Shown here: positions 1 to 64,000 of the stretch, in pieces
Layout of the letters: the number at the start of each line of letters is the position of its first letter
Position numbering within the stretch: position 1 is the stretch's first letter
NCBI GenBank assembly: GCA_963715195.1
Contig: CAVQRT010000031.1
Location: forward strand, 256,001 to 320,000
Direction of reading: 5' to 3'
Source: Thermodesulfovibrionales bacterium
Lineage (GTDB): Bacteria > Nitrospirota > Thermodesulfovibrionia > Thermodesulfovibrionales > SM23-35
Length of the DNA: 64,000 bases
The notes under the pieces: model-generated
The model's database searches: none
Told to the model about the DNA's origin: nothing
The model's input: the letters and a program-made list of their open reading frames with translations, nothing else
Translations under genes and position numbers: made by a program

Positions 1-43
1 GGGAAAAGTATTCCTTTGAAGTTATTGCGGCCAATCTGCACAT
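1..43 (-). CDS. 5' end (partial) of a class II glutamine amidotransferase, probably a GltB1-type glutamate synthase amidotransferase subunit
   Basis: Reverse strand from ATG at 43 reads MCRLAAITSKEYFS, with Cys at position 2 (Ntn nucleophile pattern); GAGGT RBS upstream; runs off the window edge; glutamate synthase genes nearby. Confidence 0.55.
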   Translation of the reverse strand, partial: MCRLAAITSKEYFS

Positions 44-63
44 GGTTATTACCTCGAAAGATT

Positions 64-93
64 AGTTAGACGGCAATCGATTGCCGTCTAACT
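64..93. promoter_or_regulatory. Perfect 30-bp palindrome containing a candidate NrpR-type operator (GGCA-N6-TGCC)
   Basis: AGTTAGACGGCAATCGATTGCCGTCTAACT; lies downstream of a minus-strand TTGACA (125-120) and TAATCT (101-96) promoter. Confidence 0.6.
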
Positions 94-191
94 GTAGATT
101 AAAAGGTGAGAAACAATTTTGTCAAGAAAAAAACAAATTTGTAAGGTAGGTCAAAAAGTACCGCTGCACTTTTTCGAATACATTTTTTGAT

Positions 192-947
192 TTAAACGAT
201 CCTGCCCTGAATGCCGATCTTCGTCTTTCTGACGGGAATCTCTTTCCCGGAATCCTTCACGGCTGCTTCAACCAATTTCACCAGCCCGGCGCAGCAGGGA
301 ACTTCCATATACGCAATACTTACTGAGTGAATATCATTTTCCTTCAATATCGCTGCCAGTTTTTCACTATATGTATCAGCATTATCAAGTTTCGGGCAGC
401 CTATTGCGAGCGTGCGGCCCCTGATAAAGTCCTGGTGAAACCCTGCATAGGCATATGAACAGCAGTCAGCGGCTATGAGCAGGTCGGTTTCTTCGAAAAA
501 TTGGGCCTTCAGGGGGAGGAGGTGTATTTGAACCGGCCAGTTCCTGAGCTGCGGCTCCAACCTTCCATGTGCTGAAAGCGGTGAAGATGTTGTTAGCGGT
601 ATTGTTTGAATCATGCTACCCGGGCATCCGCACGGAAGGTTTTTCTCTTCTTTTGCTTCATGTTTCTTCTGTGCCTCTTCCATTCTCCACACTGCTTCGC
701 TTCCTTTTGCTTGCAAAAGATACTGCTTTGTTGCCTCAATATCAAAGGGTTTTGATTCCTTTTCCTCTATCTTCAGGGCACCTGACGGACACTCACCGAT
801 ACAATCACCGAACCCGTCACAGAAATCTTCTTTCACGAGCTTCGCCTTTCCTTCAACAATCTGCAGTGCACCCTCGGAACAGGCACTGACACAGTTGCTG
901 CACCCGTCGCACAGTTCCTCATCGATCGTGATGATTTTTCTTTTCAT
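192..947 (-). CDS. 4Fe-4S dicluster ferredoxin-domain protein (FrdX-like Fe-S binding protein)
   Basis: MKRKIITIDEELCDGCSNCVSAC...CDGFGDCIGECP, C-terminal IGCPKLD and MEVPCC motifs; start moved to ATG 947 because of the GAGGAGGA RBS. Confidence 0.85.
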   Translation of the reverse strand: MKRKIITIDEELCDGCSNCVSACSEGALQIVEGKAKLVKEDFCDGFGDCIGECPSGALKIEEKESKPFDIEATKQYLLQAKGSEAVWRMEEAQKKHEAKEEKNLPCGCPGSMIQTIPLTTSSPLSAHGRLEPQLRNWPVQIHLLPLKAQFFEETDLLIAADCCSYAYAGFHQDFIRGRTLAIGCPKLDNADTYSEKLAAILKENDIHSVSIAYMEVPCCAGLVKLVEAAVKDSGKEIPVRKTKIGIQGRIV

Positions 948-1002
948 CGTAATCCTCCTCAAATGTTCTTGATTCCAGGATAGAACAGGGGTGGGAAAAT
1001 GT

Positions 1003-1020
1003 CCTTGACGTAAGTCAAGG
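1003..1020. promoter_or_regulatory. Crp/Fnr-family (FNR/HcpR-like) binding site
   Basis: CCTTGAC-GTAA-GTCAAGG perfect 7-4-7 palindrome, centred at -41.5 relative to a minus-strand -10 TATCCT (982-977). Confidence 0.65.
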
Positions 1021-1299
1021 GTGGCAACACAATTTCTTCGGAGCCGGTAAAAATTTTCTATTGTTTTCCCGACGTTTTTTTGATTCTCTTTTTTATCTTC
1101 GGTAATACAACAAAAATAATGATTATCGCTGCAACAATGATCAATAGTTCCAAATCCGTTTGCTCCTTCAGTTAACCTATCAGTATTCGGGAGAGCTGAA
1201 GCCCTCAGATATGCGTCCCCGCGATTTGCTGCTTTGAAAATCAAAGTCCTGACAGCCCTCCGGATACAATAAGGGTCATAACCTTGTCAGCGAGCGTAT

Positions 1300-1785
1300 T
1301 CATGAAACCTCCGATTCTACATTGAGTACCCGTTTTATATAACCTGAATAATCCTTCAATGTTGGTTCGTACTTTGCATTGAATATAGGGGATGAAATCA
1401 TAAAATCGGCTGTCGAACGGTTACATGCAGTCGGGATATTATACAAAACCGCAATTCTCAGTAGCGCCTTGACGTCAACGTCATGCGGATGAGGCTCCAT
1501 CGGATCCCATAAGAAAATGATCAGATCAATCTGTCCTTCTGCTATCATGGCACCCAACTGCTGATCTCCTCCCAATGGACCTGATTTCAGGAGGGTGATT
1601 TCATATTGAATTTTGTCTTCGCCTGTCAGTTTTGCGTTAATGGTTTTTTCAATTAATTTTCCCGTTGTCCCGGTGCATATCAATTTATGCCGTATCAATG
1701 ACTTGTAATTCCATTCAACCCACTCAATTAAATCTTTTTTCCGATTATCGTGTGCGACTAAGGCAATCCTTTTGATTTCTTCCAC
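1300..1785 (-). CDS. mgsA: Methylglyoxal synthase
   Basis: IALVAHD, GTTG, SGPLGGDQQ, PHDVDVKALLR motifs; GTG start with AGGAG RBS. Confidence 0.93.
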   Translation of the reverse strand: MEEIKRIALVAHDNRKKDLIEWVEWNYKSLIRHKLICTGTTGKLIEKTINAKLTGEDKIQYEITLLKSGPLGGDQQLGAMIAEGQIDLIIFLWDPMEPHPHDVDVKALLRIAVLYNIPTACNRSTADFMISSPIFNAKYEPTLKDYSGYIKRVLNVESEVS

Positions 1786-2055
1786 AGCTGTCTCCTTTCA
1801 CCGGGTTCCACAACTTATTTCCCGGGGCACTACATCATTATATCAGGTTTGAAGACAGAGGACTTTAGGAATGAGGGCTGCTCCTTTGCAACCGGATGTT
1901 CTGGCCCATGGCGATCTATGATGCTTGATTATGCTATTGTGATCTTTCAGGGACAATGTTTTTTTGCGCGGGCGAGAATTTTTACAATATTTTCCTTATG
2001 GGGAGAGCTACAATACTGTAAGATCTGAATCACAGAACAAAGAGCGAATATCTTT

Positions 2056-3255
2056 ATGGATACGATCAACTTTGATGAGATTAGAGCATTGAAAAAAGCC
2101 TTCTCGTCGGTGAAAGACAGACAGGGAAAAAACATGCCGTATGATTTTGACGAGAAAATAGCAAGACTCAAGGCAGTACGGGAAGCGTCTGTCGGGAACG
2201 ACGAGCTCCTGAAAAAAGCGATTGCGAACATAGAGAAAAACGGGATAACAGTCTTCCCGGCAAGAAGCAGCGACGATGCTCTCAGGGTAATTTTTCAGGA
2301 AATCGGGAGTGAAAAGCTCATCGTCAAATCAAAATCCAATGTCACGAAGGAGATCGAACTCACTACTGCACTTGAATCAAAGGGAGTTAAGGTTATTGAA
2401 ACCGATATCGGCGACAGGATTATGCAACTCCTGAAAAGCAAACCTTCCCATCCAACAGGGCCTGTAGCACATTTGTCTGCAAAAACCATTGCAGAGCGCC
2501 TTTCAAAAATTTACGGGAAGATAGTCAGCAATGATGCGGAAGCAATCGTGGAAGTTGTCAGGAAAGAGATACGATACTATCTCGATAAATCGCTCGTTGG
2601 CATTACAGGAGCAAACGCCATTACCGCGGAGGAAGGCTCGATTATCATCGCACACAATGAAGGGAACATCTTTGAGGTCATACGGAGACAAAAACATATT
2701 GTTGTGACGGCAATTGACAAGGTATATCCGGCGGTTGAAGATGCGCTCAACATGCTGAAGGTCATCTGTTTCAATGCTACCGGTTCGCTCATCCCATCCT
2801 TTATTGAAATTATCAGCGGCGTTAGCAAGACAGCAGATGTTGAGAAGCAATTCTTTAAAGGTGTCCATGCCCCAAAAGATATTGTGCTCGTTCTCTTAGA
2901 TAACAGAAGGAGCGAAATGATGGAACAGGGATTCAGGGACCTGCTTTTCTGTATCGATTGCGGGAACTGTCTTTTGCACTGCCCCATGTACAATACTATC
3001 GGGACTGAATTTGCCGAGGGCAAATATCTCGGGGGCAAGGGTCTTGCATACAAGAGCCTTGCACAGGAGGACGTTGACAAGAGACTCGAATATTGCCTGA
3101 CATGCGGAAAATGCCGGAGTAATTGTCCACTGTCGATAGATATCCCAGCAGTTATCAGAAAGGTCAGGAGTGACAGTGTCCCGCAAGAAGTCTTTTATTT
3201 TCTTAAATCACATCTCCTCTGGCTTTATTACAATATGCGGCTTCGGTTGCATTAA
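2056..3255 (+). CDS. LUD-domain / LutB-like lactate-utilization Fe-S protein
   Basis: VKSKSNVTKEI, ETDIGD, PSHPTGP, HNEGN; C-terminal CIDCGNCLLHCP and CLTCGKCRSNCP clusters. Confidence 0.8.
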   Translation: MDTINFDEIRALKKAFSSVKDRQGKNMPYDFDEKIARLKAVREASVGNDELLKKAIANIEKNGITVFPARSSDDALRVIFQEIGSEKLIVKSKSNVTKEIELTTALESKGVKVIETDIGDRIMQLLKSKPSHPTGPVAHLSAKTIAERLSKIYGKIVSNDAEAIVEVVRKEIRYYLDKSLVGITGANAITAEEGSIIIAHNEGNIFEVIRRQKHIVVTAIDKVYPAVEDALNMLKVICFNATGSLIPSFIEIISGVSKTADVEKQFFKGVHAPKDIVLVLLDNRRSEMMEQGFRDLLFCIDCGNCLLHCPMYNTIGTEFAEGKYLGGKGLAYKSLAQEDVDKRLEYCLTCGKCRSNCPLSIDIPAVIRKVRSDSVPQEVFYFLKSHLLWLYYNMRLRLH

Positions 3256-3284
3256 CGAAAGTCCCTCTATATCCTTTCTTATTC

Positions 3285-3339
3285 TTGACAAAAAACCTTT
3301 AATTTTATAATGTAGAAAAGCTAAAGGTAACCGTTCGCC
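3285..3339 (+). promoter_or_regulatory. Sigma70-type promoter followed by candidate operator GGTAACCGTTCGCC (3326-3339)
   Basis: TTGACA 3285-3290, overlapping TATAAT/TAATGT 3306-3313, operator-like motif shared with 72-85 and 7651-7664. Confidence 0.6.
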
Positions 3340-3347
3340 GACAAACC

Positions 3348-4605
3348 ATGTCAAAGATTTACTCTGGCATAGCTGACCTGGATAATCTCATAGACTCCCT
3401 CTATGTCGGGGACAATGTTGTCTGGGAGATTGAGGCCGGCACTGCTCCCGAAATTTTCGTGCTGAATTTCCTCCGTCAATCACTTTCCGAGGACCGCAAT
3501 GTCATTTACATCAGTTTTAATCAGTCACCGCATACCATCCTGCAAAAAATAGGGAGAGACCGCGCCAACAGGTAACTTCATCCTGCTTGACTGCTTTACA
3601 TCAGGGAAGGGCAAGAATGACCGGGCGTTTACAAAGTTTTACGAGAATAATGGGGACTCCCACGTTATTAAAGTTGAGGATCCGAGGAATATTGACCAGT
3701 TTACTGCTCTTCTTGCTTCTCTTGAGGACAAGTTCCAGTCCGGAGGAAGATATATATTCGACAGCCTCACCGGGATGCAGGATCTCTGGGGAGATGAGAA
3801 CAGGACATACAAGTTCTTTACCTACATTTGTCCGCTCCTCTACGACCTCGGTACCGTTGCTTACTGGATACTTGAAAAAGATGCCCACAGCCAGAAGTTC
3901 AAGGCGAATCTGAGGCACATTACCCAGGTTGTTCTTGAGTTATATAAAAGAAAAGACAAGCTTTGGATTAAAGCCCTGAAACTCGAAGGCAGACCCAACA
4001 GAGAAGCTTTTAAGCCCCATGCGTATGATATTGATGGGGAAACCGTTCTAATCACCTCGATCAAAAAAGAGGCTGCTCTCGACGTTGGGAAAAGGATCAA
4101 GGAATTGCGCACCAGAACGGCTATGAGCCAGAAGGAACTTGCCGATAAAGTCGGACTGACCCCAAGTTTCATTTCCCAGATGGAAAATAACCAGATTGCT
4201 CCCTCGCTCAGCTCGTTTATACAAATATGCGATGCACTTGGCGTCAGCCTCTCTGATACGCTGGAGAAAAAAACAGGTGAGGCTCACTGGCTCATCAGAA
4301 AAGAGAAAATCTTTTCCCATCCCTCTTTCAAAGATACTGGTTTGAAGGGTTTCAACATTGTTCATAATGGCAGTATGACAGGAAGCCTTATGATTATTGA
4401 ACCATATGCACGAGTGAAAGGGCAGATTATTCCATCTGAGGGACAGAGATTACTGTATGTTCTGAAGGGAGATGTTTCTGTCACTATCGACGGCAAAGGC
4501 GAGACTCTCAGATCAGGAGATTCGCTCTTCCTGAAAAAAGAGGTGCCCTCCGTATTAAAAAATGAAGGAGGTGATAACGCGGAAATACTCTTATTGAGCT
4601 CTTAG
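3348..4605 (+). CDS. Transcriptional regulator with KaiC/RAD55-like N-domain, XRE helix-turn-helix and cupin domain (one +1 frameshift near 3553)
   Basis: ORF 3348-3575 (SGIADLDNLIDSL) joins the frame reading GNFILLDCFTSGKG...FDSLTGMQDLWG; XRE motif MSQKELADKVGLTPSFISQMENNQIAPS; cupin LYVLKGDV...GDSL. Confidence 0.8.
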
Positions 4606-4681
4606 AAACAACTAAGAGAACGAACCCTTTATGTATATTGAGTAATGGTTTTTTTTACCCTTTGACTTAAGCAATACTGAA

Positions 4682-4703
4682 ATTTAACAGTCTTTTGTTA
4701 AAT
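4682..4703. promoter_or_regulatory. 8-6-8 inverted repeat, candidate operator upstream of the first glutamate-synthase-family gene
   Basis: ATTTAACA-GTCTTT-TGTTAAAT, just downstream of TTGACT (4662-4667). Confidence 0.4.
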
Positions 4704-4726
4704 AATACTAAACTAAGGAGAAAGCA

Positions 4727-6328
4727 ATGAATTACGGAAAACCGAATGCAAGCGCTGCAACAGGGACCAAAAACAGAGTATGGGACCAAGCCCCTTATTC
4801 AGGCATTTGTTCAGTTTGCCTCGATGGGTGTCCGGGAATCTGTGAAATCGGCAAATCTTCGTTCAGGGGCAGGGAAGTTTTATATCCGCAGCCTTTTGGA
4901 AAGGTAACGGCAGGAGCGGTAAAGGAATATCCGGTGGATTATTCGCACTTGAATATTCAGGGGACATGCATTGGCGCAATAGGCATGGATGCGGATTCGG
5001 ACAAAGCACTCTTCACAAACGTTTCTACCGAAGTGACAATTGGCAATAAACATAAGGTTACACTGAGGGTCCCGATTTTCACTGGTGCCCTCGGCTCTAC
5101 GAATATTGCACGGGATAATTGGGAAGGTCTGGCTGTCGGTGCAGCTATTTCAGGAATTATGGTTGTTATTGGGGAGAATGTCATAGGCATGGATCACGAT
5201 TCCGAGTTAAAGAATGGCAGAGTGGTCAATTCCCCTGAACTTGCAAGAAGGATTAAGACTTTTAATGAATGGAAAGATACCCATGGAGCTATTATTTTGC
5301 AGCAAAATGTCGAGGATGCAAGGCTTGGCTCTCCTGAATACGCAGTGGATAAGCTCGGGGTTGAATGTCTGGAGTTGAAATGGGGACAGGGAGCAAAGAA
5401 CATCGGAGGCGAAGTAAAACTGAAAACCCTCGACAGGGCCCTTGAATTAAAGAGAAGGGGATATGTTGTCCTGCCGGATCCTGAAGACTCTGTTGTGCAG
5501 AAGGCTTTCAAAGAGGGGGCTTTCAAGGAATTCGAGCGGCATTCGAGGCTTGGAATGGTCGAATATGAAGGTTTCATGAAGAGCGTTGAGTATCTTAGGA
5601 AAATAGGGGCAAAATTCGTTTCTCTGAAGACAGGAGCTTACAGAGTTGCAGATCTTGCGCGGGCGATGAAGTTTGCGTCTGATGCGGAAATAGACCTTCT
5701 CACCATCGACGGCGCGGGTGGCGGAACCGGAATGAGCCCGTGGAGAATGATGAATGAATGGGGAATTCCGACTATCTACCTCGAGGCGCTTGCCTATAAA
5801 TTCGCTCAGGAACTGAGGGCGAGGGGTAAATATGTGCCGGACCTCGCTATTGCAGGTGGGTTCTCACTTGAAGACCATGTATTCAAGGCAATTGCTCTGG
5901 GTGCTCCGTTCGTCAAGGCGGTCTGCATGGGCCGTGCAACTATGATACCTGCCATGGTCGGGAAAAATATCGGAAGGTGGATGCAGGAAGATAAACTGCC
6001 TCCTGAAATAAAGAAATACGGCGATACAGCGGAAAAGATATTCGTGAGTGCCGAAACATTAAAGTCAAAATACGGGAAAGCTTACAAGAAGCTTCCTCCC
6101 GGTGCAATAGGAATGTATACATTCAGCGACAGATTGCAAATTGGACTCCAGCAGCTTATGGCGGGTGCAAGGAAATTTGCAATCCAGTACGTTGACAGGT
6201 CTGACCTCGTATCATTGACAAAGGAAGCATCAGAGGTAACCGGAATTCCTTATGTGATGGAATCTGATATGGAAGAGGCTGACAGAATCTTGTTTGGTCT
6301 CGAAGAGGCCGAGAAATCAAGAGTATAA
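4727..6328 (+). CDS. Stand-alone FMN-binding glutamate synthase family protein (GltB2-like), paralog 1
   Basis: ELKWGQGAKNIGGE, IDGAGGGTGMSP, AIAGG, KAIALGA; N-terminal CSVCLDGCPGIC. Confidence 0.88.
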   Translation: MNYGKPNASAATGTKNRVWDQAPYSGICSVCLDGCPGICEIGKSSFRGREVLYPQPFGKVTAGAVKEYPVDYSHLNIQGTCIGAIGMDADSDKALFTNVSTEVTIGNKHKVTLRVPIFTGALGSTNIARDNWEGLAVGAAISGIMVVIGENVIGMDHDSELKNGRVVNSPELARRIKTFNEWKDTHGAIILQQNVEDARLGSPEYAVDKLGVECLELKWGQGAKNIGGEVKLKTLDRALELKRRGYVVLPDPEDSVVQKAFKEGAFKEFERHSRLGMVEYEGFMKSVEYLRKIGAKFVSLKTGAYRVADLARAMKFASDAEIDLLTIDGAGGGTGMSPWRMMNEWGIPTIYLEALAYKFAQELRARGKYVPDLAIAGGFSLEDHVFKAIALGAPFVKAVCMGRATMIPAMVGKNIGRWMQEDKLPPEIKKYGDTAEKIFVSAETLKSKYGKAYKKLPPGAIGMYTFSDRLQIGLQQLMAGARKFAIQYVDRSDLVSLTKEASEVTGIPYVMESDMEEADRILFGLEEAEKSRV

Positions 6329-6337
6329 GTTTTGCAT

Positions 6338-6372
6338 AAGGCGGTGATGCCGCATTGCGGCATCACCGCCTT
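6338..6372 (+). terminator. Very strong GC-rich hairpin (terminator or mRNA-stabilising element)
   Basis: AAGGCGGTGATGCCGCA-T-TGCGGCATCACCGCCTT, perfect 17-bp arms; no long U-tract. Confidence 0.6.
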
Positions 6373-6401
6373 CCCTGATATAACGGAGGTGCTGATTTCC
6401 T

Positions 6402-7376
6402 ATGACGAAGACAATGTTATCAATCTTAAAGATACTTGATACGCATCCTGACAAGATTCTTGGGTCAGGGGCTCTATCAAAGCGATTGAAGGTACACGGG
6501 GTCGATCTTACTGAAAGAACGGTACGGTATCATCTCAGGATTCTCGATGAGCGGGGTTTTACCAAGGTATTCGGCAAAGAAGGAAGGATGATTACCCCGA
6601 GAGGGAAAGAAGAACTCACGCAAGCCCTTGTCTCCGACAAAATTGGTTTTATTATCAGCAGGATTGAAACGTTGGCGTATTTAACAGATCTTGACCTCGA
6701 AACACACAATGGAAATGTTATCCTTAATATTTCCTATTTTCCTGAAGAAGAATTGAAGGATGCAATCAGGCTCATGAGCCCTGTTTTTTCCTCACCGTAC
6801 GTAATGTCGAAGATGGTTATTTTGAAGAGATCAGGGGAAAGGATAGGAGACGTGATGGTGCCGGATGGACAGGTTGGTTTTGGTACGGTTTGCAGCGTAA
6901 CCATAAACGGGATATTTCTGAAGGCAGGGATACCTGTGACATCAAGGTTTGGTGGAGTCCTCCAAATTAATTCCGACCCGGTTCGTTTTACCGCCCTGAT
7001 CGCCTATGAAGGCTCTTCACTCGACCCCCTTGAGGTATTCATCAAGAGCAAGATGACCGATATCATGGGTGCTGTCGGAAATCATTCGGGAAAGATACTC
7101 GCAAGTTTCAGGGAAATACCAGTGGTGAGTATCGAGAAAGCCACACAATTGAGAGCAACACTCACGGACAAGGGCATTGGTGGTGTTCTGCTCATCGGGA
7201 ACCCCAACCAGCCACTCCTTGAGATGCCTGTCGGACTTGACAGGGCAGGTATGATCATCGTCGGTGGTCTTAATCCGATAGCAGCCCTTGAGGAAGCAGG
7301 TATACCAACAATAACCAAGGCTATGTCCACGCTCTATAAATTTTCTGAACTTATTCCTTTTCAGGAACTCATCTAA
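6402..7376 (+). CDS. nrpR: NrpR-family nitrogen repressor (wHTH + DUF128/NRD domain), paralog 1
   Basis: LTERTVRYHLRILDERG wHTH; GTVCSVTINGIFLK, GSSLDPLEVF, GGLNPIAAL. Confidence 0.85.
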   Translation: MTKTMLSILKILDTHPDKILGSGALSKRLKVHGVDLTERTVRYHLRILDERGFTKVFGKEGRMITPRGKEELTQALVSDKIGFIISRIETLAYLTDLDLETHNGNVILNISYFPEEELKDAIRLMSPVFSSPYVMSKMVILKRSGERIGDVMVPDGQVGFGTVCSVTINGIFLKAGIPVTSRFGGVLQINSDPVRFTALIAYEGSSLDPLEVFIKSKMTDIMGAVGNHSGKILASFREIPVVSIEKATQLRATLTDKGIGGVLLIGNPNQPLLEMPVGLDRAGMIIVGGLNPIAALEEAGIPTITKAMSTLYKFSELIPFQELI

Positions 7377-7472
7377 TCCATATTCATAATTTAACCCCAC
7401 GAAAATGCAGAGTCTACAGTATCTTATGCCCAGTCGATGAATGAAGAGGGCAAAAAGACATAAATTGATTTA

Positions 7473-7491
7473 GTCGGCAAACATTGCCGAC
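7473..7491. promoter_or_regulatory. Palindrome resembling the operator, with spacer one base shorter
   Basis: GTCGGCAA-ACA-TTGCCGAC. Confidence 0.4.
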
Positions 7492-7611
7492 CAGTTACCT
7501 CTCTGCAGTTTACTGTAAAATCAAGCGGATCAAATCTAACAGGGTGATTACCGTTTAATTTATTTATATTTGTTAGGCAATAATTTTCATAATTCATCGA
7601 TATGACAGGAC

Positions 7612-7664
7612 TTGACATTTCTTTTTTTATTTGGTAGAAGTAAAGCAAAAGGTAACCGATTGCC
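7612..7664 (+). promoter_or_regulatory. Sigma70-type promoter followed by candidate operator GGTAACCGATTGCC (7651-7664)
   Basis: TTGACA 7612-7617, 17-bp spacer, TAGAAG; AAAGCAAAAGGTAACCGATTGCC nearly identical to the 3318-3339 site. Confidence 0.6.
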
Positions 7665-7972
7665 TACGAAATGAACACTCTTTGGTCAGGCATAATTGTC
7701 CCGTGCAGTTTTTGTGAAAAAATAACTGGCACACAAACGATCTCACGCCTTCTGATAATTCGATGAAAACTATATTGCTGCATGAAATCATTCGCTTTTC
7801 TCGTCAGATGATACATAAAGGCTTCAAGGTCTTTTCTCTATCCAAAGCAATAATCCATCTCCATGGAAAAGAAGGAGGTGTTGAGATGTAAGGATTTTTT
7901 TGTCCATATGGTTCACCAATACTAAAGCAGGTCTAAAAAACATAATGAATACTGAAAAAGGAGGAGGAAAAG

Positions 7973-9538
7973 ATGAGTCTAAGCAAGCCAAATGCAAGTG
8001 CTGCAACAGTAACAACCACCAGGGTGTCACCATCGCCGATGTCAGGATTGTGCGTCAACTGTGTCGATGGCTGCCCCGGATACTGCGAGGTTGGCAGGTC
8101 TGCACTTCGTGGGAGAGAAATTCTCTATCCGCAGCCTTTCGGGAAGGTCATTTCAGGGGCAGAGAAAGATTATCCGGTTGATTTCTCACATTTCAATATA
8201 CATGGAACGTGTGTTGGAGCTGTGGGAAGTGAGGCAGATCCTGATAAGGCAACATTCCCTTCTGTCAGCGTAGAGACAGAAATAACCGGTCAAGGCACCA
8301 AAATCCCGATGAAAGTGCCATTTTTCACCGGTGCCCTTGGCTCGACCGAAATCGCCCGTGTCAACTGGGAGGGCACAGCTATTGGTGCAGCCATTAGCGG
8401 GTCTATTCTCGTATGCGGTGAAAATGTCTGTGGAATGGATTCAAAGGCTGAGATCAAGAATGGAAAAATCGCGAATTCGCCCGAGCTCGCGCGGCGAGTA
8501 AAGACCTACAAGGACTGGTATGACGGATACGGTACAATGCTTGTTCAGTTAAATGTTGAGGACACCCGCCTTGGGGTTGCCGAGTATGCTGTAGAAAAAC
8601 TCGGCGTGGAGGGCATTGAGCTCAAATGGGGACAAGGAGCCAAATGTATTGGTGGTGAAGTGAAACTGCCGACATTGGATAGAGCGCTCCAATTGAAACA
8701 GAGAGGGTATATTGTTCTCCCTGATCCTGAAAATAAGTCAGTACAGGAAGCACATAAACTTGGAGGCGTTGCTGAATTCGAGAGACACTCACGTCTTGGA
8801 ATGGTTGAAGAAGACTCATTTATGAAAGAAGTCGAACGGGTGAGAAAGATTGGCGCAAAATATGTGACCCTTAAGACAGGGGCTTACAGGCCGGTGGATC
8901 TAGCCCGTGCAGTTAAGTATTCATCGATGGCGAAAATTGACCTCCTTACGGTGGATGGTGCCGGTGGAGGGACAGGAATGAGCCCGTGGAGAATGATGAA
9001 CGAATGGGGCATCCCGACCGTCTATCTTGAATGCCTTTTGTACAACTATCTGAAAAGGCTGAAGGAAAAGGGTGAGTTTGTCCCGTCCGTTGCCATCGCC
9101 GGTGGTATAGTTCTTGAAGACCAGATTTTCAAGGCACTGGCACTCGGCGCTCCTTTTGTGAAAGCGATCTGCATGGGGCGTTCAACCCTTACCGCGGGAA
9201 TGGTCGGCAAGTCCCAGGGGAATAACATCGAAGAGGCTTTTGGAAAAGGCAAGGAATACGAAGAGGCCCTGATGAGGACGTTTAACGGTGCGGCAATGCT
9301 GAAAGACAAATTTGGGAAGGATCTCAAGAAGATTCCCCCGGCAGCGATAGGGATATACACTTACTACGACCGGCTTGCTGTGGGATTGAGACAGCTTATG
9401 GCAGGGGCACGTAAATTCGCCCTGAAGTATATTGAGAGAAGTGATCTCATGTCGATGACCCGCGAAGCAGCAGATGTGTCAGGTATCCCGTATTTGATGG
9501 ATGTCGACATGAAAGAAGCAGAAAATATCTTAGGATAA
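7973..9538 (+). CDS. Stand-alone FMN-binding glutamate synthase family protein (GltB2-like), paralog 2
   Basis: Same motifs as 4727-6328 (ELKWGQGAKCIGGE, VDGAGGGTGMSPWRMMNEWG); strong GGAGGAGG RBS. Confidence 0.88.
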   Translation: MSLSKPNASAATVTTTRVSPSPMSGLCVNCVDGCPGYCEVGRSALRGREILYPQPFGKVISGAEKDYPVDFSHFNIHGTCVGAVGSEADPDKATFPSVSVETEITGQGTKIPMKVPFFTGALGSTEIARVNWEGTAIGAAISGSILVCGENVCGMDSKAEIKNGKIANSPELARRVKTYKDWYDGYGTMLVQLNVEDTRLGVAEYAVEKLGVEGIELKWGQGAKCIGGEVKLPTLDRALQLKQRGYIVLPDPENKSVQEAHKLGGVAEFERHSRLGMVEEDSFMKEVERVRKIGAKYVTLKTGAYRPVDLARAVKYSSMAKIDLLTVDGAGGGTGMSPWRMMNEWGIPTVYLECLLYNYLKRLKEKGEFVPSVAIAGGIVLEDQIFKALALGAPFVKAICMGRSTLTAGMVGKSQGNNIEEAFGKGKEYEEALMRTFNGAAMLKDKFGKDLKKIPPAAIGIYTYYDRLAVGLRQLMAGARKFALKYIERSDLMSMTREAADVSGIPYLMDVDMKEAENILG

Positions 9539-9549
9539 GGAGGAAGATA

Positions 9550-9771
9550 ATGCTTAATTTAATTTGCTATAAGTTCTGTTCATCACCCTTCTGCATGGTT
9601 AGTTGTCCTGCAGGTGCAATAAGTATCTCAACAAAGGATAACAATGTTTATGCCGACACGAATAAATGCAACAGGTGTGGTATCTGTCGTGGCATGTGTT
9701 CTATTCTGAGTTTTGATAAAAATCTGAGAAGGAGAAGGCCGTGGGTGCGTGAGGATTTCGGCAAAAAATAG
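9550..9771 (+). CDS. Small 4Fe-4S ferredoxin-like protein
   Basis: CYKFCSSPFCMVSCP and CNRCGICRGMC; AGGAGG RBS. Confidence 0.8.
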   Translation: MLNLICYKFCSSPFCMVSCPAGAISISTKDNNVYADTNKCNRCGICRGMCSILSFDKNLRRRRPWVREDFGKK

Positions 9772-9845
9772 AAGGCATATAATCATTCTCCTCTCTTTCG
9801 TTGTACCCATCAGTCAAGGATGAGGAGTTAGAGGAAGTTACAGGT

Positions 9846-10325
9846 ATGGAAGAAGAACTTTTAGAACAAATCTTATCATCATACTGTGGTCAGAGAAATG
9901 AACTCGTTCCGATCCTTCAGGAGGTTCAGGAAAACCTTGGCTACCTTCCGGAGAAGGTGATGCTGGATATTGCGCGCTTTGTCGGCGCTCCCGAAAGTCA
10001 TGTATATTCTGTCGCATCTTTTTATGCGCAGTTCAGAACACTGCCACTCGGCAAGAGACGAGTTGCTGTCTGCAGAGGTACGGCATGTCATATCAGAGGA
10101 GCGCCTCAAGTCCTCCATGCAATTGAGGACTCAATCCATCTGAAGGAAGGGGAAACGTCTGAGGACCTTGAGTACACGCTCGAGACGGTTGCATGTATTG
10201 GATGCTGTGCTCTGGCCCCCTGCGTAAGAGTCAATAAGGACGTTAGCGGAGATATGACGCCGGAAAAAGCCATGAAACTTTTCATGAGGAATGGCAAAAA
10301 TGACGGAAGAAAAAGGATTAAATAA
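9846..10325 (+). CDS. nuoE: NuoE/HydC-like [2Fe-2S] subunit
   Basis: VCRGTACH...VACIGCCALAP; start placed at ATG 9846. Confidence 0.85.
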   Translation: MEEELLEQILSSYCGQRNELVPILQEVQENLGYLPEKVMLDIARFVGAPESHVYSVASFYAQFRTLPLGKRRVAVCRGTACHIRGAPQVLHAIEDSIHLKEGETSEDLEYTLETVACIGCCALAPCVRVNKDVSGDMTPEKAMKLFMRNGKNDGRKRIK

Positions 10326-11937
10326 GCGGCATGTAATCCTGGTATGTCAGGGGACGGGCTGCGTTTCAGGAGGGTCAGAACATATCTTTTCAGCCCTGAA
10401 AGATGCTTTGGAAACATCGGGGAATGGAAAAGACATCCTTGTAAAACGCACAGGCTGCCATGGTTTCTGCCAGCAAGGCCCTCTTGCTGTTGTCGAGCCA
10501 CAAGGTATTTTTTACACAAAAGTGACAAGAGAGGATATCCCTGAAATCTTGCAGTCTATTTCATTAGGAGGCAAACCGTTGGAGCGCCTCTTATATCGTG
10601 ATACATTTACGGATAAACCAATCCTCCATTACCATGATATTCCTTTCTACTGGAAACAGCAGAGAACCATATTGAAATACTGCGGCAGCATTGACCCTGA
10701 AGACATCGATGATTACAGCGAGGTCGGGGGATACAGAGCTCTGCAGAAGGCAATCTCTGCAATGTCTCCTGAAGACATTATTGGAGAAGTAAAGGAATCG
10801 GGACTGAGGGGACTTGGTGGCGCGGGTTTCCCCACCGGCCGCAAATGGGAATCCTGCCGAAATGTGCCCGGAGATATCAAGTACGTAATCTGTAATGCTG
10901 ACGAAGGCGACCCGGGAGCGTTCCAGGACAGATCAGTTATGGAAGGCAACCCTCACTCGCTTATCGAAGGTATGATCATTGCAGCCTATGCAATAGGAGC
11001 TCAACGAGGTTTTGTTTATGTGAGGGCAGAGTATCCCCTTGCTGTCAGCCGCCTAAAAATTGCTATCGACCAGGCACAGAAAGCAGGTTTTCTGGGTGAC
11101 GACATTGTGGGCAGAGGTTTCAGTTTTCATATCGACATCTTTCAGGGAGCAGGGGCCTTCGTATGCGGTGAATCGACGGCTCTGGTGCGCTCAATCGAAG
11201 GAAAGAGGGGTATGCCCAAGCCAATGCCCCGTCCGAGGACTACCGAGGAAGGATTATGGAATAAACCGACCCTTCTTAATAATGTCAAAACATTTGCAAA
11301 TATACCGTTGATCATCATGAACGGTTCAGAATGGTTTTCGCAGAGAGGGACAGAGAAAAGCAAGGGCACAGCCGTATTTTCTCTCACGGGAAAGGTGATG
11401 AACTGCGGCCTTATAGAAGTGCCCATGGGAGAAACGTTGCGGAAAATCATATTCGATATCGGGGGAGGAGTTTTAGGCGGCAAGTCCCTGAAAGCAATTC
11501 AGACCGGAGGGCCATCGGGCGGGTGCCTGCCTGCACACATGATAGATATGCCTGTTGATTTCGACTCGCTCACAAAAGCAGGTTCGATCATGGGTTCCGG
11601 AGGGCTTGTCGTGATGGATGAGGATACCTGCATGGTCGATGTTGCACGATACTTTCTTGATTTTAACCAGAGGGAATCCTGTGGCCAGTGCATCCCCTGC
11701 AGGATCGGTACCCGGCAGATGTTCGAGATCCTTGAAGAAATCACAAGAGGGAATGGACGGCCCGGGGATATCGACCTGCTCCTTGAATTAAGCAGCTCAA
11801 TAAAACAGAGTTCGATATGCGGACTCGGCAAGACAGCCCCAAATCCTGTTGTCACAACGATTCGGTATTTTCGGGATGAGTACGAGGCACACATTAAGGA
11901 GAAACGATGTCCTGCTGGTGTATGCAGGATGAATTGA
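10291..11937 (+). CDS. nuoF: NuoF/HydB-like FMN, NAD(P)H-binding subunit with N-terminal [2Fe-2S] domain
   Basis: GLRGLGGAGFPTG, NADEGDPGAF, GAGAFVCGES, GGPSGG, ESCGQCIPCR; no C-terminal 2[4Fe-4S] domain; alternative start 10300. Confidence 0.87.
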   Translation: MAKMTEEKGLNKRHVILVCQGTGCVSGGSEHIFSALKDALETSGNGKDILVKRTGCHGFCQQGPLAVVEPQGIFYTKVTREDIPEILQSISLGGKPLERLLYRDTFTDKPILHYHDIPFYWKQQRTILKYCGSIDPEDIDDYSEVGGYRALQKAISAMSPEDIIGEVKESGLRGLGGAGFPTGRKWESCRNVPGDIKYVICNADEGDPGAFQDRSVMEGNPHSLIEGMIIAAYAIGAQRGFVYVRAEYPLAVSRLKIAIDQAQKAGFLGDDIVGRGFSFHIDIFQGAGAFVCGESTALVRSIEGKRGMPKPMPRPRTTEEGLWNKPTLLNNVKTFANIPLIIMNGSEWFSQRGTEKSKGTAVFSLTGKVMNCGLIEVPMGETLRKIIFDIGGGVLGGKSLKAIQTGGPSGGCLPAHMIDMPVDFDSLTKAGSIMGSGGLVVMDEDTCMVDVARYFLDFNQRESCGQCIPCRIGTRQMFEILEEITRGNGRPGDIDLLLELSSSIKQSSICGLGKTAPNPVVTTIRYFRDEYEAHIKEKRCPAGVCRMN

Positions 11938-11989
11938 ATGAGGCTAAGAAAGATGCTGTTGGCAGGAACAATAGAGAAAGGAGGTCGCA

Positions 11990-14677
11990 ATGGGTACGGT
12001 TACACTGAAGATTGATGATCAGGAAATCCAAACCTGGCAAGGTGCCACTATCCTTGAAACGGCTCTGGAAAATAAAATCTATATACCACACCTCTGTTAT
12101 CATCCGGACTTGAAACCTGCCGGAAGCTGCCGTATCTGCCTTGTGGAACTTGATAACGGCCGACTGGTGAATTCATGCAGGACCCCGGTAAAGGAAGGCA
12201 TGGTCATAAGAACAAAGGGGTCTGAAGTCGATGCAGTGAGGCTGCCGGTTATTGAAATGATTATTGCCAATCATCATATGGACTGCAAGCATTGCCTAAA
12301 AAAAGGGCGGTGCCAATTGCAGAAGATCATGGCATATATGAAGGTAGACAAAAAGAAAATTCAGGAGCGGATGAGACTGCCGAAAGCTGATATGCCACTT
12401 GATGAATCGAATCCTTTTTTTATCAGAGATCATAACAAATGTGTCATGTGCGGAATTTGTATACAGACCTGCAAAGAGATTGCAAAAGTTAATGCAATTG
12501 ATTTTGCCGGCAGAGGGATCCAGAGCAAAGTTGCTCCGTTTGCAGATAAGCCGATAACAGAATCCAGCTGCGTCTCATGCGGAGAGTGCGTAATCCGCTG
12601 CCCTGTTGGTGCGCTTGTTTTAAGGAATCCCAGGAAAGCTGTCACGTGGGTGAAATCTATCTGTCCATACTGCGGCGTCGGATGCGGCGTTCTTCTGGGC
12701 ATCAAGGATAATGAAATTGTTGAGGTGAGAGCTGATGCGTCGAGTGCGGTAAATTTCGGATGTCTTTGTGTAAAAGGTCGCTTCGGCATGGACTTTGTAA
12801 ATTCACCGGACAGACTAAGCTACCCAATGGTAAGACAGGAGCGAGGAAAAGGAACAGACAAAGCAGCAGGTAAGGGGAGTAACAGCGGGTTTCTCGAGAT
12901 TTCCTGGGACGAGGCACTCGATCTTGTCGCAAAAAATTTGAAAAAATATAAGGGTGATGAATTTGCTCTCATAGCGTCAACTAAGTGCACTAATGAAGAC
13001 AATTATGTGGCACAAAAGTTTGCAAGGGTCGTCATGGGGAGCAACAACATCGACACCTCAGCCAGACTCTACTATGGTCCGAACATCACTGCGTTGCGGA
13101 GTACGGGGAAATGTGTCGGGTTCAGTCCGCCAGACGACAGTGATGTCTTTCCGGTTCCGGCGAGACAAAATCCGGATCTGATCGAAAAGGCTGCCTGCAT
13201 ACTTGTTGCCGGGGCAAATATTACCCAGTCACATCCGATATTAGGCCTGAAAATAAAGAAAGCGATTGATAACGGCGCGAAGCTTCTCGTCATAAGCCCG
13301 AATGAGACTGAACTCTGCCGAAGTGCTGAAAAATGCCTTAACCCCTATCCCGGTTCAGAACTGGCTCTTATTATGGGCATGTGCAATGTGATTGTCGAAG
13401 AGGAATTGTTTGACAGTGCATTCACAGGTATGTATTGCAATAATTTTGAAGAATTCAAAGAAGCACTCGGCGATTTTTCCCTTGGGAGGGTCGAAAGAAT
13501 TACCGGGATTCCCCGTGATATGGTCGAAGAGTCTGCCCGGACTTACGCGCTCAGCAAACCTGCTGCAATCTTCTGGGGTGCAGGAATCACCCAATATAGT
13601 CACGGGACAGACAGTGTTTATGCTCTCATAAATCTTGCAATTCTTACTGCAAATATCAAACATTCCTTTGCACTGAATCCCCTCTCAGAACAGAGCAATA
13701 CCTTAGGGGCCTGCGATATGGGTTGCCTGCCTGACTATTATCCCTGCTATCAACCCGTTGGTTCGCCTGATATACAGGAACGATTTGAAGCTCTTTGGGA
13801 GTGTGCACTGAACCCGAAGCCCGGCCTTACCTTTACCGAAATAATAGATGCCACACTTGCAGGAAAAATCAAAGCACTCTATATTATTGGATCGAACCCG
13901 GCTGTGACAATCGCTCCATCGAAAAAGGTAAAAGCTGCGTTGAAGAAAGCTAAATTTGTTGTTGTCCAGGACTTGTTCCTGAATGAGACAGCTCAATATG
14001 CCCACGTAGTCCTTCCGGCGGCAAGCTTTGCCGAAAAAACCGGTTCCTTTACGAATACAGGGGCTGAAACACAACCCATAGAAAAAGCACTTGAACCCTT
14101 TGGGAATTCAAGGCCGGACTGGGAAATATTGTGCCGGCTTGCAGATAGAATGGACAGCAGAGGCTTTGCGTTTGCAAGCCCCGATGACATTCTGTCGGAG
14201 ATGGTGGCGCTTATCCAGAACCTGCCTGAAACAATAGGAAAGTTTAGTTTGTTCCCGCTGCAATACAAAGCTCCGGCAGAGGCCGCAGACATGGATTATC
14301 CTCTTGTCCTGACGAGAGAGAGAGATTGTTACGCAGATGGCGTCATGTCTGAAAAAGCGCATGGCCTGAGAGAGCTTGGGTTGACAAACTATCTTCAGGT
14401 AAATCCAAAGGATGCCGCAGATTTTGGGATCGCTGACGGAGAAGCAGTTCGAATCGTTTCCCGGCACGGGTCTGCAGAGAGCAAGGCATTATTGACAGAA
14501 TCAACTCCTGCAGGTCTCGCAGTCCTAAAAGAGGATCAAGAACACTTCAATTCGCTTTTGAATCCAGTTCTCGATGTAATATCAAGAACTCCTGAGATGA
14601 AAATGTGTTCAGTCAGACTTGAAAAAGTTAAGGGGCACAAAAAGAGACAAAAGAATCTTGCAGTGAAATATGCATAG
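11990..14677 (+). CDS. Formate-dehydrogenase-alpha-like (NuoG/FdhF fold) Fe-S protein lacking the catalytic Cys/Sec-His
   Basis: N-terminal [2Fe-2S], HxxxCxxC and 2[4Fe-4S] motifs, CPYCGVGC; active-site segment reads NNIDTSARLYY instead of NNID..ARL(C/U)H. Confidence 0.82.
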   Translation: MGTVTLKIDDQEIQTWQGATILETALENKIYIPHLCYHPDLKPAGSCRICLVELDNGRLVNSCRTPVKEGMVIRTKGSEVDAVRLPVIEMIIANHHMDCKHCLKKGRCQLQKIMAYMKVDKKKIQERMRLPKADMPLDESNPFFIRDHNKCVMCGICIQTCKEIAKVNAIDFAGRGIQSKVAPFADKPITESSCVSCGECVIRCPVGALVLRNPRKAVTWVKSICPYCGVGCGVLLGIKDNEIVEVRADASSAVNFGCLCVKGRFGMDFVNSPDRLSYPMVRQERGKGTDKAAGKGSNSGFLEISWDEALDLVAKNLKKYKGDEFALIASTKCTNEDNYVAQKFARVVMGSNNIDTSARLYYGPNITALRSTGKCVGFSPPDDSDVFPVPARQNPDLIEKAACILVAGANITQSHPILGLKIKKAIDNGAKLLVISPNETELCRSAEKCLNPYPGSELALIMGMCNVIVEEELFDSAFTGMYCNNFEEFKEALGDFSLGRVERITGIPRDMVEESARTYALSKPAAIFWGAGITQYSHGTDSVYALINLAILTANIKHSFALNPLSEQSNTLGACDMGCLPDYYPCYQPVGSPDIQERFEALWECALNPKPGLTFTEIIDATLAGKIKALYIIGSNPAVTIAPSKKVKAALKKAKFVVVQDLFLNETAQYAHVVLPAASFAEKTGSFTNTGAETQPIEKALEPFGNSRPDWEILCRLADRMDSRGFAFASPDDILSEMVALIQNLPETIGKFSLFPLQYKAPAEAADMDYPLVLTRERDCYADGVMSEKAHGLRELGLTNYLQVNPKDAADFGIADGEAVRIVSRHGSAESKALLTESTPAGLAVLKEDQEHFNSLLNPVLDVISRTPEMKMCSVRLEKVKGHKKRQKNLAVKYA

Positions 14678-14712
14678 GAAAAGTCCCTTGAACAGGGTCC
14701 ATGTGTAGCTTT

Positions 14713-15690
14713 ATGAATAAAACCATGATTGCAATTCTGAAAATTCTGGAGCAGCATGAGGATACCATCCTTGGCTCAAGAGGGATTTCAAGACAATTGA
14801 AACAACATGGGATTGAACTTACGGAGAGAACTGTGCGTTATCACCTGAGAATTCTCGATGAGCGGGGGTTTACCAAAGTATTTGGCAAGGAAGGAAGGAT
14901 GATAACACAGAAAGGAAAAGTCGAGCTTTCGCATGCGTTAGTGTCTGACAGAATCGGTTTTGTTATCAGCAGGATCGAAAGTCTTTCGTATCTGACAAGC
15001 CTTGATCTCGAAAAAAACGAAGGCGATATCATTCTCAATGTATCGTATTTTCCCGAAAAAAATCTGAAGGAAGCATTGCGGATAATGAGGCCGGTCTTTC
15101 TGTCGCCGTATGTTATGTCTGACAGGGTTATCATGAAAAGGGGAGGAGAGAAGATCGGAGATGTCCCGGTCCCGGATGAACAGGTTGGTTTTGGCACCGT
15201 CTGCAGTGTAACCATCAACGGTATATTCCTCAAGTCAGGTATCCCTGTTATATCGAAGTTCGGTGGTGTCTTGCAGATAGAGGAAGCTGAACTGTCGAGA
15301 TTTACTGCACTGATCAGTTACGAAGGTTCATCATTGGACCCGCTCGAAATATTTATCAAGAGCAGGATGACGGATGTCTTGGGTGCAGTTAGAAATCGCT
15401 CCGGGAAGATTCTCGCCAGTTTCAGAGAAATACCGGTGGTAAGCATCGAAAAAGCGGAAGAACTCTGGAACGAATTGAGAAAAAATGGCATACGGGGTAT
15501 TTTGCTCATAGGCAATCCCAACCAGCCACTTCTCGAGATGCCTGTTGGACTTGACAGGGCAGGGATGGTGATCGTTGGCGGACTGAATCCAATTGCTGCA
15601 CTTGAAGAAGCAGGGATTGCGACGGTAACAAAAGCAATGTCCACCCTCCACAGGTTCTCTGACCTTGTGAAGTTTACGGAACTTCTCTAA
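14713..15690 (+). CDS. nrpR: NrpR-family nitrogen repressor, paralog 2
   Basis: Highly similar to 6402-7376 along the whole length; ATG 14713 aligns with the paralog start. Confidence 0.85.
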   Translation: MNKTMIAILKILEQHEDTILGSRGISRQLKQHGIELTERTVRYHLRILDERGFTKVFGKEGRMITQKGKVELSHALVSDRIGFVISRIESLSYLTSLDLEKNEGDIILNVSYFPEKNLKEALRIMRPVFLSPYVMSDRVIMKRGGEKIGDVPVPDEQVGFGTVCSVTINGIFLKSGIPVISKFGGVLQIEEAELSRFTALISYEGSSLDPLEIFIKSRMTDVLGAVRNRSGKILASFREIPVVSIEKAEELWNELRKNGIRGILLIGNPNQPLLEMPVGLDRAGMVIVGGLNPIAALEEAGIATVTKAMSTLHRFSDLVKFTELL

Positions 15691-16127
15691 GGCTCTTTGG
15701 ACTTTTCCAGGAAGTCTAAAATATAATCACAGTACTCGTGATAATCTTTTAAACAATCTGTGATTGAAGAATAAATGCTGTTATAATCAACGACGTCATA
15801 TTCATGAACCAGAATATTCCTTGTTCCAACACTTCGGGCTATTCGCCGGGCAAATTCTTCCGGGCAAATACCGCAATCGGCAAGCCTCAGGAAAGTCTCA
15901 GCATAATCCAGCGGAGGATTTGTATCTTTTGTTGATAGCTCTGAAATCAAATGATGATTTATATCAATAGCACGGTTGATAATTCTTTCCAGATACCGCT
16001 CAAGGGCTGCTTGTTTGATGAAGTCACGTGTTATTTCTTGCAAAGAATATTTGGCTAAGTCAGCGAGATGAACGAGTTCATTCTGAATAAGGGTTATTTT
16101 CCTTAAAATAAAGTTTTCCCTTATCAT
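15687..16127 (-). CDS. HEPN (DUF86/HepT-like) ribonuclease toxin
   Basis: RNILVHEY matches the RX4HXY HEPN motif; stop/start overlap with the MNT gene. Confidence 0.85.
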   Translation of the reverse strand: MIRENFILRKITLIQNELVHLADLAKYSLQEITRDFIKQAALERYLERIINRAIDINHHLISELSTKDTNPPLDYAETFLRLADCGICPEEFARRIARSVGTRNILVHEYDVVDYNSIYSSITDCLKDYHEYCDYILDFLEKSKEP

Positions 16128-16555
16128 CTTGTCGCGGCTATCATTTCTTTTAATATCTTCTGCCGTTTTTTGATAAGAAATTTCTCAAGCGCAAAAAGAG
16201 GCTGAGAGTCGATATATTCTTTGAAGGCAAAAGCTTTATGTGCAGCATATTCATCCTCGTCACCATAGAGTAAAATCCCTGATGAAATAACTTCGTATCT
16301 ATGAAATGTATTAACCTTATTGAGATTTGTTAAATCTATTTTATTATCTGGGATACCGAACAGATCTGATAAAAAATGTAAGAGCTCAATATAATTGTTG
16401 AAATCAGCTATATTTCCTTTCTTTGTCGTTAATACTGCCACATCATAATCACTTTCTTCACGGACAGTTCCCATAGCCTGAGAGCCGAAAAGAACAAGAA
16501 ATTTGATCCCATGTTCGATTGCATATTGTTCAATATTTTCTTTATTGATTTCCAT
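16124..16555 (-). CDS. Minimal nucleotidyltransferase (MntA-like) antitoxin
   Basis: LFGSQAMG...SDYDVAV (GSX10DXD) and IDLTNL; upstream of HEPN gene. Confidence 0.85.
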   Translation of the reverse strand: MEINKENIEQYAIEHGIKFLVLFGSQAMGTVREESDYDVAVLTTKKGNIADFNNYIELLHFLSDLFGIPDNKIDLTNLNKVNTFHRYEVISSGILLYGDEDEYAAHKAFAFKEYIDSQPLFALEKFLIKKRQKILKEMIAATR

Positions 16556-16677
16556 GAGTTTAATGTAGCACATAAGCGATGAAACAGCAAAACATACCCC
16601 GCAGCTTTACAACGGTTTGCATTTTTTATCAATAATTTACTATGCTTAATTATTAAACATTGGGAGGTAAGAAAGGC

Positions 16678-17025
16678 ATGACGATTACTGATAAGGCTGC
16701 TGAAAAGGCTCTGGCCATCCTGACCGGCGAAGGCAAAGCGAACTGGGGGTTGCGGATATTTGTAGCAGGAGAAAGCTGCTGCGGCCCGTCATTCGGTCTC
16801 GATATGCAGGAAGAGCAGAGGCCTGATGATGAAGTTTTAGAGAAGAACGGTTTGAAGGTTTTCTTGGACAAACACACCATGTCAACGCTCACCGGAAGAG
16901 AGCTTGATTATTATGTCGGGGAAGAGGGTGAAGGGTTCGTCTTCACCGGGGGCGTCTCTACGTGCGGCACCGGAAGCTCTGCATGCGGCACCGGCGGTTC
17001 GGGCTGCAGCTCCTGCGGCGAGTAA
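16678..17025 (+). CDS. HesB/IscA-family iron-sulfur cluster assembly accessory protein
   Basis: ITDKAAEKA, GLRIFVAGESCCGPSFGL, LDY...EGF, Cys-rich tail. Confidence 0.82.
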   Translation: MTITDKAAEKALAILTGEGKANWGLRIFVAGESCCGPSFGLDMQEEQRPDDEVLEKNGLKVFLDKHTMSTLTGRELDYYVGEEGEGFVFTGGVSTCGTGSSACGTGGSGCSSCGE

Positions 17026-17034
17026 GACAGAGCG

Positions 17035-18006
17035 GTGTTCCCCGTTCATCGTCCGCGAAGACTCAGGAAAAATGATACGATCAGGAGAATGGTGAGGGAA
17101 ACCTCACTGTCTCCTGATCATTTTGTATATCCTCTTTTTGTTACCTCCGGCAAAGGCACACGGAAAGAGATATCCTCTATGCCCGGGTGTTATCAAGAGT
17201 CTATCGATACCGTAGCCAGGCATGCTAAGGAAGTCTTTGCGCTCGGCATTCCAGCGGTGATACTCTTCGGCATTCCCGAACACAAGGACGAGACCGGCTC
17301 GGGTGCATATGATGATCAGGGCGTCGTTCAGAAGGCTATCAGGTCAATAAAGAATAAGGTACCTGAATTGTTTGTCGCCACCGATGTTTGTTTGTGCGAA
17401 TATACAAGCCACGGCCACTGCGGAGTCATAAAAAATGGTGATGTGCAGAACGATCTAACCCTTGAATTGCTGGTGAAGGAAGCGGTTTCCCACGCGAAGG
17501 CCGGTGCTGATATGGTCGCTCCATCGGATATGATGGACGGAAGGGTCGGCACAATCCGCGCCGCCCTGGATGAAGAGGGATATGAAGAACTCCCGATTAT
17601 GTCCTATGCCGCGAAATATGCATCGGCGTTTTACGGCCCGTTCAGAGATGCTGCCGAATCAACTCCCCAGTTCGGCGACAGGCGCTCATACCAGATGGAT
17701 CCTGCCAACAGGAGAGAGGCCTTGAAGGAGGTGGCGCTTGATGTTCAGGAAGGTGCCGATATTGTTATGGTGAAACCCGCACTTGCATATCTTGACGTTA
17801 TCTCAGATGTTAAGGACGCTTTTGATGTCCCCGTGGCAGCCTACAATGTGAGCGGAGAATATTCACTCGTAAAAGCTGCCGGAAAACTCGGGTGGATAGA
17901 TGAGCAGCGTGTCATGATGGAGATACTTACCTCGATTAGGCGTGCAGGGGCTGATCTCATACTTACCTATTTTGCAAAAGAAGCCTCAAAAATTCTCAAT
18001 AAATAA
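17035..18006 (+). CDS. hemB: Porphobilinogen synthase
   Basis: [48 protein letters not shown]. Confidence 0.96.
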
Positions 18007-18294
18007 TTATCTGCATCAAAGTTTTCCTTGACGCTTCTTTCCCCAGGACTTAGCCCAGATTATTCATATACTGTGGTACCTTGACAGGACACAATATTGT
18101 CGCTCATTCTCGGTCTTCGACCTCCGAGGAATTTTGCCTCATTATTATTGAATACATAGTGTTTGAATATCTGCAAAATAAATCCGCTCAAACACTATGT
18201 CCTGTTAGTATCCAAGGAAATTTGTGAATTATATAGGTTAGAATGTAAGGGAAAATTTCATGCAATCATATTTATCATAGGAGGGAGGATTAAG

Positions 18295-19350
18295 ATGAAG
18301 AAGACGTCCATTATCCTGCTGTCAATGTTCGTTCTTATCGTGTCAGGGTTTCTTGCGCAGGGGTATTCTGAAGATGTCAAGAAGGAGGATTGTTTCTTCC
18401 TGTCGAGTCTTCATCATACGTCGAGGGGGATGGCTTACTGGTATGATAAAGCGAATGGCGGTCTTGAAACACTTACCGGCATACCGTATGCAAGTCCGAA
18501 ACTCGATTGCACTAACTGTCACGTAAAGTCATGTGACGTCTGTCATAAGACGGTAACCGAAGATAAGTTGTCTTACTCTGTTAAAGCAGCGCAGAATCAG
18601 GATGTCTGTCTGAATTGCCATAAACGGGAAAAGACTCTCATGAAGATTGATAAAGATGCCAATCAGGTTGATGTCCACGTGGACAAGCAGATGCGATGCA
18701 TGAATTGTCATAGAACGAGAGAAGTCCACGGTGACGGAAAGGAATATAATTCCATGAAGCAGCCTGGAGCGATCGATGCGAAATGCAAGAAGTGTCATCC
18801 GTCGGTTCCCGAAAGTATCTCACATGAGATTCACGGGGATAGGTTGGAATGTAACGCATGTCACGTCCGTCATGTTGTAAGCTGTCAGAACTGTCATATT
18901 GAGACCATTATCAATGAGCGGAAGCGCGTAGATATCAAAGTCTCCGGATGGTTGTTTCTGATGAATTACGAAGGTAAGGTAACATCAGCAAATACCCAGA
19001 CATTTGTGGTGCCGGGGAATAAGACCTTCATCTTATTTGCTCCACAGAACAGTCATTCGATCATGAGGGAGGGACGTAAGTGTGGTGACTGCCATGGTAC
19101 TGATATCGTCAAACAGGCTCAGAATGGTAAGGTGAAGCTGACTTGGCTTGAAAACAATGAATTGAAGAATCTTAAGGGTGTAATCCCTGTCGTTGAGGGA
19201 GTGGAATATGATTGTGTATATCAGGATTATAAAAACGGGAAATGGCTTCCCATCCAGAATCCACCATCACCTATGGTCCAATATAGCGGCTATGGCAAGC
19301 CCTTGACAAAGGATCAGTTGAAGAAACTGGCGCACCCGATGGGCAGGTAG
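18295..19350 (+). CDS. Periplasmic octaheme cytochrome c
   Basis: Signal peptide MKKTSIILLS...; eight CxxCH motifs; GGAGG RBS. Confidence 0.85.
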   Translation: MKKTSIILLSMFVLIVSGFLAQGYSEDVKKEDCFFLSSLHHTSRGMAYWYDKANGGLETLTGIPYASPKLDCTNCHVKSCDVCHKTVTEDKLSYSVKAAQNQDVCLNCHKREKTLMKIDKDANQVDVHVDKQMRCMNCHRTREVHGDGKEYNSMKQPGAIDAKCKKCHPSVPESISHEIHGDRLECNACHVRHVVSCQNCHIETIINERKRVDIKVSGWLFLMNYEGKVTSANTQTFVVPGNKTFILFAPQNSHSIMREGRKCGDCHGTDIVKQAQNGKVKLTWLENNELKNLKGVIPVVEGVEYDCVYQDYKNGKWLPIQNPPSPMVQYSGYGKPLTKDQLKKLAHPMGR

Positions 19351-19404
19351 GTAACGGCTACTTCACAAACAATTATATAGAACGACTTAATACCAATGCA
19401 GCTT

Positions 19405-19484
19405 GTCATTCCGGCTTGACCGGAATCTTTCTGAAGAAGAGGGATTCCCGACCTCCCGAAAGCATTCGGGATTGCGGGAATGAC
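19405..19484. repeat. REP-like GTCATT...GGAATGAC double-hairpin repeat, copy 1 (with nested CCCGAAAGCATTCGGG palindrome)
   Basis: GTCATTCCGGCTTGACCGGAATC...GGATTCCCG...GCGGGAATGAC; related copies at 34772, 38068, 40402, 54864. Confidence 0.7.
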
Positions 19485-19510
19485 ATATGAGTAATGTCGT
19501 AATGTGAAAA

Positions 19511-20506
19511 CTATGCCCCATAAAATTTAGACGGGCCTTGCAGAACGTGCCATTCAGCTTCTTCAAAGACTTTTATGCACTCCTTGACTGTCATCCCCCG
19601 TTTGCCTTCTGTCTCTTTCTCGGTGTCGCGGGGGTTGGCCCCGGCTTCCGCCCACAGGAGGTTGGCCCCTGCAGCGGCACCAATGACATTCGGCTCGTGA
19701 GTGCAGTTGCCTGGTACGTCATACCCCAGCGCCAATCTCACTACCGCAAGAATGTGTGCCATCTTTGCCTCGCTGACGATACCATATTGAGCCATATTGG
19801 TTCCGGGTATCGGGATTCGCCGTGCTGCCCCACTATACACCGGTTTGGCGTCACGGGTAATTATTGTCTTTTCTACTAATTCTTCAATAGAATGTTCATT
19901 ACCAACCGGCTCGACACAAGTACCCAATGATAGTCCGGCTTCTCTCGCATTTTTAAAAGTCATGAGTCTTTTATTGACAGGAATTGTTGTATCTCGACCT
20001 TCACCTAATCTCACAGCATGGTATATTCCCACAAAACCGGTATCTTTCAGCTTTTTTGCCTGTTCTCTGGTAAAATCTCCGATGTTTGCAACAAGGACAG
20101 TTTCCGGGCGGAGGGATTTCCTGATTTCCCGGGAGATGTTGACGAATTTTTCGAACGAATAATCAGCCGTACTCATGATATAAACGGCATTCGCTCCGTC
20201 AGCTTCGAGCTGTTTTGCTTTTGCAACAGCTTCCTCCGCTGAAATTTCAACCCTTTCAGTAAAAACTTTGTTTTTGGCCGCAAACGAACAAAATGAACAG
20301 TTCCTAGGGCACGGAGCAATATTTAAACCCACTTGCGCATGAACTTCCGCCAGGCCATTGCCTGCATGCTCACTCTTTCTTCGAGAAGCTGCGAGCATCA
20401 TTGCAGATTCTTCGGAAAAGAGGGGAACCCGGAATAATGAGGTAATTTCCTCTCTGCTGAGCGATGCTCCGTCTAATGCCTTTTGCAGTATTTCCCTAAT
20501 CAGAAT
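19511..20506 (-). CDS. Radical SAM protein, biotin-synthase-like family
   Basis: CPRNCSFC motif; open frame extends 35 codons above ATG 20401 to an ATT at 20506 preceded by GGGGG. Confidence 0.78.
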   Translation of the reverse strand: MLIREILQKALDGASLSREEITSLFRVPLFSEESAMMLAASRRKSEHAGNGLAEVHAQVGLNIAPCPRNCSFCSFAAKNKVFTERVEISAEEAVAKAKQLEADGANAVYIMSTADYSFEKFVNISREIRKSLRPETVLVANIGDFTREQAKKLKDTGFVGIYHAVRLGEGRDTTIPVNKRLMTFKNAREAGLSLGTCVEPVGNEHSIEELVEKTIITRDAKPVYSGAARRIPIPGTNMAQYGIVSEAKMAHILAVVRLALGYDVPGNCTHEPNVIGAAAGANLLWAEAGANPRDTEKETEGKRGMTVKECIKVFEEAEWHVLQGPSKFYGA

Positions 20507-20602
20507 ACTATACCCCCAGCAAAGTTCTCGCGATCGTGCGAATTAATAATTATACCATTGATTCTATGGTAAGCGCGGTCATATGTTGCCGTTAAATTCC
20601 AC

Positions 20603-20653
20603 TTGACAGGAAATTCTCATAGGTATAAAATGATATTGACAATCATTATCAAT
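20603..20653 (+). promoter_or_regulatory. Promoter with Fur box
   Basis: TTGACA 20603-20608, TAAAAT 20626-20631; ATTGACAATCATTATCAAT 20635-20653. Confidence 0.72.
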
Positions 20654-20669
20654 AAGGAGATTAGTCGTT

Positions 20670-21143
20670 ATGCCGTGGAGAGATGGATCCGGACCCCCAT
20701 GGTTGCAGGGGAAATTAAAGGGTTGTGGTTACAGGCTGACAGTACCGAGAGAAGCCATTCTGGATGTTTTGAGTAACACAAATGAACATCTGTCTGCTGA
20801 AGATATTTATCTAAAGGTACACAAGGTGCATCCTGCAATCGGATTGACGACTGTGTACCGAACTTTAGAACTGCTGGTGCAAACGGGGATGGTGTTCAAA
20901 TTCGACTTTGGCGATGGCAGAGCCAGATATGAATTATCTGAAAGTCCAAAGGGTATTGGGCACCATCACCATCTCGTGTGCACCAAATGCCGCAGGATCG
21001 TTGATTATCAGGATTTTATTGATGAAGAAAAAGAGCTCTTGAAAAAGACCGAACGGGGGCTTTCTAAGAAATATAATTTTCAGATTACGAACCATCTCAT
21101 CCAGTTTTACGGGTTATGTTCGCGCTGTCTGAAGAGCGGTTAA
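20670..21143 (+). CDS. fur: Fur-family transcriptional regulator
   Basis: HLSAEDIY, TVYRTL, HHHHLVCTKC, C-terminal CSRC. Confidence 0.9.
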   Translation: MPWRDGSGPPWLQGKLKGCGYRLTVPREAILDVLSNTNEHLSAEDIYLKVHKVHPAIGLTTVYRTLELLVQTGMVFKFDFGDGRARYELSESPKGIGHHHHLVCTKCRRIVDYQDFIDEEKELLKKTERGLSKKYNFQITNHLIQFYGLCSRCLKSG

Positions 21144-21158
21144 AAAAATTTGTCATAT

Positions 21159-21177
21159 AATGAAAATGATTATCATT
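21159..21177. promoter_or_regulatory. Second Fur box
   Basis: AATGAAAATGATTATCATT directly downstream of fur. Confidence 0.68.
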
Positions 21178-21272
21178 GGCACCAATGGACACGAGACTTT
21201 TTGATGACCTGTATAGGAATTTTCTGATCGATGTTTCGATCAGAATCATAAGGAAGCAGATTTTTCAATACC

Positions 21273-22037
21273 ATGAAAACATTACAATTTAGAAATTGCA
21301 AAGTATGCATAAACCCTTTCTGCTCAATTATTGCGGTGATGATCATTTTCTCTTGCGTGAAAGTCATGACACCTATTGACGGTTACCGTTTGCACGCTTT
21401 TGACTATCTGATTATTTCCTTTCTGATTCTCGTTGGTTCGATGGGTTGTCTCTTCTTACACGAGTATGCACATGTTCTGGCATCGAGGAGGATAGGCTTA
21501 CCGGTTAAGGAAATTACGGTGTCATTGTTTGGAGCTTACACGTCACTTCATGGTAGCCCTTTGCAACCACGAGAGGCACTCGTTGTATCTATAGCCGGGC
21601 CTGTCGCAAATGTCTTTATAGGAATCATTTTCTATGCAGGTTACCTTGTTTTCCTGCAATCAGATATTGTCGGTACTATATTCTTTTACCTGAGCGTTTT
21701 CAATGGTGTTCTGAGTGCTTACAATTTAATGCCAGTTATGCCTTTAGATGGAGGATTGATTGTGCGTTCCACATTGTGGTTGGTGAGCGGTAACTGGACA
21801 TGGGCAACGCGAAGAGCACTCCTCATTGGCAATGGATATGCTGTACTTTGCATTATCGCAGGAATCATGCTTGTCACCATGCAGCATAGTCTCATCGGTG
21901 CCGTTTTATGCGTTCTGGGGTTATCTCTTTGGCAAAGTGAAAAATTAGCATATCAACGAATGTTGGCAGCAAAAATATTGAACATAGTAAACCCTAAGGG
22001 CTATCGAAAGGAGGTGATGAGAGATGCCATTCGGTGA
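21273..22037 (+). CDS. Site-2 protease (peptidase M50) family membrane protein
   Basis: HEYAH, IAGP, NLMPVMPLDGG and multiple hydrophobic segments. Confidence 0.82.
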   Translation: MKTLQFRNCKVCINPFCSIIAVMIIFSCVKVMTPIDGYRLHAFDYLIISFLILVGSMGCLFLHEYAHVLASRRIGLPVKEITVSLFGAYTSLHGSPLQPREALVVSIAGPVANVFIGIIFYAGYLVFLQSDIVGTIFFYLSVFNGVLSAYNLMPVMPLDGGLIVRSTLWLVSGNWTWATRRALLIGNGYAVLCIIAGIMLVTMQHSLIGAVLCVLGLSLWQSEKLAYQRMLAAKILNIVNPKGYRKEVMRDAIR

Positions 22038-22395
22038 CGGAACAGGACCTCAGGGCTTCGGGCCAAGGACAGGAAGAGGGTCAGGATATTGCGCTGGCTT
22101 TGGAATGCCTGGTTCCATGAATTCTGTGCCTGGAGGAGCGGGCTTTGGCTTCGGCCGCGGCAGGGCAATGGGCTGCCAGTGGTTTGGAGGTGGTCGCGGA
22201 TGGCGGAACTGGTATCGTGCAACTGGATTACCCCACTGGGCACGAGCAGGGTATGGATATCCTTATGCACCATCATGTACCGCCAAAGAGGAAACAAACT
22301 TTCTTAGGGAAGAGGCAGAATTTCTGAGAAAGCAGCTCGAAGACATTCAAAACCGGATCAGTACTTTAGAAAAGGCAGAAACGCAGGAAAGCTGA
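22024..22395 (+). CDS. DUF5320-like Gly/Arg-rich protein with C-terminal coiled coil
   Basis: MPFGDGTGPQGFGPRTGRGSGYCAG; coiled-coil tail; AGGAGGTG RBS. Confidence 0.8.
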   Translation: MPFGDGTGPQGFGPRTGRGSGYCAGFGMPGSMNSVPGGAGFGFGRGRAMGCQWFGGGRGWRNWYRATGLPHWARAGYGYPYAPSCTAKEETNFLREEAEFLRKQLEDIQNRISTLEKAETQES

Positions 22396-22527
22396 TATGT
22401 CCAATATCAGGTTGCCATTGCGATCTCGCTCCCCCCTTCCTGTATCAAGAGCAGATGTTTTGAGTATTCTGCCTTGAGAGTGGATCGCAATGGCTTTTTT
22501 AAGAAAAGATAAGGGAGGTAACATCAC

Positions 22528-22932
22528 GTGAGAGTTGCAATATCTACAGACGGTGAATTTGTATCGGAACATTTCGGAAGATGTCCGTCTTTTACGGTAG
22601 TCGATATTGAAGAGGGCATAGTCAGGAGTACCATGGCCTTGGAAAATCCCGGACATCAGCCAGGGGTTATCCCCCAATTTTTACATCAGAAGGGAGTCAA
22701 CTGTATTGTGGCAGGCGGCATGGGAATGCGTGCAAGAGGTTTTTTTGATGAGGTCGGTATGCAAGCGATTCTGGGTATTACAGGAAGGATCGACGATGTA
22801 ATCCGGAAACTTCAGAACGGAATACTGCAGGGAGGTGAGAGTCTCTGCAAGCCAGGTGCAGGAAAAGGATATGGTCTTGACAAGGAAGTGTGTGACCATC
22901 CAGATGAAGCGCATAAAAAGTGTAAACACTAA
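22528..22932 (+). CDS. NifB/NifX-family cofactor-binding protein
   Basis: VSEHFGRCPSF, IVAGGMG. Confidence 0.85.
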   Translation: MRVAISTDGEFVSEHFGRCPSFTVVDIEEGIVRSTMALENPGHQPGVIPQFLHQKGVNCIVAGGMGMRARGFFDEVGMQAILGITGRIDDVIRKLQNGILQGGESLCKPGAGKGYGLDKEVCDHPDEAHKKCKH

Positions 22933-22947
22933 AGAGAGGTGATAGAC

Positions 22948-23316
22948 ATGAAAATTTGTATAACGTCACAGGAAGACAATCTCGATGCACAGGTCGATCC
23001 CCGCTTTGGCAGATGCCGATATTTTGTTATTGCTGATCCGGAAACCCTTCAGTATGAGGCGATTGTGAATCCTAATATTGATGCGAGGGGTGGTGCAGGC
23101 ATACAATCAGGGCAGATTATGGCCGAAAAGCAGGTCAAAGCAGTTGTCACGGGAAATGTAGGTCCGAATGCTTTTCAGACGCTCAATGCAGCCGGAATTA
23201 CGGTAGTAACAGGTGCGTCGGGCACTGTCAGGCACGCGATAGAAAAATACAAGAACGGGGAATTAGAAACAGCCCAGGGACCAACAACCGGCGCCATGAT
23301 GGCGCACGGGAAATAG
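22948..23316 (+). CDS. NifB/NifX-family cofactor-binding protein
   Basis: VDPRFGRCRYF, GGAGIQSGQ, TGNVGPNAF. Confidence 0.87.
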   Translation: MKICITSQEDNLDAQVDPRFGRCRYFVIADPETLQYEAIVNPNIDARGGAGIQSGQIMAEKQVKAVVTGNVGPNAFQTLNAAGITVVTGASGTVRHAIEKYKNGELETAQGPTTGAMMAHGK

Positions 23317-23329
23317 GGAGGTGATTGGA

Positions 23330-23545
23330 ATGCCAAGAGGACAGGGTCAAGGTTCTGGTTCGGGCGGCGGGATGGGAAGAGGTGCTGGCAGCGCTGGTAG
23401 AAGAGGAATGGGAGGTAAAAAAGCTGGAGGCCCGGGAGGTAATTGCATCTGCCCCAATTGTGGAGAAAAAGTTGTCCATCAGCAGGGTGTCCCCTGTTAC
23501 TCAGTCAACTGCTCCAAATGCGGTGCAAAAATGGTGAGGGAATAG
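23330..23545 (+). CDS. Small Gly-rich protein with C-terminal zinc ribbon
   Basis: GPGGNCICPNCG...GVPCYSVNCSKCG; GGAGGTG RBS. Confidence 0.75.
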   Translation: MPRGQGQGSGSGGGMGRGAGSAGRRGMGGKKAGGPGGNCICPNCGEKVVHQQGVPCYSVNCSKCGAKMVRE

Positions 23546-23584
23546 AGGTGTTAGAAATGCAATCTCCTTGGAGAGAGGTGGAAT

Positions 23585-24484
23585 ATGCGTAAGGAACAGG
23601 AATGTAAAACGAATGAAAGCAGTTCAAAGCGGAATCTCCCGACAAGGGAGGAGATTGAAGAGATGCGGGAAAAGCTTGCGCTGCAGGATAATATCGGGCG
23701 TATCAGCCACAAAGTTGTTGTACTGTCAGGTAAAGGGGGTGTCGGCAAGAGTACGGTTGCTACCAATATAGCAGTCGCCCTGTCTGTAAAGGGACAGAAG
23801 GTCGGACTGATGGATGTTGATATCCATGGTCCGAGTATTCCTAAAATGCTGGGACTTGAAGGAAACGTACTGAGAGGAACAGAAACAGGGCTTACGCCGA
23901 TAGTTTATAGTGATAATTTACGGGTGATGTCAATCGGGTTTATCCTGAGGAGTCAGAACGATGCAGTTATTTGGAGGGCACCACTGAAACACAAGCTCAT
24001 AAGAGATTTTCTTACCGATGTGAAATGGGGTGAGATTGATTATCTTATTATTGACTCTCCTCCAGGAACCGGAGACGAACCTCTTTCTGTTGCTCAGTTG
24101 ATTGAAGATGCAGACGGAGCTGTCATTGTGACAACCCCTCAGGATGTAGCCCTTATAGATGTACGCAAGGCTATAACGTTTTGTCGTCAGGTAAACCTTC
24201 CGGTTTTGGGGGTTGTTGAGAATATGAGTGGCTTTGTTTGCCCTCATTGTGGTAAGACGGTGAATATATTTAAAACTGGTGGTGGTGAATCAATGGCATC
24301 AGATATGGGCGTGCCTTTTCTCGGACGTATACCACTGGAACCGAAGATTGTCGATGCAGGCGACAGCGGAAAACCGTATTTTGAGTACTACCGGGAGTCG
24401 GAAACCGCAAAGGCTTTCAATAGGGTAATAGAAACCCTGCTCTTGTTGAACTCTCAAAGGAAAACTGCTTCTTCAGGAGAGTGA
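23585..24484 (+). CDS. Mrp/NBP35 (ApbC) Fe-S cluster carrier ATPase
   Basis: SGKGGVGKST, DIHGPS, DSPPGTGD, ENMSGFVCPHC. Confidence 0.92.
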   Translation: MRKEQECKTNESSSKRNLPTREEIEEMREKLALQDNIGRISHKVVVLSGKGGVGKSTVATNIAVALSVKGQKVGLMDVDIHGPSIPKMLGLEGNVLRGTETGLTPIVYSDNLRVMSIGFILRSQNDAVIWRAPLKHKLIRDFLTDVKWGEIDYLIIDSPPGTGDEPLSVAQLIEDADGAVIVTTPQDVALIDVRKAITFCRQVNLPVLGVVENMSGFVCPHCGKTVNIFKTGGGESMASDMGVPFLGRIPLEPKIVDAGDSGKPYFEYYRESETAKAFNRVIETLLLLNSQRKTASSGE

Positions 24485-24488
24485 ATCC

Positions 24489-24731
24489 ATGCCTGTTTAT
24501 GAATATAAATGTGAAACATGCGAATATGTATTTGAAGTGAACCATGCAATGAACGAAAATCCGGCTGTGTTCTGTCCGGAGTGCAATGCAAACGCCATGA
24601 AGATTATTACCGGAGGAACGGGGTTTATTATGAAAGGCTCTCATCATAAGGGTACCGGCATCCAGTGCGGAAGGGAACAGACATGCTGCGGAAAAAGCAC
24701 CCCGTGTGAAACACGACCGTGTGACAAATAA
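24489..24731 (+). CDS. FmdB-family zinc ribbon protein
   Basis: MPVYEYKCETC...CPEC...GFIMKGS. Confidence 0.82.
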   Translation: MPVYEYKCETCEYVFEVNHAMNENPAVFCPECNANAMKIITGGTGFIMKGSHHKGTGIQCGREQTCCGKSTPCETRPCDK

Positions 24732-24755
24732 GATGACAAGAGGAGGAATAATCCA

Positions 24756-25625
24756 TTGATCATATCGATTGCAAGCGGGAAAGGCGGCACCGGAAAGACC
24801 ACTGTTGCGGTGAATCTTGCCTTATCGCTTCAGAATGTCCAGTTTCTGGACTGTGACGTGGAAGAACCGAATGCGCATCTTTTTCTGAAGCCAAAAATGC
24901 ACTCGAAGAAAATTGCTACTATCCCGGTACCCCAGGTTGATGAAACGCGATGTGATTTCTGTGGGAAATGCAGTGAGGTGTGCGCTTACAATGCGATTGC
25001 TGTTTTTCCGGGCAACGAAAACAGAATCGGGAGCGGTGTTCTGATTTTTCCCCATCTCTGCCATGGTTGCGGAGGCTGTACGCTCCTGTGTCCGCGTGGT
25101 GCCATCCATGAAGTGGACAAGGAAATAGGCGTGATTGAAAAAGGCACATGCGGGGCTATGCATTTTGTTCACGGCAAATTACATATCGGGGAAATTATGT
25201 CACCGCCTTTAATCAGACAGGTGAAGCTTTCTATTGACCGGTCACGCACAGTCATCATTGATGCTCCTCCTGGGACTTCCTGTCCTGTTATCGGCTCGGT
25301 AAAAGGGAGCGATTTCTGCATCCTCGTCACCGAGCCGACTCCTTTTGGATTGCATGACCTCATTCTGGCGGTTGAAGTGCTTGAGAAAATGGAGATTCCC
25401 TTCGGGGTTGTGATAAACCGCTCTGATATCGGGGATAGCGGGGTGGACAATTTTTGCCGGGGCAGGAATATTCCTATCCTTATGCAGATTCCTTTCGACA
25501 AGGAGATTGCATTTCTCTATTCGAACGGCATCCCATTCGTCACGGAAAAGGAAGAGTACATTCAGAAATTTGAGAATATGTTTGAAGCTATTGAAGCAGG
25601 CATCAGCGGGAAGGCTGCACGATGA
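24756..25625 (+). CDS. MinD-superfamily P-loop ATPase with inserted ferredoxin domain (COG1149-type), copy 1
   Basis: SGKGGTGKTT, DCDVEEPN, two 4Fe-4S motifs, DAPPGTSCP, TEPTPFG. Confidence 0.87.
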   Translation: MIISIASGKGGTGKTTVAVNLALSLQNVQFLDCDVEEPNAHLFLKPKMHSKKIATIPVPQVDETRCDFCGKCSEVCAYNAIAVFPGNENRIGSGVLIFPHLCHGCGGCTLLCPRGAIHEVDKEIGVIEKGTCGAMHFVHGKLHIGEIMSPPLIRQVKLSIDRSRTVIIDAPPGTSCPVIGSVKGSDFCILVTEPTPFGLHDLILAVEVLEKMEIPFGVVINRSDIGDSGVDNFCRGRNIPILMQIPFDKEIAFLYSNGIPFVTEKEEYIQKFENMFEAIEAGISGKAAR

Positions 25626-25729
25626 ACGTTATCGACAGAATGCGCTTGCTTGATATTAAACCATATGTGCCGGATTTTGAACCGAGACAAGAAGTCGGAA
25701 CCGGCTGGCTTGAGGGGACATTACCATGA
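25622..25729 (+). pseudogene. 35-codon remnant resembling the TsaA/TrmO C-terminus
   Basis: MNVIDRMRLLDIKPYVPDFEPRQEVGTGWLEGTLP*; ATGA overlaps with both neighbours; LDIKP also in the full paralog at 33530. Confidence 0.55.
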
Positions 25730-26574
25730 AACAGATAGTTGTTATAAGCGGAAAGGGAGGTACAGGGAAAACCGTCTTAACCGCATCTTTTGCCTCACTG
25801 GCCGGTAACAAAGTCATGGTCGACTGTGATGTGGATGCGGCAGATTTGCATCTTTTGTTGAAGCCGGACATAAAGGAACGGCATGAGTTCAGAAGTGGTG
25901 TAACCGCCAGGATAGACAGAGACATTTGTCAGGAATGCGGTGAATGTATTTCAGCCTGCCGATTCGAGGCAATAAGTGAAGATTTCAGGGTAGATCCAGT
26001 CTCATGTGAGGGATGTACTGTCTGCAGCCATGTTTGTCCCGCAGGTGCGGTCATAATGGAAGAAAATATTTCAGGAGAGTGGTACATTTCAGAGACAAAA
26101 TACGGTGCTCTTGTGCATGCGAAATTGGGCATCGCCGAAGAAAACTCGGGCAAGCTCGTTGCGAAGGTGCGTCAAATTGCAAAAGATATAGCCGAGAAAA
26201 CAGAGAGAGATTACGTGATAATTGACGGCCCCCCCGGCATCGGCTGTCCTGTCATTGCAGCAATCACCGGTGTTGACCTCGCACTCATTGTAACAGAGCC
26301 AACCCTGTCAGGCATGCATGACATGGAAAGGGTGGCACAGGTGTCGAAACATTTCGGGATTCCAACGAAAGTGGTTATCAATAAATACGACTTGAATCTG
26401 AAAAACAGCGAAACTATCAGAAAGATGTGTGACCAGGCAGATATGGAAGTGGCAGCACTTCTGCCGTTTTCCCGGCAGGTTAGTGAATCAATCGTTCAGG
26501 GAATTCCTCTCGTCGAATTCAGCAAGAACGGAATATCCGGGGACATCGCTCTGCTCTGGGAGAGGATCAGATAA
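25726..26574 (+). CDS. MinD-superfamily P-loop ATPase with inserted ferredoxin domain, copy 2
   Basis: SGKGGTGKT, DCDVDAADL, CQECGECISAC, CEGCTVCSHVCP, ENSGKLV. Confidence 0.87.
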   Translation: MKQIVVISGKGGTGKTVLTASFASLAGNKVMVDCDVDAADLHLLLKPDIKERHEFRSGVTARIDRDICQECGECISACRFEAISEDFRVDPVSCEGCTVCSHVCPAGAVIMEENISGEWYISETKYGALVHAKLGIAEENSGKLVAKVRQIAKDIAEKTERDYVIIDGPPGIGCPVIAAITGVDLALIVTEPTLSGMHDMERVAQVSKHFGIPTKVVINKYDLNLKNSETIRKMCDQADMEVAALLPFSRQVSESIVQGIPLVEFSKNGISGDIALLWERIR

Positions 26575-26577
26575 TTT

Positions 26578-27510
26578 ATGAAACATGTATATGGCCCCGT
26601 GCCCTCACGGAGGTTGGGCTTTTCCCTTGGGATAGATGTAGTTCCTTATAAGACCTGTACGCTTGACTGCATATATTGTCAACTCGGAAGGACAACCCAG
26701 AAAATGACAGAGAGAAAACACTATTCGGAAAAAGATGCTGTTTGCAGAGAAGTGCAGGAAACCTTGGACAAACAACAGCGTGTCGATTATATAACCTTCT
26801 CCGGTTCCGGTGAGCCAACCCTGAATGCTGAAATAGGTGCTCTCATCAGAGAGGTAAAAACGATAACGCCGGTGCCGGTGGTCGTTCTTACCAACGGAAC
26901 CTTGCTTTTTCGGAAAGATGTTCAGGAAGATCTTGCAGGTGCTGATATTGTAATGCCTTCTCTTGATGCCGCTTCTCAGAAGGTGTTTGAACGTATCAAC
27001 AGACCTCACAAGTCTCTCGATATACAGACAATTATTCATGGGCTCACAGCATTCAGGAAACGGTACACCGGACAGGTATGGCTGGAGATTATGTTTGTGG
27101 ACGGTTTCAATAATGATCACAACGAATTGCTTTTCTTAAAGGAGGCAGCATCAGAAATCGACCCTGATAAAATCTATCTTAATACCGTCGTAAGACCGCC
27201 GGCTGAAACATATGCAAAACCGCTCAACAAGGACGAGATGTTAACGCTAAGAAGTTACCTGGACCAACGCTGTGAAGTTATTGCAGAATTTCATGGGCAA
27301 AAAATCGAGGAAACTCAGAATGTTGATGAAGCAATTATCGAGATGACCAGAAGACGTCCCTTAACCATTACCGATATAGCAAATGTCCTTGGCATCTCGG
27401 GGGTGAACGCTGAAAAATGGGTAAATGGTCTCGAAGAGTCGGGCAAGCTCAAAGAGCGGCAATATAAGGGAGAAAAATATTACTCGTATACAGTGGAACC
27501 GCAGAGATAA
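26578..27510 (+). CDS. Radical SAM Fe-S oxidoreductase (COG0731/TYW1-like)
   Basis: YGPVPSRRLGFSLG, CTLDCIYC, SGSGEPTL. Confidence 0.85.
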   Translation: MKHVYGPVPSRRLGFSLGIDVVPYKTCTLDCIYCQLGRTTQKMTERKHYSEKDAVCREVQETLDKQQRVDYITFSGSGEPTLNAEIGALIREVKTITPVPVVVLTNGTLLFRKDVQEDLAGADIVMPSLDAASQKVFERINRPHKSLDIQTIIHGLTAFRKRYTGQVWLEIMFVDGFNNDHNELLFLKEAASEIDPDKIYLNTVVRPPAETYAKPLNKDEMLTLRSYLDQRCEVIAEFHGQKIEETQNVDEAIIEMTRRRPLTITDIANVLGISGVNAEKWVNGLEESGKLKERQYKGEKYYSYTVEPQR

Positions 27511-27834
27511 CTGACAAGAACCGGGGGATGAAGCTTTCCGAACTTGAGCGTTGGTTTGAAGTTTTCGACTGATCTTTCTCATTTCGGCAGTATTCGGAAA
27601 ATAGTGTTTTAAAAATCATCAACCCGAAAAGCGCAGACATTGTTTTCGCCCCGGCGAATCCGCTGAGGCGGACAAAATTTATTTACCCCGATGATGTTTG
27701 CCTCACCGAATCCCCGAAGTGAAAAATAAAGTCAGCAAAACCAATTATTGAAAAACGACTTTTTCAGCGTCCCGTTAAAAATGTGCTTCTGCAGGACACA
27801 GGTTGACAAAGAGTCATTGTTTATAATAAAGTAT

Positions 27835-27853
27835 ATTGAGACTCAATCTCAAT
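27835..27853. promoter_or_regulatory. Fur-family-type operator overlapping the start of the second Fur-family gene
   Basis: ATTGAGA-CTCAA-TCTCAAT palindrome; TTGACA and TATAAT-like elements just upstream. Confidence 0.55.
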
Positions 27854-28313
27854 GGAAGAAGAAATATTCAGACAATATCTTGAGAAGAACGGGCAGCGGT
27901 TAACGAGGGAGAGGAATGCTGTTTTGGAGAAGGCTTTGTCGTGCAGGGGACACTTTGATCCTGAAACCCTTTACGTAGACATGAGGAAGAGGGGCATGAA
28001 GGCATCAAGGGCCTCCGTATACAGAACCCTCAATTTGCTGTGTGAATGCGGACTTGTGGAAAAAGTCAACAAAACAGAACACGGCACCATTTACGAACAG
28101 GCACTCGGCCGCCCTCATCACGATCATATGGTCTGTATTCATTGCGGAAAAATTATAGAATTTTTTTCTGAAAGCCTCGAAAAACTGCAGGAAGAGATAT
28201 GCAGTGAACGGGGATTCAGAGGGAAAAATCATACGCTTGAAATTCGCGGATATTGCAAAGACTGTGAAAGAGGGAAAGACGTTGCGGAAGGAGAGAAAAC
28301 ATATGGGCGGTGA
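27852..28313 (+). CDS. fur: Fur-family transcriptional regulator heading feoAB
   Basis: SVYRTL, HHDHMVCIHC, CKDC. Confidence 0.85.
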   Translation: MEEEIFRQYLEKNGQRLTRERNAVLEKALSCRGHFDPETLYVDMRKRGMKASRASVYRTLNLLCECGLVEKVNKTEHGTIYEQALGRPHHDHMVCIHCGKIIEFFSESLEKLQEEICSERGFRGKNHTLEIRGYCKDCERGKDVAEGEKTYGR

Positions 28314-28566
28314 TCTCATGCCACTGATCTTGCTGAAGGAAGGCCAAGAAGGGATCGTGCATATGGTCTCTGGAGGATTGGGACTGATTGGCAGGCTTGC
28401 TTCTCTGGGGATAACTTCTGGTATGAGGGTCAAGGTGGTCAGGAATATTGGTGGACCTTTAATAATTACGACGAATGGTACAAGGATTGCCATAGGAAGG
28501 GGGCAGGCCCAGAAAATACTTATCCGGCGTTTGGCCGCCGGAATGGTGCAAGCAGAGATTGCATGA
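28303..28566 (+). CDS. feoA: Ferrous iron transport protein A
   Basis: [10 protein letters not shown]...GGPLII...[12 protein letters not shown]; alternative start 28318. Confidence 0.85.
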
Positions 28567-30550
28567 CAGCAGGGAAAGACCTGCTGGTTGCCCTTGCCGG
28601 ACAGCCAAATGTCGGCAAATCAACAGTTTTCAATCTGTTGACCGGCCTGTCTCAGCATGTCGGTAACTGGCCGGGCAAGACGGTCGAAAAAAAAGAAGGT
28701 TTTTGTTCCACGAATGGCACAAGGATAAAAATCGTAGACCTTCCCGGCAGCTACAGCCTGACTGCCTATTCTGAAGAAGAGAAGAATAGCGAGAGACTTT
28801 ATCATTAATGAACGGCCGGACGCGGTTGTTCTCATGGCTAACGCCTCGGCACTCGAAAGAAGTCTATATCTCCTCGCGGAGTTTCTGCTTTTAAAAGCTC
28901 CGGTCATTTTTGCCCTCAATATGACGGATGTGGCGGAGCAGCAGGGGATCCGGATTGATGTCGGCCTTCTCGAAAAATACCTCGGGGTTCCTGTTATCCC
29001 CATGATCGCTTCAAAAAACCGGGGTACCAAAGCATTGATCTCCGAGATCCTTCTCCTTACAGAAGGAAAAAAGGAAAACAGGCCTTCTCTGGCCGAAGTT
29101 TCTGATGACCATAAAGAGATCTTTCTTGAGCTGGCCGATATTCTCGAACAATATATTACCCCGCCGTATCTGACAAAATGGACTATTACGAAAATTATGG
29201 AGGGTGATCCTGATATAACTGAGAAGATGAGCCGAACTGTCCGGCCCGATTCGTGGAACAAGGTTCAGGCCCTCTTGAGGAAACACGAAGATTCACTTCT
29301 TGCTGTCGTCAAGGGGCGATATGACTGGATTGAGGGCGCTGTTCGCGCTTCTCTTTCCGAGTTCAAGAGGGGGCAGATCCTTCTGACGGATCGACTGGAT
29401 CATGTTCTCACGCGTCCTGTGTTTGGGATCCCGATTCTTCTGGGTGTTCTTGCCCTTGTTTTTTCGCTAACCTATGGCTTGGGGTTGCCGTTACAACAAC
29501 TGCTCGAATCCCTCATGAACTCTCTTGCGGGCTGGGTCGAACCGTTTCTCGGGAAATCATTCTGGCTGAGGGGAATCATCGTCGACGGTTTACTTGGTGG
29601 AGCGGGAACAGTTATGACATTTCTCCCGGTGCTTTTCTTTTTTTTTGCGGCCATGGCATTTCTCGAAGACGTGGGATATATGGCAAGAGCTGCTTTCGTC
29701 ATGGACAGATTTATGCATGTGATCGGACTTCACGGGAAAAGTTTTCTTCCTTTCTGTTTGGGCTTCGGCTGCAATGTTCCGGCTGTCATGGGTGCGAGAA
29801 TCCTGGAATCAGGCAGGATACGGTTCCTCACAATCTTCCTTACGCCCTTTGTTCCCTGCACTGCTAAGCTGGCTGTCGTCACGCTTATTGCAGCTGCCAT
29901 ATTTGGGAAGACTGCGCTCATCATGTCGTGGGCGCTCGTCGCCGGAAACATTTTGATCCTCGGTTTTGCGGGCTTCATAGCGAGCAAGTTCCTTTTCAAA
30001 AAACAGCACATGCCTTTTATCATGGAACTTCCTTTTTATCACAAACCGAACCCGAGAACGATAGGAATGGTTGTCTGGAAAAGGATTACAGCCTTTATCA
30101 GGAAGGCCGGAACGATTATTGTGATATTTTCCGTGCTTCTTTGGTTATTGTCTCATATTCCAGGCGGACATATCGAAGGCAGCATTCTCGGTTTGATAGG
30201 GCAGTCGATTGAGCCTGTCGGGCGGCCCAATAGGGCTTGACTGGAAGATGATCGTCGCGCTCCTGGCGAGTGTCACGGCGAAGGAAAACTCGATAGCAGC
30301 ACTGGGGGTACTCTATGGTGTTGGAGAAGAGGGTATTAGGGGAATTCTGCCGACTGTGATGAGTCACGCATCAGCACTCTCTTTCCTCGTGATACTTATG
30401 CTGTTTGTACCCTGTGTTGCCACGCTCGTGGTCATGAAACAGGAGATGGGTGGATGGCGTTGGTTCTTGTCTTCTTTCCTCTTCATGCTTGTTCTGTCTT
30501 ATGTATCCGGTATGGCTGTCTATCAGTTTGCTCTCATGGTCGGACTATGA
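28563..30550 (+). CDS. feoB: Ferrous iron transporter B (two +1 frameshifts near 28786 and 30228)
   Basis: [13 protein letters not shown], then [21 protein letters not shown], and AKE...LFVPCVAT in three successive frames. Confidence 0.88.
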
Positions 30551-30635
30551 CTTGTGATGTGTATGCTAATTTTTCTTAACCCCCGGATTGCTGTCTTCCA
30601 TTGGATTGCCTTGCTGCGTAAGATTTTGAGAGGAA

Positions 30636-31775
30636 ATGATTACATTCAAACAATTAAGAAGGCAGATTGAAAAGATCGGGAGAAAGAAGAGACCTTTCAT
30701 CGCCTTGCAGATCGAACCTACTTCGAGATGCCAACTCAGATGTGTCATGTGTCCGAGGACTATTTTTTCAAGAGAATGGGATAACGGGGACATGCCTCTC
30801 TCTCTCTATGACAAGATAAGCACGTCTTTCCATCTTGTTGACAATATTCATCTTCAAGGGTGGGGTGAACCGCTTCTTCATCCCGAAATTTCTCTCATGA
30901 TTCAGAAAGCAAAAGCAGTGCCTTGCAGGACAAGTCTCACAACAAACGGGGTCCTTCTTAGCGAGCCCGTATCACATGATTTTATCGAAAAGGGTCTCGA
31001 TACTATCGTGATCTCTATTGCTGGAGCAGTGAGCGAAACGCATGAGGCTATCCGCTGCGGTTCTCACTTCGGGCAGATTATCGATAATGTAAAAGTGCTG
31101 GCACATTTGAAATTGAGTATGAAATCCAAGACCCCCAAAATCGTGCTTTCTTTTCTGATGACAAAGAAAAATATCGAAGAGCTGCCTGAGGCAGTGCTGC
31201 TCGCGAAGGATACAGGATCGGATGAAATGGTCGCAACAAATGTGGATTACATAGCGGGACAATATCAGGATGATATGAAGATATTTTCCTGTAAAGAAGC
31301 AGACAGTGAATACAAGAAAATCGTAGAAAAAGCCTTGCGGACGGCAAAAAAGGCAAAAATTACTTTTCGTGTTTATCCTCTGGAGATGGAAGAACTTATC
31401 ATGTGCGAGATGAATCCGCTGAAAATCGTGTTCTTGTCACACGATGGATGTGTCTCTCCTTGTGTTTATTTGAATCTGTCTAAAAAAGGATGGATTCCGC
31501 GGATATTTTGTGGAAATTATCAAGGGATACAGAAACAGTGCTTTGGATATGTCGGAGAGGATGACTTTGTCGAGATTTGGGAACGCAAAGAATACAAGAA
31601 CTTCAGGGAACCCTATGTTAGGAGAATGGCTTTCAACAAGAGAGCATTCGATGTTATCGCTGACGTGCAATCTTCAAAGGCTGCTATGGATGAACTGGAA
31701 AAACTGGAAGCGGTGCTGAGAGATAATCCCTTGCCAGCGGTATGCAGCACCTGCTATAAGGCTTACAATATTTAA
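30636..31775 (+). CDS. Radical SAM protein with SPASM/Twitch-like C-terminal Cys
   Basis: CQLRCVMC, GWGEPLLHP, DGCVSPC, terminal CSTC. Confidence 0.82.
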   Translation: MITFKQLRRQIEKIGRKKRPFIALQIEPTSRCQLRCVMCPRTIFSREWDNGDMPLSLYDKISTSFHLVDNIHLQGWGEPLLHPEISLMIQKAKAVPCRTSLTTNGVLLSEPVSHDFIEKGLDTIVISIAGAVSETHEAIRCGSHFGQIIDNVKVLAHLKLSMKSKTPKIVLSFLMTKKNIEELPEAVLLAKDTGSDEMVATNVDYIAGQYQDDMKIFSCKEADSEYKKIVEKALRTAKKAKITFRVYPLEMEELIMCEMNPLKIVFLSHDGCVSPCVYLNLSKKGWIPRIFCGNYQGIQKQCFGYVGEDDFVEIWERKEYKNFREPYVRRMAFNKRAFDVIADVQSSKAAMDELEKLEAVLRDNPLPAVCSTCYKAYNI

Positions 31776-31869
31776 GATTTTTCGATAATTTTTTAAAAAT
31801 GTTTTACAATGGACCGTACTACTTTTTTAAAGTGATACCGGTAAGTCTTTCTGAAAGGTGAGAAAACAT

Positions 31870-32658
31870 ATGGAACTGGATGAAGTTGTCATAACGAAGG
31901 CGATTGTCGATCAATTCTGCAAAAAGCTGACCAATCATCTTGAAACTGATGTCGCTATTGTAGGGGGTGGACCTTCAGGTCTTGTCGCCGGTTATTTTTT
32001 GGCAAAAGCGGGCAGGAAAACCGTTCTGTTCGAACGCAAGCTGAGTGTGGGTGGCGGTATGTGGGGTGGCGGCATGTTATTCAACGAAATTGTAGTTCAG
32101 AAAGCCGCAGTTCGGATTCTTAAAGAATTTGGAATAACGTACTGCGAATTTCAGAAAAATTACTATACTGCGGATTCCGTTGAGTCGATTTCCACGCTTA
32201 TTTCCAGGGCGGTGCAGGCCGGTGTGACGATCTTTAACTGCATCACTGCCGAAGATGTGCTGATGCGCACGTCACGCGTTACCGGTCTGGTGCTGAATTG
32301 GTCGGCAGTCGAAATGGCACGCCTTCATGTCGACCCACTGGCTGTTCGTTCCCGCTTTGTCGTCGATGCCACGGGCCACGAAACTGCGGTGGTCAGACTG
32401 GTTCAGAATAAAGTGCCCGGGACGCTGAAAACTCTAAGCGGGAAAGTAGAGGGAGAGAAATCGATGTGGTCGGATAAGGCCGAGAGCCTGACGCTCAAAA
32501 ATACGAGAGAAGTTTTCCCCGGTTTATATGTGGCCGGCATGGCTGCAAATGCGACATTTGGAGGACCCCGCATGGGGCCGATATTCGGGGGGATGCTCCT
32601 TTCAGGCGAAAAAGTTGCAAAGCTGCTTTTGCAAGCACTTTCACAGAAATCCAAATAA
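31870..32658 (+). CDS. thi4: Sulfide-dependent (non-Cys) thiazole synthase Thi4
   Basis: [21 protein letters not shown] (His at the Cys position), [11 protein letters not shown]. Confidence 0.92.
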
Positions 32659-32684
32659 CCCGTTTCGTTGCAGAGGTGCTTTTC

Positions 32685-33533
32685 TTATATCTGAAGAACT
32701 GTTCCGGTCTGCAGATGCTGCAACTTTTCTCCAAGCACACTCTTGAGAACAGCATATGCTTTCTGACATGTGCAATGCCCCGTATACATTGACTGAATCG
32801 GATAGCGAAGAGTCTCTTTAGCGATGTTCTGTATATCAGTTTTACTGTCTGCCAGAGAGTTGCGCTTCGGCAGGCATATCAAATGAAAACCCCCTATGAC
32901 TGCCTTGATAGGCAGTCCGGGGAATTTCTCTGCGACAGTATCGACCATGTTCAGCACGCCGTTATGGGAGCAGCCTGTAAAGATTACCAGATTACCGTTT
33001 TCTCTGACAGCCATGATAAGCTCATGGTCAAAATTATCTAAACTCCAGCGGGTGCCTTTCCTGGTATATAAGGATCTGTTCCCTTTTGGTTTCGGGTATG
33101 CCGTGCCGATAGTCGGAAAGATGTATACACCGGTAAGAATTTCGGTAAATTTCTCTATATACCCAAACCTCGCAGCATATGTTTTAAATAAATCCCTGTC
33201 CAGTCCTATATATCTCCTGGGCAACAGCGATGCCTTAAAGTAACACTCTCCGACCGGTGGCCTTTTAAGATAGACCTTTGCGCTCTGGTTCAACGCAAAA
33301 AACCGCTGCAATCCACCGCCATGATCGTAATGGTGGTGGGACAATACAGCTGCGTCAGCAGCGCCCAGGTCAATTCCGAGTTTATCCGCATTCTGAGAAA
33401 AAGAATCTGATGCTCCTGTGTCAAAGAGAATCGCTTTATTATCGAATGATATATGCAATGATAATCCGTGCTCTGCAGACAAACCAGTGTTGTTATCTGC
33501 CTGCGTATTTTCGATCAGGGTGGTAATGATCAT
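32685..33533 (-). CDS. MBL-fold metallo-hydrolase (COG1237-type)
   Basis: AEHGLS, LFDTG, SHHHYDHGGG, GCSHNG, GGFH, GHCT. Confidence 0.85.
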   Translation of the reverse strand: MIITTLIENTQADNNTGLSAEHGLSLHISFDNKAILFDTGASDSFSQNADKLGIDLGAADAAVLSHHHYDHGGGLQRFFALNQSAKVYLKRPPVGECYFKASLLPRRYIGLDRDLFKTYAARFGYIEKFTEILTGVYIFPTIGTAYPKPKGNRSLYTRKGTRWSLDNFDHELIMAVRENGNLVIFTGCSHNGVLNMVDTVAEKFPGLPIKAVIGGFHLICLPKRNSLADSKTDIQNIAKETLRYPIQSMYTGHCTCQKAYAVLKSVLGEKLQHLQTGTVLQI

Positions 33534-33937
33534 AAATCACACTGTCTTTTTAATCCGGTAAGAGGCTTAATATCCAAGATAGGTGTTCTGTTTACCATAT
33601 CCAGGCCTTTTACATAAACAACATTTTCTTCAATACCAGTGACTCTGAGAACTGACATGCCTATGGGATTAGGCCTTATGGGTGAACAGGTACTGAAAAC
33701 ACCGAGTTGTTCCATTCGATGCGGAGGTTTCTGGACGAGATGATCTGCGGTAAACTCCCGGCTCTGATGAAAATTGAAAAGAACAAGGATATCCTGCCCT
33801 TTCTGAATATCCTTTAAACCTTTTTTGTACGCTTCCTCAATGACGATTTTCCCTGGAACATCGGAAAGTGTCCAATGGCGGGGTATTGCGACGGCATCTG
33901 TTTGTACAAAACCGATAGGCTTGAATTCGATGGCCAT
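33530..33937 (-). CDS. tsaA: tRNA t6A37 N6-methyltransferase TrmO/TsaA family
   Basis: FKPIG, GVFSTCSPIRPNPIG, TPILDIKP. Confidence 0.85.
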   Translation of the reverse strand: MAIEFKPIGFVQTDAVAIPRHWTLSDVPGKIVIEEAYKKGLKDIQKGQDILVLFNFHQSREFTADHLVQKPPHRMEQLGVFSTCSPIRPNPIGMSVLRVTGIEENVVYVKGLDMVNRTPILDIKPLTGLKRQCDL

Positions 33938-34039
33938 ATTTTCCTCAAGCGAAGAAAAGATATTTGCCATAACTATACACAATCTTATTGGGTTTGCACA
34001 AAAAAAGCAGCACATAGGGAAAAGAACACCTTGCTATTG

Positions 34040-34059
34040 TTATGGGCATATGCTTATAA
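34040..34059. promoter_or_regulatory. Palindromic operator in front of the DUF134 gene
   Basis: TTATGGGCATATGCTTATAA, ending 6 nt before ATG 34066. Confidence 0.55.
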
Positions 34060-34065
34060 TTAAAT

Positions 34066-34398
34066 ATGTCGAGACCGAGAAAATGCAGAGTCATTCAATG
34101 CAAACCCGATGCAACATATTTTAAGCCACGGGGGATACCGTTAGTGGATCTCGATGAGATCAGCATTTCGATTGATGAGCTTGAATCAATAAGGCTTGCG
34201 GATTTCGAGGGCCTTTATCATGAAGACGCCGCTCTGAAAATGAAGATCTCGAGGCAGACATTCGGGAGAATCCTCAATGAAGCGCGCAGAAAAGTTGCCG
34301 AGTGCCTCTTGAAAAGTAAAGCCTTGAAAATAGAATTACCAAAAAAGGAGGAGCTGTATGAAAGCATGTTTTCCGGTAGCAGAAGTCAAAGGAATTGA
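34066..34398 (+). CDS. DUF134 (UPF0251) DNA-binding protein
   Basis: MSRPRKCR...FKPRGIP...ELESIRLAD...ISRQTF. Confidence 0.88.
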   Translation: MSRPRKCRVIQCKPDATYFKPRGIPLVDLDEISISIDELESIRLADFEGLYHEDAALKMKISRQTFGRILNEARRKVAECLLKSKALKIELPKKEELYESMFSGSRSQRN

Positions 34399-34738
34399 CA
34401 GTGAAATTTATGGTCATTTCGGTTCGGCCCCAGCGTTTATTATAGTTGAGACTGACGATAATACAGTGACCACGATTAAGAACAACGATCAGCATCATGC
34501 CCACGGTGCATGCAACCCGCTGAAGAAATTTAACAACAATCAGGTTGACGCGCTCGTTGTTGGGGGAATTGGAATGGGAGCATTAAATGTATTAAATCAA
34601 TCCGGCATCCGCGTATTCCAGGCCCAGGCTCCAACAGTGCAGGAGAATATCGTTTTCCTGAAGGCGGGAAACCTGCCGGAGTTTTCTCCACAGCATACCT
34701 GCGCAGGTCATGGTCATGGGGGTGGCTGCGGACATTAA
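34358..34738 (+). CDS. NifB/NifX-family cofactor-binding protein with His-rich motifs
   Basis: YGHFGSAPAF, HHAHGAC, VGGIGMGA, C-terminal HTCAGHGHGGGCGH. Confidence 0.85.
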   Translation: MKACFPVAEVKGIDSEIYGHFGSAPAFIIVETDDNTVTTIKNNDQHHAHGACNPLKKFNNNQVDALVVGGIGMGALNVLNQSGIRVFQAQAPTVQENIVFLKAGNLPEFSPQHTCAGHGHGGGCGH

Positions 34739-34771
34739 GAACAGTCTCATGATAGTCTGCGTTTTTAATGC

Positions 34772-34843
34772 GTCATCCTGAACGAAGGCAAGGAATCTCC
34801 AATTCATAAGAGAATGGATACCCGACAAGAACCTCGGGCTGAC
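34772..34843. repeat. REP-like repeat, degenerate copy 2
   Basis: GTCATCCTG...GGAATCTC...GGATACCCGA...TCGGGCTGAC. Confidence 0.5.
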
Positions 34844-34923
34844 GTATAAGCGAGAAATCATTCAATATCATTGAATGTCGGACATAACTATATTTAGAAG
34901 TTAATGAAAACAAGGAGGTTATT

Positions 34924-35299
34924 ATGGCAAAGGGAAAGAAGAGAATTGCGATCATTGGCGTGCAAAAATATCAAAGGGGTCTCTTGTGTCGGTGGTTGCC
35001 TGAAATGTTTTAAGGGAATCGCTGAGAGGGCCGGTGAGTATGAGCGCTGGAAAGATTATGATGTTGAAGTCATAGGAATGGACGATTGTGGCGGCTGCCC
35101 CGGTGTTATTATGCCCAAACTCCTTCTCATGAAAGATATGGGGAAGCTTTATGACAGAGATTTTGATGCAGTGCATCTCGGCACGTGTATTATGAAAGCG
35201 ACTCAGACAGCAAAATGCCCGATCGATGTTGAAAAACTAAAAGGGCTGATTGAAACGAAGATGGGGAAAGAGGTTATTCTGGGCACACACGCTTATTAA
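34924..35299 (+). CDS. CGGC-domain protein (+1 frameshift near 34957)
   Basis: AGGAGG RBS then MAKGKKRIAII joining CKNIKGVSCVGGCLKC...CGGCPG...HLGTC...GTH. Confidence 0.75.
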
Positions 35300-35370
35300 A
35301 TCCATCATACGCTTTCATCGCATTTAATCAGGGCGGTCGGCGTTTTAATCTGTTTCTAATTGATGCTTCT

Positions 35371-35700
35371 ATGCAAAGGTTCAAGAAATATATAGGCAAA
35401 GACTTTATTCTCGGAAATGTAAAAGACACTGAAGCACTGAGGTCAACAGGTTTCCTCTGCGATAATATCCCTGATTCAATAGGAGATTTTGACGAACTCG
35501 AATTCTTATCGGAATGGGATGGAAAGCAACTTCTCATGTGTCTCGCAGTATTAACGGGAAAAGTCAAAAGAATCATGTTCGTTATGAGAAACAGTGAAGA
35601 CCCTGATGATGTGAGACCACTGAGTGAAGGCGAACTGAGGGATTTTCTGAATCAGAAAGGCGACCAGTTAGTCAGTTTTTTTGAAAGTATCACTCAGTGA
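35371..35700 (+). CDS. Hypothetical protein
   Basis: 109-aa ORF with ordinary composition in a co-directional run. Confidence 0.55.
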   Translation: MQRFKKYIGKDFILGNVKDTEALRSTGFLCDNIPDSIGDFDELEFLSEWDGKQLLMCLAVLTGKVKRIMFVMRNSEDPDDVRPLSEGELRDFLNQKGDQLVSFFESITQ

Positions 35701-35769
35701 GGATACTGTATGATCTATCGATTATCCAAAGGTCTCAGCAGGATTTGTGACATGAGGGTGAAAAATGTT

Positions 35770-36027
35770 ATGAAAAACCTCATACGGGGACTTTTTTGCT
35801 GCATGGTTATTTTGATGGGTTACTCGGCCCATGCCGGAAGCTGGGATCAATGCAAAGGTTGCCATGATGGGGCATTTGCTCCTGACGCGAAAGCTCTCAA
35901 ACAAAAATACAAGACAGTGGACGATTTGATAAAGGCTGCGAAAAAGTCAGATGAGCCTCTGATGAATCGCTATAAACAGGATGAAGAGTTTCTGAGAAAG
36001 GCTGCAAAGGATATCGGCCTGCAATAG
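35770..36027 (+). CDS. Small monoheme cytochrome c
   Basis: Signal peptide (AHA cleavage) followed by CKGCH. Confidence 0.65.
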   Translation: MKNLIRGLFCCMVILMGYSAHAGSWDQCKGCHDGAFAPDAKALKQKYKTVDDLIKAAKKSDEPLMNRYKQDEEFLRKAAKDIGLQ

Positions 36028-36046
36028 TAAACACCGGGGGAAAATG

Positions 36047-38056
36047 TCACACCTGCATTTTCTGCAGTTCAGTCAGCAAATCATTCAGGACAGGATATTT
36101 ATTCTTTGCCAAAGCTGCATCTTCTCCGAGTAATCTCAAGCCTTCCGGAACGTATTTCAGGAAATACTTCTTCCCCTTTGTGAAAGTTAAATATGCATAT
36201 GCGCCAAGGGCCTGCATATGGCGCTGAAGGCGGCAAGGAAGCAGGGTTTCCCTGAATTCATTTTTCGTAATCCCCCCTAATCCTTTTTTATGAAATGGGG
36301 AATTTTTTTGGGGGATTACTTTATAGACATAATAATCAAGCAATTTTTCCCTTAAGGCATCTTCGAGCCGGTAATACGGATCCCATAATAGTGAGACAAC
36401 ATCGTAGGCAGGGGGTCCGATTCTTGCTCCCTGATAATCCAGAATTCTTGGAATGCCGCCTTTGGTGATCATGATATTTTGTGACTGGAAATCACGATGA
36501 ACAATTGTCTTTGGAAAAGAATCTACGGTCAAGGCGAGTTGGTGGAATTCCCCTTCAAGATATGCGAGAACCTTGCTATGAACTTCCATGAAGCTATGAA
36601 CAAATCTTTCCAGAAAATAATTCGTTTCCCATCGGAGATGTTCATAATCAAAAACCCTATTATTAAGAAGCGGGCAATCATGCACATACGAGGATGCGGT
36701 TAAGTGAATTGAAATAAGGATGTCGAGAACCCTCCTGTATATCTCTTCAACCTGCACTTCTGAACGCGGGCATCTCAGCCAACTGAAAAGAGACACGTCG
36801 CCGAGGTCCTCAAAGAGTGCTGTTTTCTTGTTAATGTCCGCATCTATTAATTCAGGAACAGGAACGGAATATCTTCTCAAAAAGGTTGTATATTCTAAAT
36901 GCCGCCGAAAGTCAGGATCGTTTTGATTACAGCGCATGTGTACCACGGAATAACCGTTTTTTCTGATCCTGTAATATTTTCTATCGGATCCGCCGGCACC
37001 GATCAAGTACAAGTGATGATCTGCACTCTCATAGAGGTCTGATTCCGCGAGTTGTACCTTGAATTGCCGACCGACTATGCAGTTTTCGAAAGGCCGGTTC
37101 TTGACAGGGAAAAGGCCGGGGTTTCCGGTAAGAACAATACAATTTCTCAGTTGAACAGGTTTTGTTTTTGACCCTGAACCGCGGCCTTGTTCGATCTTTT
37201 TTGGGGGGCGATTACGTTGCCCTGAAAGATAACCTCTATCTTCAATAACAATAAAACCATCGAAATCAATATCACTGCACTCTTTTACTGACGGATGTAT
37301 ATACACTGTCTCACCTGTGTTTCTCAGCTTGTCAACAACAGCCTTCGCATAAGAAGCCGGTGTGCCGATGTCTGTCCAGTAGCAGCCGGTTACATCCACA
37401 GTCCCGATTCTGTGTCCGGCTGACATGGCATTGAACCATGCATCAACGACGCTTGAATTGCCATTCGGGAGAAATTGCAGGAATTCAGGCTGGTAAAAAG
37501 CTATTCCGGTGAAGGCAACTGGGTTAGTTGGTTCTTTTCTCTTCCCCCTAAATCCCCTTACCCTCGAGGGGGGAGGAAAAGGGTGGGGATGTTTAATGAT
37601 GTCTTTCAGAAAACCGTCTTTATCAATAATGAGTCTATTGAATTCAGGATAATCATGAATTGCAAGGGTTGCGATGTTCCCCGATGAAAGATGGAACTCA
37701 CAAAGTCTCTTCAAATCCATATCACAAATGATGTCTGCATTATAGACAAGGAAAGGACCATTTTTGAGAAAATCCTCTGCGTTTTTTAAAGCACCCCCGG
37801 TGCCCAGAATAGGATCTTCGGGAAAGATGGAAATATTTTTCCCGTATGCGGAGTGTTCCAGCCAGTCCTTGATTGCCTGTTTCTTATGATGGAGATTAAT
37901 CCCTATATCATGAACGGGTAAGGCGGCTATTCTTTCGAGGACGGATTCCAAAACCGGTTTACCAAGAATCGGTAATAGTGGTTTGGGAATATATTGAGTG
38001 ATGGGAAGAAGCCTCTCGCCGAGTCCTGCAGCAAGGATGAATGCTGAGATGTTCAC
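36047..38056 (-). CDS. Fusion of MurU-like nucleotidyltransferase and AmgK-like phosphotransferase (MurNAc recycling)
   Basis: N-terminal LAAGLGERL..PKPL, GTGGAL, WTDIGT; C-terminal GGSDRKYYR, HRDFQSQN, DYQGARIGP..YD. Confidence 0.8.
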   Translation of the reverse strand: MNISAFILAAGLGERLLPITQYIPKPLLPILGKPVLESVLERIAALPVHDIGINLHHKKQAIKDWLEHSAYGKNISIFPEDPILGTGGALKNAEDFLKNGPFLVYNADIICDMDLKRLCEFHLSSGNIATLAIHDYPEFNRLIIDKDGFLKDIIKHPHPFPPPSRVRGFRGKRKEPTNPVAFTGIAFYQPEFLQFLPNGNSSVVDAWFNAMSAGHRIGTVDVTGCYWTDIGTPASYAKAVVDKLRNTGETVYIHPSVKECSDIDFDGFIVIEDRGYLSGQRNRPPKKIEQGRGSGSKTKPVQLRNCIVLTGNPGLFPVKNRPFENCIVGRQFKVQLAESDLYESADHHLYLIGAGGSDRKYYRIRKNGYSVVHMRCNQNDPDFRRHLEYTTFLRRYSVPVPELIDADINKKTALFEDLGDVSLFSWLRCPRSEVQVEEIYRRVLDILISIHLTASSYVHDCPLLNNRVFDYEHLRWETNYFLERFVHSFMEVHSKVLAYLEGEFHQLALTVDSFPKTIVHRDFQSQNIMITKGGIPRILDYQGARIGPPAYDVVSLLWDPYYRLEDALREKLLDYYVYKVIPQKNSPFHKKGLGGITKNEFRETLLPCRLQRHMQALGAYAYLTFTKGKKYFLKYVPEGLRLLGEDAALAKNKYPVLNDLLTELQKMQV
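36267..36319. repeat. GTAATCCCCC-type palindromic element inside the CDS, in frame
   Basis: GTAATCCCCCCTAATCC...GGGGGATTAC; matches the reverse complement of intergenic 38197-38233. Confidence 0.55.
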
Positions 38057-38067
38057 GGTATTTTTAT

Positions 38068-38152
38068 GTCATTTCGACTTGATCGGAATCTTTCTTGGAT
38101 TGCTTTATCATAGAGGATTCATGAAGAAGGATTCCAGACAAGCTGGAATGAA
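38068..38152. repeat. REP-like repeat, copy 3
   Basis: GTCATTTCGACTTGATCGGAATC...GGATTCCAGACAAGCTGGAATGA. Confidence 0.65.
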
Positions 38153-38196
38153 AGATTGTATACATTATCATTATAAGAGCATACTCTTCTTATTAA

Positions 38197-38233
38197 AATC
38201 CCACTTTTATAAAGGAGATATTAGGGGGATTAC
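38197..38233. repeat. GTAATCCCCC-type element, intergenic copy
   Basis: Reverse complement GTAATCCCCCTAATATCTCCTTTATAAAAGTGGGATT. Confidence 0.5.
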
Positions 38234-38245
38234 TGAATGAATTAC

Positions 38246-39430
38246 TCAATCATATAGTAAATACTTTTTTCTCATATTCTTATTAAACTGAATACATTCC
38301 TTCTGCCACCATGCTTCCATGCGATCTAATGACACACTGTTTTCGATATCCCGCCGCAACCTGTCTGTGCCGGCAAGGATATCAACAGGCATTTTCTCAT
38401 ATTCATACTCATAAGGAGGTTGTTTCCATGCAAATTGGTCCGGATATAAATCGTGTATTGCTTTTATCACAGCAGCTCCTGTTTTCAGCGGTCTGAATTT
38501 TTCCCTGTCGGTGACATGGATCTGGGCTCCTCCACATAATCTGCCGGCATATTTTTGAAAAGTGGGCTGAAAATACACCGGCCTGAAAATTACCCCGGAT
38601 ATTTGATGTTTCTTGAGACGTCCGACAAGCAGATCAGGGTCAATAAACGGCGCGCCAAATAATTCGAAAGGTCTTGTTGTGCCTCTGCCTTCGCTTATAT
38701 TGGTTCCTTCAAGAAGACACATGCCGGGATACACCATCGCGGTATCCTGCGTCGGCATATTCGGAGATGGCATAACCCAGGGGCATCCGGTTTGATCAAA
38801 CCACATCCTTCTCTCCCAGCCTTGCATAGAAATGACATGAAAATCGAGCGATGGATAGTATTCACCGTGGAGATAGTTTCCTATTTCACCGATTGTCATC
38901 CCGTGACGCACAGGAATGGGATGCCGGCCAACAAACGAGGCAAATGTTTTGTTCAAAACAGGACCTTCGGTGAGATGTCCGCCTATCGGATTCGGCCTGT
39001 CAAGTACGACAACCGATTTATTCATTTCTGTACAAGCCTGCATGCAGAGGTCCATCGTCCATATAAACGTATAGTAACGGGAACCAATATCCTGCAGATC
39101 TATGAGCATTCCATCCAAATTTTTCAGCATGGAAGTATCAGGTTTGCGGTTTCTCCCATAGAGGCTGAAGACGGGCAGGTCTGTTTTTCTGTCATGAAAT
39201 CCTTCCCATTCAACCATATTGTCTTGTGTCTCACCACGAATTCCATGTTGCGGGCCGAAAAGGGCTTTGAGTTCAAATTGTTTGGATTTGTGTATCAAGC
39301 AGGCGGTATGCTCCAGATTCCTGTTTACTGATGCAGGATGTACCAGGAGGCCTACCCTGGCTTTCCTCAGGCTGCGCGGCCATTTTTCCCCGAAGAGATC
39401 AATCCCTGATTTTACAGGAAGAAGAGGCAT
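38246..39430 (-). CDS. namZ: Exo-beta-N-acetylmuramidase NamZ (DUF1343)
   Basis: LFGPQHG, DLQDIGSRYYTF, DRPNP, PSPNMP, SEGRGTTRPFE. Confidence 0.88.
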   Translation of the reverse strand: MPLLPVKSGIDLFGEKWPRSLRKARVGLLVHPASVNRNLEHTACLIHKSKQFELKALFGPQHGIRGETQDNMVEWEGFHDRKTDLPVFSLYGRNRKPDTSMLKNLDGMLIDLQDIGSRYYTFIWTMDLCMQACTEMNKSVVVLDRPNPIGGHLTEGPVLNKTFASFVGRHPIPVRHGMTIGEIGNYLHGEYYPSLDFHVISMQGWERRMWFDQTGCPWVMPSPNMPTQDTAMVYPGMCLLEGTNISEGRGTTRPFELFGAPFIDPDLLVGRLKKHQISGVIFRPVYFQPTFQKYAGRLCGGAQIHVTDREKFRPLKTGAAVIKAIHDLYPDQFAWKQPPYEYEYEKMPVDILAGTDRLRRDIENSVSLDRMEAWWQKECIQFNKNMRKKYLLYD

Positions 39431-39436
39431 AGGATA

Positions 39437-40192
39437 TTACGGAATCGTGTCAATTGAGGCGAAAGCCGGTTCATGCAGAGGCAGTATAATGTCTGCCATA
39501 TCCCGAACTTTCAGGACGATATCGTAGGCTTCATAGACATTGACGACTGTCCCCGGAGGGATGACTTCCATTTCCATAGCACGTATCTTCGGGGGAGGAT
39601 TGAAATTTTCCATGATGAGGCAGAAACCTGTAATTGCTGCTTTCCCCTTTTCAGTATTGATCAAAACAGTCATGCCACCCTCGGTATGTGCTGGCGTATG
39701 TACCATGGTAATCCCCGGCAGGATTTCCGTATCATCTGAGAGGAGCTTAATCTGACCATTCTTTTCGGTATCAATGATAAAATCCTCATTATATCGGATG
39801 TCGAGGGGATGCACATTGTGTATTCGCTCAATTTCTTTTTGATGAACATAGAAAGTAGCATTTTTACATTTGTCATCATTCTCGCAATGATCATTATGCA
39901 GGTGAGTGTGTATGACAATATCGATATCTTCCGGCTTTAACCCCCAACGGCTTAACCCTTCCTCAAATGTGTAGATTTTTCCGCCGATCGCCTCTTCCCG
40001 CTCTCTTGATTTAAAGGGTGCCATTTCTCCGGTATCAACCAATATTTTCCGATCGCCCCCCTCGATATACCAGCAGTAGATGGGTATGGTGTATAGCTTT
40101 CCATAGTCGTGTTGGTAAGTCATCATCCCTTTATCAAAAACCTTTGTACCCATTACGATGGGATGAATGCGGTAATTGTATGGTCTACTCAT
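39437..40192 (-). CDS. N-acyl homoserine lactonase-family MBL hydrolase
   Basis: LVDTG, HTHLHNDH, TPAHT, terminal PLHE; alternative start 40204. Confidence 0.8.
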   Translation of the reverse strand: MSRPYNYRIHPIVMGTKVFDKGMMTYQHDYGKLYTIPIYCWYIEGGDRKILVDTGEMAPFKSREREEAIGGKIYTFEEGLSRWGLKPEDIDIVIHTHLHNDHCENDDKCKNATFYVHQKEIERIHNVHPLDIRYNEDFIIDTEKNGQIKLLSDDTEILPGITMVHTPAHTEGGMTVLINTEKGKAAITGFCLIMENFNPPPKIRAMEMEVIPPGTVVNVYEAYDIVLKVRDMADIILPLHEPAFASIDTIP

Positions 40193-40401
40193 TTGTCCAT
40201 CCATATAAGCAAAGGCTATATAATTTTTGTTTGTTAATCAAAAATTTGCATCGTGTAGCGTATTATTCATGCTGCCATAATTTGGATTTTCCCGACCATA
40301 ATGATATACAAGTTACATGGTGTGCATACCTTGACAATACCACATATTGCTGTTAAATTTAACTAGAGCCTATATCAGAGCAGTAATATCGGCTGGAATC
40401 C

Positions 40402-40494
40402 GTCACCCCCGCGAAGGCGGGGGGGCCACTTAAAGCCTTTAACACATGGATTCCCGCCGGAGTTTACCCTCGTGAAGACGGTGGCGGGAATGGC
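40402..40494. repeat. REP-like repeat, copy 4
   Basis: GTCACCCCCGCGAAGGCGGGG...GGATTCCCGCC...GGCGGGAATGGC. Confidence 0.65.
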
Positions 40495-40611
40495 AACCGC
40501 TTGAGGATCTATAATAAAAAAGGAATTTTGATATGGGTTCACGTAATAACGGTGAGATGGCTTAAGAAAAATCATATGAGCAGATCTCTACAGTAGAATT
40601 GGAGGATAAAT

Positions 40612-41052
40612 ATGTCAGAGGATATCAAAGCAAACGTTTTGTTAGTTGATGATGAGGAACAGTTTCTGAAGGTATTTTCCCAGAGACTGGAAAGCAGAGG
40701 CATGAAAGTTGACACCTCTGCAAGCGGTGAAGATGCCCTTAAGAAGGTTCACGGCAAGGACTTTGATGCAATTATTCTTGATATGGTTATGCCCGGCATG
40801 AGCGGTATAGAAACACTAAAGCGAATTCAGGCTGAAAACCCTGACATGCAAATTATCATCCTTACCGGTCATGGAACGATAGAAAAAGGTGTAGAGGCAA
40901 TGAAATCAGGAGCAGTTGATTTTCTGGAAAAGCCTGCCGACCTCAAAAAGATTATGGAAAAAATTTCTGAAGCCAAGCACAACAGAATTGTTCTCGTTGA
41001 GAAAAAGCACGAGGAAAATGTGAAGGAGATATTACAGAGTAAGGGCTGGTAA
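40612..41052 (+). CDS. Single-domain response regulator
   Basis: LLVDDE, LDMVMPGMSG, LTGHG, FLEKP. Confidence 0.9.
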   Translation: MSEDIKANVLLVDDEEQFLKVFSQRLESRGMKVDTSASGEDALKKVHGKDFDAIILDMVMPGMSGIETLKRIQAENPDMQIIILTGHGTIEKGVEAMKSGAVDFLEKPADLKKIMEKISEAKHNRIVLVEKKHEENVKEILQSKGW

Positions 41053-41064
41053 GTGTTGTAATGC

Positions 41065-41094
41065 CGGTCAAGAAGATATCTTGACCGTATTCTT
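41065..41094 (+). terminator. Probable intrinsic terminator
   Basis: CGGTCAAGA-AGATA-TCTTGACCG followed by TATTCTT. Confidence 0.5.
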
Positions 41095-41381
41095 CAGGCT
41101 GATCTTTAATTCGAGACCATTTTTTCTGAATTTTTTGAATGTGTGAAGGGTGCGCGAGGCACCAGTGCGAATAGATTTCGTCTTTGTATAGACGTATTGA
41201 TCATCATTTTCCTTTGTCATCTAAAGAGAAAGGAGTTGTTGTTTTCTCTTCAAAACTCTTTGTGAAGGACTCTTCTGAAAATGATTTATCTAAAAAGTAT
41301 GGTCTGTGTTATGGCTTTAATTCAATGAAATCTACAAAAAACAGAGACAAAAATATTGCGGTAGATACGAAAAAGAAAAAA

Positions 41382-43623
41382 ATGAAATGCTGGGAAATCT
41401 TTGCAATGCGAAAAGCAGGATTGCCCGGTGTTTCAGTCAAAAATTAAAAATTGCTGGTTAATTTCAGGAACTCTTTGCCGGGATTCAATTCAGGGTAAAT
41501 TTTTGGAAAAAATGGAGATGTGCCTTTCCTGCGAGGCATTTCAAGAAAATCATGACCTTTCCACATTGAAGGCTACACTTGATACTGTCAATAAACAGTT
41601 TACAGAATTCCGGAGGATTATTGACGACAGGGATAACGAACTGGAACTTATGAGCATGGAATTGGCCATAAGTCTTTCTGAAGTCTTCGAGGCACTCAAG
41701 CGGATTTCTTCCGGAGACCCCTCGGTCAGATTATTTGAGGAATCATCAATAGAGCTCATCAGCAAATTAAAACATCTTGTCAATTTAACTGCCGAGGAAA
41801 TCGGAGAAATTGTAGATCAATCCCATGAATTTGCTATAGTTCTTGCCGAACATTTCGATGTGCTCCATAAGGTTTCGAAGGGAGATTTGGATGCACGGGT
41901 GGCAGGAAAATCACAGATCGAGCTTCTGGAATCCTTGCAGAAAGTAACAAATGAAATGATTGAGAGCATTCAAGGTGAAATCGCAAAACGCAAGCAGGCG
42001 GACTCAGAGTTAAAGCTAGCCTATGATGAACTTGAGAATAAAGTACATGAACGCACCGCAGCGTTGAGATTAATAAATGAGAAACTCCTGCAAGAGATAG
42101 CGGAACGAAAAAGGATTGAAAGTAATCTCCGGGAGGCAGAGGTGCGCTATCAGACGGTTGCAGATTTTACTTTTGCATGGGAATATTGGGAAATGCCCGA
42201 GGGTAAAATAAGTTATATGTCTCCTTCAGGTGAACGAATCTCCGGATATAAAGTGGAGCAATTTGTTGACAATCCAAACTTCCTCTCAGAGATTATCGTA
42301 CCTGCAGACAAAGATATCTGGGTGCAACATCGCCACGATGCTCGTTCAGATATGCGTCCAAGAGATATTATGTTCCGGATCAGGAAAAAAGATGGCACGG
42401 TATGCTGGATTGAACATATCTGTCAACCGGTAATCGATGGCGAGGGCACGTTTTTAGGCATCCGTGCTAGTAACCGTGACATAACCTTGCGAAAGGAAAC
42501 CGAGGAAAAACTGAGAGATACTCTTTCATTGCTTAGTGCTACGATTGAATCAACTGCCGATGGTATCCTTGTTGTGGATATGGAAGGGAGCATAGTCATT
42601 TATAATCAAAAATTTTTGGAGATGTGGCATATCCCGTATTCAGTCATAAAGGAACGGGATGATAAGAAAACACTCTCATTCGTCCTTGATCAATTGAGGA
42701 ATCCTGAAGAATTTTTTAAAAGAGTCAGGGAATTATATGAGCACCCTGAAGCAGTGAGCTTCGATGTGCTTGCCTTCGAGGATGGGAGGGTTTTTGAGCG
42801 TTATTCTCACCCACAGAAAATCGGAGACGAGATTATTGGAAGGGTATGGAGTTTCCGAGATGTTACGGAACGGAAACAAGCAGAAAAGGCATTACGGGAA
42901 TCCGAGCAGTTATTACTGCAGGCACATAAAATGGAAGCGATCGGACGACTTGCAGCCGGTGTCGCACATGAAATCAATAATCCTCTTGCTGTCATCAATG
43001 AGAAGGCAGGTCTGATGAAAGATTTTCTTGAGTTATCCGGGGATTTTCAACAGCATAAAGAAAAATTTATTTCGTTAATCCAGGGGATTTTCGACAGTGT
43101 AGGGCGCTGTCGGACAATCACTCATCGTCTTCTTGGTTTTTCAAGGCGTGTTGATGCATTGCTCGAAACATTTGATTTGAACCTCATCGTCAGAGAGGTT
43201 ATCGATTTTGTTGAAAAGGAGCTTTTATACAAGAATGTTCAGGTGAAAATGACCTTTGCTGAGGATCTGACCCATATCGAAAGCGACAAAGGCAAGCTTC
43301 AGCAGGTAATTCTCAACATCCTGAATAATGCTGTTGATGCAGTTGAAAAGGGAGGTACCATCGAAGTTCAGACCGGCATAAAAGACGAACATACAGCGAC
43401 TGTATCGATTATCGATAATGGCCACGGGATACCCGAAAGCATACTGAACCATATTTTTGAACCTTTTTTTACGACCAAAGAAAAGGATAAAGGTACCGGG
43501 CTCGGGCTTTCGATATCCTATGGGATTATGAAAAAATTAGGAGGTACTATTTCTGTCCGGAGCAAGGTCAATGAGGGAACTACTTTTCTAATCGAGGTAC
43601 CCCGCAGAGCAAAAACTGAGTGA
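41382..43623 (+). CDS. PAS-domain sensor histidine kinase with N-terminal Cys-rich (two-CW-like) domain (+1 frameshift near 41403)
   Basis: MKCWEIF joins QCEKQDCP...CWLISGTLC; HAMP-like and two PAS domains; AHEINNPL, DNGHG, GTGLGL. Confidence 0.85.
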
Positions 43624-43634
43624 GGAGGTCGCCA

Positions 43635-44009
43635 TTGTCTCAAATAAGAGTGCTCCTCGTTGACGATGAAGTTGAATTTGCGTTAGCCTTAGCGGAACGA
43701 TTAAAGTTACGCAATTTCGATACACAAGCTGTTTCCAATGCTGAAGATGCAATAACGGAAGTTCGAAATAATCCTCCTGATATTGTGCTGCTTGATTACA
43801 GGATGCCTGGTACGGATGGTATAGGAACCCTGAAGATCATTAAAGAAATAAATCCCTCCATCGAGGTTATTATGTTGACAGGCCTCCAGGATAATCTCAG
43901 CATGGAAGAGGGAATAAAGAGCGGTGTTTTTGAATATTTGGTGAAGCCCGTAGATATTGAGGAATTGATGATAAAGATCAAGCTTGCTCAGAAGAAAAGG
44001 CAGGGTTGA
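43635..44009 (+). CDS. Single-domain response regulator
   Basis: LLVDDE, LDYRMPG, YLVKP; GAGGAGG RBS then TTG. Confidence 0.88.
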   Translation: MSQIRVLLVDDEVEFALALAERLKLRNFDTQAVSNAEDAITEVRNNPPDIVLLDYRMPGTDGIGTLKIIKEINPSIEVIMLTGLQDNLSMEEGIKSGVFEYLVKPVDIEELMIKIKLAQKKRQG

Positions 44010-44234
44010 AGTCAGCATATGCCTGCAAACTCTTGATTTCTTGTTTCTTGTCCGGAAGCCAGACCCTTCAATATAACATTCCAGAAAGCTTGTCCCATCG
44101 TTCGTTCGGTTCCAAATAAACTCAAAAGAACCCCGATAACAAAGTTATTGACTTTTTTGAAAGAACTATGATATTTTTGCACCTATCCAACAGGTAGTAC
44201 CAGTTCTCATTAGAATTCAGGAAGGGGAACATTT

Positions 44235-45493
44235 ATGAGTGATTCAACAGGTTGGGATTGGGACACAAAAGAAAAATTAGTAGCAAACATTGATGAGTGG
44301 AGAAAAAAATATTATGCCATCCGTGATCTTGTCCCCAGTGATGACGGCGAAAAAATGGCCACGATCGTTAAGAACGAAGACCGCAGATTTACCACCTGCG
44401 TCAATGGCGACGTATGGGAAGAAACCTTCGAGAGGGTCTATTCATTAAAATTCACCCCGGACGGTCAGCTCGTTTCGCTTACGTACAGAGACTATGAATG
44501 GGCCGTCGCAGTCGATCACGAGATGTGGGAGGAAAAGTTCGATTACCTGTGGAATCTTACCATAAGTCCTGATGGCAAAAGCATTGCAGTCAATATACGA
44601 ACAGGTGAGATGACAAGCGGGGTTTGTCTGAACGGGAAGACGTGGGAAAACAATTTCCCCGAGGCGAGAGATCTCATGTTAAGTCCTGACGGAAAAAGGA
44701 CTGCATCTCATGTTCAGGTAACCCCGCGTGCCGAACTAGATATCCACGGTTTTTTAAAGAAAAATTGGACAGTTGCCGTGGATGGGACTACCTGGGACAC
44801 CACCTTCTTGACAGCTTGGGGGTCTGCTTTCAGTGACGACAGCAATCATGTGGCTGCTATAGGAATGACAGACTTGTCTCAGTACACGATCGTTGTTGAC
44901 GGCAACCCTTGGGAGCAGGTTTATTCGGCGCTGTATGGGAGCCAATTTTCAAGCCCAAGAGTACTGATGTTATTGCCCCTGTGCAGACACCCAAGGGCTG
45001 GACTCTTGCAATGAACGGAAAACCGATATGGAGTAATTTTTCGCAGGTATGGAAGCAAACATATAGTCCTGATGGTAAATTGGCAGCTGTTGTTGCGGTT
45101 GATGTCGGGAAATGGACGGTAGCAGTTGATGGTATACCATGGAATGCTGTGTACAACCAGATGGTGTTATCCCCGATATTCAGTCCTGACGGGAAAAAGG
45201 TTGCGGCTGTAGTTAAAAATAATAATCGATGGACAGTTTCTGTGGATGGCGCTGTATGGTCAGAAACCTTCGATAACATATGGGATCCGGTTTTTAGTCC
45301 GGGTAGCGATATCCTGATAGCAAAGGCTGAGAAAAACGGAAGATATTTTGTTACGGTGAATGGAAAAATCGGGAAGAAGGATTATGAGTGGCTCTGGAAC
45401 CCCGTTTTTAATTCCGATGGGACAAAAATCCTGATCAGAGCTATGGATAAAGGTAAGTATTACCGCAGAATAGTGTCTGTAAACGAAATCTAA
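44235..45493 (+). CDS. tmcD: TmcD-like Trp-rich beta-propeller subunit (frameshift near 44920)
   Basis: WDWDT start, repeated SPDG..A and VDG..W units across two ORFs; first gene of the Tmc/Hmc operon. Confidence 0.75.
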
Positions 45494-45514
45494 ATTACAT
45501 AGGTAGGGGAAATT

Positions 45515-46186
45515 ATGGAATTTTTAGGAAGCACGGCACTATACAACATCCTCAGAGGTCCTCTTGTGTGGGTTGCTTTTCTTGTTTTTATCGGGGGGAG
45601 CAGTTACAGGATTTATACCCTGCTTGATCTCGCAAAAAAAGAGAAAGTCATTTTTCCATTCATCAGCCTGAAAGCCACCCTGAAGTCTCTTTTCCACTGG
45701 GTTATCCCCTTTGCTTCAAGAAACTGGAGACTCAGGCCTGTGATGACGGTGGTAACGTTTTTATTCCATATAGGTCTTGTTTTTACCCCTATCTTTCTGC
45801 TCTCCCATAATATCCTCTGGCGTGAATCCTGGGGAATAACATGGTGGAGCCTGCCTGAAAATATCGCTGATATCATGACCCTTATTGTTATTTTCACCTG
45901 TATTTTTTTCTTTCTCAGGAGGATTTTCACGCCGGAGGTCAGATTTGTTACATTTACGTCGGATTATGTTTTGCTCGCTGTTTCCTTTCTCCCTTTTTTC
46001 ACCGGATTTCTTGCGTATCACCAGTGGGCTCTTCCGCATACAGCGATGGTAAATCTCCATATCCTTTTTGGTGAAGTCATGTTGATTGCAATTCCTTTCA
46101 CGAGACTGGGCCATATGTTTTATTTCTTCTTGACGAGGTCATGGATGGGTTCCAATTTTGCCCTTTGGCACACAAGAGACTGGTAA
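45515..46186 (+). CDS. tmcC: TmcC/HmcE-like membrane cytochrome b (NarI family)
   Basis: RGPLVW, FLFHIG..H, LHILFGE..IPFTRLGH. Confidence 0.8.
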   Translation: MEFLGSTALYNILRGPLVWVAFLVFIGGSSYRIYTLLDLAKKEKVIFPFISLKATLKSLFHWVIPFASRNWRLRPVMTVVTFLFHIGLVFTPIFLLSHNILWRESWGITWWSLPENIADIMTLIVIFTCIFFFLRRIFTPEVRFVTFTSDYVLLAVSFLPFFTGFLAYHQWALPHTAMVNLHILFGEVMLIAIPFTRLGHMFYFFLTRSWMGSNFALWHTRDW

Positions 46187-46212
46187 CGAGTTCGGTATAG
46201 AGGAGGACAAGA

Positions 46213-47608
46213 ATGGCGGTAAAGAATACAGCGAAAGAAGCCGTAAAAGAAAAAGTGATAAGCAGGGAATTCAAGGAATATGTGCGGGATGTCAATCCCG
46301 ATAAGGGTCTTGATGAAACGATAGCGAACCTTACGCCGGAAAAGATAGAAAAGACTATTAAGGCGGTTATCGGCGGGCGTTCTTCAAGGATTAAAGCGGT
46401 TATGAATACCTGTATCCATTGCGGCCTCTGCGCTGAGGCTTGCCAGTGGTATCATTTCCAATGACAAAGATCCAACCTATGCACCGGTAGCAAAGATGAG
46501 GATGACGATATGGGAGATGCTAAAACGGGACGGTAAGGTTGATGCCGAATTCATAAAGCAATGCGCACGGATAGTGTTCACAGAATGTAACATCTGCCAC
46601 CGCTGCAGCATGTATTGCCCGTATGGGTTGGATATTACCTTTATCATCGGTATGGTCCGCCGCATCTGTTTTTTACTCGGGGTCATTCCCCAGCGCCAGT
46701 TCGACCAGGCTGAAGCCCATATCGCTACGTTGAATCAGGTCTGGCTTTCGCAGAATGACTGGCTTGATGCCGTGCAGTGGCATAGAAGAAGAGTCAGGGG
46801 CGGATTATATAGACCTGCGTATTCCTATTGATAATGAGGGAGCAGAGGTTATGTTCTTGCCTCTCGGCGCAGAGCCGAAGACGGGGACGTACCACATAGA
46901 GCGTACAGCGAAGATTATGCTTGCTGCAGGAGTGAACTGGACGGTACCCGGGTAAGGGTGACTGGGACTGCAGCAGCATGTCCATGTTCGTCCGTGACAT
47001 GGTGACCATGCAGAGGATCGTGAGGGGGCTTTATGAGAATGCAGCCAGATTGCGAATTAAAACAATGATGTTGACTGAGTGAGGGCACCCTCGCTTTGCC
47101 ACAAGTTTTGTGGCACCGCCGATGCTGGGATACAAAGAACTCCCCTTTGAAGTGAAGCAGACGGGTGAAGTGTTACTATGACCTTCTCAAGAGCGGGAGG
47201 ATAAAGATTGACCCAAGCAAAAAGATTAAAGTACCTGTTACGCTTCAGGACCCGTGCAACATTATCGGACGGGCAGGGGCAGCGGAGAAATTCAGGTATA
47301 TTGTCAATGCAACCTGTGAGGATTTCCGGGAAATGACGCCGAACCGTGAGCATAACTATTGCTGTAATGCAGGTGGCGGACTGGCAGCGTTGTCGAACTG
47401 GGCAGCGCATAAAGCGAAGGGAAACAGGGTGAAGGCCGAGCAGATTAAGGCAACGGGTGCGAAGATTGTCATTACACCATGCCATAACTGCAGTACCGGT
47501 ATAAAAGATGTAATCAAAATCTGGGACCTCGGTGTAAAGAATATGTTTTTTGATGAATTACTCGTAAATACCATGGTAATGCCTGATGAATTTAAAGTAC
47601 AGAAATAA
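46213..47608 (+). CDS. tmcB: TmcB/HmcF-like (HdrD/DsrK family) Fe-S CCG-domain protein, probable selenoprotein; four +1 frameshifts
   Basis: CIHCGLCAEAC, CNICHRCSMYCP, E-TGA-GH at 47080, QDPCN, YCCNAGGG, TPCHNC; frames join near 46456, 46781, 46950, 47164. Confidence 0.78.
47080..47115 (+). other. Candidate selenocysteine UGA codon and SECIS hairpin
   Basis: In-frame TGA 47080-47082 at the conserved ECGH Cys position; TGCCACAA-GTT-TTGTGGCA stem 47097-47115 with loop G 23 nt downstream. Confidence 0.65.
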
Positions 47609-47629
47609 AGCGGGAAGGATGAGAATATT

Positions 47630-49306
47630 ATGAAAAAAGGGTTAATTGTTTTTGCCGTCGGATTTTGTTATCTCATCTTGATCATTTACGGTATCGGTGT
47701 AATCTATTCTGTGGAAACTCCCACTGAGAAAACAGAAGTTGTTCAAAAGGTCCCGGTTGAACAGCTCAAGGATAAAATTTCCATTGCCCATGCCGATATC
47801 TTTGGTTCGCTTGAACGCCCTCAGGTGATTTTTGATCACAAGAAGCATATTGAAGCACTGGTCAAGGATGGCAAAAAGGATTGGGAAACCTGCGACTCCT
47901 GCCATCCCTGGAATGAAGACAAGACGCATATGTCCTTTATTTTTCCCCAAAAGGTCGCAAAAAAAGATAAAGACTCCTACATGCATGCTTACCACGATGA
48001 GTGCATGGATTGTCACAAGGAGATGAGTTCCGAGAAAAAGAAAAGCGGCCCTGTCGTCTGCGGCGAGTGTCATGTTGAAAAGCTTGCAGCGTTACAATAT
48101 ATATATCCGGCCGCAGAATTTAGTTACGAACATCATGATAACCATGACAAGAAATTAAAAGAAAAGAATATACAAGACAACTGTGCTTATTGCCATCATA
48201 TTTATAATGAAGAACTCGTCTATGAAAAGGGCAAGGAGTGGTCATGTTATTACTGCCACGAGATCGGCAGAAAGACAGGTCCGGTTCTTGCCGAGGAGAC
48301 AAGAATAATCGGCAAGAAAGGCCTCGGTCTGGACAGGGTCTCCCATACGCGATGCCTCAATTGCCATCTCTACTATAAAAAGCAGGATGAAGGAAAGAAG
48401 AAAGCCAAGGACGAAAAAGAGATTCCGATTGAATGTGCGCAATGTCATACGGGTAAATACAAGACGATAGCGGAACTGGAAAAGGTTCCCCGGCCGGATA
48501 GCGGACAGGCAGAAAAAGCTTTTATAGACGTTGACAAGGCAAAAATGAAGGGGGTTCCCTTTGACCATAAGAGCCATCAAACCCAATCCAAGACATGCCG
48601 GGGATGCCACCACGAAACCCTGAATGCATGCAAAGAATGTCACACGCTCACCGGGAATCCGGATGGAGGGAACGTAAATATTGCTGGGGCGTACCACGAA
48701 ATTTCTTCTGAACAGAGCTGCTCTGGATGTCATACGGTCAAGAAAGCTGAGAAAAATTGTAACGGATGCCACCATGCAATCATGCCTGTCGATGCCCAGA
48801 CAAAGGGTCCTAAGAAGGCAATTTGTGCAATCTGCCATTCCGGAAAGCGGGAACTCCTTCCCGCAACAAAACTTTCCATCGCCGGACTTGATACAGAGAA
48901 GGTCAAGAAGGAGGTGGAAGTAAAGATCCTTGAGAAGGAATATGAACCTTCTAAGTTCCCGCATATAAAGATTATTGAGAAGATGGTAAAAATTTCGAAT
49001 GATGACAAGTTAGGATCCTATTTCCACAGGGATCTCCAAACACTCTGTGAGGGATGTCATCATCAGAGCCGGGCAGAGGCAGAGGCAAAGAAAGACGAGC
49101 CGCCTTATTGCAGGAACTGTCATTCCATAGCATTTGATCCCCAGCGAATCAACAGGCCAAGATTACTTGCCGCCTACCACCGTCAGTGCATACAGTGTCA
49201 TCAAAAGATGGAACTTGAGAAACCGAAAGAATGCAAGGAATGTCATAAGGAAAAAGAACTGCGTCCGGAATTCGTTCTTTCAAAGCCCAGTGAAGTAAGC
49301 CGGTAG
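47630..49306 (+). CDS. hmcA: 16-heme high-molecular-weight cytochrome c
   Basis: Sixteen CxxCH motifs counted, cytochrome c3-type FDHKKH and AYH motifs, N-terminal membrane anchor. Confidence 0.88.
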   Translation: MKKGLIVFAVGFCYLILIIYGIGVIYSVETPTEKTEVVQKVPVEQLKDKISIAHADIFGSLERPQVIFDHKKHIEALVKDGKKDWETCDSCHPWNEDKTHMSFIFPQKVAKKDKDSYMHAYHDECMDCHKEMSSEKKKSGPVVCGECHVEKLAALQYIYPAAEFSYEHHDNHDKKLKEKNIQDNCAYCHHIYNEELVYEKGKEWSCYYCHEIGRKTGPVLAEETRIIGKKGLGLDRVSHTRCLNCHLYYKKQDEGKKKAKDEKEIPIECAQCHTGKYKTIAELEKVPRPDSGQAEKAFIDVDKAKMKGVPFDHKSHQTQSKTCRGCHHETLNACKECHTLTGNPDGGNVNIAGAYHEISSEQSCSGCHTVKKAEKNCNGCHHAIMPVDAQTKGPKKAICAICHSGKRELLPATKLSIAGLDTEKVKKEVEVKILEKEYEPSKFPHIKIIEKMVKISNDDKLGSYFHRDLQTLCEGCHHQSRAEAEAKKDEPPYCRNCHSIAFDPQRINRPRLLAAYHRQCIQCHQKMELEKPKECKECHKEKELRPEFVLSKPSEVSR

Positions 49307-49321
49307 CAAGAGGAGGACTGA

Positions 49322-49435
49322 ATGTATATATTCGAACAACTGTTTTCCCATCACGGATACGAATATGCGGTTGCCGTGCTGGCGATGTTTGTTTTTATCG
49401 CGTTTTATATGATTATTACATCGGAGAGAAAATAA
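49322..49435 (+). CDS. HmcD-like small single-TM subunit (37 aa, absent from ORF track)
   Basis: GAGGAGG RBS; MYIFEQLFSHHGYEYAVAVLAMFVFIAFYMIITSERK*. Confidence 0.65.
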   Translation: MYIFEQLFSHHGYEYAVAVLAMFVFIAFYMIITSERK

Positions 49436-49454
49436 ACGGCATGGAGGCGAACGT

Positions 49455-50483
49455 ATGAGTATAGACAGAAGGAAATTCCTGAAGCACTCCTTAACCATGG
49501 CTGGAGCAACGTTGCTCAGCGGTGGATCCATTGCCCATGCTTTAGATAAACGCGATCCTTCTATTCTTTCGACCGGAAACACCGCAAATGCAAGAAACTG
49601 GAAGCTATGGGTCGAGAAGTCTGAAAGCCTTACCCCGGAAAAATATGGCGTTCTCGTTGATACAACTGTCTGTATCGGATGCCGCAGATGCGAGTGGGCA
49701 TGCAATGAATGGAATAAAAACCCAAACAGGCCGATAAAGGAGTTTGAAGCGTCGGTATCACAACAAAAATCTGTTTTCGACACGGTCCGGAGAATGCATG
49801 CCGGCAACTTTACGGTGGTTAATCGCTTCATAAGCTCTAAAGACGGCAAGCCGATATACGTGAAGAGGCAATGCATGCACTGCGACGATCCCGGCTGTTT
49901 ATCCTCATGTTTTGTCGATGCATACAGAAAAGCCAAAAATGGCCCGGTTGTCCATAACGCATCGGTATGTATCGGGTGCCGCTATTGCATGGTTGCCTGC
50001 CCCTTTGACGTGCCCGCATATGAATACTATGCTCCGTTAAACCCGCAAATCACAAAATGTACGTTTTGCTTTGACAGAATATCGCAGGGCGGGGTCCCGG
50101 CCTGTGTCGAGATTTGTCCTGCGGGAGTACTGACCTATGGGAAAAGAAGCGATCTTATGAAACTTGCACGCGAAAAGATAGGAAACAACCCTGATAAATA
50201 TATTGATCATGTTTACGGAGAATATGAGGTGGGAGGTACAAGCTGGCTTTATTTGTCGTCAGTTCCTTTTCATGAAATAGGTCTGAGAACAGATGTTGGA
50301 ACAACCCCTACACCAAAACTCACTAAGGGATTTCTTATTGGTGTCAAGATGTTCGAAATAGTCGCCGCATGGCCTCTTGTTTTCGGGGCCTATTATACAA
50401 TCTCAAAGGCTCGGGAAAAAACAAGAGCGGGCCATGAAGCATCCGCTGCTGGAAAGGAAGAAGGTCATGGCGAAAAACACTAA
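49455..50483 (+). CDS. hmcB: HmcB/HybA-like Tat-exported 4x[4Fe-4S] subunit
   Basis: DRRKFLK Tat motif; CIGCRRC, CMHC, CIGCRYCMVACP, KCTFC; C-terminal TM. Confidence 0.85.
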   Translation: MSIDRRKFLKHSLTMAGATLLSGGSIAHALDKRDPSILSTGNTANARNWKLWVEKSESLTPEKYGVLVDTTVCIGCRRCEWACNEWNKNPNRPIKEFEASVSQQKSVFDTVRRMHAGNFTVVNRFISSKDGKPIYVKRQCMHCDDPGCLSSCFVDAYRKAKNGPVVHNASVCIGCRYCMVACPFDVPAYEYYAPLNPQITKCTFCFDRISQGGVPACVEICPAGVLTYGKRSDLMKLAREKIGNNPDKYIDHVYGEYEVGGTSWLYLSSVPFHEIGLRTDVGTTPTPKLTKGFLIGVKMFEIVAAWPLVFGAYYTISKAREKTRAGHEASAAGKEEGHGEKH

Positions 50484-51681
50484 TTCTTGGTTTCGGGAAA
50501 AGATACTTCTTGGCAAGTCTAATAGAGATTACATTATCAGCAGTGCTACTCCGGGGAATTTTATCGCAGGTCTTATCATCGTCTATGGGGTTATCGTCAT
50601 GGTTTACCGTCTTTTCTTCGGTCTCGGACCCTCGACGAATCTCTCTGATAACTATCCCTGGGGCTTCTGGATAGGGTTCGATATCCTTATCGGGATTGCT
50701 TTGGCAGCTCCGGGCTTAACCCTTGGAACAGCAGTCCATCTCTTCGGGATGAAGAAATATCACCATTTCGTCCGCCCTGCTATTCTCTCAAGTCTTCTCG
50801 GATATATTTTTGCGGTATTTGCGCTTCTTTTCGACCTTGGCCGTTACTATCGGATCCCCTATCTCCTGGGATGGTCATGGGGTTTTTCTTCAGTGCTGTT
50901 TTTGATCGGCTGGCATTTCTTCCTGTATATCAACATCTGCCTCATTGAGTGGAGTCCTGCGCTTTTTGAATGGTTGAATCTCAAGAAACTCCGCGAATTT
51001 TTTCAGAGGGCGGCAATATGGGCAACTATTTTCGGAGTCATTATCGCCGGAGGCCATCAGTCTGCGCTTGGTGGGTTGTATCTGATTGCCCCTGCAAAAC
51101 TTCACCCCCTCTGGTATTCAATGTTCTTGCCGGTTTTTTTCCTTTTATCCGCAATATTTGTAGGCATTGCGATGGTGATCGTGGAAAGCACGATTACTCA
51201 CAAGGTGTTTAAACATCAGCTGAAGGATTTTAACCAGGCTGAATTTGACAAGCGGACCATGGGTCTTGGCACGGCCGCTGCAGCGGGTTTATTCATCTAC
51301 TTTATTCTCAAAATATTTGATCTGGCTCATTCAGACAACTGGGCATATTTGAACACATTTTATGGTTACTGGTACTTGCTTGAGGTCCTGGGCTTTGTTC
51401 TCCTGCCGGCAATGCTTTTCGCATCGGGCGTTAGAAACGGGAATGCAAAGCTTATTCGCCTGACGGCAGTTTTGACGGTGGCCGGTGTGATATTAAACCG
51501 ATTGAATGTCTCTATCTTTGCCTATAACTGGCAATTCCCTGCATCAATGAAGTATTACCCGAAATGGATGGAAATTTCACTGTCTTTCGGGGTTGTAGCA
51601 ATGTTGATTGTCGCGTACCGCTTTATTGCCAACAGAATGGCAATCATGTACGATCACCCTGATTACGGTTCAGGTCACTAA
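50467..51681 (+). CDS. hmcC: HmcC/HybB (NrfD-family) membrane subunit
   Basis: TNLSDNYPWG, DLGR, HQSALG, KLHPLW, NRLNV; many TM helices. Confidence 0.83.
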   Translation: MAKNTNSWFREKILLGKSNRDYIISSATPGNFIAGLIIVYGVIVMVYRLFFGLGPSTNLSDNYPWGFWIGFDILIGIALAAPGLTLGTAVHLFGMKKYHHFVRPAILSSLLGYIFAVFALLFDLGRYYRIPYLLGWSWGFSSVLFLIGWHFFLYINICLIEWSPALFEWLNLKKLREFFQRAAIWATIFGVIIAGGHQSALGGLYLIAPAKLHPLWYSMFLPVFFLLSAIFVGIAMVIVESTITHKVFKHQLKDFNQAEFDKRTMGLGTAAAAGLFIYFILKIFDLAHSDNWAYLNTFYGYWYLLEVLGFVLLPAMLFASGVRNGNAKLIRLTAVLTVAGVILNRLNVSIFAYNWQFPASMKYYPKWMEISLSFGVVAMLIVAYRFIANRMAIMYDHPDYGSGH

Positions 51682-51750
51682 TATGATGATGGGTTTTCGG
51701 AAAAAAGCGAAAACTTTTATATAGGAACCCTGATAAATATTGAGCTGTTT

Positions 51751-52263
51751 TCAGGTTGCAGACTTTCTATTTGCTGTATTTAATAATTTATCGATATGCT
51801 TTTGGAGATAAGTCAGAGCTTCTGCGAGTTTGTCCTGGGAAATCCTCGGTACCGTGTTTAGTAAACTTCTGATTTCAGGTTCATCCTTTCCCAGTGCTTT
51901 ACTGATATAAAACGAATCAATTTTGCTATCCATTATTAAACAGCCGCACCCGCCTGCTGAACCTAAAAACTCCCCGTTTATAAAAATAGGCACGAGAAAT
52001 TTTGAAAATCCCGCTTCACATTCATCAATAACTGGAGTCCTGCTCTGAAAAACTTTTTTTGAAAAATTTTGCTGGGAAGTAGCACATATTACACGGGAAT
52101 CGCCGGCCTTAATCAAAGGACACACCTCATTTGCCCATCCAACAGGAGAATGAATAAGGAGATTGTCCTTATTATAAATACAACTGTTAAAGCCAAAATT
52201 TTTATACATATCCTCAGCCAACTGCCTCCAGGATTCAACAGGAATTAGATCAGTGAGTTCCAT
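51751..52263 (-). CDS. Stand-alone PocR ligand-binding domain protein
   Basis: WANEVCPLIK...IC...DECEAGFSKFLVPIF..GEFLGSAGGCG; GGAGG RBS. Confidence 0.75.
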   Translation of the reverse strand: MELTDLIPVESWRQLAEDMYKNFGFNSCIYNKDNLLIHSPVGWANEVCPLIKAGDSRVICATSQQNFSKKVFQSRTPVIDECEAGFSKFLVPIFINGEFLGSAGGCGCLIMDSKIDSFYISKALGKDEPEIRSLLNTVPRISQDKLAEALTYLQKHIDKLLNTANRKSAT

Positions 52264-52385
52264 CCTCAACCTCCTCCTATTTATTTATATTACACTAATA
52301 TTATCATGAGCAAGGAAAAAAGATAACAGTTATTTCTTATAACAGCTTTATGAATTAGTAGCATTACTGCTGTATAAACACAAAA

Positions 52386-52416
52386 CTGCGCAAAGGGTCA
52401 TTTGCCCTCTGCGCAG
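52386..52416 (-). terminator. Intrinsic terminator for the 52440 gene
   Basis: CTGCGCAAAGGG...CCCTCTGCGCAG hairpin followed on minus strand by TTTTGTGTTT. Confidence 0.6.
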
Positions 52417-52439
52417 CCATTTTATGCTACAGGTGGACA

Positions 52440-52799
52440 TTATTGAAAAGTAATACTCCTTGCGAGATTCACTTCGCCCTTCTTGGTATATACAACAACA
52501 ATCTTGTCGCCGGCTTTGATGTCAGAGAGGCCCCTTTTTTCATTCCCTTTCATTATTTTTGTTTCCTGGTCTGTAACAGCAGTAACTGCTATGGTCTTAT
52601 CCTTAAATTTTTTTGTTACGGTAATGGTACCAGCGCCTTCATTTACTGATTGGACAGCCCCACTGATCTGTAAAGATTTCGATGCAGGCAGGAGTTTAAA
52701 ATCATGTGACTGATCCTTTTGATTTTCGGACGCATATGAAGTTGTTGCGATACAAAAAGCAAAGAAAAAAGACAAGAGAATAAAGATACATTTCTTCAC
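52440..52799 (-). CDS. Secreted small OB-fold-like protein
   Basis: Signal peptide; ISGAVQSV...TKI...LSDIKAGDKIVV; GGAGGTG RBS favours GTG 52799. Confidence 0.65.
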   Translation of the reverse strand: MKKCIFILLSFFFAFCIATTSYASENQKDQSHDFKLLPASKSLQISGAVQSVNEGAGTITVTKKFKDKTIAVTAVTDQETKIMKGNEKRGLSDIKAGDKIVVVYTKKGEVNLARSITFQ

Positions 52800-53060
52800 A
52801 GAAATCACCTCCTTTCGTGAATATTTTCATGAACACTTTATGTAGATGATCTTTCTTGTGACTTATCATTATACTAAAAAATTGCGCATAACGGGAAAGA
52901 TTTTTCTTAACGAGACAAATAAACAGTATCTCGCTTAAGCCTTATATATCTTCTGGTAACAATAAGAGCACGGGTGGCTATTTTAGGATGAAAAAGTCCG
53001 GACATTTTCAGCAATTTTTATGGTAAAATTACTTACTTTACAAAGGAGCAGAGAGGCATT

Positions 53061-54791
53061 ATGAAGATGACCGGAGCTGAAATATTTATTGAGAGTCTGA
53101 AAAGAGAAGGGGTCAAGCACATCTTCGGATACCCCGGAGGAGTGATACTGAACATATTTGATCTCCTCTATGAAGATAAGGACATACAACTCATTCTCAC
53201 AAGACACGAGCAAGGAGCTGTGCATGCGGCAGATGGATATGCACGGTCAACAGGCAAGCCTGGGGTGGTCCTTGTTACCTCAGGGCCAGGGGCTACCAAT
53301 ACCGTAACGGGGATTGCAACCGCCTCTATGGATTCCATACCCCTTGTTGTTTTTTCCGGCCAGGTGCCGACCATGCTTATTGGGAATGATGCGTTTCAGG
53401 AAGCAGATATCGTCGGGATTTCGAGGCCGTGCACGAAATATAATTTTCTTGCAAAAGACGTCAATGACCTATCGATGATTGTCAGAGAGGCATTCTACAT
53501 CGCAATGGCAGGACGTCCGGGACCGGTCCTTATTGATCTTCCTAAAGATGTTACGTCATCAAGGGCAGAGTTCACGTGGCCTGAAGTAAAAATCAGAAGC
53601 TACAATCCGACATACGAAGGCAATAAGTGGAGAATCAGCCAGGCTGCTCAGATGATTGCGAAATCGAAGAAAGCCCTTATCATTGCCGGCGGCGGCGTGA
53701 TTCTTTCGGGAGCCCATAAGGAATTAAAAGAGCTTGCTGAAATAACCAATACCCCGGTTACGATGACACTTATGGGACTTGGGGGCTTTCCGGGCACACA
53801 TCCGCTTTCCCTCGGGATGCCGGGAATGCACGGCACGTATTACGCCAACAAGTCAATTCAGGAGTCTGATCTTCTGATTGCAATAGGTATGCGGTTTGAT
53901 GACAGGGTGACCGGAAAGCTCGATGAATTTGCTCCCCATGCAAAAATCATTCATATTGATATCGATCCGACTTCCATAAAGAAAAACGTTCGGGTGGATG
54001 TTCCGATCGTGGGTGATGTCAGGAGAGTTCTCACTGTTTTGAACAGGATATTGAAGGAGGATACGAAAGAGCAGTGGGAGGAAGTGCGCAAGGCCTGGTT
54101 AAGACAGATCGATGCCTGGAAACAGGAAAGACCGATGACGTACACGTACAGTGAGGAAGTGATAAAACCTCAGTTTGTTGTGGAAAAAATCTACGAATTA
54201 ACAAAAGGGGATGCGATCATCTCGACTGAAGTTGGCCAGAACCAGATGTGGGCTGCTCAGTTCTATAAGTATGACAAACCCCGGATGTGGCTGACTTCGG
54301 GTGGACTCGGTACAATGGGCTATGGCTTCCCTGCTGCAATCGGTGCCCAGATAGCCCATCCGAACAAGCTGGTAATCGATATCGCCGGAGATGGAAGTAT
54401 ACAGATGAATATCCAGGAGCTTGCTACAGCAGTTATTAATAAACTGCCGGTAAAGGTTGCGATACTCAATAACCGCTATCTCGGAATGGTACGGCAATGG
54501 CAGGAACTTTTCTACAACGAAAGGTATTCATATACCCATCTCGAGGTTGTGCCGGATTTTGTGAAATTAGCCGAGGCATATGGTGCAGTTGGTCTCAGAG
54601 CAACAAAACCAAACGAAGTCGAACCTGTCTTGAAAGAAGCATTTAAGATCAAAAAGACCGTATTCATGGATTTTGTTGTTCACTGGAAGGAGAAAGTCTT
54701 TCCCATGGTGCCTGCAGGTGCACCGATCGACCATATGCTTTTTGAAGAGAAGGAACAAAAGGAAGAGAAAAAATTAAAAGCAGTCAAGTAA
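53061..54791 (+). CDS. ilvB: Acetolactate synthase large subunit
   Basis: [36 protein letters not shown]. Confidence 0.96.
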
Positions 54792-54863
54792 AGATAGGAG
54801 ACAGGAAATAACAACTGAATTACTAAGGAGTTCATAAATAAGATTACATATAATAAAAATACT

Positions 54864-54929
54864 GTCATTGTCCGGCTCGACCGGACAATCCAGTGTTTTC
54901 TGGATTCCCCGATCAAGTCGGGGAATGAC
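54864..54929. repeat. REP-like repeat, copy 5 (between ilvB and ilvN)
   Basis: GTCATTGTCCGGCTCGACCGGACAATCC...GGATTCCCCGATCAAGTCGGGGAATGAC. Confidence 0.7.
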
Positions 54930-54990
54930 GATTATGAAACTATGCTTATGTACTTCTTAGTAAGAAACTGAGATACAGAAGAGGGCTATC

Positions 54991-55479
54991 ATGCGACATA
55001 CCATTTCATTACTTGTTGAAAACAAATTCGGGGTACTTTCAAGAATATCAGGCCTTTTCAGCGGCAGGGGGTACAATATCGAGAGCCTGTCCGTTGGTGA
55101 AACGATCGACCCGCAAATATCGACCATGACGATTGTCACAAGCGGTGATGATAAGATCATAGAGCAGATCAACAAACAACTCAATAAGCTCATTGATGTG
55201 GTAAAGGTTATCGATATGACGGAGCTTGACCATGTTGAACGAGAGATGGTTCTTATTAAGGTTACCCCGAAACACGAAGACAAAGCTGAAGTCCTGAGGC
55301 TTGCGGAAATCTTCCGGGGGAGAATTGTTGATTCCAGCAAGAGCACCTACACGATCGAGATAACTGGCGACGAAAAGAAGATTGAAGCGATTATTGAGCT
55401 CCTCAAACCGGTCGGCATCAGAGAATTTGTGAGGACCGGAAAGATAGCCATAGCCCGTGAGGGCATCAGGAAAGCCTGA
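54991..55479 (+). CDS. ilvN: Acetolactate synthase small subunit
   Basis: [35 protein letters not shown]. Confidence 0.95.
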
Positions 55480-55549
55480 TTCCTCTCTGTGCTCACGCCC
55501 TTTTGAGGACATTGTCTCTCAATTGTGTGTGACGGGTCCAATCCTCTCT

Positions 55550-56573
55550 TCATAAGAAGAGATCGTGCTTTGCTGAAATTATTTCAAAGACCTCTATCCG
55601 CAGAAAGGCTATTCACGCACTTAATGTCTTCACATGATTTTTTGAAACAGGGCGCGCAAGGGGTATTTGATCTGATAACGGTATGCCCTTCACCATAAGG
55701 CCCCGTTTTCCGGGGATCGGTTGGACCGAATATCGCAAAGACAGGTGTTCCGAGAGCGGCAGCAATATGCATGGGCCCTGAATCGTTACTCACGACGAAC
55801 TGTGCCTGTTTCATAATGTCCACCAAATCCTTCAGATCTGTTTTTCCTGCAAGAGATATGGACTTGCCTTTTGACAGAGAGACGATTTCATCAGCGATAG
55901 TGCTATCGCCTTTGCTTCCCACGATACAAGTTTTTGTGGGCAGTAAGGATGCAAGTTTCCCAAAGTGTTCAGCGGGCCATCGTTTGGTTTTCCATCTGGC
56001 ACCTGGCACAAGAACTGCGTATCCATCAGGGGTAGGCAAGGATGAAGGATGAGGGATGAAGGATGAAGCTCTCTCGACTGGCGGGAACGGAAAGGAGATG
56101 TCAGATATATCGCAGCCCAGATATTCGGCAATTTTCAGATATCTATCGACAGCATGGATATCTTTTCCACCCGTAACGGTATGTGTATAAAAAACCCTGC
56201 TCCCTTCTCTCGCCTCCTGAAATCCGATTCTTACCGGAGAACCGGTTGCAGAAGTAATAATTCCGCTCCTCAGAAGTCCCTGCAGGTCAATTACCAGATC
56301 GTATTTTTCCTGCTTCAGCTCTCTGAACAAGAGCCTGACTTCTTGCACGGTCTGCCTTGCATTCCGGATGTTTTTCCAGGAGTCTTTTTTGATGATCCAT
56401 AATCTGTGGATCATCGGGTGGCCTTGAAGAAGTCCTTCGAATCCATGTGCGATAACCCAGTGAATCTCGGCTCCAGGGAAACGTTGTTTCAGTGCATACA
56501 GAAAGGGGAGGCTGTGCACGATATCACCGAGCGAACTCGGTTTAACAATGAGAATTTTCCGTGGAACTTTCAT
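55550..56573 (-). CDS. waaC: Lipopolysaccharide heptosyltransferase (GT9, WaaC-like); +1 frameshift near 55595 at the C-terminus
   Basis: KPSSLGDIVH, DLQGLLRS, NDSGPMHIAAA, FGPT; corrected tail EVFEIISAKHDLFL*. Confidence 0.8.
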
Positions 56574-56590
56574 TTTAAGCTTCAAACTTT

Positions 56591-58180
56591 TTATTTTTTA
56601 TCCCCTCTAATAAGAGGGGAATCTTGGGTGTTTTTTAGTATCCATTTCACCGCATCTGTTAAGTTGGCAGCGGTGTAATCTGCGTGCTCGGATTCCTGTA
56701 ACTTACCCGTTTGAACCAATACTGCTTTAGCACCAACAGATTTTGCAAGAAGCATATCCGTTTCCTTATCCCCAACCACAAAAGATTTTTTGAGATTAAT
56801 CCGATGGCTGCTTCTGGCCCTCAGCAGCATTTCCGGTTCAGGCTTCCTGCAAACGCAGTGTTCGTCAGGATGATGGGGGCAGTAATAAAAATCATGAAAG
56901 CCATACTGATTGGTGAACAAACTGTTTGCCTCCTGAACGAACTTTTCATCAATCAGACCTCGAGCGATTCCGGATTGATTGCTTGCCCCTATGAGTTTGA
57001 ATCCTTGTTCTTTCAGCAATTTCAGGCTATCTATGTCTGTGAAGATATTCAGATCTTTCATGTTGTTTATATACCCAGTGTCCTGACAGATGGTGCCGTC
57101 CCGGTCAAAAAAAACCGCCGGGACATCAGGAAGTATTTTTTTTATCCCGTAATAAACCTCATCCGATGCAACAGCATACATGCATTGCATATCATTCCGT
57201 TTGCAGGAGCGATGAAAACAGGGGCTGCAAGGTATGTCAGGGGCAATTACTACGGTGTTGCTGCTTTTGTCATCGGGAGGAGGGCCGGTCAATTCGGGAT
57301 CCGTTGATCCGAATATCGCGACCATCGGGGTCCTTGTAGCATATGCAATGTGCAGGGGCCCTGAATCATTCGTAAGAAAAACATCACATTCCGAAATGAG
57401 CGATATGAGCTCTCTGACGGTTGTCTGCCCGGCTGCATTGAGCAGTGTATCCGGCTTCCTGAACTCCGGAATAATAAGTTTATATATCTCATCTGCAATA
57501 TCGACTTCTGCGTTTCCTCCGAAGATAATTACGCTTCCGCCGGTATCTGCCATAAACCAGGTAGCGACCTCGGCAAATCTTTCGGGGAACCACCTCTTCG
57601 CAGAGCCATATGTTGCACCGGGATTGATTCCGAGGATTGGTTTTTTCATCCCCTCAAGGCGTTTTCTTGCCTGTAGCCGCTCGTCAAGCAAAAGGTATAT
57701 ATACGGGTAGGAATATTCAGCCTTCATCCCGATCTTTCTGAGAAGGTTCAGGTAGTAATAAATTTGATGCGTTTTTTCGTGCGGGACTGAGACCGCACTT
57801 GTCAGAAGAAAGCCTCTGCCGTCCCGGTTGTAACCGACGCGATCCTTAATGCCGGAGAGAAAAGTCAGCATAGCTGCATCAAAGGCATTCTGAAAAAGAA
57901 TTGCACCGCAGAAATGTTCCCTGCGTAATGTCCCTGATAGTTTAACCTTGCCGGTGAGGCCTTTATGGGTATCAGCGTACAGGATTATCGAGTCGATATC
58001 CGGATTATTCTCAAAAACGCCCGATACCCAGGGTTTTACGAGGAGAGAGATGTTTGTTCTGCTCAGTTCGTTCCTCAACGCTTTCAGTGCAGGAAGGGTC
58101 ATGACACCGTCTCCTATCCAGTTCACCCCTCTGACGAGCAGCCTTTCACACGAAGTATCAATCATCAAATATTGTAGCAT
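56591..58180 (-). CDS. waaF: Fusion of heptosyltransferase II (WaaF) and heptose 1,7-bisphosphate phosphatase (GmhB)
   Basis: NWIGDGVM, NPGATYGSAKRW, NDSGPLH; C-terminal FFDRDGT, NQSG, YCPHHP..CRKP, GDK. Confidence 0.87.
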   Translation of the reverse strand: MLQYLMIDTSCERLLVRGVNWIGDGVMTLPALKALRNELSRTNISLLVKPWVSGVFENNPDIDSIILYADTHKGLTGKVKLSGTLRREHFCGAILFQNAFDAAMLTFLSGIKDRVGYNRDGRGFLLTSAVSVPHEKTHQIYYYLNLLRKIGMKAEYSYPYIYLLLDERLQARKRLEGMKKPILGINPGATYGSAKRWFPERFAEVATWFMADTGGSVIIFGGNAEVDIADEIYKLIIPEFRKPDTLLNAAGQTTVRELISLISECDVFLTNDSGPLHIAYATRTPMVAIFGSTDPELTGPPPDDKSSNTVVIAPDIPCSPCFHRSCKRNDMQCMYAVASDEVYYGIKKILPDVPAVFFDRDGTICQDTGYINNMKDLNIFTDIDSLKLLKEQGFKLIGASNQSGIARGLIDEKFVQEANSLFTNQYGFHDFYYCPHHPDEHCVCRKPEPEMLLRARSSHRINLKKSFVVGDKETDMLLAKSVGAKAVLVQTGKLQESEHADYTAANLTDAVKWILKNTQDSPLIRGDKK

Positions 58181-58217
58181 TTCGAAGGCCTGCGGAACTG
58201 CTCTCTTCGGCCTGGAT

Positions 58218-58969
58218 TTATGGCTGGTTCACCGTTCCCTGATCGCTCGCCTGATTTCTCCGGTAAGCCCTCGGCGACATCTTGTATGCCGCCTTGAATG
58301 CTCTGATAAAGTGGCCGCAGTTATTATAGCCTACTGAAAAAGCGATTTCGGTAATACTGGTGCTGGAATTTTTCAGGAGATCCCCGGCATTCTTCAGCCT
58401 TACACTGTTCAGATACGATATAAAGCATTGATTGAATTTCTCCTTGAATGCCCTGGAGAAACTGAACCTGCTCATGCAGGCCATACGGGAAAGTTTCTCA
58501 AGAGTGATTTCCTCCATGTAGTTCAACTGGATATATCGTGCGATATTGTCCATGTGACGCTCTTTGTTGAATGGTGCCGGATTATCTCCCTGTCCCTTTT
58601 TATCCCTGAGTATGTCTGAAACCCTCTTCCTGAGGTACCCGAGATTGAGAGGTTTTTTTATGTAGTCTGTTACATTCTTTCTGAGCGCCTGAATGATCAG
58701 TTCTTCATCACCATATCCCGTTATCATGATGACCGGCAGGAACGGGTTTTTCTCCCTGAGTGACTCCAGCACATCAAATCCATCCCGGTCCGGCAGGAAA
58801 TAGTCGATAATTGCAAGGTCAACAGACCGAGAGAGGAATTGCATGCTATCGAGATATGTTGACGCTTCGAATATATGATAATCAGTAGCGAGAGCCTTCG
58901 AATAACATCCCGAATAACGCATCATCGTCTACAATGAGAAGAGACTTCCTGATCGATTGGGTATATCAT
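58218..58969 (-). CDS. Response regulator with AraC HTH (5' end frameshifted)
   Basis: SLLIVDDD in a shifted frame; IDYFLP..G, ITGYG, YIKKP; AraC motif ITEIAFSVGY...F.RAFK. Confidence 0.78.
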
Positions 58970-59288
58970 CTATTTAGCAAATGCTTATAAAAATAATTAT
59001 AAACAATGTGATGCAGGTCGTAAAGGATAAAAAAATCAGCTTATTGCACTCTTCACAATTTTTGCTTGGCAATAAATAAGAGAATTGTAATAATGATATT
59101 GTTTTAGTAAAATAATACGTTTTGCAGCAGGCGACAGATCAGTAGACTCAAAGCGCCAGCATGATAGTATTCTTCTGTGATTTTTAAGGAACAAGCAAGA
59201 ACTCCCTGTGCTCTTGGCGCAGGGTTCTTAACAAAAATTGTCGACTATAATTACACATAAATAATTGAGCTGATAAAGGAGAAAGATT

Positions 59289-61412
59289 ATGTTGTCACGC
59301 ATTTTCCCTTTTCTGGAATGGCTGAAAGGCTACAACTTTGTCAAATTAAAGGCTGATGGAATCGCCGGATTGACGGTGGCATTGGTTCTCATCCCCCAAT
59401 CAATGGCATACGCACAATTGGCCGGTCTTCCCGCATATTACGGATTGTACGCATCTTTCTTGCCGCCAATGATCGCTGCATTATTCGGTTCGAGCAGGCA
59501 GCTTGCAACAGGGCCTGTGGCTGTCGTTTCGCTGATGACTGCAGCGTCGTTGAGTCCACTCGCAACTGCCGGCAGTAGTAGCTTTATCGCGTATGCCATT
59601 TTACTTGCGCTCATCGTTGGGGTTTTTCAGTTCCTTTTGGGTATTTTACGACTCGGTCTCGTCGTCAATTTCCTCTCACATCCTGTTGTGAATGGATTCA
59701 CCAATGGCGCAGCTATCATTATTGCTACATCACAACTGTCAAAGATGTTCGGAGTATATGTTGATGGAGCTGATCATCACTACGAAACAATAATGCGGGT
59801 CATTCAGGCAGCCATTCATTACACTCACTGGCCTACACTGATCATGGGTATCGGTGCTTTCGCAATTATGTACGCATTGAAGAAGATAAATCCAAGAATA
59901 CCGAATGTTCTCGTAGCCGTTGCCATAACAACTGTTATTTCATGGGCGATCGGATTCGAAAAAGATATGAAGGTTGATGAGTCGAAGATTGATTCTCTGA
60001 GAACACAGCAACTCATAACAAATTTCAATCAAACACTGCATGAAAAATCGTTGCTTGTCAAAGAACGCACAGATAATACCTTATTAGTAGAAGAAGCCCA
60101 AAAGAATCATGATAAGATCAGGTTACTTGACCTAAAACGGAATGAAGCAGTTTTAAACACGAAGTTGGAAGATTTGAAAACAAAAGAGGGATCTTTAAGA
60201 AACGAAATAAGGGAATTGTTTTTTACTGCTGTAAAGCAACCTGACGGCTCTTCGAAATTTTATCTCAAAGGGGAAGTACCGGGGAATCAAAATCCTGACG
60301 GAACGATATGGCGGATTAAAGTCGGGAATGACCCGATCAAAGAAGATTCAATCCGCTTTACAGGTGGCGGTGCTGTCGTGGGTGTTGTGCCGAAAGGGTT
60401 GCCATCGTTTACTGTTCCCCCGATAGACTTCAAGGCAATTATGCATCTGCTGCCATACGCGGTTATCATCTCCCTCCTCGGTTTTATGGAAGCAATTTCT
60501 ATAGCCAAAGCTCTTGCGGGAAAAACCGGTCAGCGACTCGACCCAAATCAGGAATTGATCGGCCAGGGGCTGGCAAATATACTTGGTGCTGTTGGGAAGA
60601 GTTATCCGGTTTCCGGTTCTTTTTCACGCTCAGCGGTAAACTTTCAGGCAGGCGGGCTTACTGGCTTCTCAAGCGCTTTTACGAGCATTGCGGTATTGAT
60701 TATGCTTTTATTCTTAACACCACTTCTCTACCATTTACCGCAGTCTGTCCTGGCTGCAGTCATCATGATGGCGGTTATCGGCCTGCTGAATGTTTCCGGA
60801 TTTATTCATGCGTGGAAGGCCCAGAAATATGACGGTGTCATCTCTGTTATTTCGTTCATAGCGACATTGGCTTTTGCCCCTCATCTGGATAAGGGCATTA
60901 TGATCGGTGTGGTGCTCTCGATTGCGGTCTTCTTGTACAAGAGCATGAAGCCATCAATATCCATCCTTGCCCGGCATGAGGACAAATCGCTCCGCAGTGT
61001 TGAAGCACACGGACTGTTGGAATGCGAGCACATTGCCATGGTGCAGTTTGAAGGGTCGCTGTTTTTTGCGAATGCAAGTTACCTTGAAGACAGCATGCGA
61101 ACTATTATCGAGAGGAAGAAGCATTTAAGACATATCATTCTTGTGTGTAACGGGATCAATGAAATGGATGCGTCGGGGGAAGAAACACTGTCCCTTCTTA
61201 TAGACCGCATCAGAAGCGCAGGGCTTGATATATCATTTAGCGGGGTGAATGAGGCACTTATGAAGGTTTTCAGAAGAACTCATTTGCTCGAGAAGATTGG
61301 ACGCGACCATGTCTTCCCGACAAAGGAAGAGGCTATTTGTACGATTTATCCGGTCGCGCATAAAGAATCGATTGAGAAAGAGTGTCCGCTTATGTCTGTG
61401 TGCAAAATTTAG
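59289..61412 (+). CDS. SulP/SLC26 anion transporter with STAS domain and an inserted soluble domain
   Basis: PQSMAYA.LAG, GSSRQLATGP, NQELIGQG, GSFSRS, LFFAN, D.SG. Confidence 0.9.
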   Translation: MLSRIFPFLEWLKGYNFVKLKADGIAGLTVALVLIPQSMAYAQLAGLPAYYGLYASFLPPMIAALFGSSRQLATGPVAVVSLMTAASLSPLATAGSSSFIAYAILLALIVGVFQFLLGILRLGLVVNFLSHPVVNGFTNGAAIIIATSQLSKMFGVYVDGADHHYETIMRVIQAAIHYTHWPTLIMGIGAFAIMYALKKINPRIPNVLVAVAITTVISWAIGFEKDMKVDESKIDSLRTQQLITNFNQTLHEKSLLVKERTDNTLLVEEAQKNHDKIRLLDLKRNEAVLNTKLEDLKTKEGSLRNEIRELFFTAVKQPDGSSKFYLKGEVPGNQNPDGTIWRIKVGNDPIKEDSIRFTGGGAVVGVVPKGLPSFTVPPIDFKAIMHLLPYAVIISLLGFMEAISIAKALAGKTGQRLDPNQELIGQGLANILGAVGKSYPVSGSFSRSAVNFQAGGLTGFSSAFTSIAVLIMLLFLTPLLYHLPQSVLAAVIMMAVIGLLNVSGFIHAWKAQKYDGVISVISFIATLAFAPHLDKGIMIGVVLSIAVFLYKSMKPSISILARHEDKSLRSVEAHGLLECEHIAMVQFEGSLFFANASYLEDSMRTIIERKKHLRHIILVCNGINEMDASGEETLSLLIDRIRSAGLDISFSGVNEALMKVFRRTHLLEKIGRDHVFPTKEEAICTIYPVAHKESIEKECPLMSVCKI

Positions 61413-61431
61413 ATATTATGGAGGGAATACC

Positions 61432-61947
61432 ATGTCAATAATTACAATATTTGCAGGGTCGTATTGCAATGAAGAATCAGCAATACAGGAAATTCTCAAA
61501 AGGACAGACTACACCTATATAAGAGATTCTGATATTGTTGCAAAAGCCAGCAGGTTGTCTGATTTTTCTGAAGAGAAAATTATGAAGGCTTTTTCGGCAA
61601 AGACATCTGCTTTCAATCAGTTTACGCATGAAAAAGAACGGTCCATCGCATATCTTAAGCTTGCTGTGGCTGAATCGCTTGCTGTGGACAATATCCTTCT
61701 CCATGGATTCACGAGCCTTCTGATACCAATGAGTATTACTCATGTTCTTCGGGTATGCATCATCGCTGATATGAAATACAGAATTGCCAACGCCTCTTCC
61801 AATGGAATGTCTGAGAGTGACGCACTGAAAACGATTCATAAGAACGACGAGGACAGGATTCTTTGCCTTCTTCATCGTGATTTTTCTTCAATCGCTGAAG
61901 GACTTCACATCGTCACCGGCGGGAGGAATTGTTTTGTGATGCTATGA
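61432..61947 (+). pseudogene. Cytidylate-kinase-like family protein, apparently truncated near 61860
   Basis: MSIITIFAGSYC...THVLRVCIIAD..YR; homology-like sequence ends at NDEDR and the ORF runs into the convergent kinase stop. Confidence 0.55.
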
Positions 61948-63694
61948 GACTCCCTTTTTCACTTCCCTGACATTGATTGGTATTTCGACGATAAAGGTTG
62001 TTCCCTGATTTTGTTTACTCTCCACCAGAATAGTGCCCCCTAACTTTTGGACGATGCCGTAGGAAATTGAAAGACCCAGGCCTGTTCCCTTTCCTTTTTC
62101 CTTTGTCGAATAAAACGGCTCAAAAATGTGCTTCAGGTTTTCCTTTGGAATCCCACTTCCATTGTCTTTTATCGCAACCCGGACAAACTGATCGTCTTTC
62201 AGATAGGTCGATACTTTGATATGTCCATTTTCCTTCACTGCATCAATCGCATTATTGATGATGTTCAGGAATACCTGTTGTACTTGTCCTCTGTCAGTAA
62301 TCATTTTCGGAAGATCCTTCTGCAGATCGAGTTCCAACTGAATATCCCTGTAGAGGATCTCTTTTTCCAGAAATCCAATAACTTCCTGAATGGCATCATT
62401 GATGTCTGTGGTATCCTGACTGAGTTCCATTCTCCGTGAAAAACCCAACAGTCGATGGGTAATCGTCCGGCACCGGGTTACGCTGTCTGATATTCCGTTG
62501 ATAAGTGTCAGGAATTTTTCTTTGTGTTGTCCCATATTATCTGATCGCTCAATGATATCTTTCATAAGTCCTGCCTTTTCATTAATGATGGCGAGCGGGT
62601 TATTGATTTCATGGGCGACACCGGCTGCAAGCCTTCCTATGGAAGCCATTTTGCCTGCGTGTTCAGATTGCGTCATGGCTTCTTCCCGTTCAAGGTCGGA
62701 TAGTTTTATGCGATTTACGACCATATTTGCCATGAGAATGGTAAAAATTGTTCCGAGCAGGATACTGAAAATGGTGATAAAAAATATTTCATTTCTGAAG
62801 ATGCTCGGGATCTTGGTATAAGGAGCCGATCGGATATCGGTAATTAAAATCCATGATGTATGCTGTATCGGGGCTAACCCGCATATTTTAGAAGTACCGT
62901 CTTTTGCCTGGATTTCCTCTATCGATATTCCCTGCCGGGGCATCTTGAGTTGATATATATATTGCTGCAAGACATCTCCATTGAATTTGGAAGGGGTTTG
63001 CAGTGTCCCTTCACGGTTTATGATGAAAATATCATCATTCGGCCTCTGATTAACAGCGGTTACGTATTTTTGCAAGGTATCGATGTTGATGGTGGCTCTG
63101 AGAATCCAGAATGGCTGATTCCCCCTGGCTTCGCTTTTGACAGCGATAGCAAAATGAGGAATTTTTCGGTATCCCAAAAAGACATCGCTGACATAAAATG
63201 AACGGATTATGACCTCCTGGAACCACTCCTGTTTCGAATAATCTTTGCCCGTGAGGCTATAGGGCCCTGAATACGATTTCTGGATTCCTTCCGGGTCAAT
63301 GACGCCGAAATCGACGAGTCCCCCAAATTCTCTCTTAAACTTGTTGAATACGTCGGTCAAGGTTTCTGGTATCTGATAATTGCTCGTAGCTGTAACTTGA
63401 AACGATGAACCGGAGTGCAGATATCCTGCTATCCATGAAGAACTCAATTGTTTGCCTGGTATTCTGGATCTCCCAATTCACTTGTTTATAAAAATCGTCT
63501 TTCAGAATCTTCTGAAACCAGAAGTAACTTATCGTGATGACAATAAAGAGGGGAACCATCGAGAGAAATATATCAAGTAAAACAATCCGTATTTTCAGGC
63601 TTGAGTAGCGGTCTTTGCCGAGAATCCGAAAAATTTCATGGGGGTGAAAGATGTCTCTGAGAAGGTCGGCAAGTTGTTGCTTCAGATTGCTCAT
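61942..63694 (-). CDS. Cache-domain sensor histidine kinase (+1 frameshift near 63370)
   Basis: TM, YSGPY...QEWF...SDVFLGYR.IPHF, TM, AHEINNPL, DNGSG, GTGLGL. Confidence 0.85.
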
Positions 63695-63717
63695 AGATCC
63701 TTTACCGAATTACGATT

Positions 63718-64000
63718 TCACTTCAGTTCTTTAATCTTCTCCGCCTGATCATAGGTAATGAGAGCGTCAAGGATTTCATCGATATCGCCCTCAAGCACCT
63801 GGTCAAGCTTATGGAGCGTAAATCCGATTCGGTGATCGGTCACGCGGTTTTGGGGGAAATTGTACGTCCTGATTTTCTCACTCCTGTCACCGCTTCCTAC
63901 CTGCGATCTCCTCTCTGAAGCACGCTCCTTTTCCTGGCGTTCCATCTCGATCTCATACAGTCTAGCACGCAGAACCTTCATCGCTTTATCTTTATTTTTG
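63718..64000 (-). CDS. prfA: Peptide chain release factor 1, 3' part
   Basis: [26 protein letters not shown]; runs off the window edge. Confidence 0.93.

What the first reader, a model, noticed from the sequence alone, without database searches (positions are those of the whole stretch)
7973..15690. Glutamate-synthase FMN subunit wired to a ferredoxin-NuoE-NuoF-pseudoFDH module: a candidate GltD replacement under NrpR control
Seen: one co-directional run behind an operator-bearing promoter encodes a stand-alone FMN glutamate-synthase-family protein, a ferredoxin, NuoE, NuoF, an FdhA-fold protein without its catalytic residues, and NrpR. No gltD is present in the window. Established: classical GOGAT receives electrons from GltD (NADPH) or ferredoxin, and NrpR is a 2-oxoglutarate-sensing nitrogen repressor. 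Inference: a HydABC/FDH-derived diaphorase has been repurposed as the electron input for reductive amination of 2-oxoglutarate, possibly together with the amidotransferase gene starting at position 43. I do not know of this architecture being characterised.
Basis: partly seen in the sequence, partly recalled or inferred. Interest (0 to 1): 0.78.

Follow-up and report, generated by a model that had tools for sequence, protein, structure and literature searches.

The report
NADPH-fed, amidotransferase-free glutamate-synthase-like operon
A conserved, probably nitrogen-regulated operon in sediment anaerobes joins an unstudied relative of glutamate synthase's catalytic domain to a small ferredoxin and a remodelled hydrogenase-type NADPH module, and it most likely makes glutamate from free ammonia alongside, not in place of, the cell's ordinary glutamate synthase.

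Summary
The six-gene run is real and conserved: 17 of 17 close relatives keep FMN-gene–ferredoxin–nuoE–nuoF, and Dehalococcoidia, Ammonifex and an archaeon carry it too. The pseudo-FDH domain is dispensable (a ~225-aa NuoG-N stub elsewhere). The FMN protein keeps GltS motifs of the FMN and 2-oxoglutarate site, swaps the C-terminal [3Fe-4S] cysteines for an invariant N-terminal four-cysteine motif, and occurs in genomes lacking the GXGXG subunit. Its NuoF belongs to one clade (27 of 27 beside the FMN gene) that lost B3/B4 and the bifurcation Met, and here has the NADP signature. A GGYAAC-CG-WTTGCC dyad, NrpR-like, marks this promoter and the canonical one. Best reading (about 50%): NADPH-driven reductive amination of 2-oxoglutarate with free ammonia. 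The scan found the long-NuoF (bifurcating-type) version of this family before on other DNA; the short-NuoF, ferredoxin-bearing clade is what this locus adds.

The parts
7612..7617 (+). TTGACA, probable -35 element of the operon promoter
   Evidence: TTGAC kept at the same place in 6 of 8 aligned upstream regions; not listed by the consensus promoter scan
7651..7664 (.). 14-bp dyad operator, probably bound by NrpR, just downstream of the probable -10
   Evidence: top of 10 genome-wide hits at 13 bits or more, matrix trained on 18 sites of relatives; resembles the archaeal NrpR operator GGAAN6TTCC (PMC2723118)
7918..7953 (+). pair of AATACT repeats 30 bp apart just before the ribosome-binding site; unknown regulator site
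   Evidence: 3 such pairs in the whole genome, two of them before the two FMN genes; an ATACT pair 27-35 bp apart stands before 20 of 97 FMN genes examined, nearly all Nitrospirota
7973..9538 (+). FMN-B: stand-alone GltS-like FMN TIM barrel, 521 aa, N-terminal C27/C30/C34/C38 motif, no C-terminal [3Fe-4S] motif; proposed catalytic subunit
9550..9771 (+). dedicated 73-aa 2x[4Fe-4S]-type ferredoxin, 8 Cys; proposed electron-entry subunit of FMN-B
   Evidence: follows the FMN gene in 38 of 80 loci, with or without nuoEF; kept intact where nuoF has decayed
9801..10325 (+). NuoE/HydC-like [2Fe-2S] subunit (relatives suggest the ATG at 9846 as start)
10291..11937 (+). short NuoF/HydB-like flavoprotein: N-terminal [2Fe-2S], FMN/NAD(P) site, B1 and B2-site ligands, no B3/B4 domain; Q212 for the Bfu Met, L175/K333 for Arg/Glu, S295 and R316 NADP-type
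11990..14677 (+). NuoG/FdhA-fold subunit: N-terminal Fe-S wire (about residues 1-213) plus a catalytically degenerate molybdopterin fold
14701..15690 (+). NrpR (second copy), last gene of the run
   Evidence: directly after the pseudo-FDH gene in 11 of 12 relatives where the contig goes on
4727..6328 (+). context: FMN-A, paralogue of FMN-B (63%) without ferredoxin or nuoEF
6402..7376 (+). context: first NrpR copy (75% to the second)
3326..3339 (.). context: same dyad before the KaiC-XRE / FMN-A / nrpR operon
   Evidence: third-best genome-wide hit, 20.9 bits
72..85 (.). context: same dyad before the canonical split glutamate synthase operon
   Evidence: second-best genome-wide hit, 23.8 bits
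1..43 (-). context, not a part: start of the class II amidotransferase of the separate, complete split glutamate synthase

Best explanation
The operon encodes a soluble Fe-S flavoenzyme of five kinds of subunit that does the job of an NADPH-dependent glutamate dehydrogenase with glutamate-synthase chemistry. Shown: the gene set, its conservation, cofactor ligands, the NADP-type and Bfu-divergent residues of NuoF, the degenerate FDH site and the shared operator. Inferred: NADPH reduces FMN in NuoF; electrons pass B1 to the NuoG-N clusters, to the dedicated ferredoxin, to an N-terminal [4Fe-4S] on FMN-B and to its FMN, which reduces 2-iminoglutarate formed from 2-oxoglutarate and free ammonia, with no amidotransferase, no GXGXG tunnel subunit and no ATP. 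FMN-B plus ferredoxin is the core; the NuoEFG module is an exchangeable donor, here probably no longer bifurcating; the pseudo-FDH fold is a structural relic. NrpR probably derepresses it with the canonical GS-GOGAT genes when 2-oxoglutarate rises.
For: Homology to the split GltB FMN subunit (hhalign probability 95.5, E 1.4e-8) aligns Q192, K218, K224, R244, K301 and T334 with A. brasilense GltS Q909, K931, K937, R957, K999, T1030 (numbering counted; their FMN/2-oxoglutarate roles are recalled, not read); all but R244 are invariant in 87 of 87 rows, R244 is R or K in 86. Model pLDDT 80, FMN (beta/alpha)8 barrel; GltS 6s6s Z 20.8, rmsd 3.9, 349 aligned. Neighbours in 80 loci: NrpR 17, GlnA 12, HisF 12, NadE 8, GDH 5, CarA 5; class II GATase in only 6, mostly inside separate split-GOGAT operons. 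No longer fusion found (weak test). G027, G061, G062, G065 carry the module but gave no GXGXG hit, and 6 of 21 Dehalococcoidia with the family gave none. G000 gave no GDH hit. Plug-in donors: FrhB fusion P0212, long-NuoF Bfu operons and AOR-Hdr-Bfu clusters, nuoF remnants behind intact FMN+ferredoxin in L214-L216. NuoF S295/R316 match NADP-using T. kivui HydB, whose Arg340 contacts NADP+ (PMC10021017 passages). B3/B4 absent and Met to Gln in 26 of 26 complete clade members.
Against: No activity, cofactor or binding data. Fold alone does not single out GltS: alpha-hydroxy-acid oxidases and type II IPP isomerase score higher (Z 24-26). The family coexists with GDH-family genes (10 of 21 Dehalococcoidia; GDH adjacent in 5 of 80 loci) and with canonical GOGAT (15 of 17 relatives), so it is not needed as a sole route. 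A low-affinity ammonia route under a nitrogen-limitation repressor is not an obvious fit. Missing GXGXG hits come from draft genomes. HoxF lacks the B3/B4 domain yet is reported to bifurcate (bioRxiv 10.64898/2026.06.25.734504), and this NuoF keeps Ala210, Phe290 and GGPSG, so loss of bifurcation is not settled. 6 of 34 genomes with the exact dyad gave no NrpR hit.
Confidence: 0.5

Rival explanations
1. Same catalytic subunit, but the module still bifurcates or confurcates: the operon's ferredoxin is a detached stand-in for the lost B3/B4 domain and takes the low-potential branch.
For: B1, B2-site (C447, H534, C540, C545) and GGPSG residues kept in 26 of 26; cyanobacterial HoxF bifurcates without the C-terminal ferredoxin domain; the ferredoxin profile hits B3/B4 tails, though at generic 2x[4Fe-4S] scores (up to 34.5 bits).
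Against: HoxF keeps the AFM motif, this clade has AFQ in 26 of 26; the same ferredoxin family also sits with long NuoFs that have B3/B4 (L022, L048, L068, L076) and with no nuoF at all (L008, L009, L013, L055); the B2 site can hold structural Zn (PMC11829005 passages).
Confidence: 0.15
2. The enzyme runs oxidatively: glutamate to 2-oxoglutarate plus ammonia with NADP+ reduction, supplying NADPH or ammonia to neighbours such as HisF without HisH, NadE, CarAB and PurL.
For: Ammonia- or glutamine-using biosynthetic genes are frequent neighbours; GltS-type FMN sites are chemically reversible (recalled).
Against: Shares its operator with the assimilatory split GOGAT; NADP+ reduction from the glutamate couple (about -0.12 to -0.14 V, recalled) is uphill against NADPH (-320 mV).
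Confidence: 0.13
3. One reading: a glutamine-dependent glutamate synthase in which FMN-B borrows the amidotransferase that starts at 43 and NuoEFG replaces GltD.
For: The two operons lie 8 kb apart and share the dyad; they are adjacent in some relatives (L127, L128).
Against: The GATase has its own GltB2 and GXGXG/GltD-like partners; on separate contigs in most relatives; four genomes with the module gave no GXGXG hit; class II GATase near only 6 of 80 FMN genes.
Confidence: 0.12
4. FMN-B acts on another substrate (another 2-oxo or 2-hydroxy acid or imine), or the genes are only co-regulated and NuoEFG serves the general NADPH/ferredoxin pool.
For: Best fold matches are alpha-hydroxy-acid oxidases; a LutB/LUD gene often flanks the island; family-specific invariant FERHSR and SPWRM motifs have no GltS counterpart.
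Against: The loop after strand 6 is GltS-type (DGAGGGTG), not the SNHGGR of hydroxy-acid oxidases (recalled); strict 27 of 27 linkage and repeated recruitment of donors.
Confidence: 0.1

Closest known systems
Glutamate synthase alpha subunit / ferredoxin-GltS FMN (synthase) domain (A. brasilense GltS, PDB 1EA0/6S6S; Synechocystis 1LLW) and archaeal-type split GltB2
   Same: FMN barrel with the ExKxxQGAK, DGxxGGTG and GG..A.ALGA motifs; K937, R957, T1030 counterparts kept; nitrogen-assimilation context
   Different: No amidotransferase, central or GXGXG domain or linked subunit; C-terminal [3Fe-4S] cysteines replaced by an N-terminal four-Cys motif; no hit to solved GltS by phmmer or profile; donor is NuoEFG plus ferredoxin, not GltD
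BfuABC / HydABC family (A. mobile NiFe-HydABCSL 7T2R, T. kivui HydABC 8A6T, WorABCSL 9MQX; Schut et al. 2022, PMC9304861)
   Same: NuoF closest to A. mobile HydB (763 bits); extra catalytic subunit fed through BfuA as in Type 2/3; NADP signature as in T. kivui; A. mobile HydA also matches the NuoG/FdhA-fold protein over residues 3-574
   Different: Lacks B3/B4, so outside the family definition; Met204 to Gln, Arg to Leu and Glu to Lys at the FMN loop; the word glutamate does not occur in the main text of PMC9304861
HoxEFU diaphorase of cyanobacterial HoxEFUYH
   Same: E-F-U architecture, F without the C-terminal ferredoxin domain, U with a His-ligated cluster
   Different: Partner is a GltS-like flavoprotein, not HoxYH; AFQ instead of AFM; NADP-type pocket in 21 of 26
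NAD(P)-dependent glutamate dehydrogenase
   Same: Proposed net reaction
   Different: Unrelated fold; here flavin and Fe-S mediated with exchangeable donors
NrpR regulon of Methanococcus maripaludis
   Same: NRD1/2 repressor next to nitrogen genes; 14-bp GG...CC dyad (operator GGAAN6TTCC, PMC2723118)
   Different: Bacterial dyad GGYAA-N4-TTGCC; in G000 the strong sites mark only the three glutamate-synthase-family promoters, not glnA

Membership tests
Glutamate synthase (GltB, complete or split) | FMN (beta/alpha)8 synthase domain homologous to PF01645 | tested here: met
   PF01645 52.6 bits over cut-off 20.4; hhalign 95.5%; 6s6s Z 20.8, rmsd 3.9, 349 aligned
Glutamate synthase (GltB, complete or split) | 2-oxoglutarate/FMN-site residues (K931, K937, R957, K999, T1030) | tested here: met
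   K218, K224, R244, K301, T334 aligned, conserved; roles recalled, source paper not held
Glutamate synthase (GltB, complete or split) | C-terminal [3Fe-4S] motif CxxxxxCxxxxC | tested here: not met
   no invariant Cys after residue 38 in 87 rows; the motif is present in the genome's canonical GltB2
Glutamate synthase (GltB, complete or split) | class II amidotransferase and GXGXG domains fused or co-operonic | tested here: not met
   none in the operon; GATase near 6 of 80 loci; no fusion of 913-2605 aa found (weak); no GXGXG hit in 4 of 4 module-bearing genomes chosen for lacking canonical GltB2
Glutamate synthase (GltB, complete or split) | glutamate formation from 2-oxoglutarate | not testable with these tools
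   needs an enzyme assay
BfuABC electron-bifurcating enzymes | BfuB with B3/B4 2x[4Fe-4S] C-terminal domain (IPR017896) | tested here: not met
   protein ends 3 residues after C545; no Fer4 hit; 26 of 26 clade members short; definition from PMC9304861
BfuABC electron-bifurcating enzymes | B1, B2, B5 ligands in BfuB and C1 in BfuC | tested here: met
   C19/24/56/60, C464/467/470/510, C447/H534/C540/C545; NuoE PF01257 156 bits
BfuABC electron-bifurcating enzymes | Ala-Phe-Met motif (A202, M204 in A. mobile) | tested here: not met
   Ala kept, Met is Gln212 in 26 of 26; Gln is also not the Lys/Ser/Ala of described non-bifurcating enzymes
BfuABC electron-bifurcating enzymes | single Phe motif and GGPSG | tested here: met
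   GAFVCG and GGPSGG present
BfuABC electron-bifurcating enzymes | coupled NAD(P)/ferredoxin turnover | not testable with these tools
   needs biochemistry
Mo/W formate dehydrogenase | metal-ligating Cys/Sec followed by His | tested here: not met
   Tyr-Tyr here; Cys-His kept in only 2 of 17 full-length copies read
Mo/W formate dehydrogenase | active-site Arg of the PLRGQNN motif | tested here: not met
   Ser566; not Arg in 15 of 15 copies where the motif could be read; present in the C7 Sec-FDH
alpha-hydroxy-acid oxidase/dehydrogenase | catalytic His-Arg loop (SNHGGR, recalled) | tested here: not met
   invariant DG.GGGTG at that place
NrpR regulon | NrpR gene and dyad operator at the promoter | tested here: met
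   site in 8 of 16 loci with nrpR against 3 of 35 without
NrpR regulon | NrpR, not another factor, binds the dyad in a 2-oxoglutarate-sensitive way | tested here: inconclusive
   exact dyad in 28 of 42 genomes with an NrpR hit and 6 of 19 without; binding needs an experiment

The most novel reading that the evidence does not exclude
A widespread, undescribed third route of ammonia assimilation in anaerobes: a stand-alone GltS-type flavoenzyme that needs neither glutamine nor ATP and plugs into whatever donor the cell has (F420 through an FrhB fusion, tungsten aldehyde oxidoreductase, bifurcating Bfu, or NADPH). This locus would be a natural experiment in which a Bfu core was converted to a plain or rewired NADPH donor by losing B3/B4 and changing Met, Arg and Glu at the flavin, which makes the rules of Bfu bifurcation directly testable.
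Probability: 0.4. Interest if true: 0.8.

Novelty: new variant of a known kind. Interest (0 to 1): 0.62.

Why it matters
Textbook ammonia assimilation has two routes, GS-GOGAT and GDH. A family of at least 8,000 proteins at 90% clustering, with no solved relative found by sequence, annotated only as 'FMN-binding glutamate synthase family', may be a third. It would change nitrogen and energy budgets drawn for energy-starved sediment microbes, and its nuoEFG genes are easily mis-annotated as hydrogenase, FDH or complex I parts. The clade-specific changes in NuoF (B3/B4 loss, Met to Gln, Arg/Glu to Leu/Lys, switchable NADH/NADPH pocket) give ready-made variants for asking what makes a Bfu enzyme bifurcate.

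Tried and rejected
Sequence searches of the PDB with FMN-B alone or as a profile gave only designed TIM barrels. A search for fusions of 913-2605 aa found none (weak by the tool's own note). The consensus promoter/terminator scan gave counts at chance level and did not list the promoter. RNA: two runs of one sediment study held 12 contigs at 99% or better, all inside 7973-15690 and none elsewhere in 1-16500; the runs were found with that stretch and DNA carry-over is not excluded, so this shows neither co-transcription nor nitrogen response. Anti-correlation with GDH was tested and is not clear: 17 of 61 relatives have a GDH-family hit, only 3 above 45% identity; 10 of 21 Dehalococcoidia have both. 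The idea that the small ferredoxin is simply the split-off B3/B4 domain was not supported by its distribution. A. mobile F182, named in PMC9304861, could not be placed on the PDB numbering, so it was not scored. The FMN tree is a quick IQ-TREE run and the NuoF tree a FastTree run; Nitrospirota nesting inside Chloroflexota suggests transfer but was not tested with a clade test or a root. Literature: ten full-text searches gave no description of this architecture; the library lacks most subscription papers. Two GltS reviews were not held. I read no supplements; Supplementary Table 1 and Figure 10 of PMC9304861 may list such neighbours or change the residue criteria.
Full report
Observation. The run at 7973-15690 holds six co-directional genes with gaps of at most 74 bp: a 521-aa protein with a weak PF01645 match, a 73-aa eight-Cys ferredoxin, NuoE, a 548-aa NuoF, an 895-aa NuoG/FdhA-fold protein and NrpR. 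The window is G000:C31:256001-320000; the closest named relatives are Thermodesulfovibrionales and other Nitrospirota, and near-identical DNA occurs in estuary and marine sediment runs. A paralogue of the FMN gene (FMN-A, 4727-6328, 63%) and a second nrpR (75%) lie just upstream. And the amidotransferase at 43 starts on the minus strand and heads a three-gene operon outside the window: GATase (369 aa), a 4Fe-4S/FMN GltB2 with the canonical C-terminal cysteines (553 aa, PF01645 210 bits) and a GXGXG-like/GltD-like fusion (816 aa; Fer4_20 and Pyr_redox_2). That is a complete split glutamate synthase with its own GltD-type domain. It is near-universal in the order (57 of 61 genomes give a hit, about 50 at 77% identity or more), whereas the divergent FMN family is accessory (38 of 61).

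Conservation. All 17 relatives with FMN-B at 81% identity or more keep FMN-ferredoxin-nuoE-nuoF; 14 show the pseudo-FDH gene (one cut by a contig end) and 3 contigs end inside nuoF; nrpR follows in 11 of 12 that go on (two of the 17 are the same records as L004 and L005). Among 80 GTDB loci (the best 80 of 588 found) the same tight order occurs in 9: Nitrospirota, Dehalococcoidia, Ammonifex and a Thermoproteota bin. In Dehalococcoidia and the archaeon the last subunit is only the Fe-S part, about 210-225 aa, so the molybdopterin fold is not needed. Where it is present it drifts: the Cys/Sec-His pair reads YY, CY, SY, CQ, SD, CS, CD or TH, with CH in 2 of 17 copies, and the Arg is absent in 15 of 15 readable copies, while G000 has a normal Sec-FDH with its own nuoEF on C7. 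Reverse test: of 80 metagenome loci found with NuoF as query, 4 carry the short, AFQ-type NuoF and all 4 lie in FMN-ferredoxin-E-F-U operons; 6 more have a long NuoF beside the FMN gene. In a tree of 108 NuoF rows the short type is one clade (27 rows, support 99), every member beside the FMN gene, apart from the long FMN-linked NuoFs: the family appears to have recruited NuoEFG modules more than once.

The catalytic candidate. FMN-B belongs to a tight family of at least 8,000 clusters (only the 8,000 best candidates were scored), 256 representatives at E 1e-30 among 1.84 billion, also common in Methanobacteriota by the Atlas cluster label. It does not hit the genome's GltB2 by BLASTP or solved GltS by HMMER, but profile-profile comparison with seven split GltB2 sequences gives 95.5% over residues 188-414. 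Through the GltB2-1EA0 alignment Q192, K218, K224, R244, K301 and T334 correspond to Q909, K931, K937, R957, K999 and T1030, and E150 by eye to E886; that these bind FMN and 2-oxoglutarate is recalled, as the reviews were not held. They are conserved in 87 of 87 rows, R244 in 82 with K in 4. The [3Fe-4S] cysteines are absent and C27-x2-C30-x3-C34-x3-C38 is invariant. The model (pLDDT 80.3, pTM 0.85; N-terminus poorly resolved) is an FMN barrel, scoring Z 24-26 with hydroxy-acid oxidases and Z 20.8 with GltS, which gave the longest alignment (349 residues). So the fold is shared widely and the motifs point to GltS. PMC8097209 (passages) gives the GltS chemistry: ammonia adds to 2-oxoglutarate and FMN reduces the imine.

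Source of nitrogen. Neighbours in the 80 loci are nitrogen genes: KaiC-XRE-cupin 18, NrpR 17, GlnA 12, HisF 12, NifA-like 12, GAF-ANTAR 11, NadE 8, GDH 5, CarA 5. A class II GATase is near in 6, mostly in separate split-GOGAT operons (many loci are short). G027, G061, G062 and G065 carry the module but gave no GXGXG hit and no canonical GltB2; G062 also gave no GDH hit; 6 of 21 further Dehalococcoidia with the family gave no GXGXG hit, 3 of them also no GDH. These are draft genomes, so this is support, not proof, for free ammonia as substrate. Against need: 15 of the 17 close carriers also have canonical GltB2.

Electron input. The ferredoxin follows the FMN gene in 38 of 80 loci, also where no nuoEF follows or where AOR, HdrA, MvhD and a long-NuoF module follow. 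In L214-L216 FMN and ferredoxin are intact and only nuoF/nuoG remnants remain. A distant relative is fused to FrhB (P0212). The core is therefore FMN-B plus ferredoxin with exchangeable donors. The NuoF is closest to A. mobile HydB and keeps B1, B5 and B2-site ligands, but ends before B3/B4, which PMC9304861 (passages) uses to define BfuB. Against 65 long NuoFs, 26 of 26 short ones have L175 for Arg, Q212 for Met, K333 for Glu and Q466 for Lys. PMC7311640 (section 17) ties that Met to bifurcation, though Ala, Phe and GGPSG are kept. A 2026 preprint on HoxEFUYH (abstract, passages and section 8) reports bifurcation without the C-terminal domain but with AFM, so I call bifurcation probably lost, not excluded. 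Position 295 and the following loop co-vary: Glu with PFP in 5 of 26, Ser with an Arg/His-Thr/Ser loop in 21 of 26, including this one; R316 aligns with T. kivui HydB Arg340, which contacts NADP+ (PMC10021017 passages). NADPH is the likely donor and would be enough for the glutamate couple (potential recalled).

Regulation. A matrix built from 18 sites of relatives puts its three best G000 hits (26.9, 23.8, 20.9 bits; next 16.0) at the promoters of this operon, the canonical GOGAT operon and the KaiC-XRE/FMN-A/nrpR operon. The exact pattern occurs in 34 of 61 genomes, the reversed control in none, often about 1.1 kb before canonical GltB2 (the pattern came from these sequences, so the count is partly circular). 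It lies just downstream of a conserved TTGAC and resembles GGAAN6TTCC (PMC2723118 passages). It tracks nrpR across phyla (8 of 16 against 3 of 35 loci) but 6 of 34 genomes gave no NrpR hit. PMC9765008 (passages) confirms NrpR as a 2-oxoglutarate-dependent repressor, and notes that glutamate synthase was not induced in that methanogen.

What is known. Ten searches found no description of the architecture (listed under Tried and rejected); PMC13759103, PMC3087415, PMC5736913 and PMC7143216 (passages only) do not describe it, PMC3087415 naming only an unproven FrhB-linked F420 glutamate synthase. Earlier notes of this scan describe the long-NuoF version on other DNA; I saw such loci myself (L051, L064, L132, L139, L179, L182, L184, L187). 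This locus adds the ferredoxin-bearing, short-NuoF, NADP-type clade, the dispensable pseudo-FDH and the shared operator.

Verdict. Real, conserved and apparently uncharacterised; works like a glutamate synthase stripped to its reductive half and fed by a Hox/Bfu-type diaphorase; not a member of canonical GltS, Bfu or FDH by the features tested. Not a GltD replacement for the neighbouring amidotransferase. Interest 0.62.

Noticed in passing
window 3348-4605: KaiC-like ATPase + XRE HTH + cupin regulator, split by a one-base frameshift near 3556; two other runs lack that extra base and relatives have an intact 417-453 aa gene, so the break is peculiar to this assembly or strain. The gene flanks the FMN family in 18 of 80 loci.
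   Followed up: partly
window 4673-4709 and 7918-7953: AATACT pairs 30-31 bp apart before both FMN genes, conserved in Nitrospirota; a similar AAGTAATACT repeat in L048. Possibly the site of the KaiC-XRE regulator.
   Followed up: partly
window 7473-7491: Second dyad with one base less in the spacer, 175 bp upstream of the main operator; L115 has the full-length form at the same place. Second operator or terminator hairpin.
   Followed up: partly
window 2056-3255: LutB/LdhH-like LUD + Fe-S gene that precedes the island in many Nitrospirota and sits inside the operon in L055; no LutA/LutC seen next to it.
   Followed up: no
window 15687-16573: HepT/MNT toxin-antitoxin pair directly behind nrpR on the minus strand; contigs of two other runs diverge at 15690, so it is a variable insertion.
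   Followed up: partly
P0212: 800-aa fusion of an FrhB (F420-binding) domain with a distant member of this FMN family.
   Followed up: partly
L022, L048, L068, L076 (and 13 more with AOR): FMN-ferredoxin-AOR-small FeS-HdrA-MvhD-HdrC-nuoE-long nuoF-nuoG-N clusters in Desulfobacterota and some Nitrospirota: a possible tungsten-AOR/Hdr/Bfu supercomplex on the same FMN enzyme.
   Followed up: no
L214:3388-3552, L215:928-1204, L216:1080-1262: nuoF and nuoG remnants behind intact FMN and ferredoxin genes in three Dehalococcoidia genomes.
   Followed up: yes
L004, L006, L117, L118, L127: Five short NuoFs have GLGTCG in place of the first two N-terminal cluster cysteines, perhaps a Zn-type B5 site; a partly different five carry the NADH-type pocket.
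   Followed up: no
L130, L131, L012, L051: Two FMN-family paralogues in tandem or close together (56-59% to FMN-A), so multiple copies per island are common.
   Followed up: no
G000:C7:304088-306847: Selenocysteine formate dehydrogenase with its own nuoE/nuoF; two further nuoEFG sets on C6 (beside CODH/ACS) and C33.
   Followed up: partly
window 20670-30240: Metal/Fe-S cluster: two Fur genes, DUF5320, two NifB/NifX-like, three Mrp/MinD ATPases, and a FeoB ORF lacking the first half of its G domain.
   Followed up: no
window 44235-51681: Multiheme cytochrome c3, 4Fe-4S, NrfD and NarI/CCG genes (Hmc/Tmc-like), some in overlapping pieces.
   Followed up: no
L002: A 2-kb contig labelled Rikenellaceae carries FMN-B at 93% identity, inside the Nitrospirota clade; probably misbinned.
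   Followed up: no
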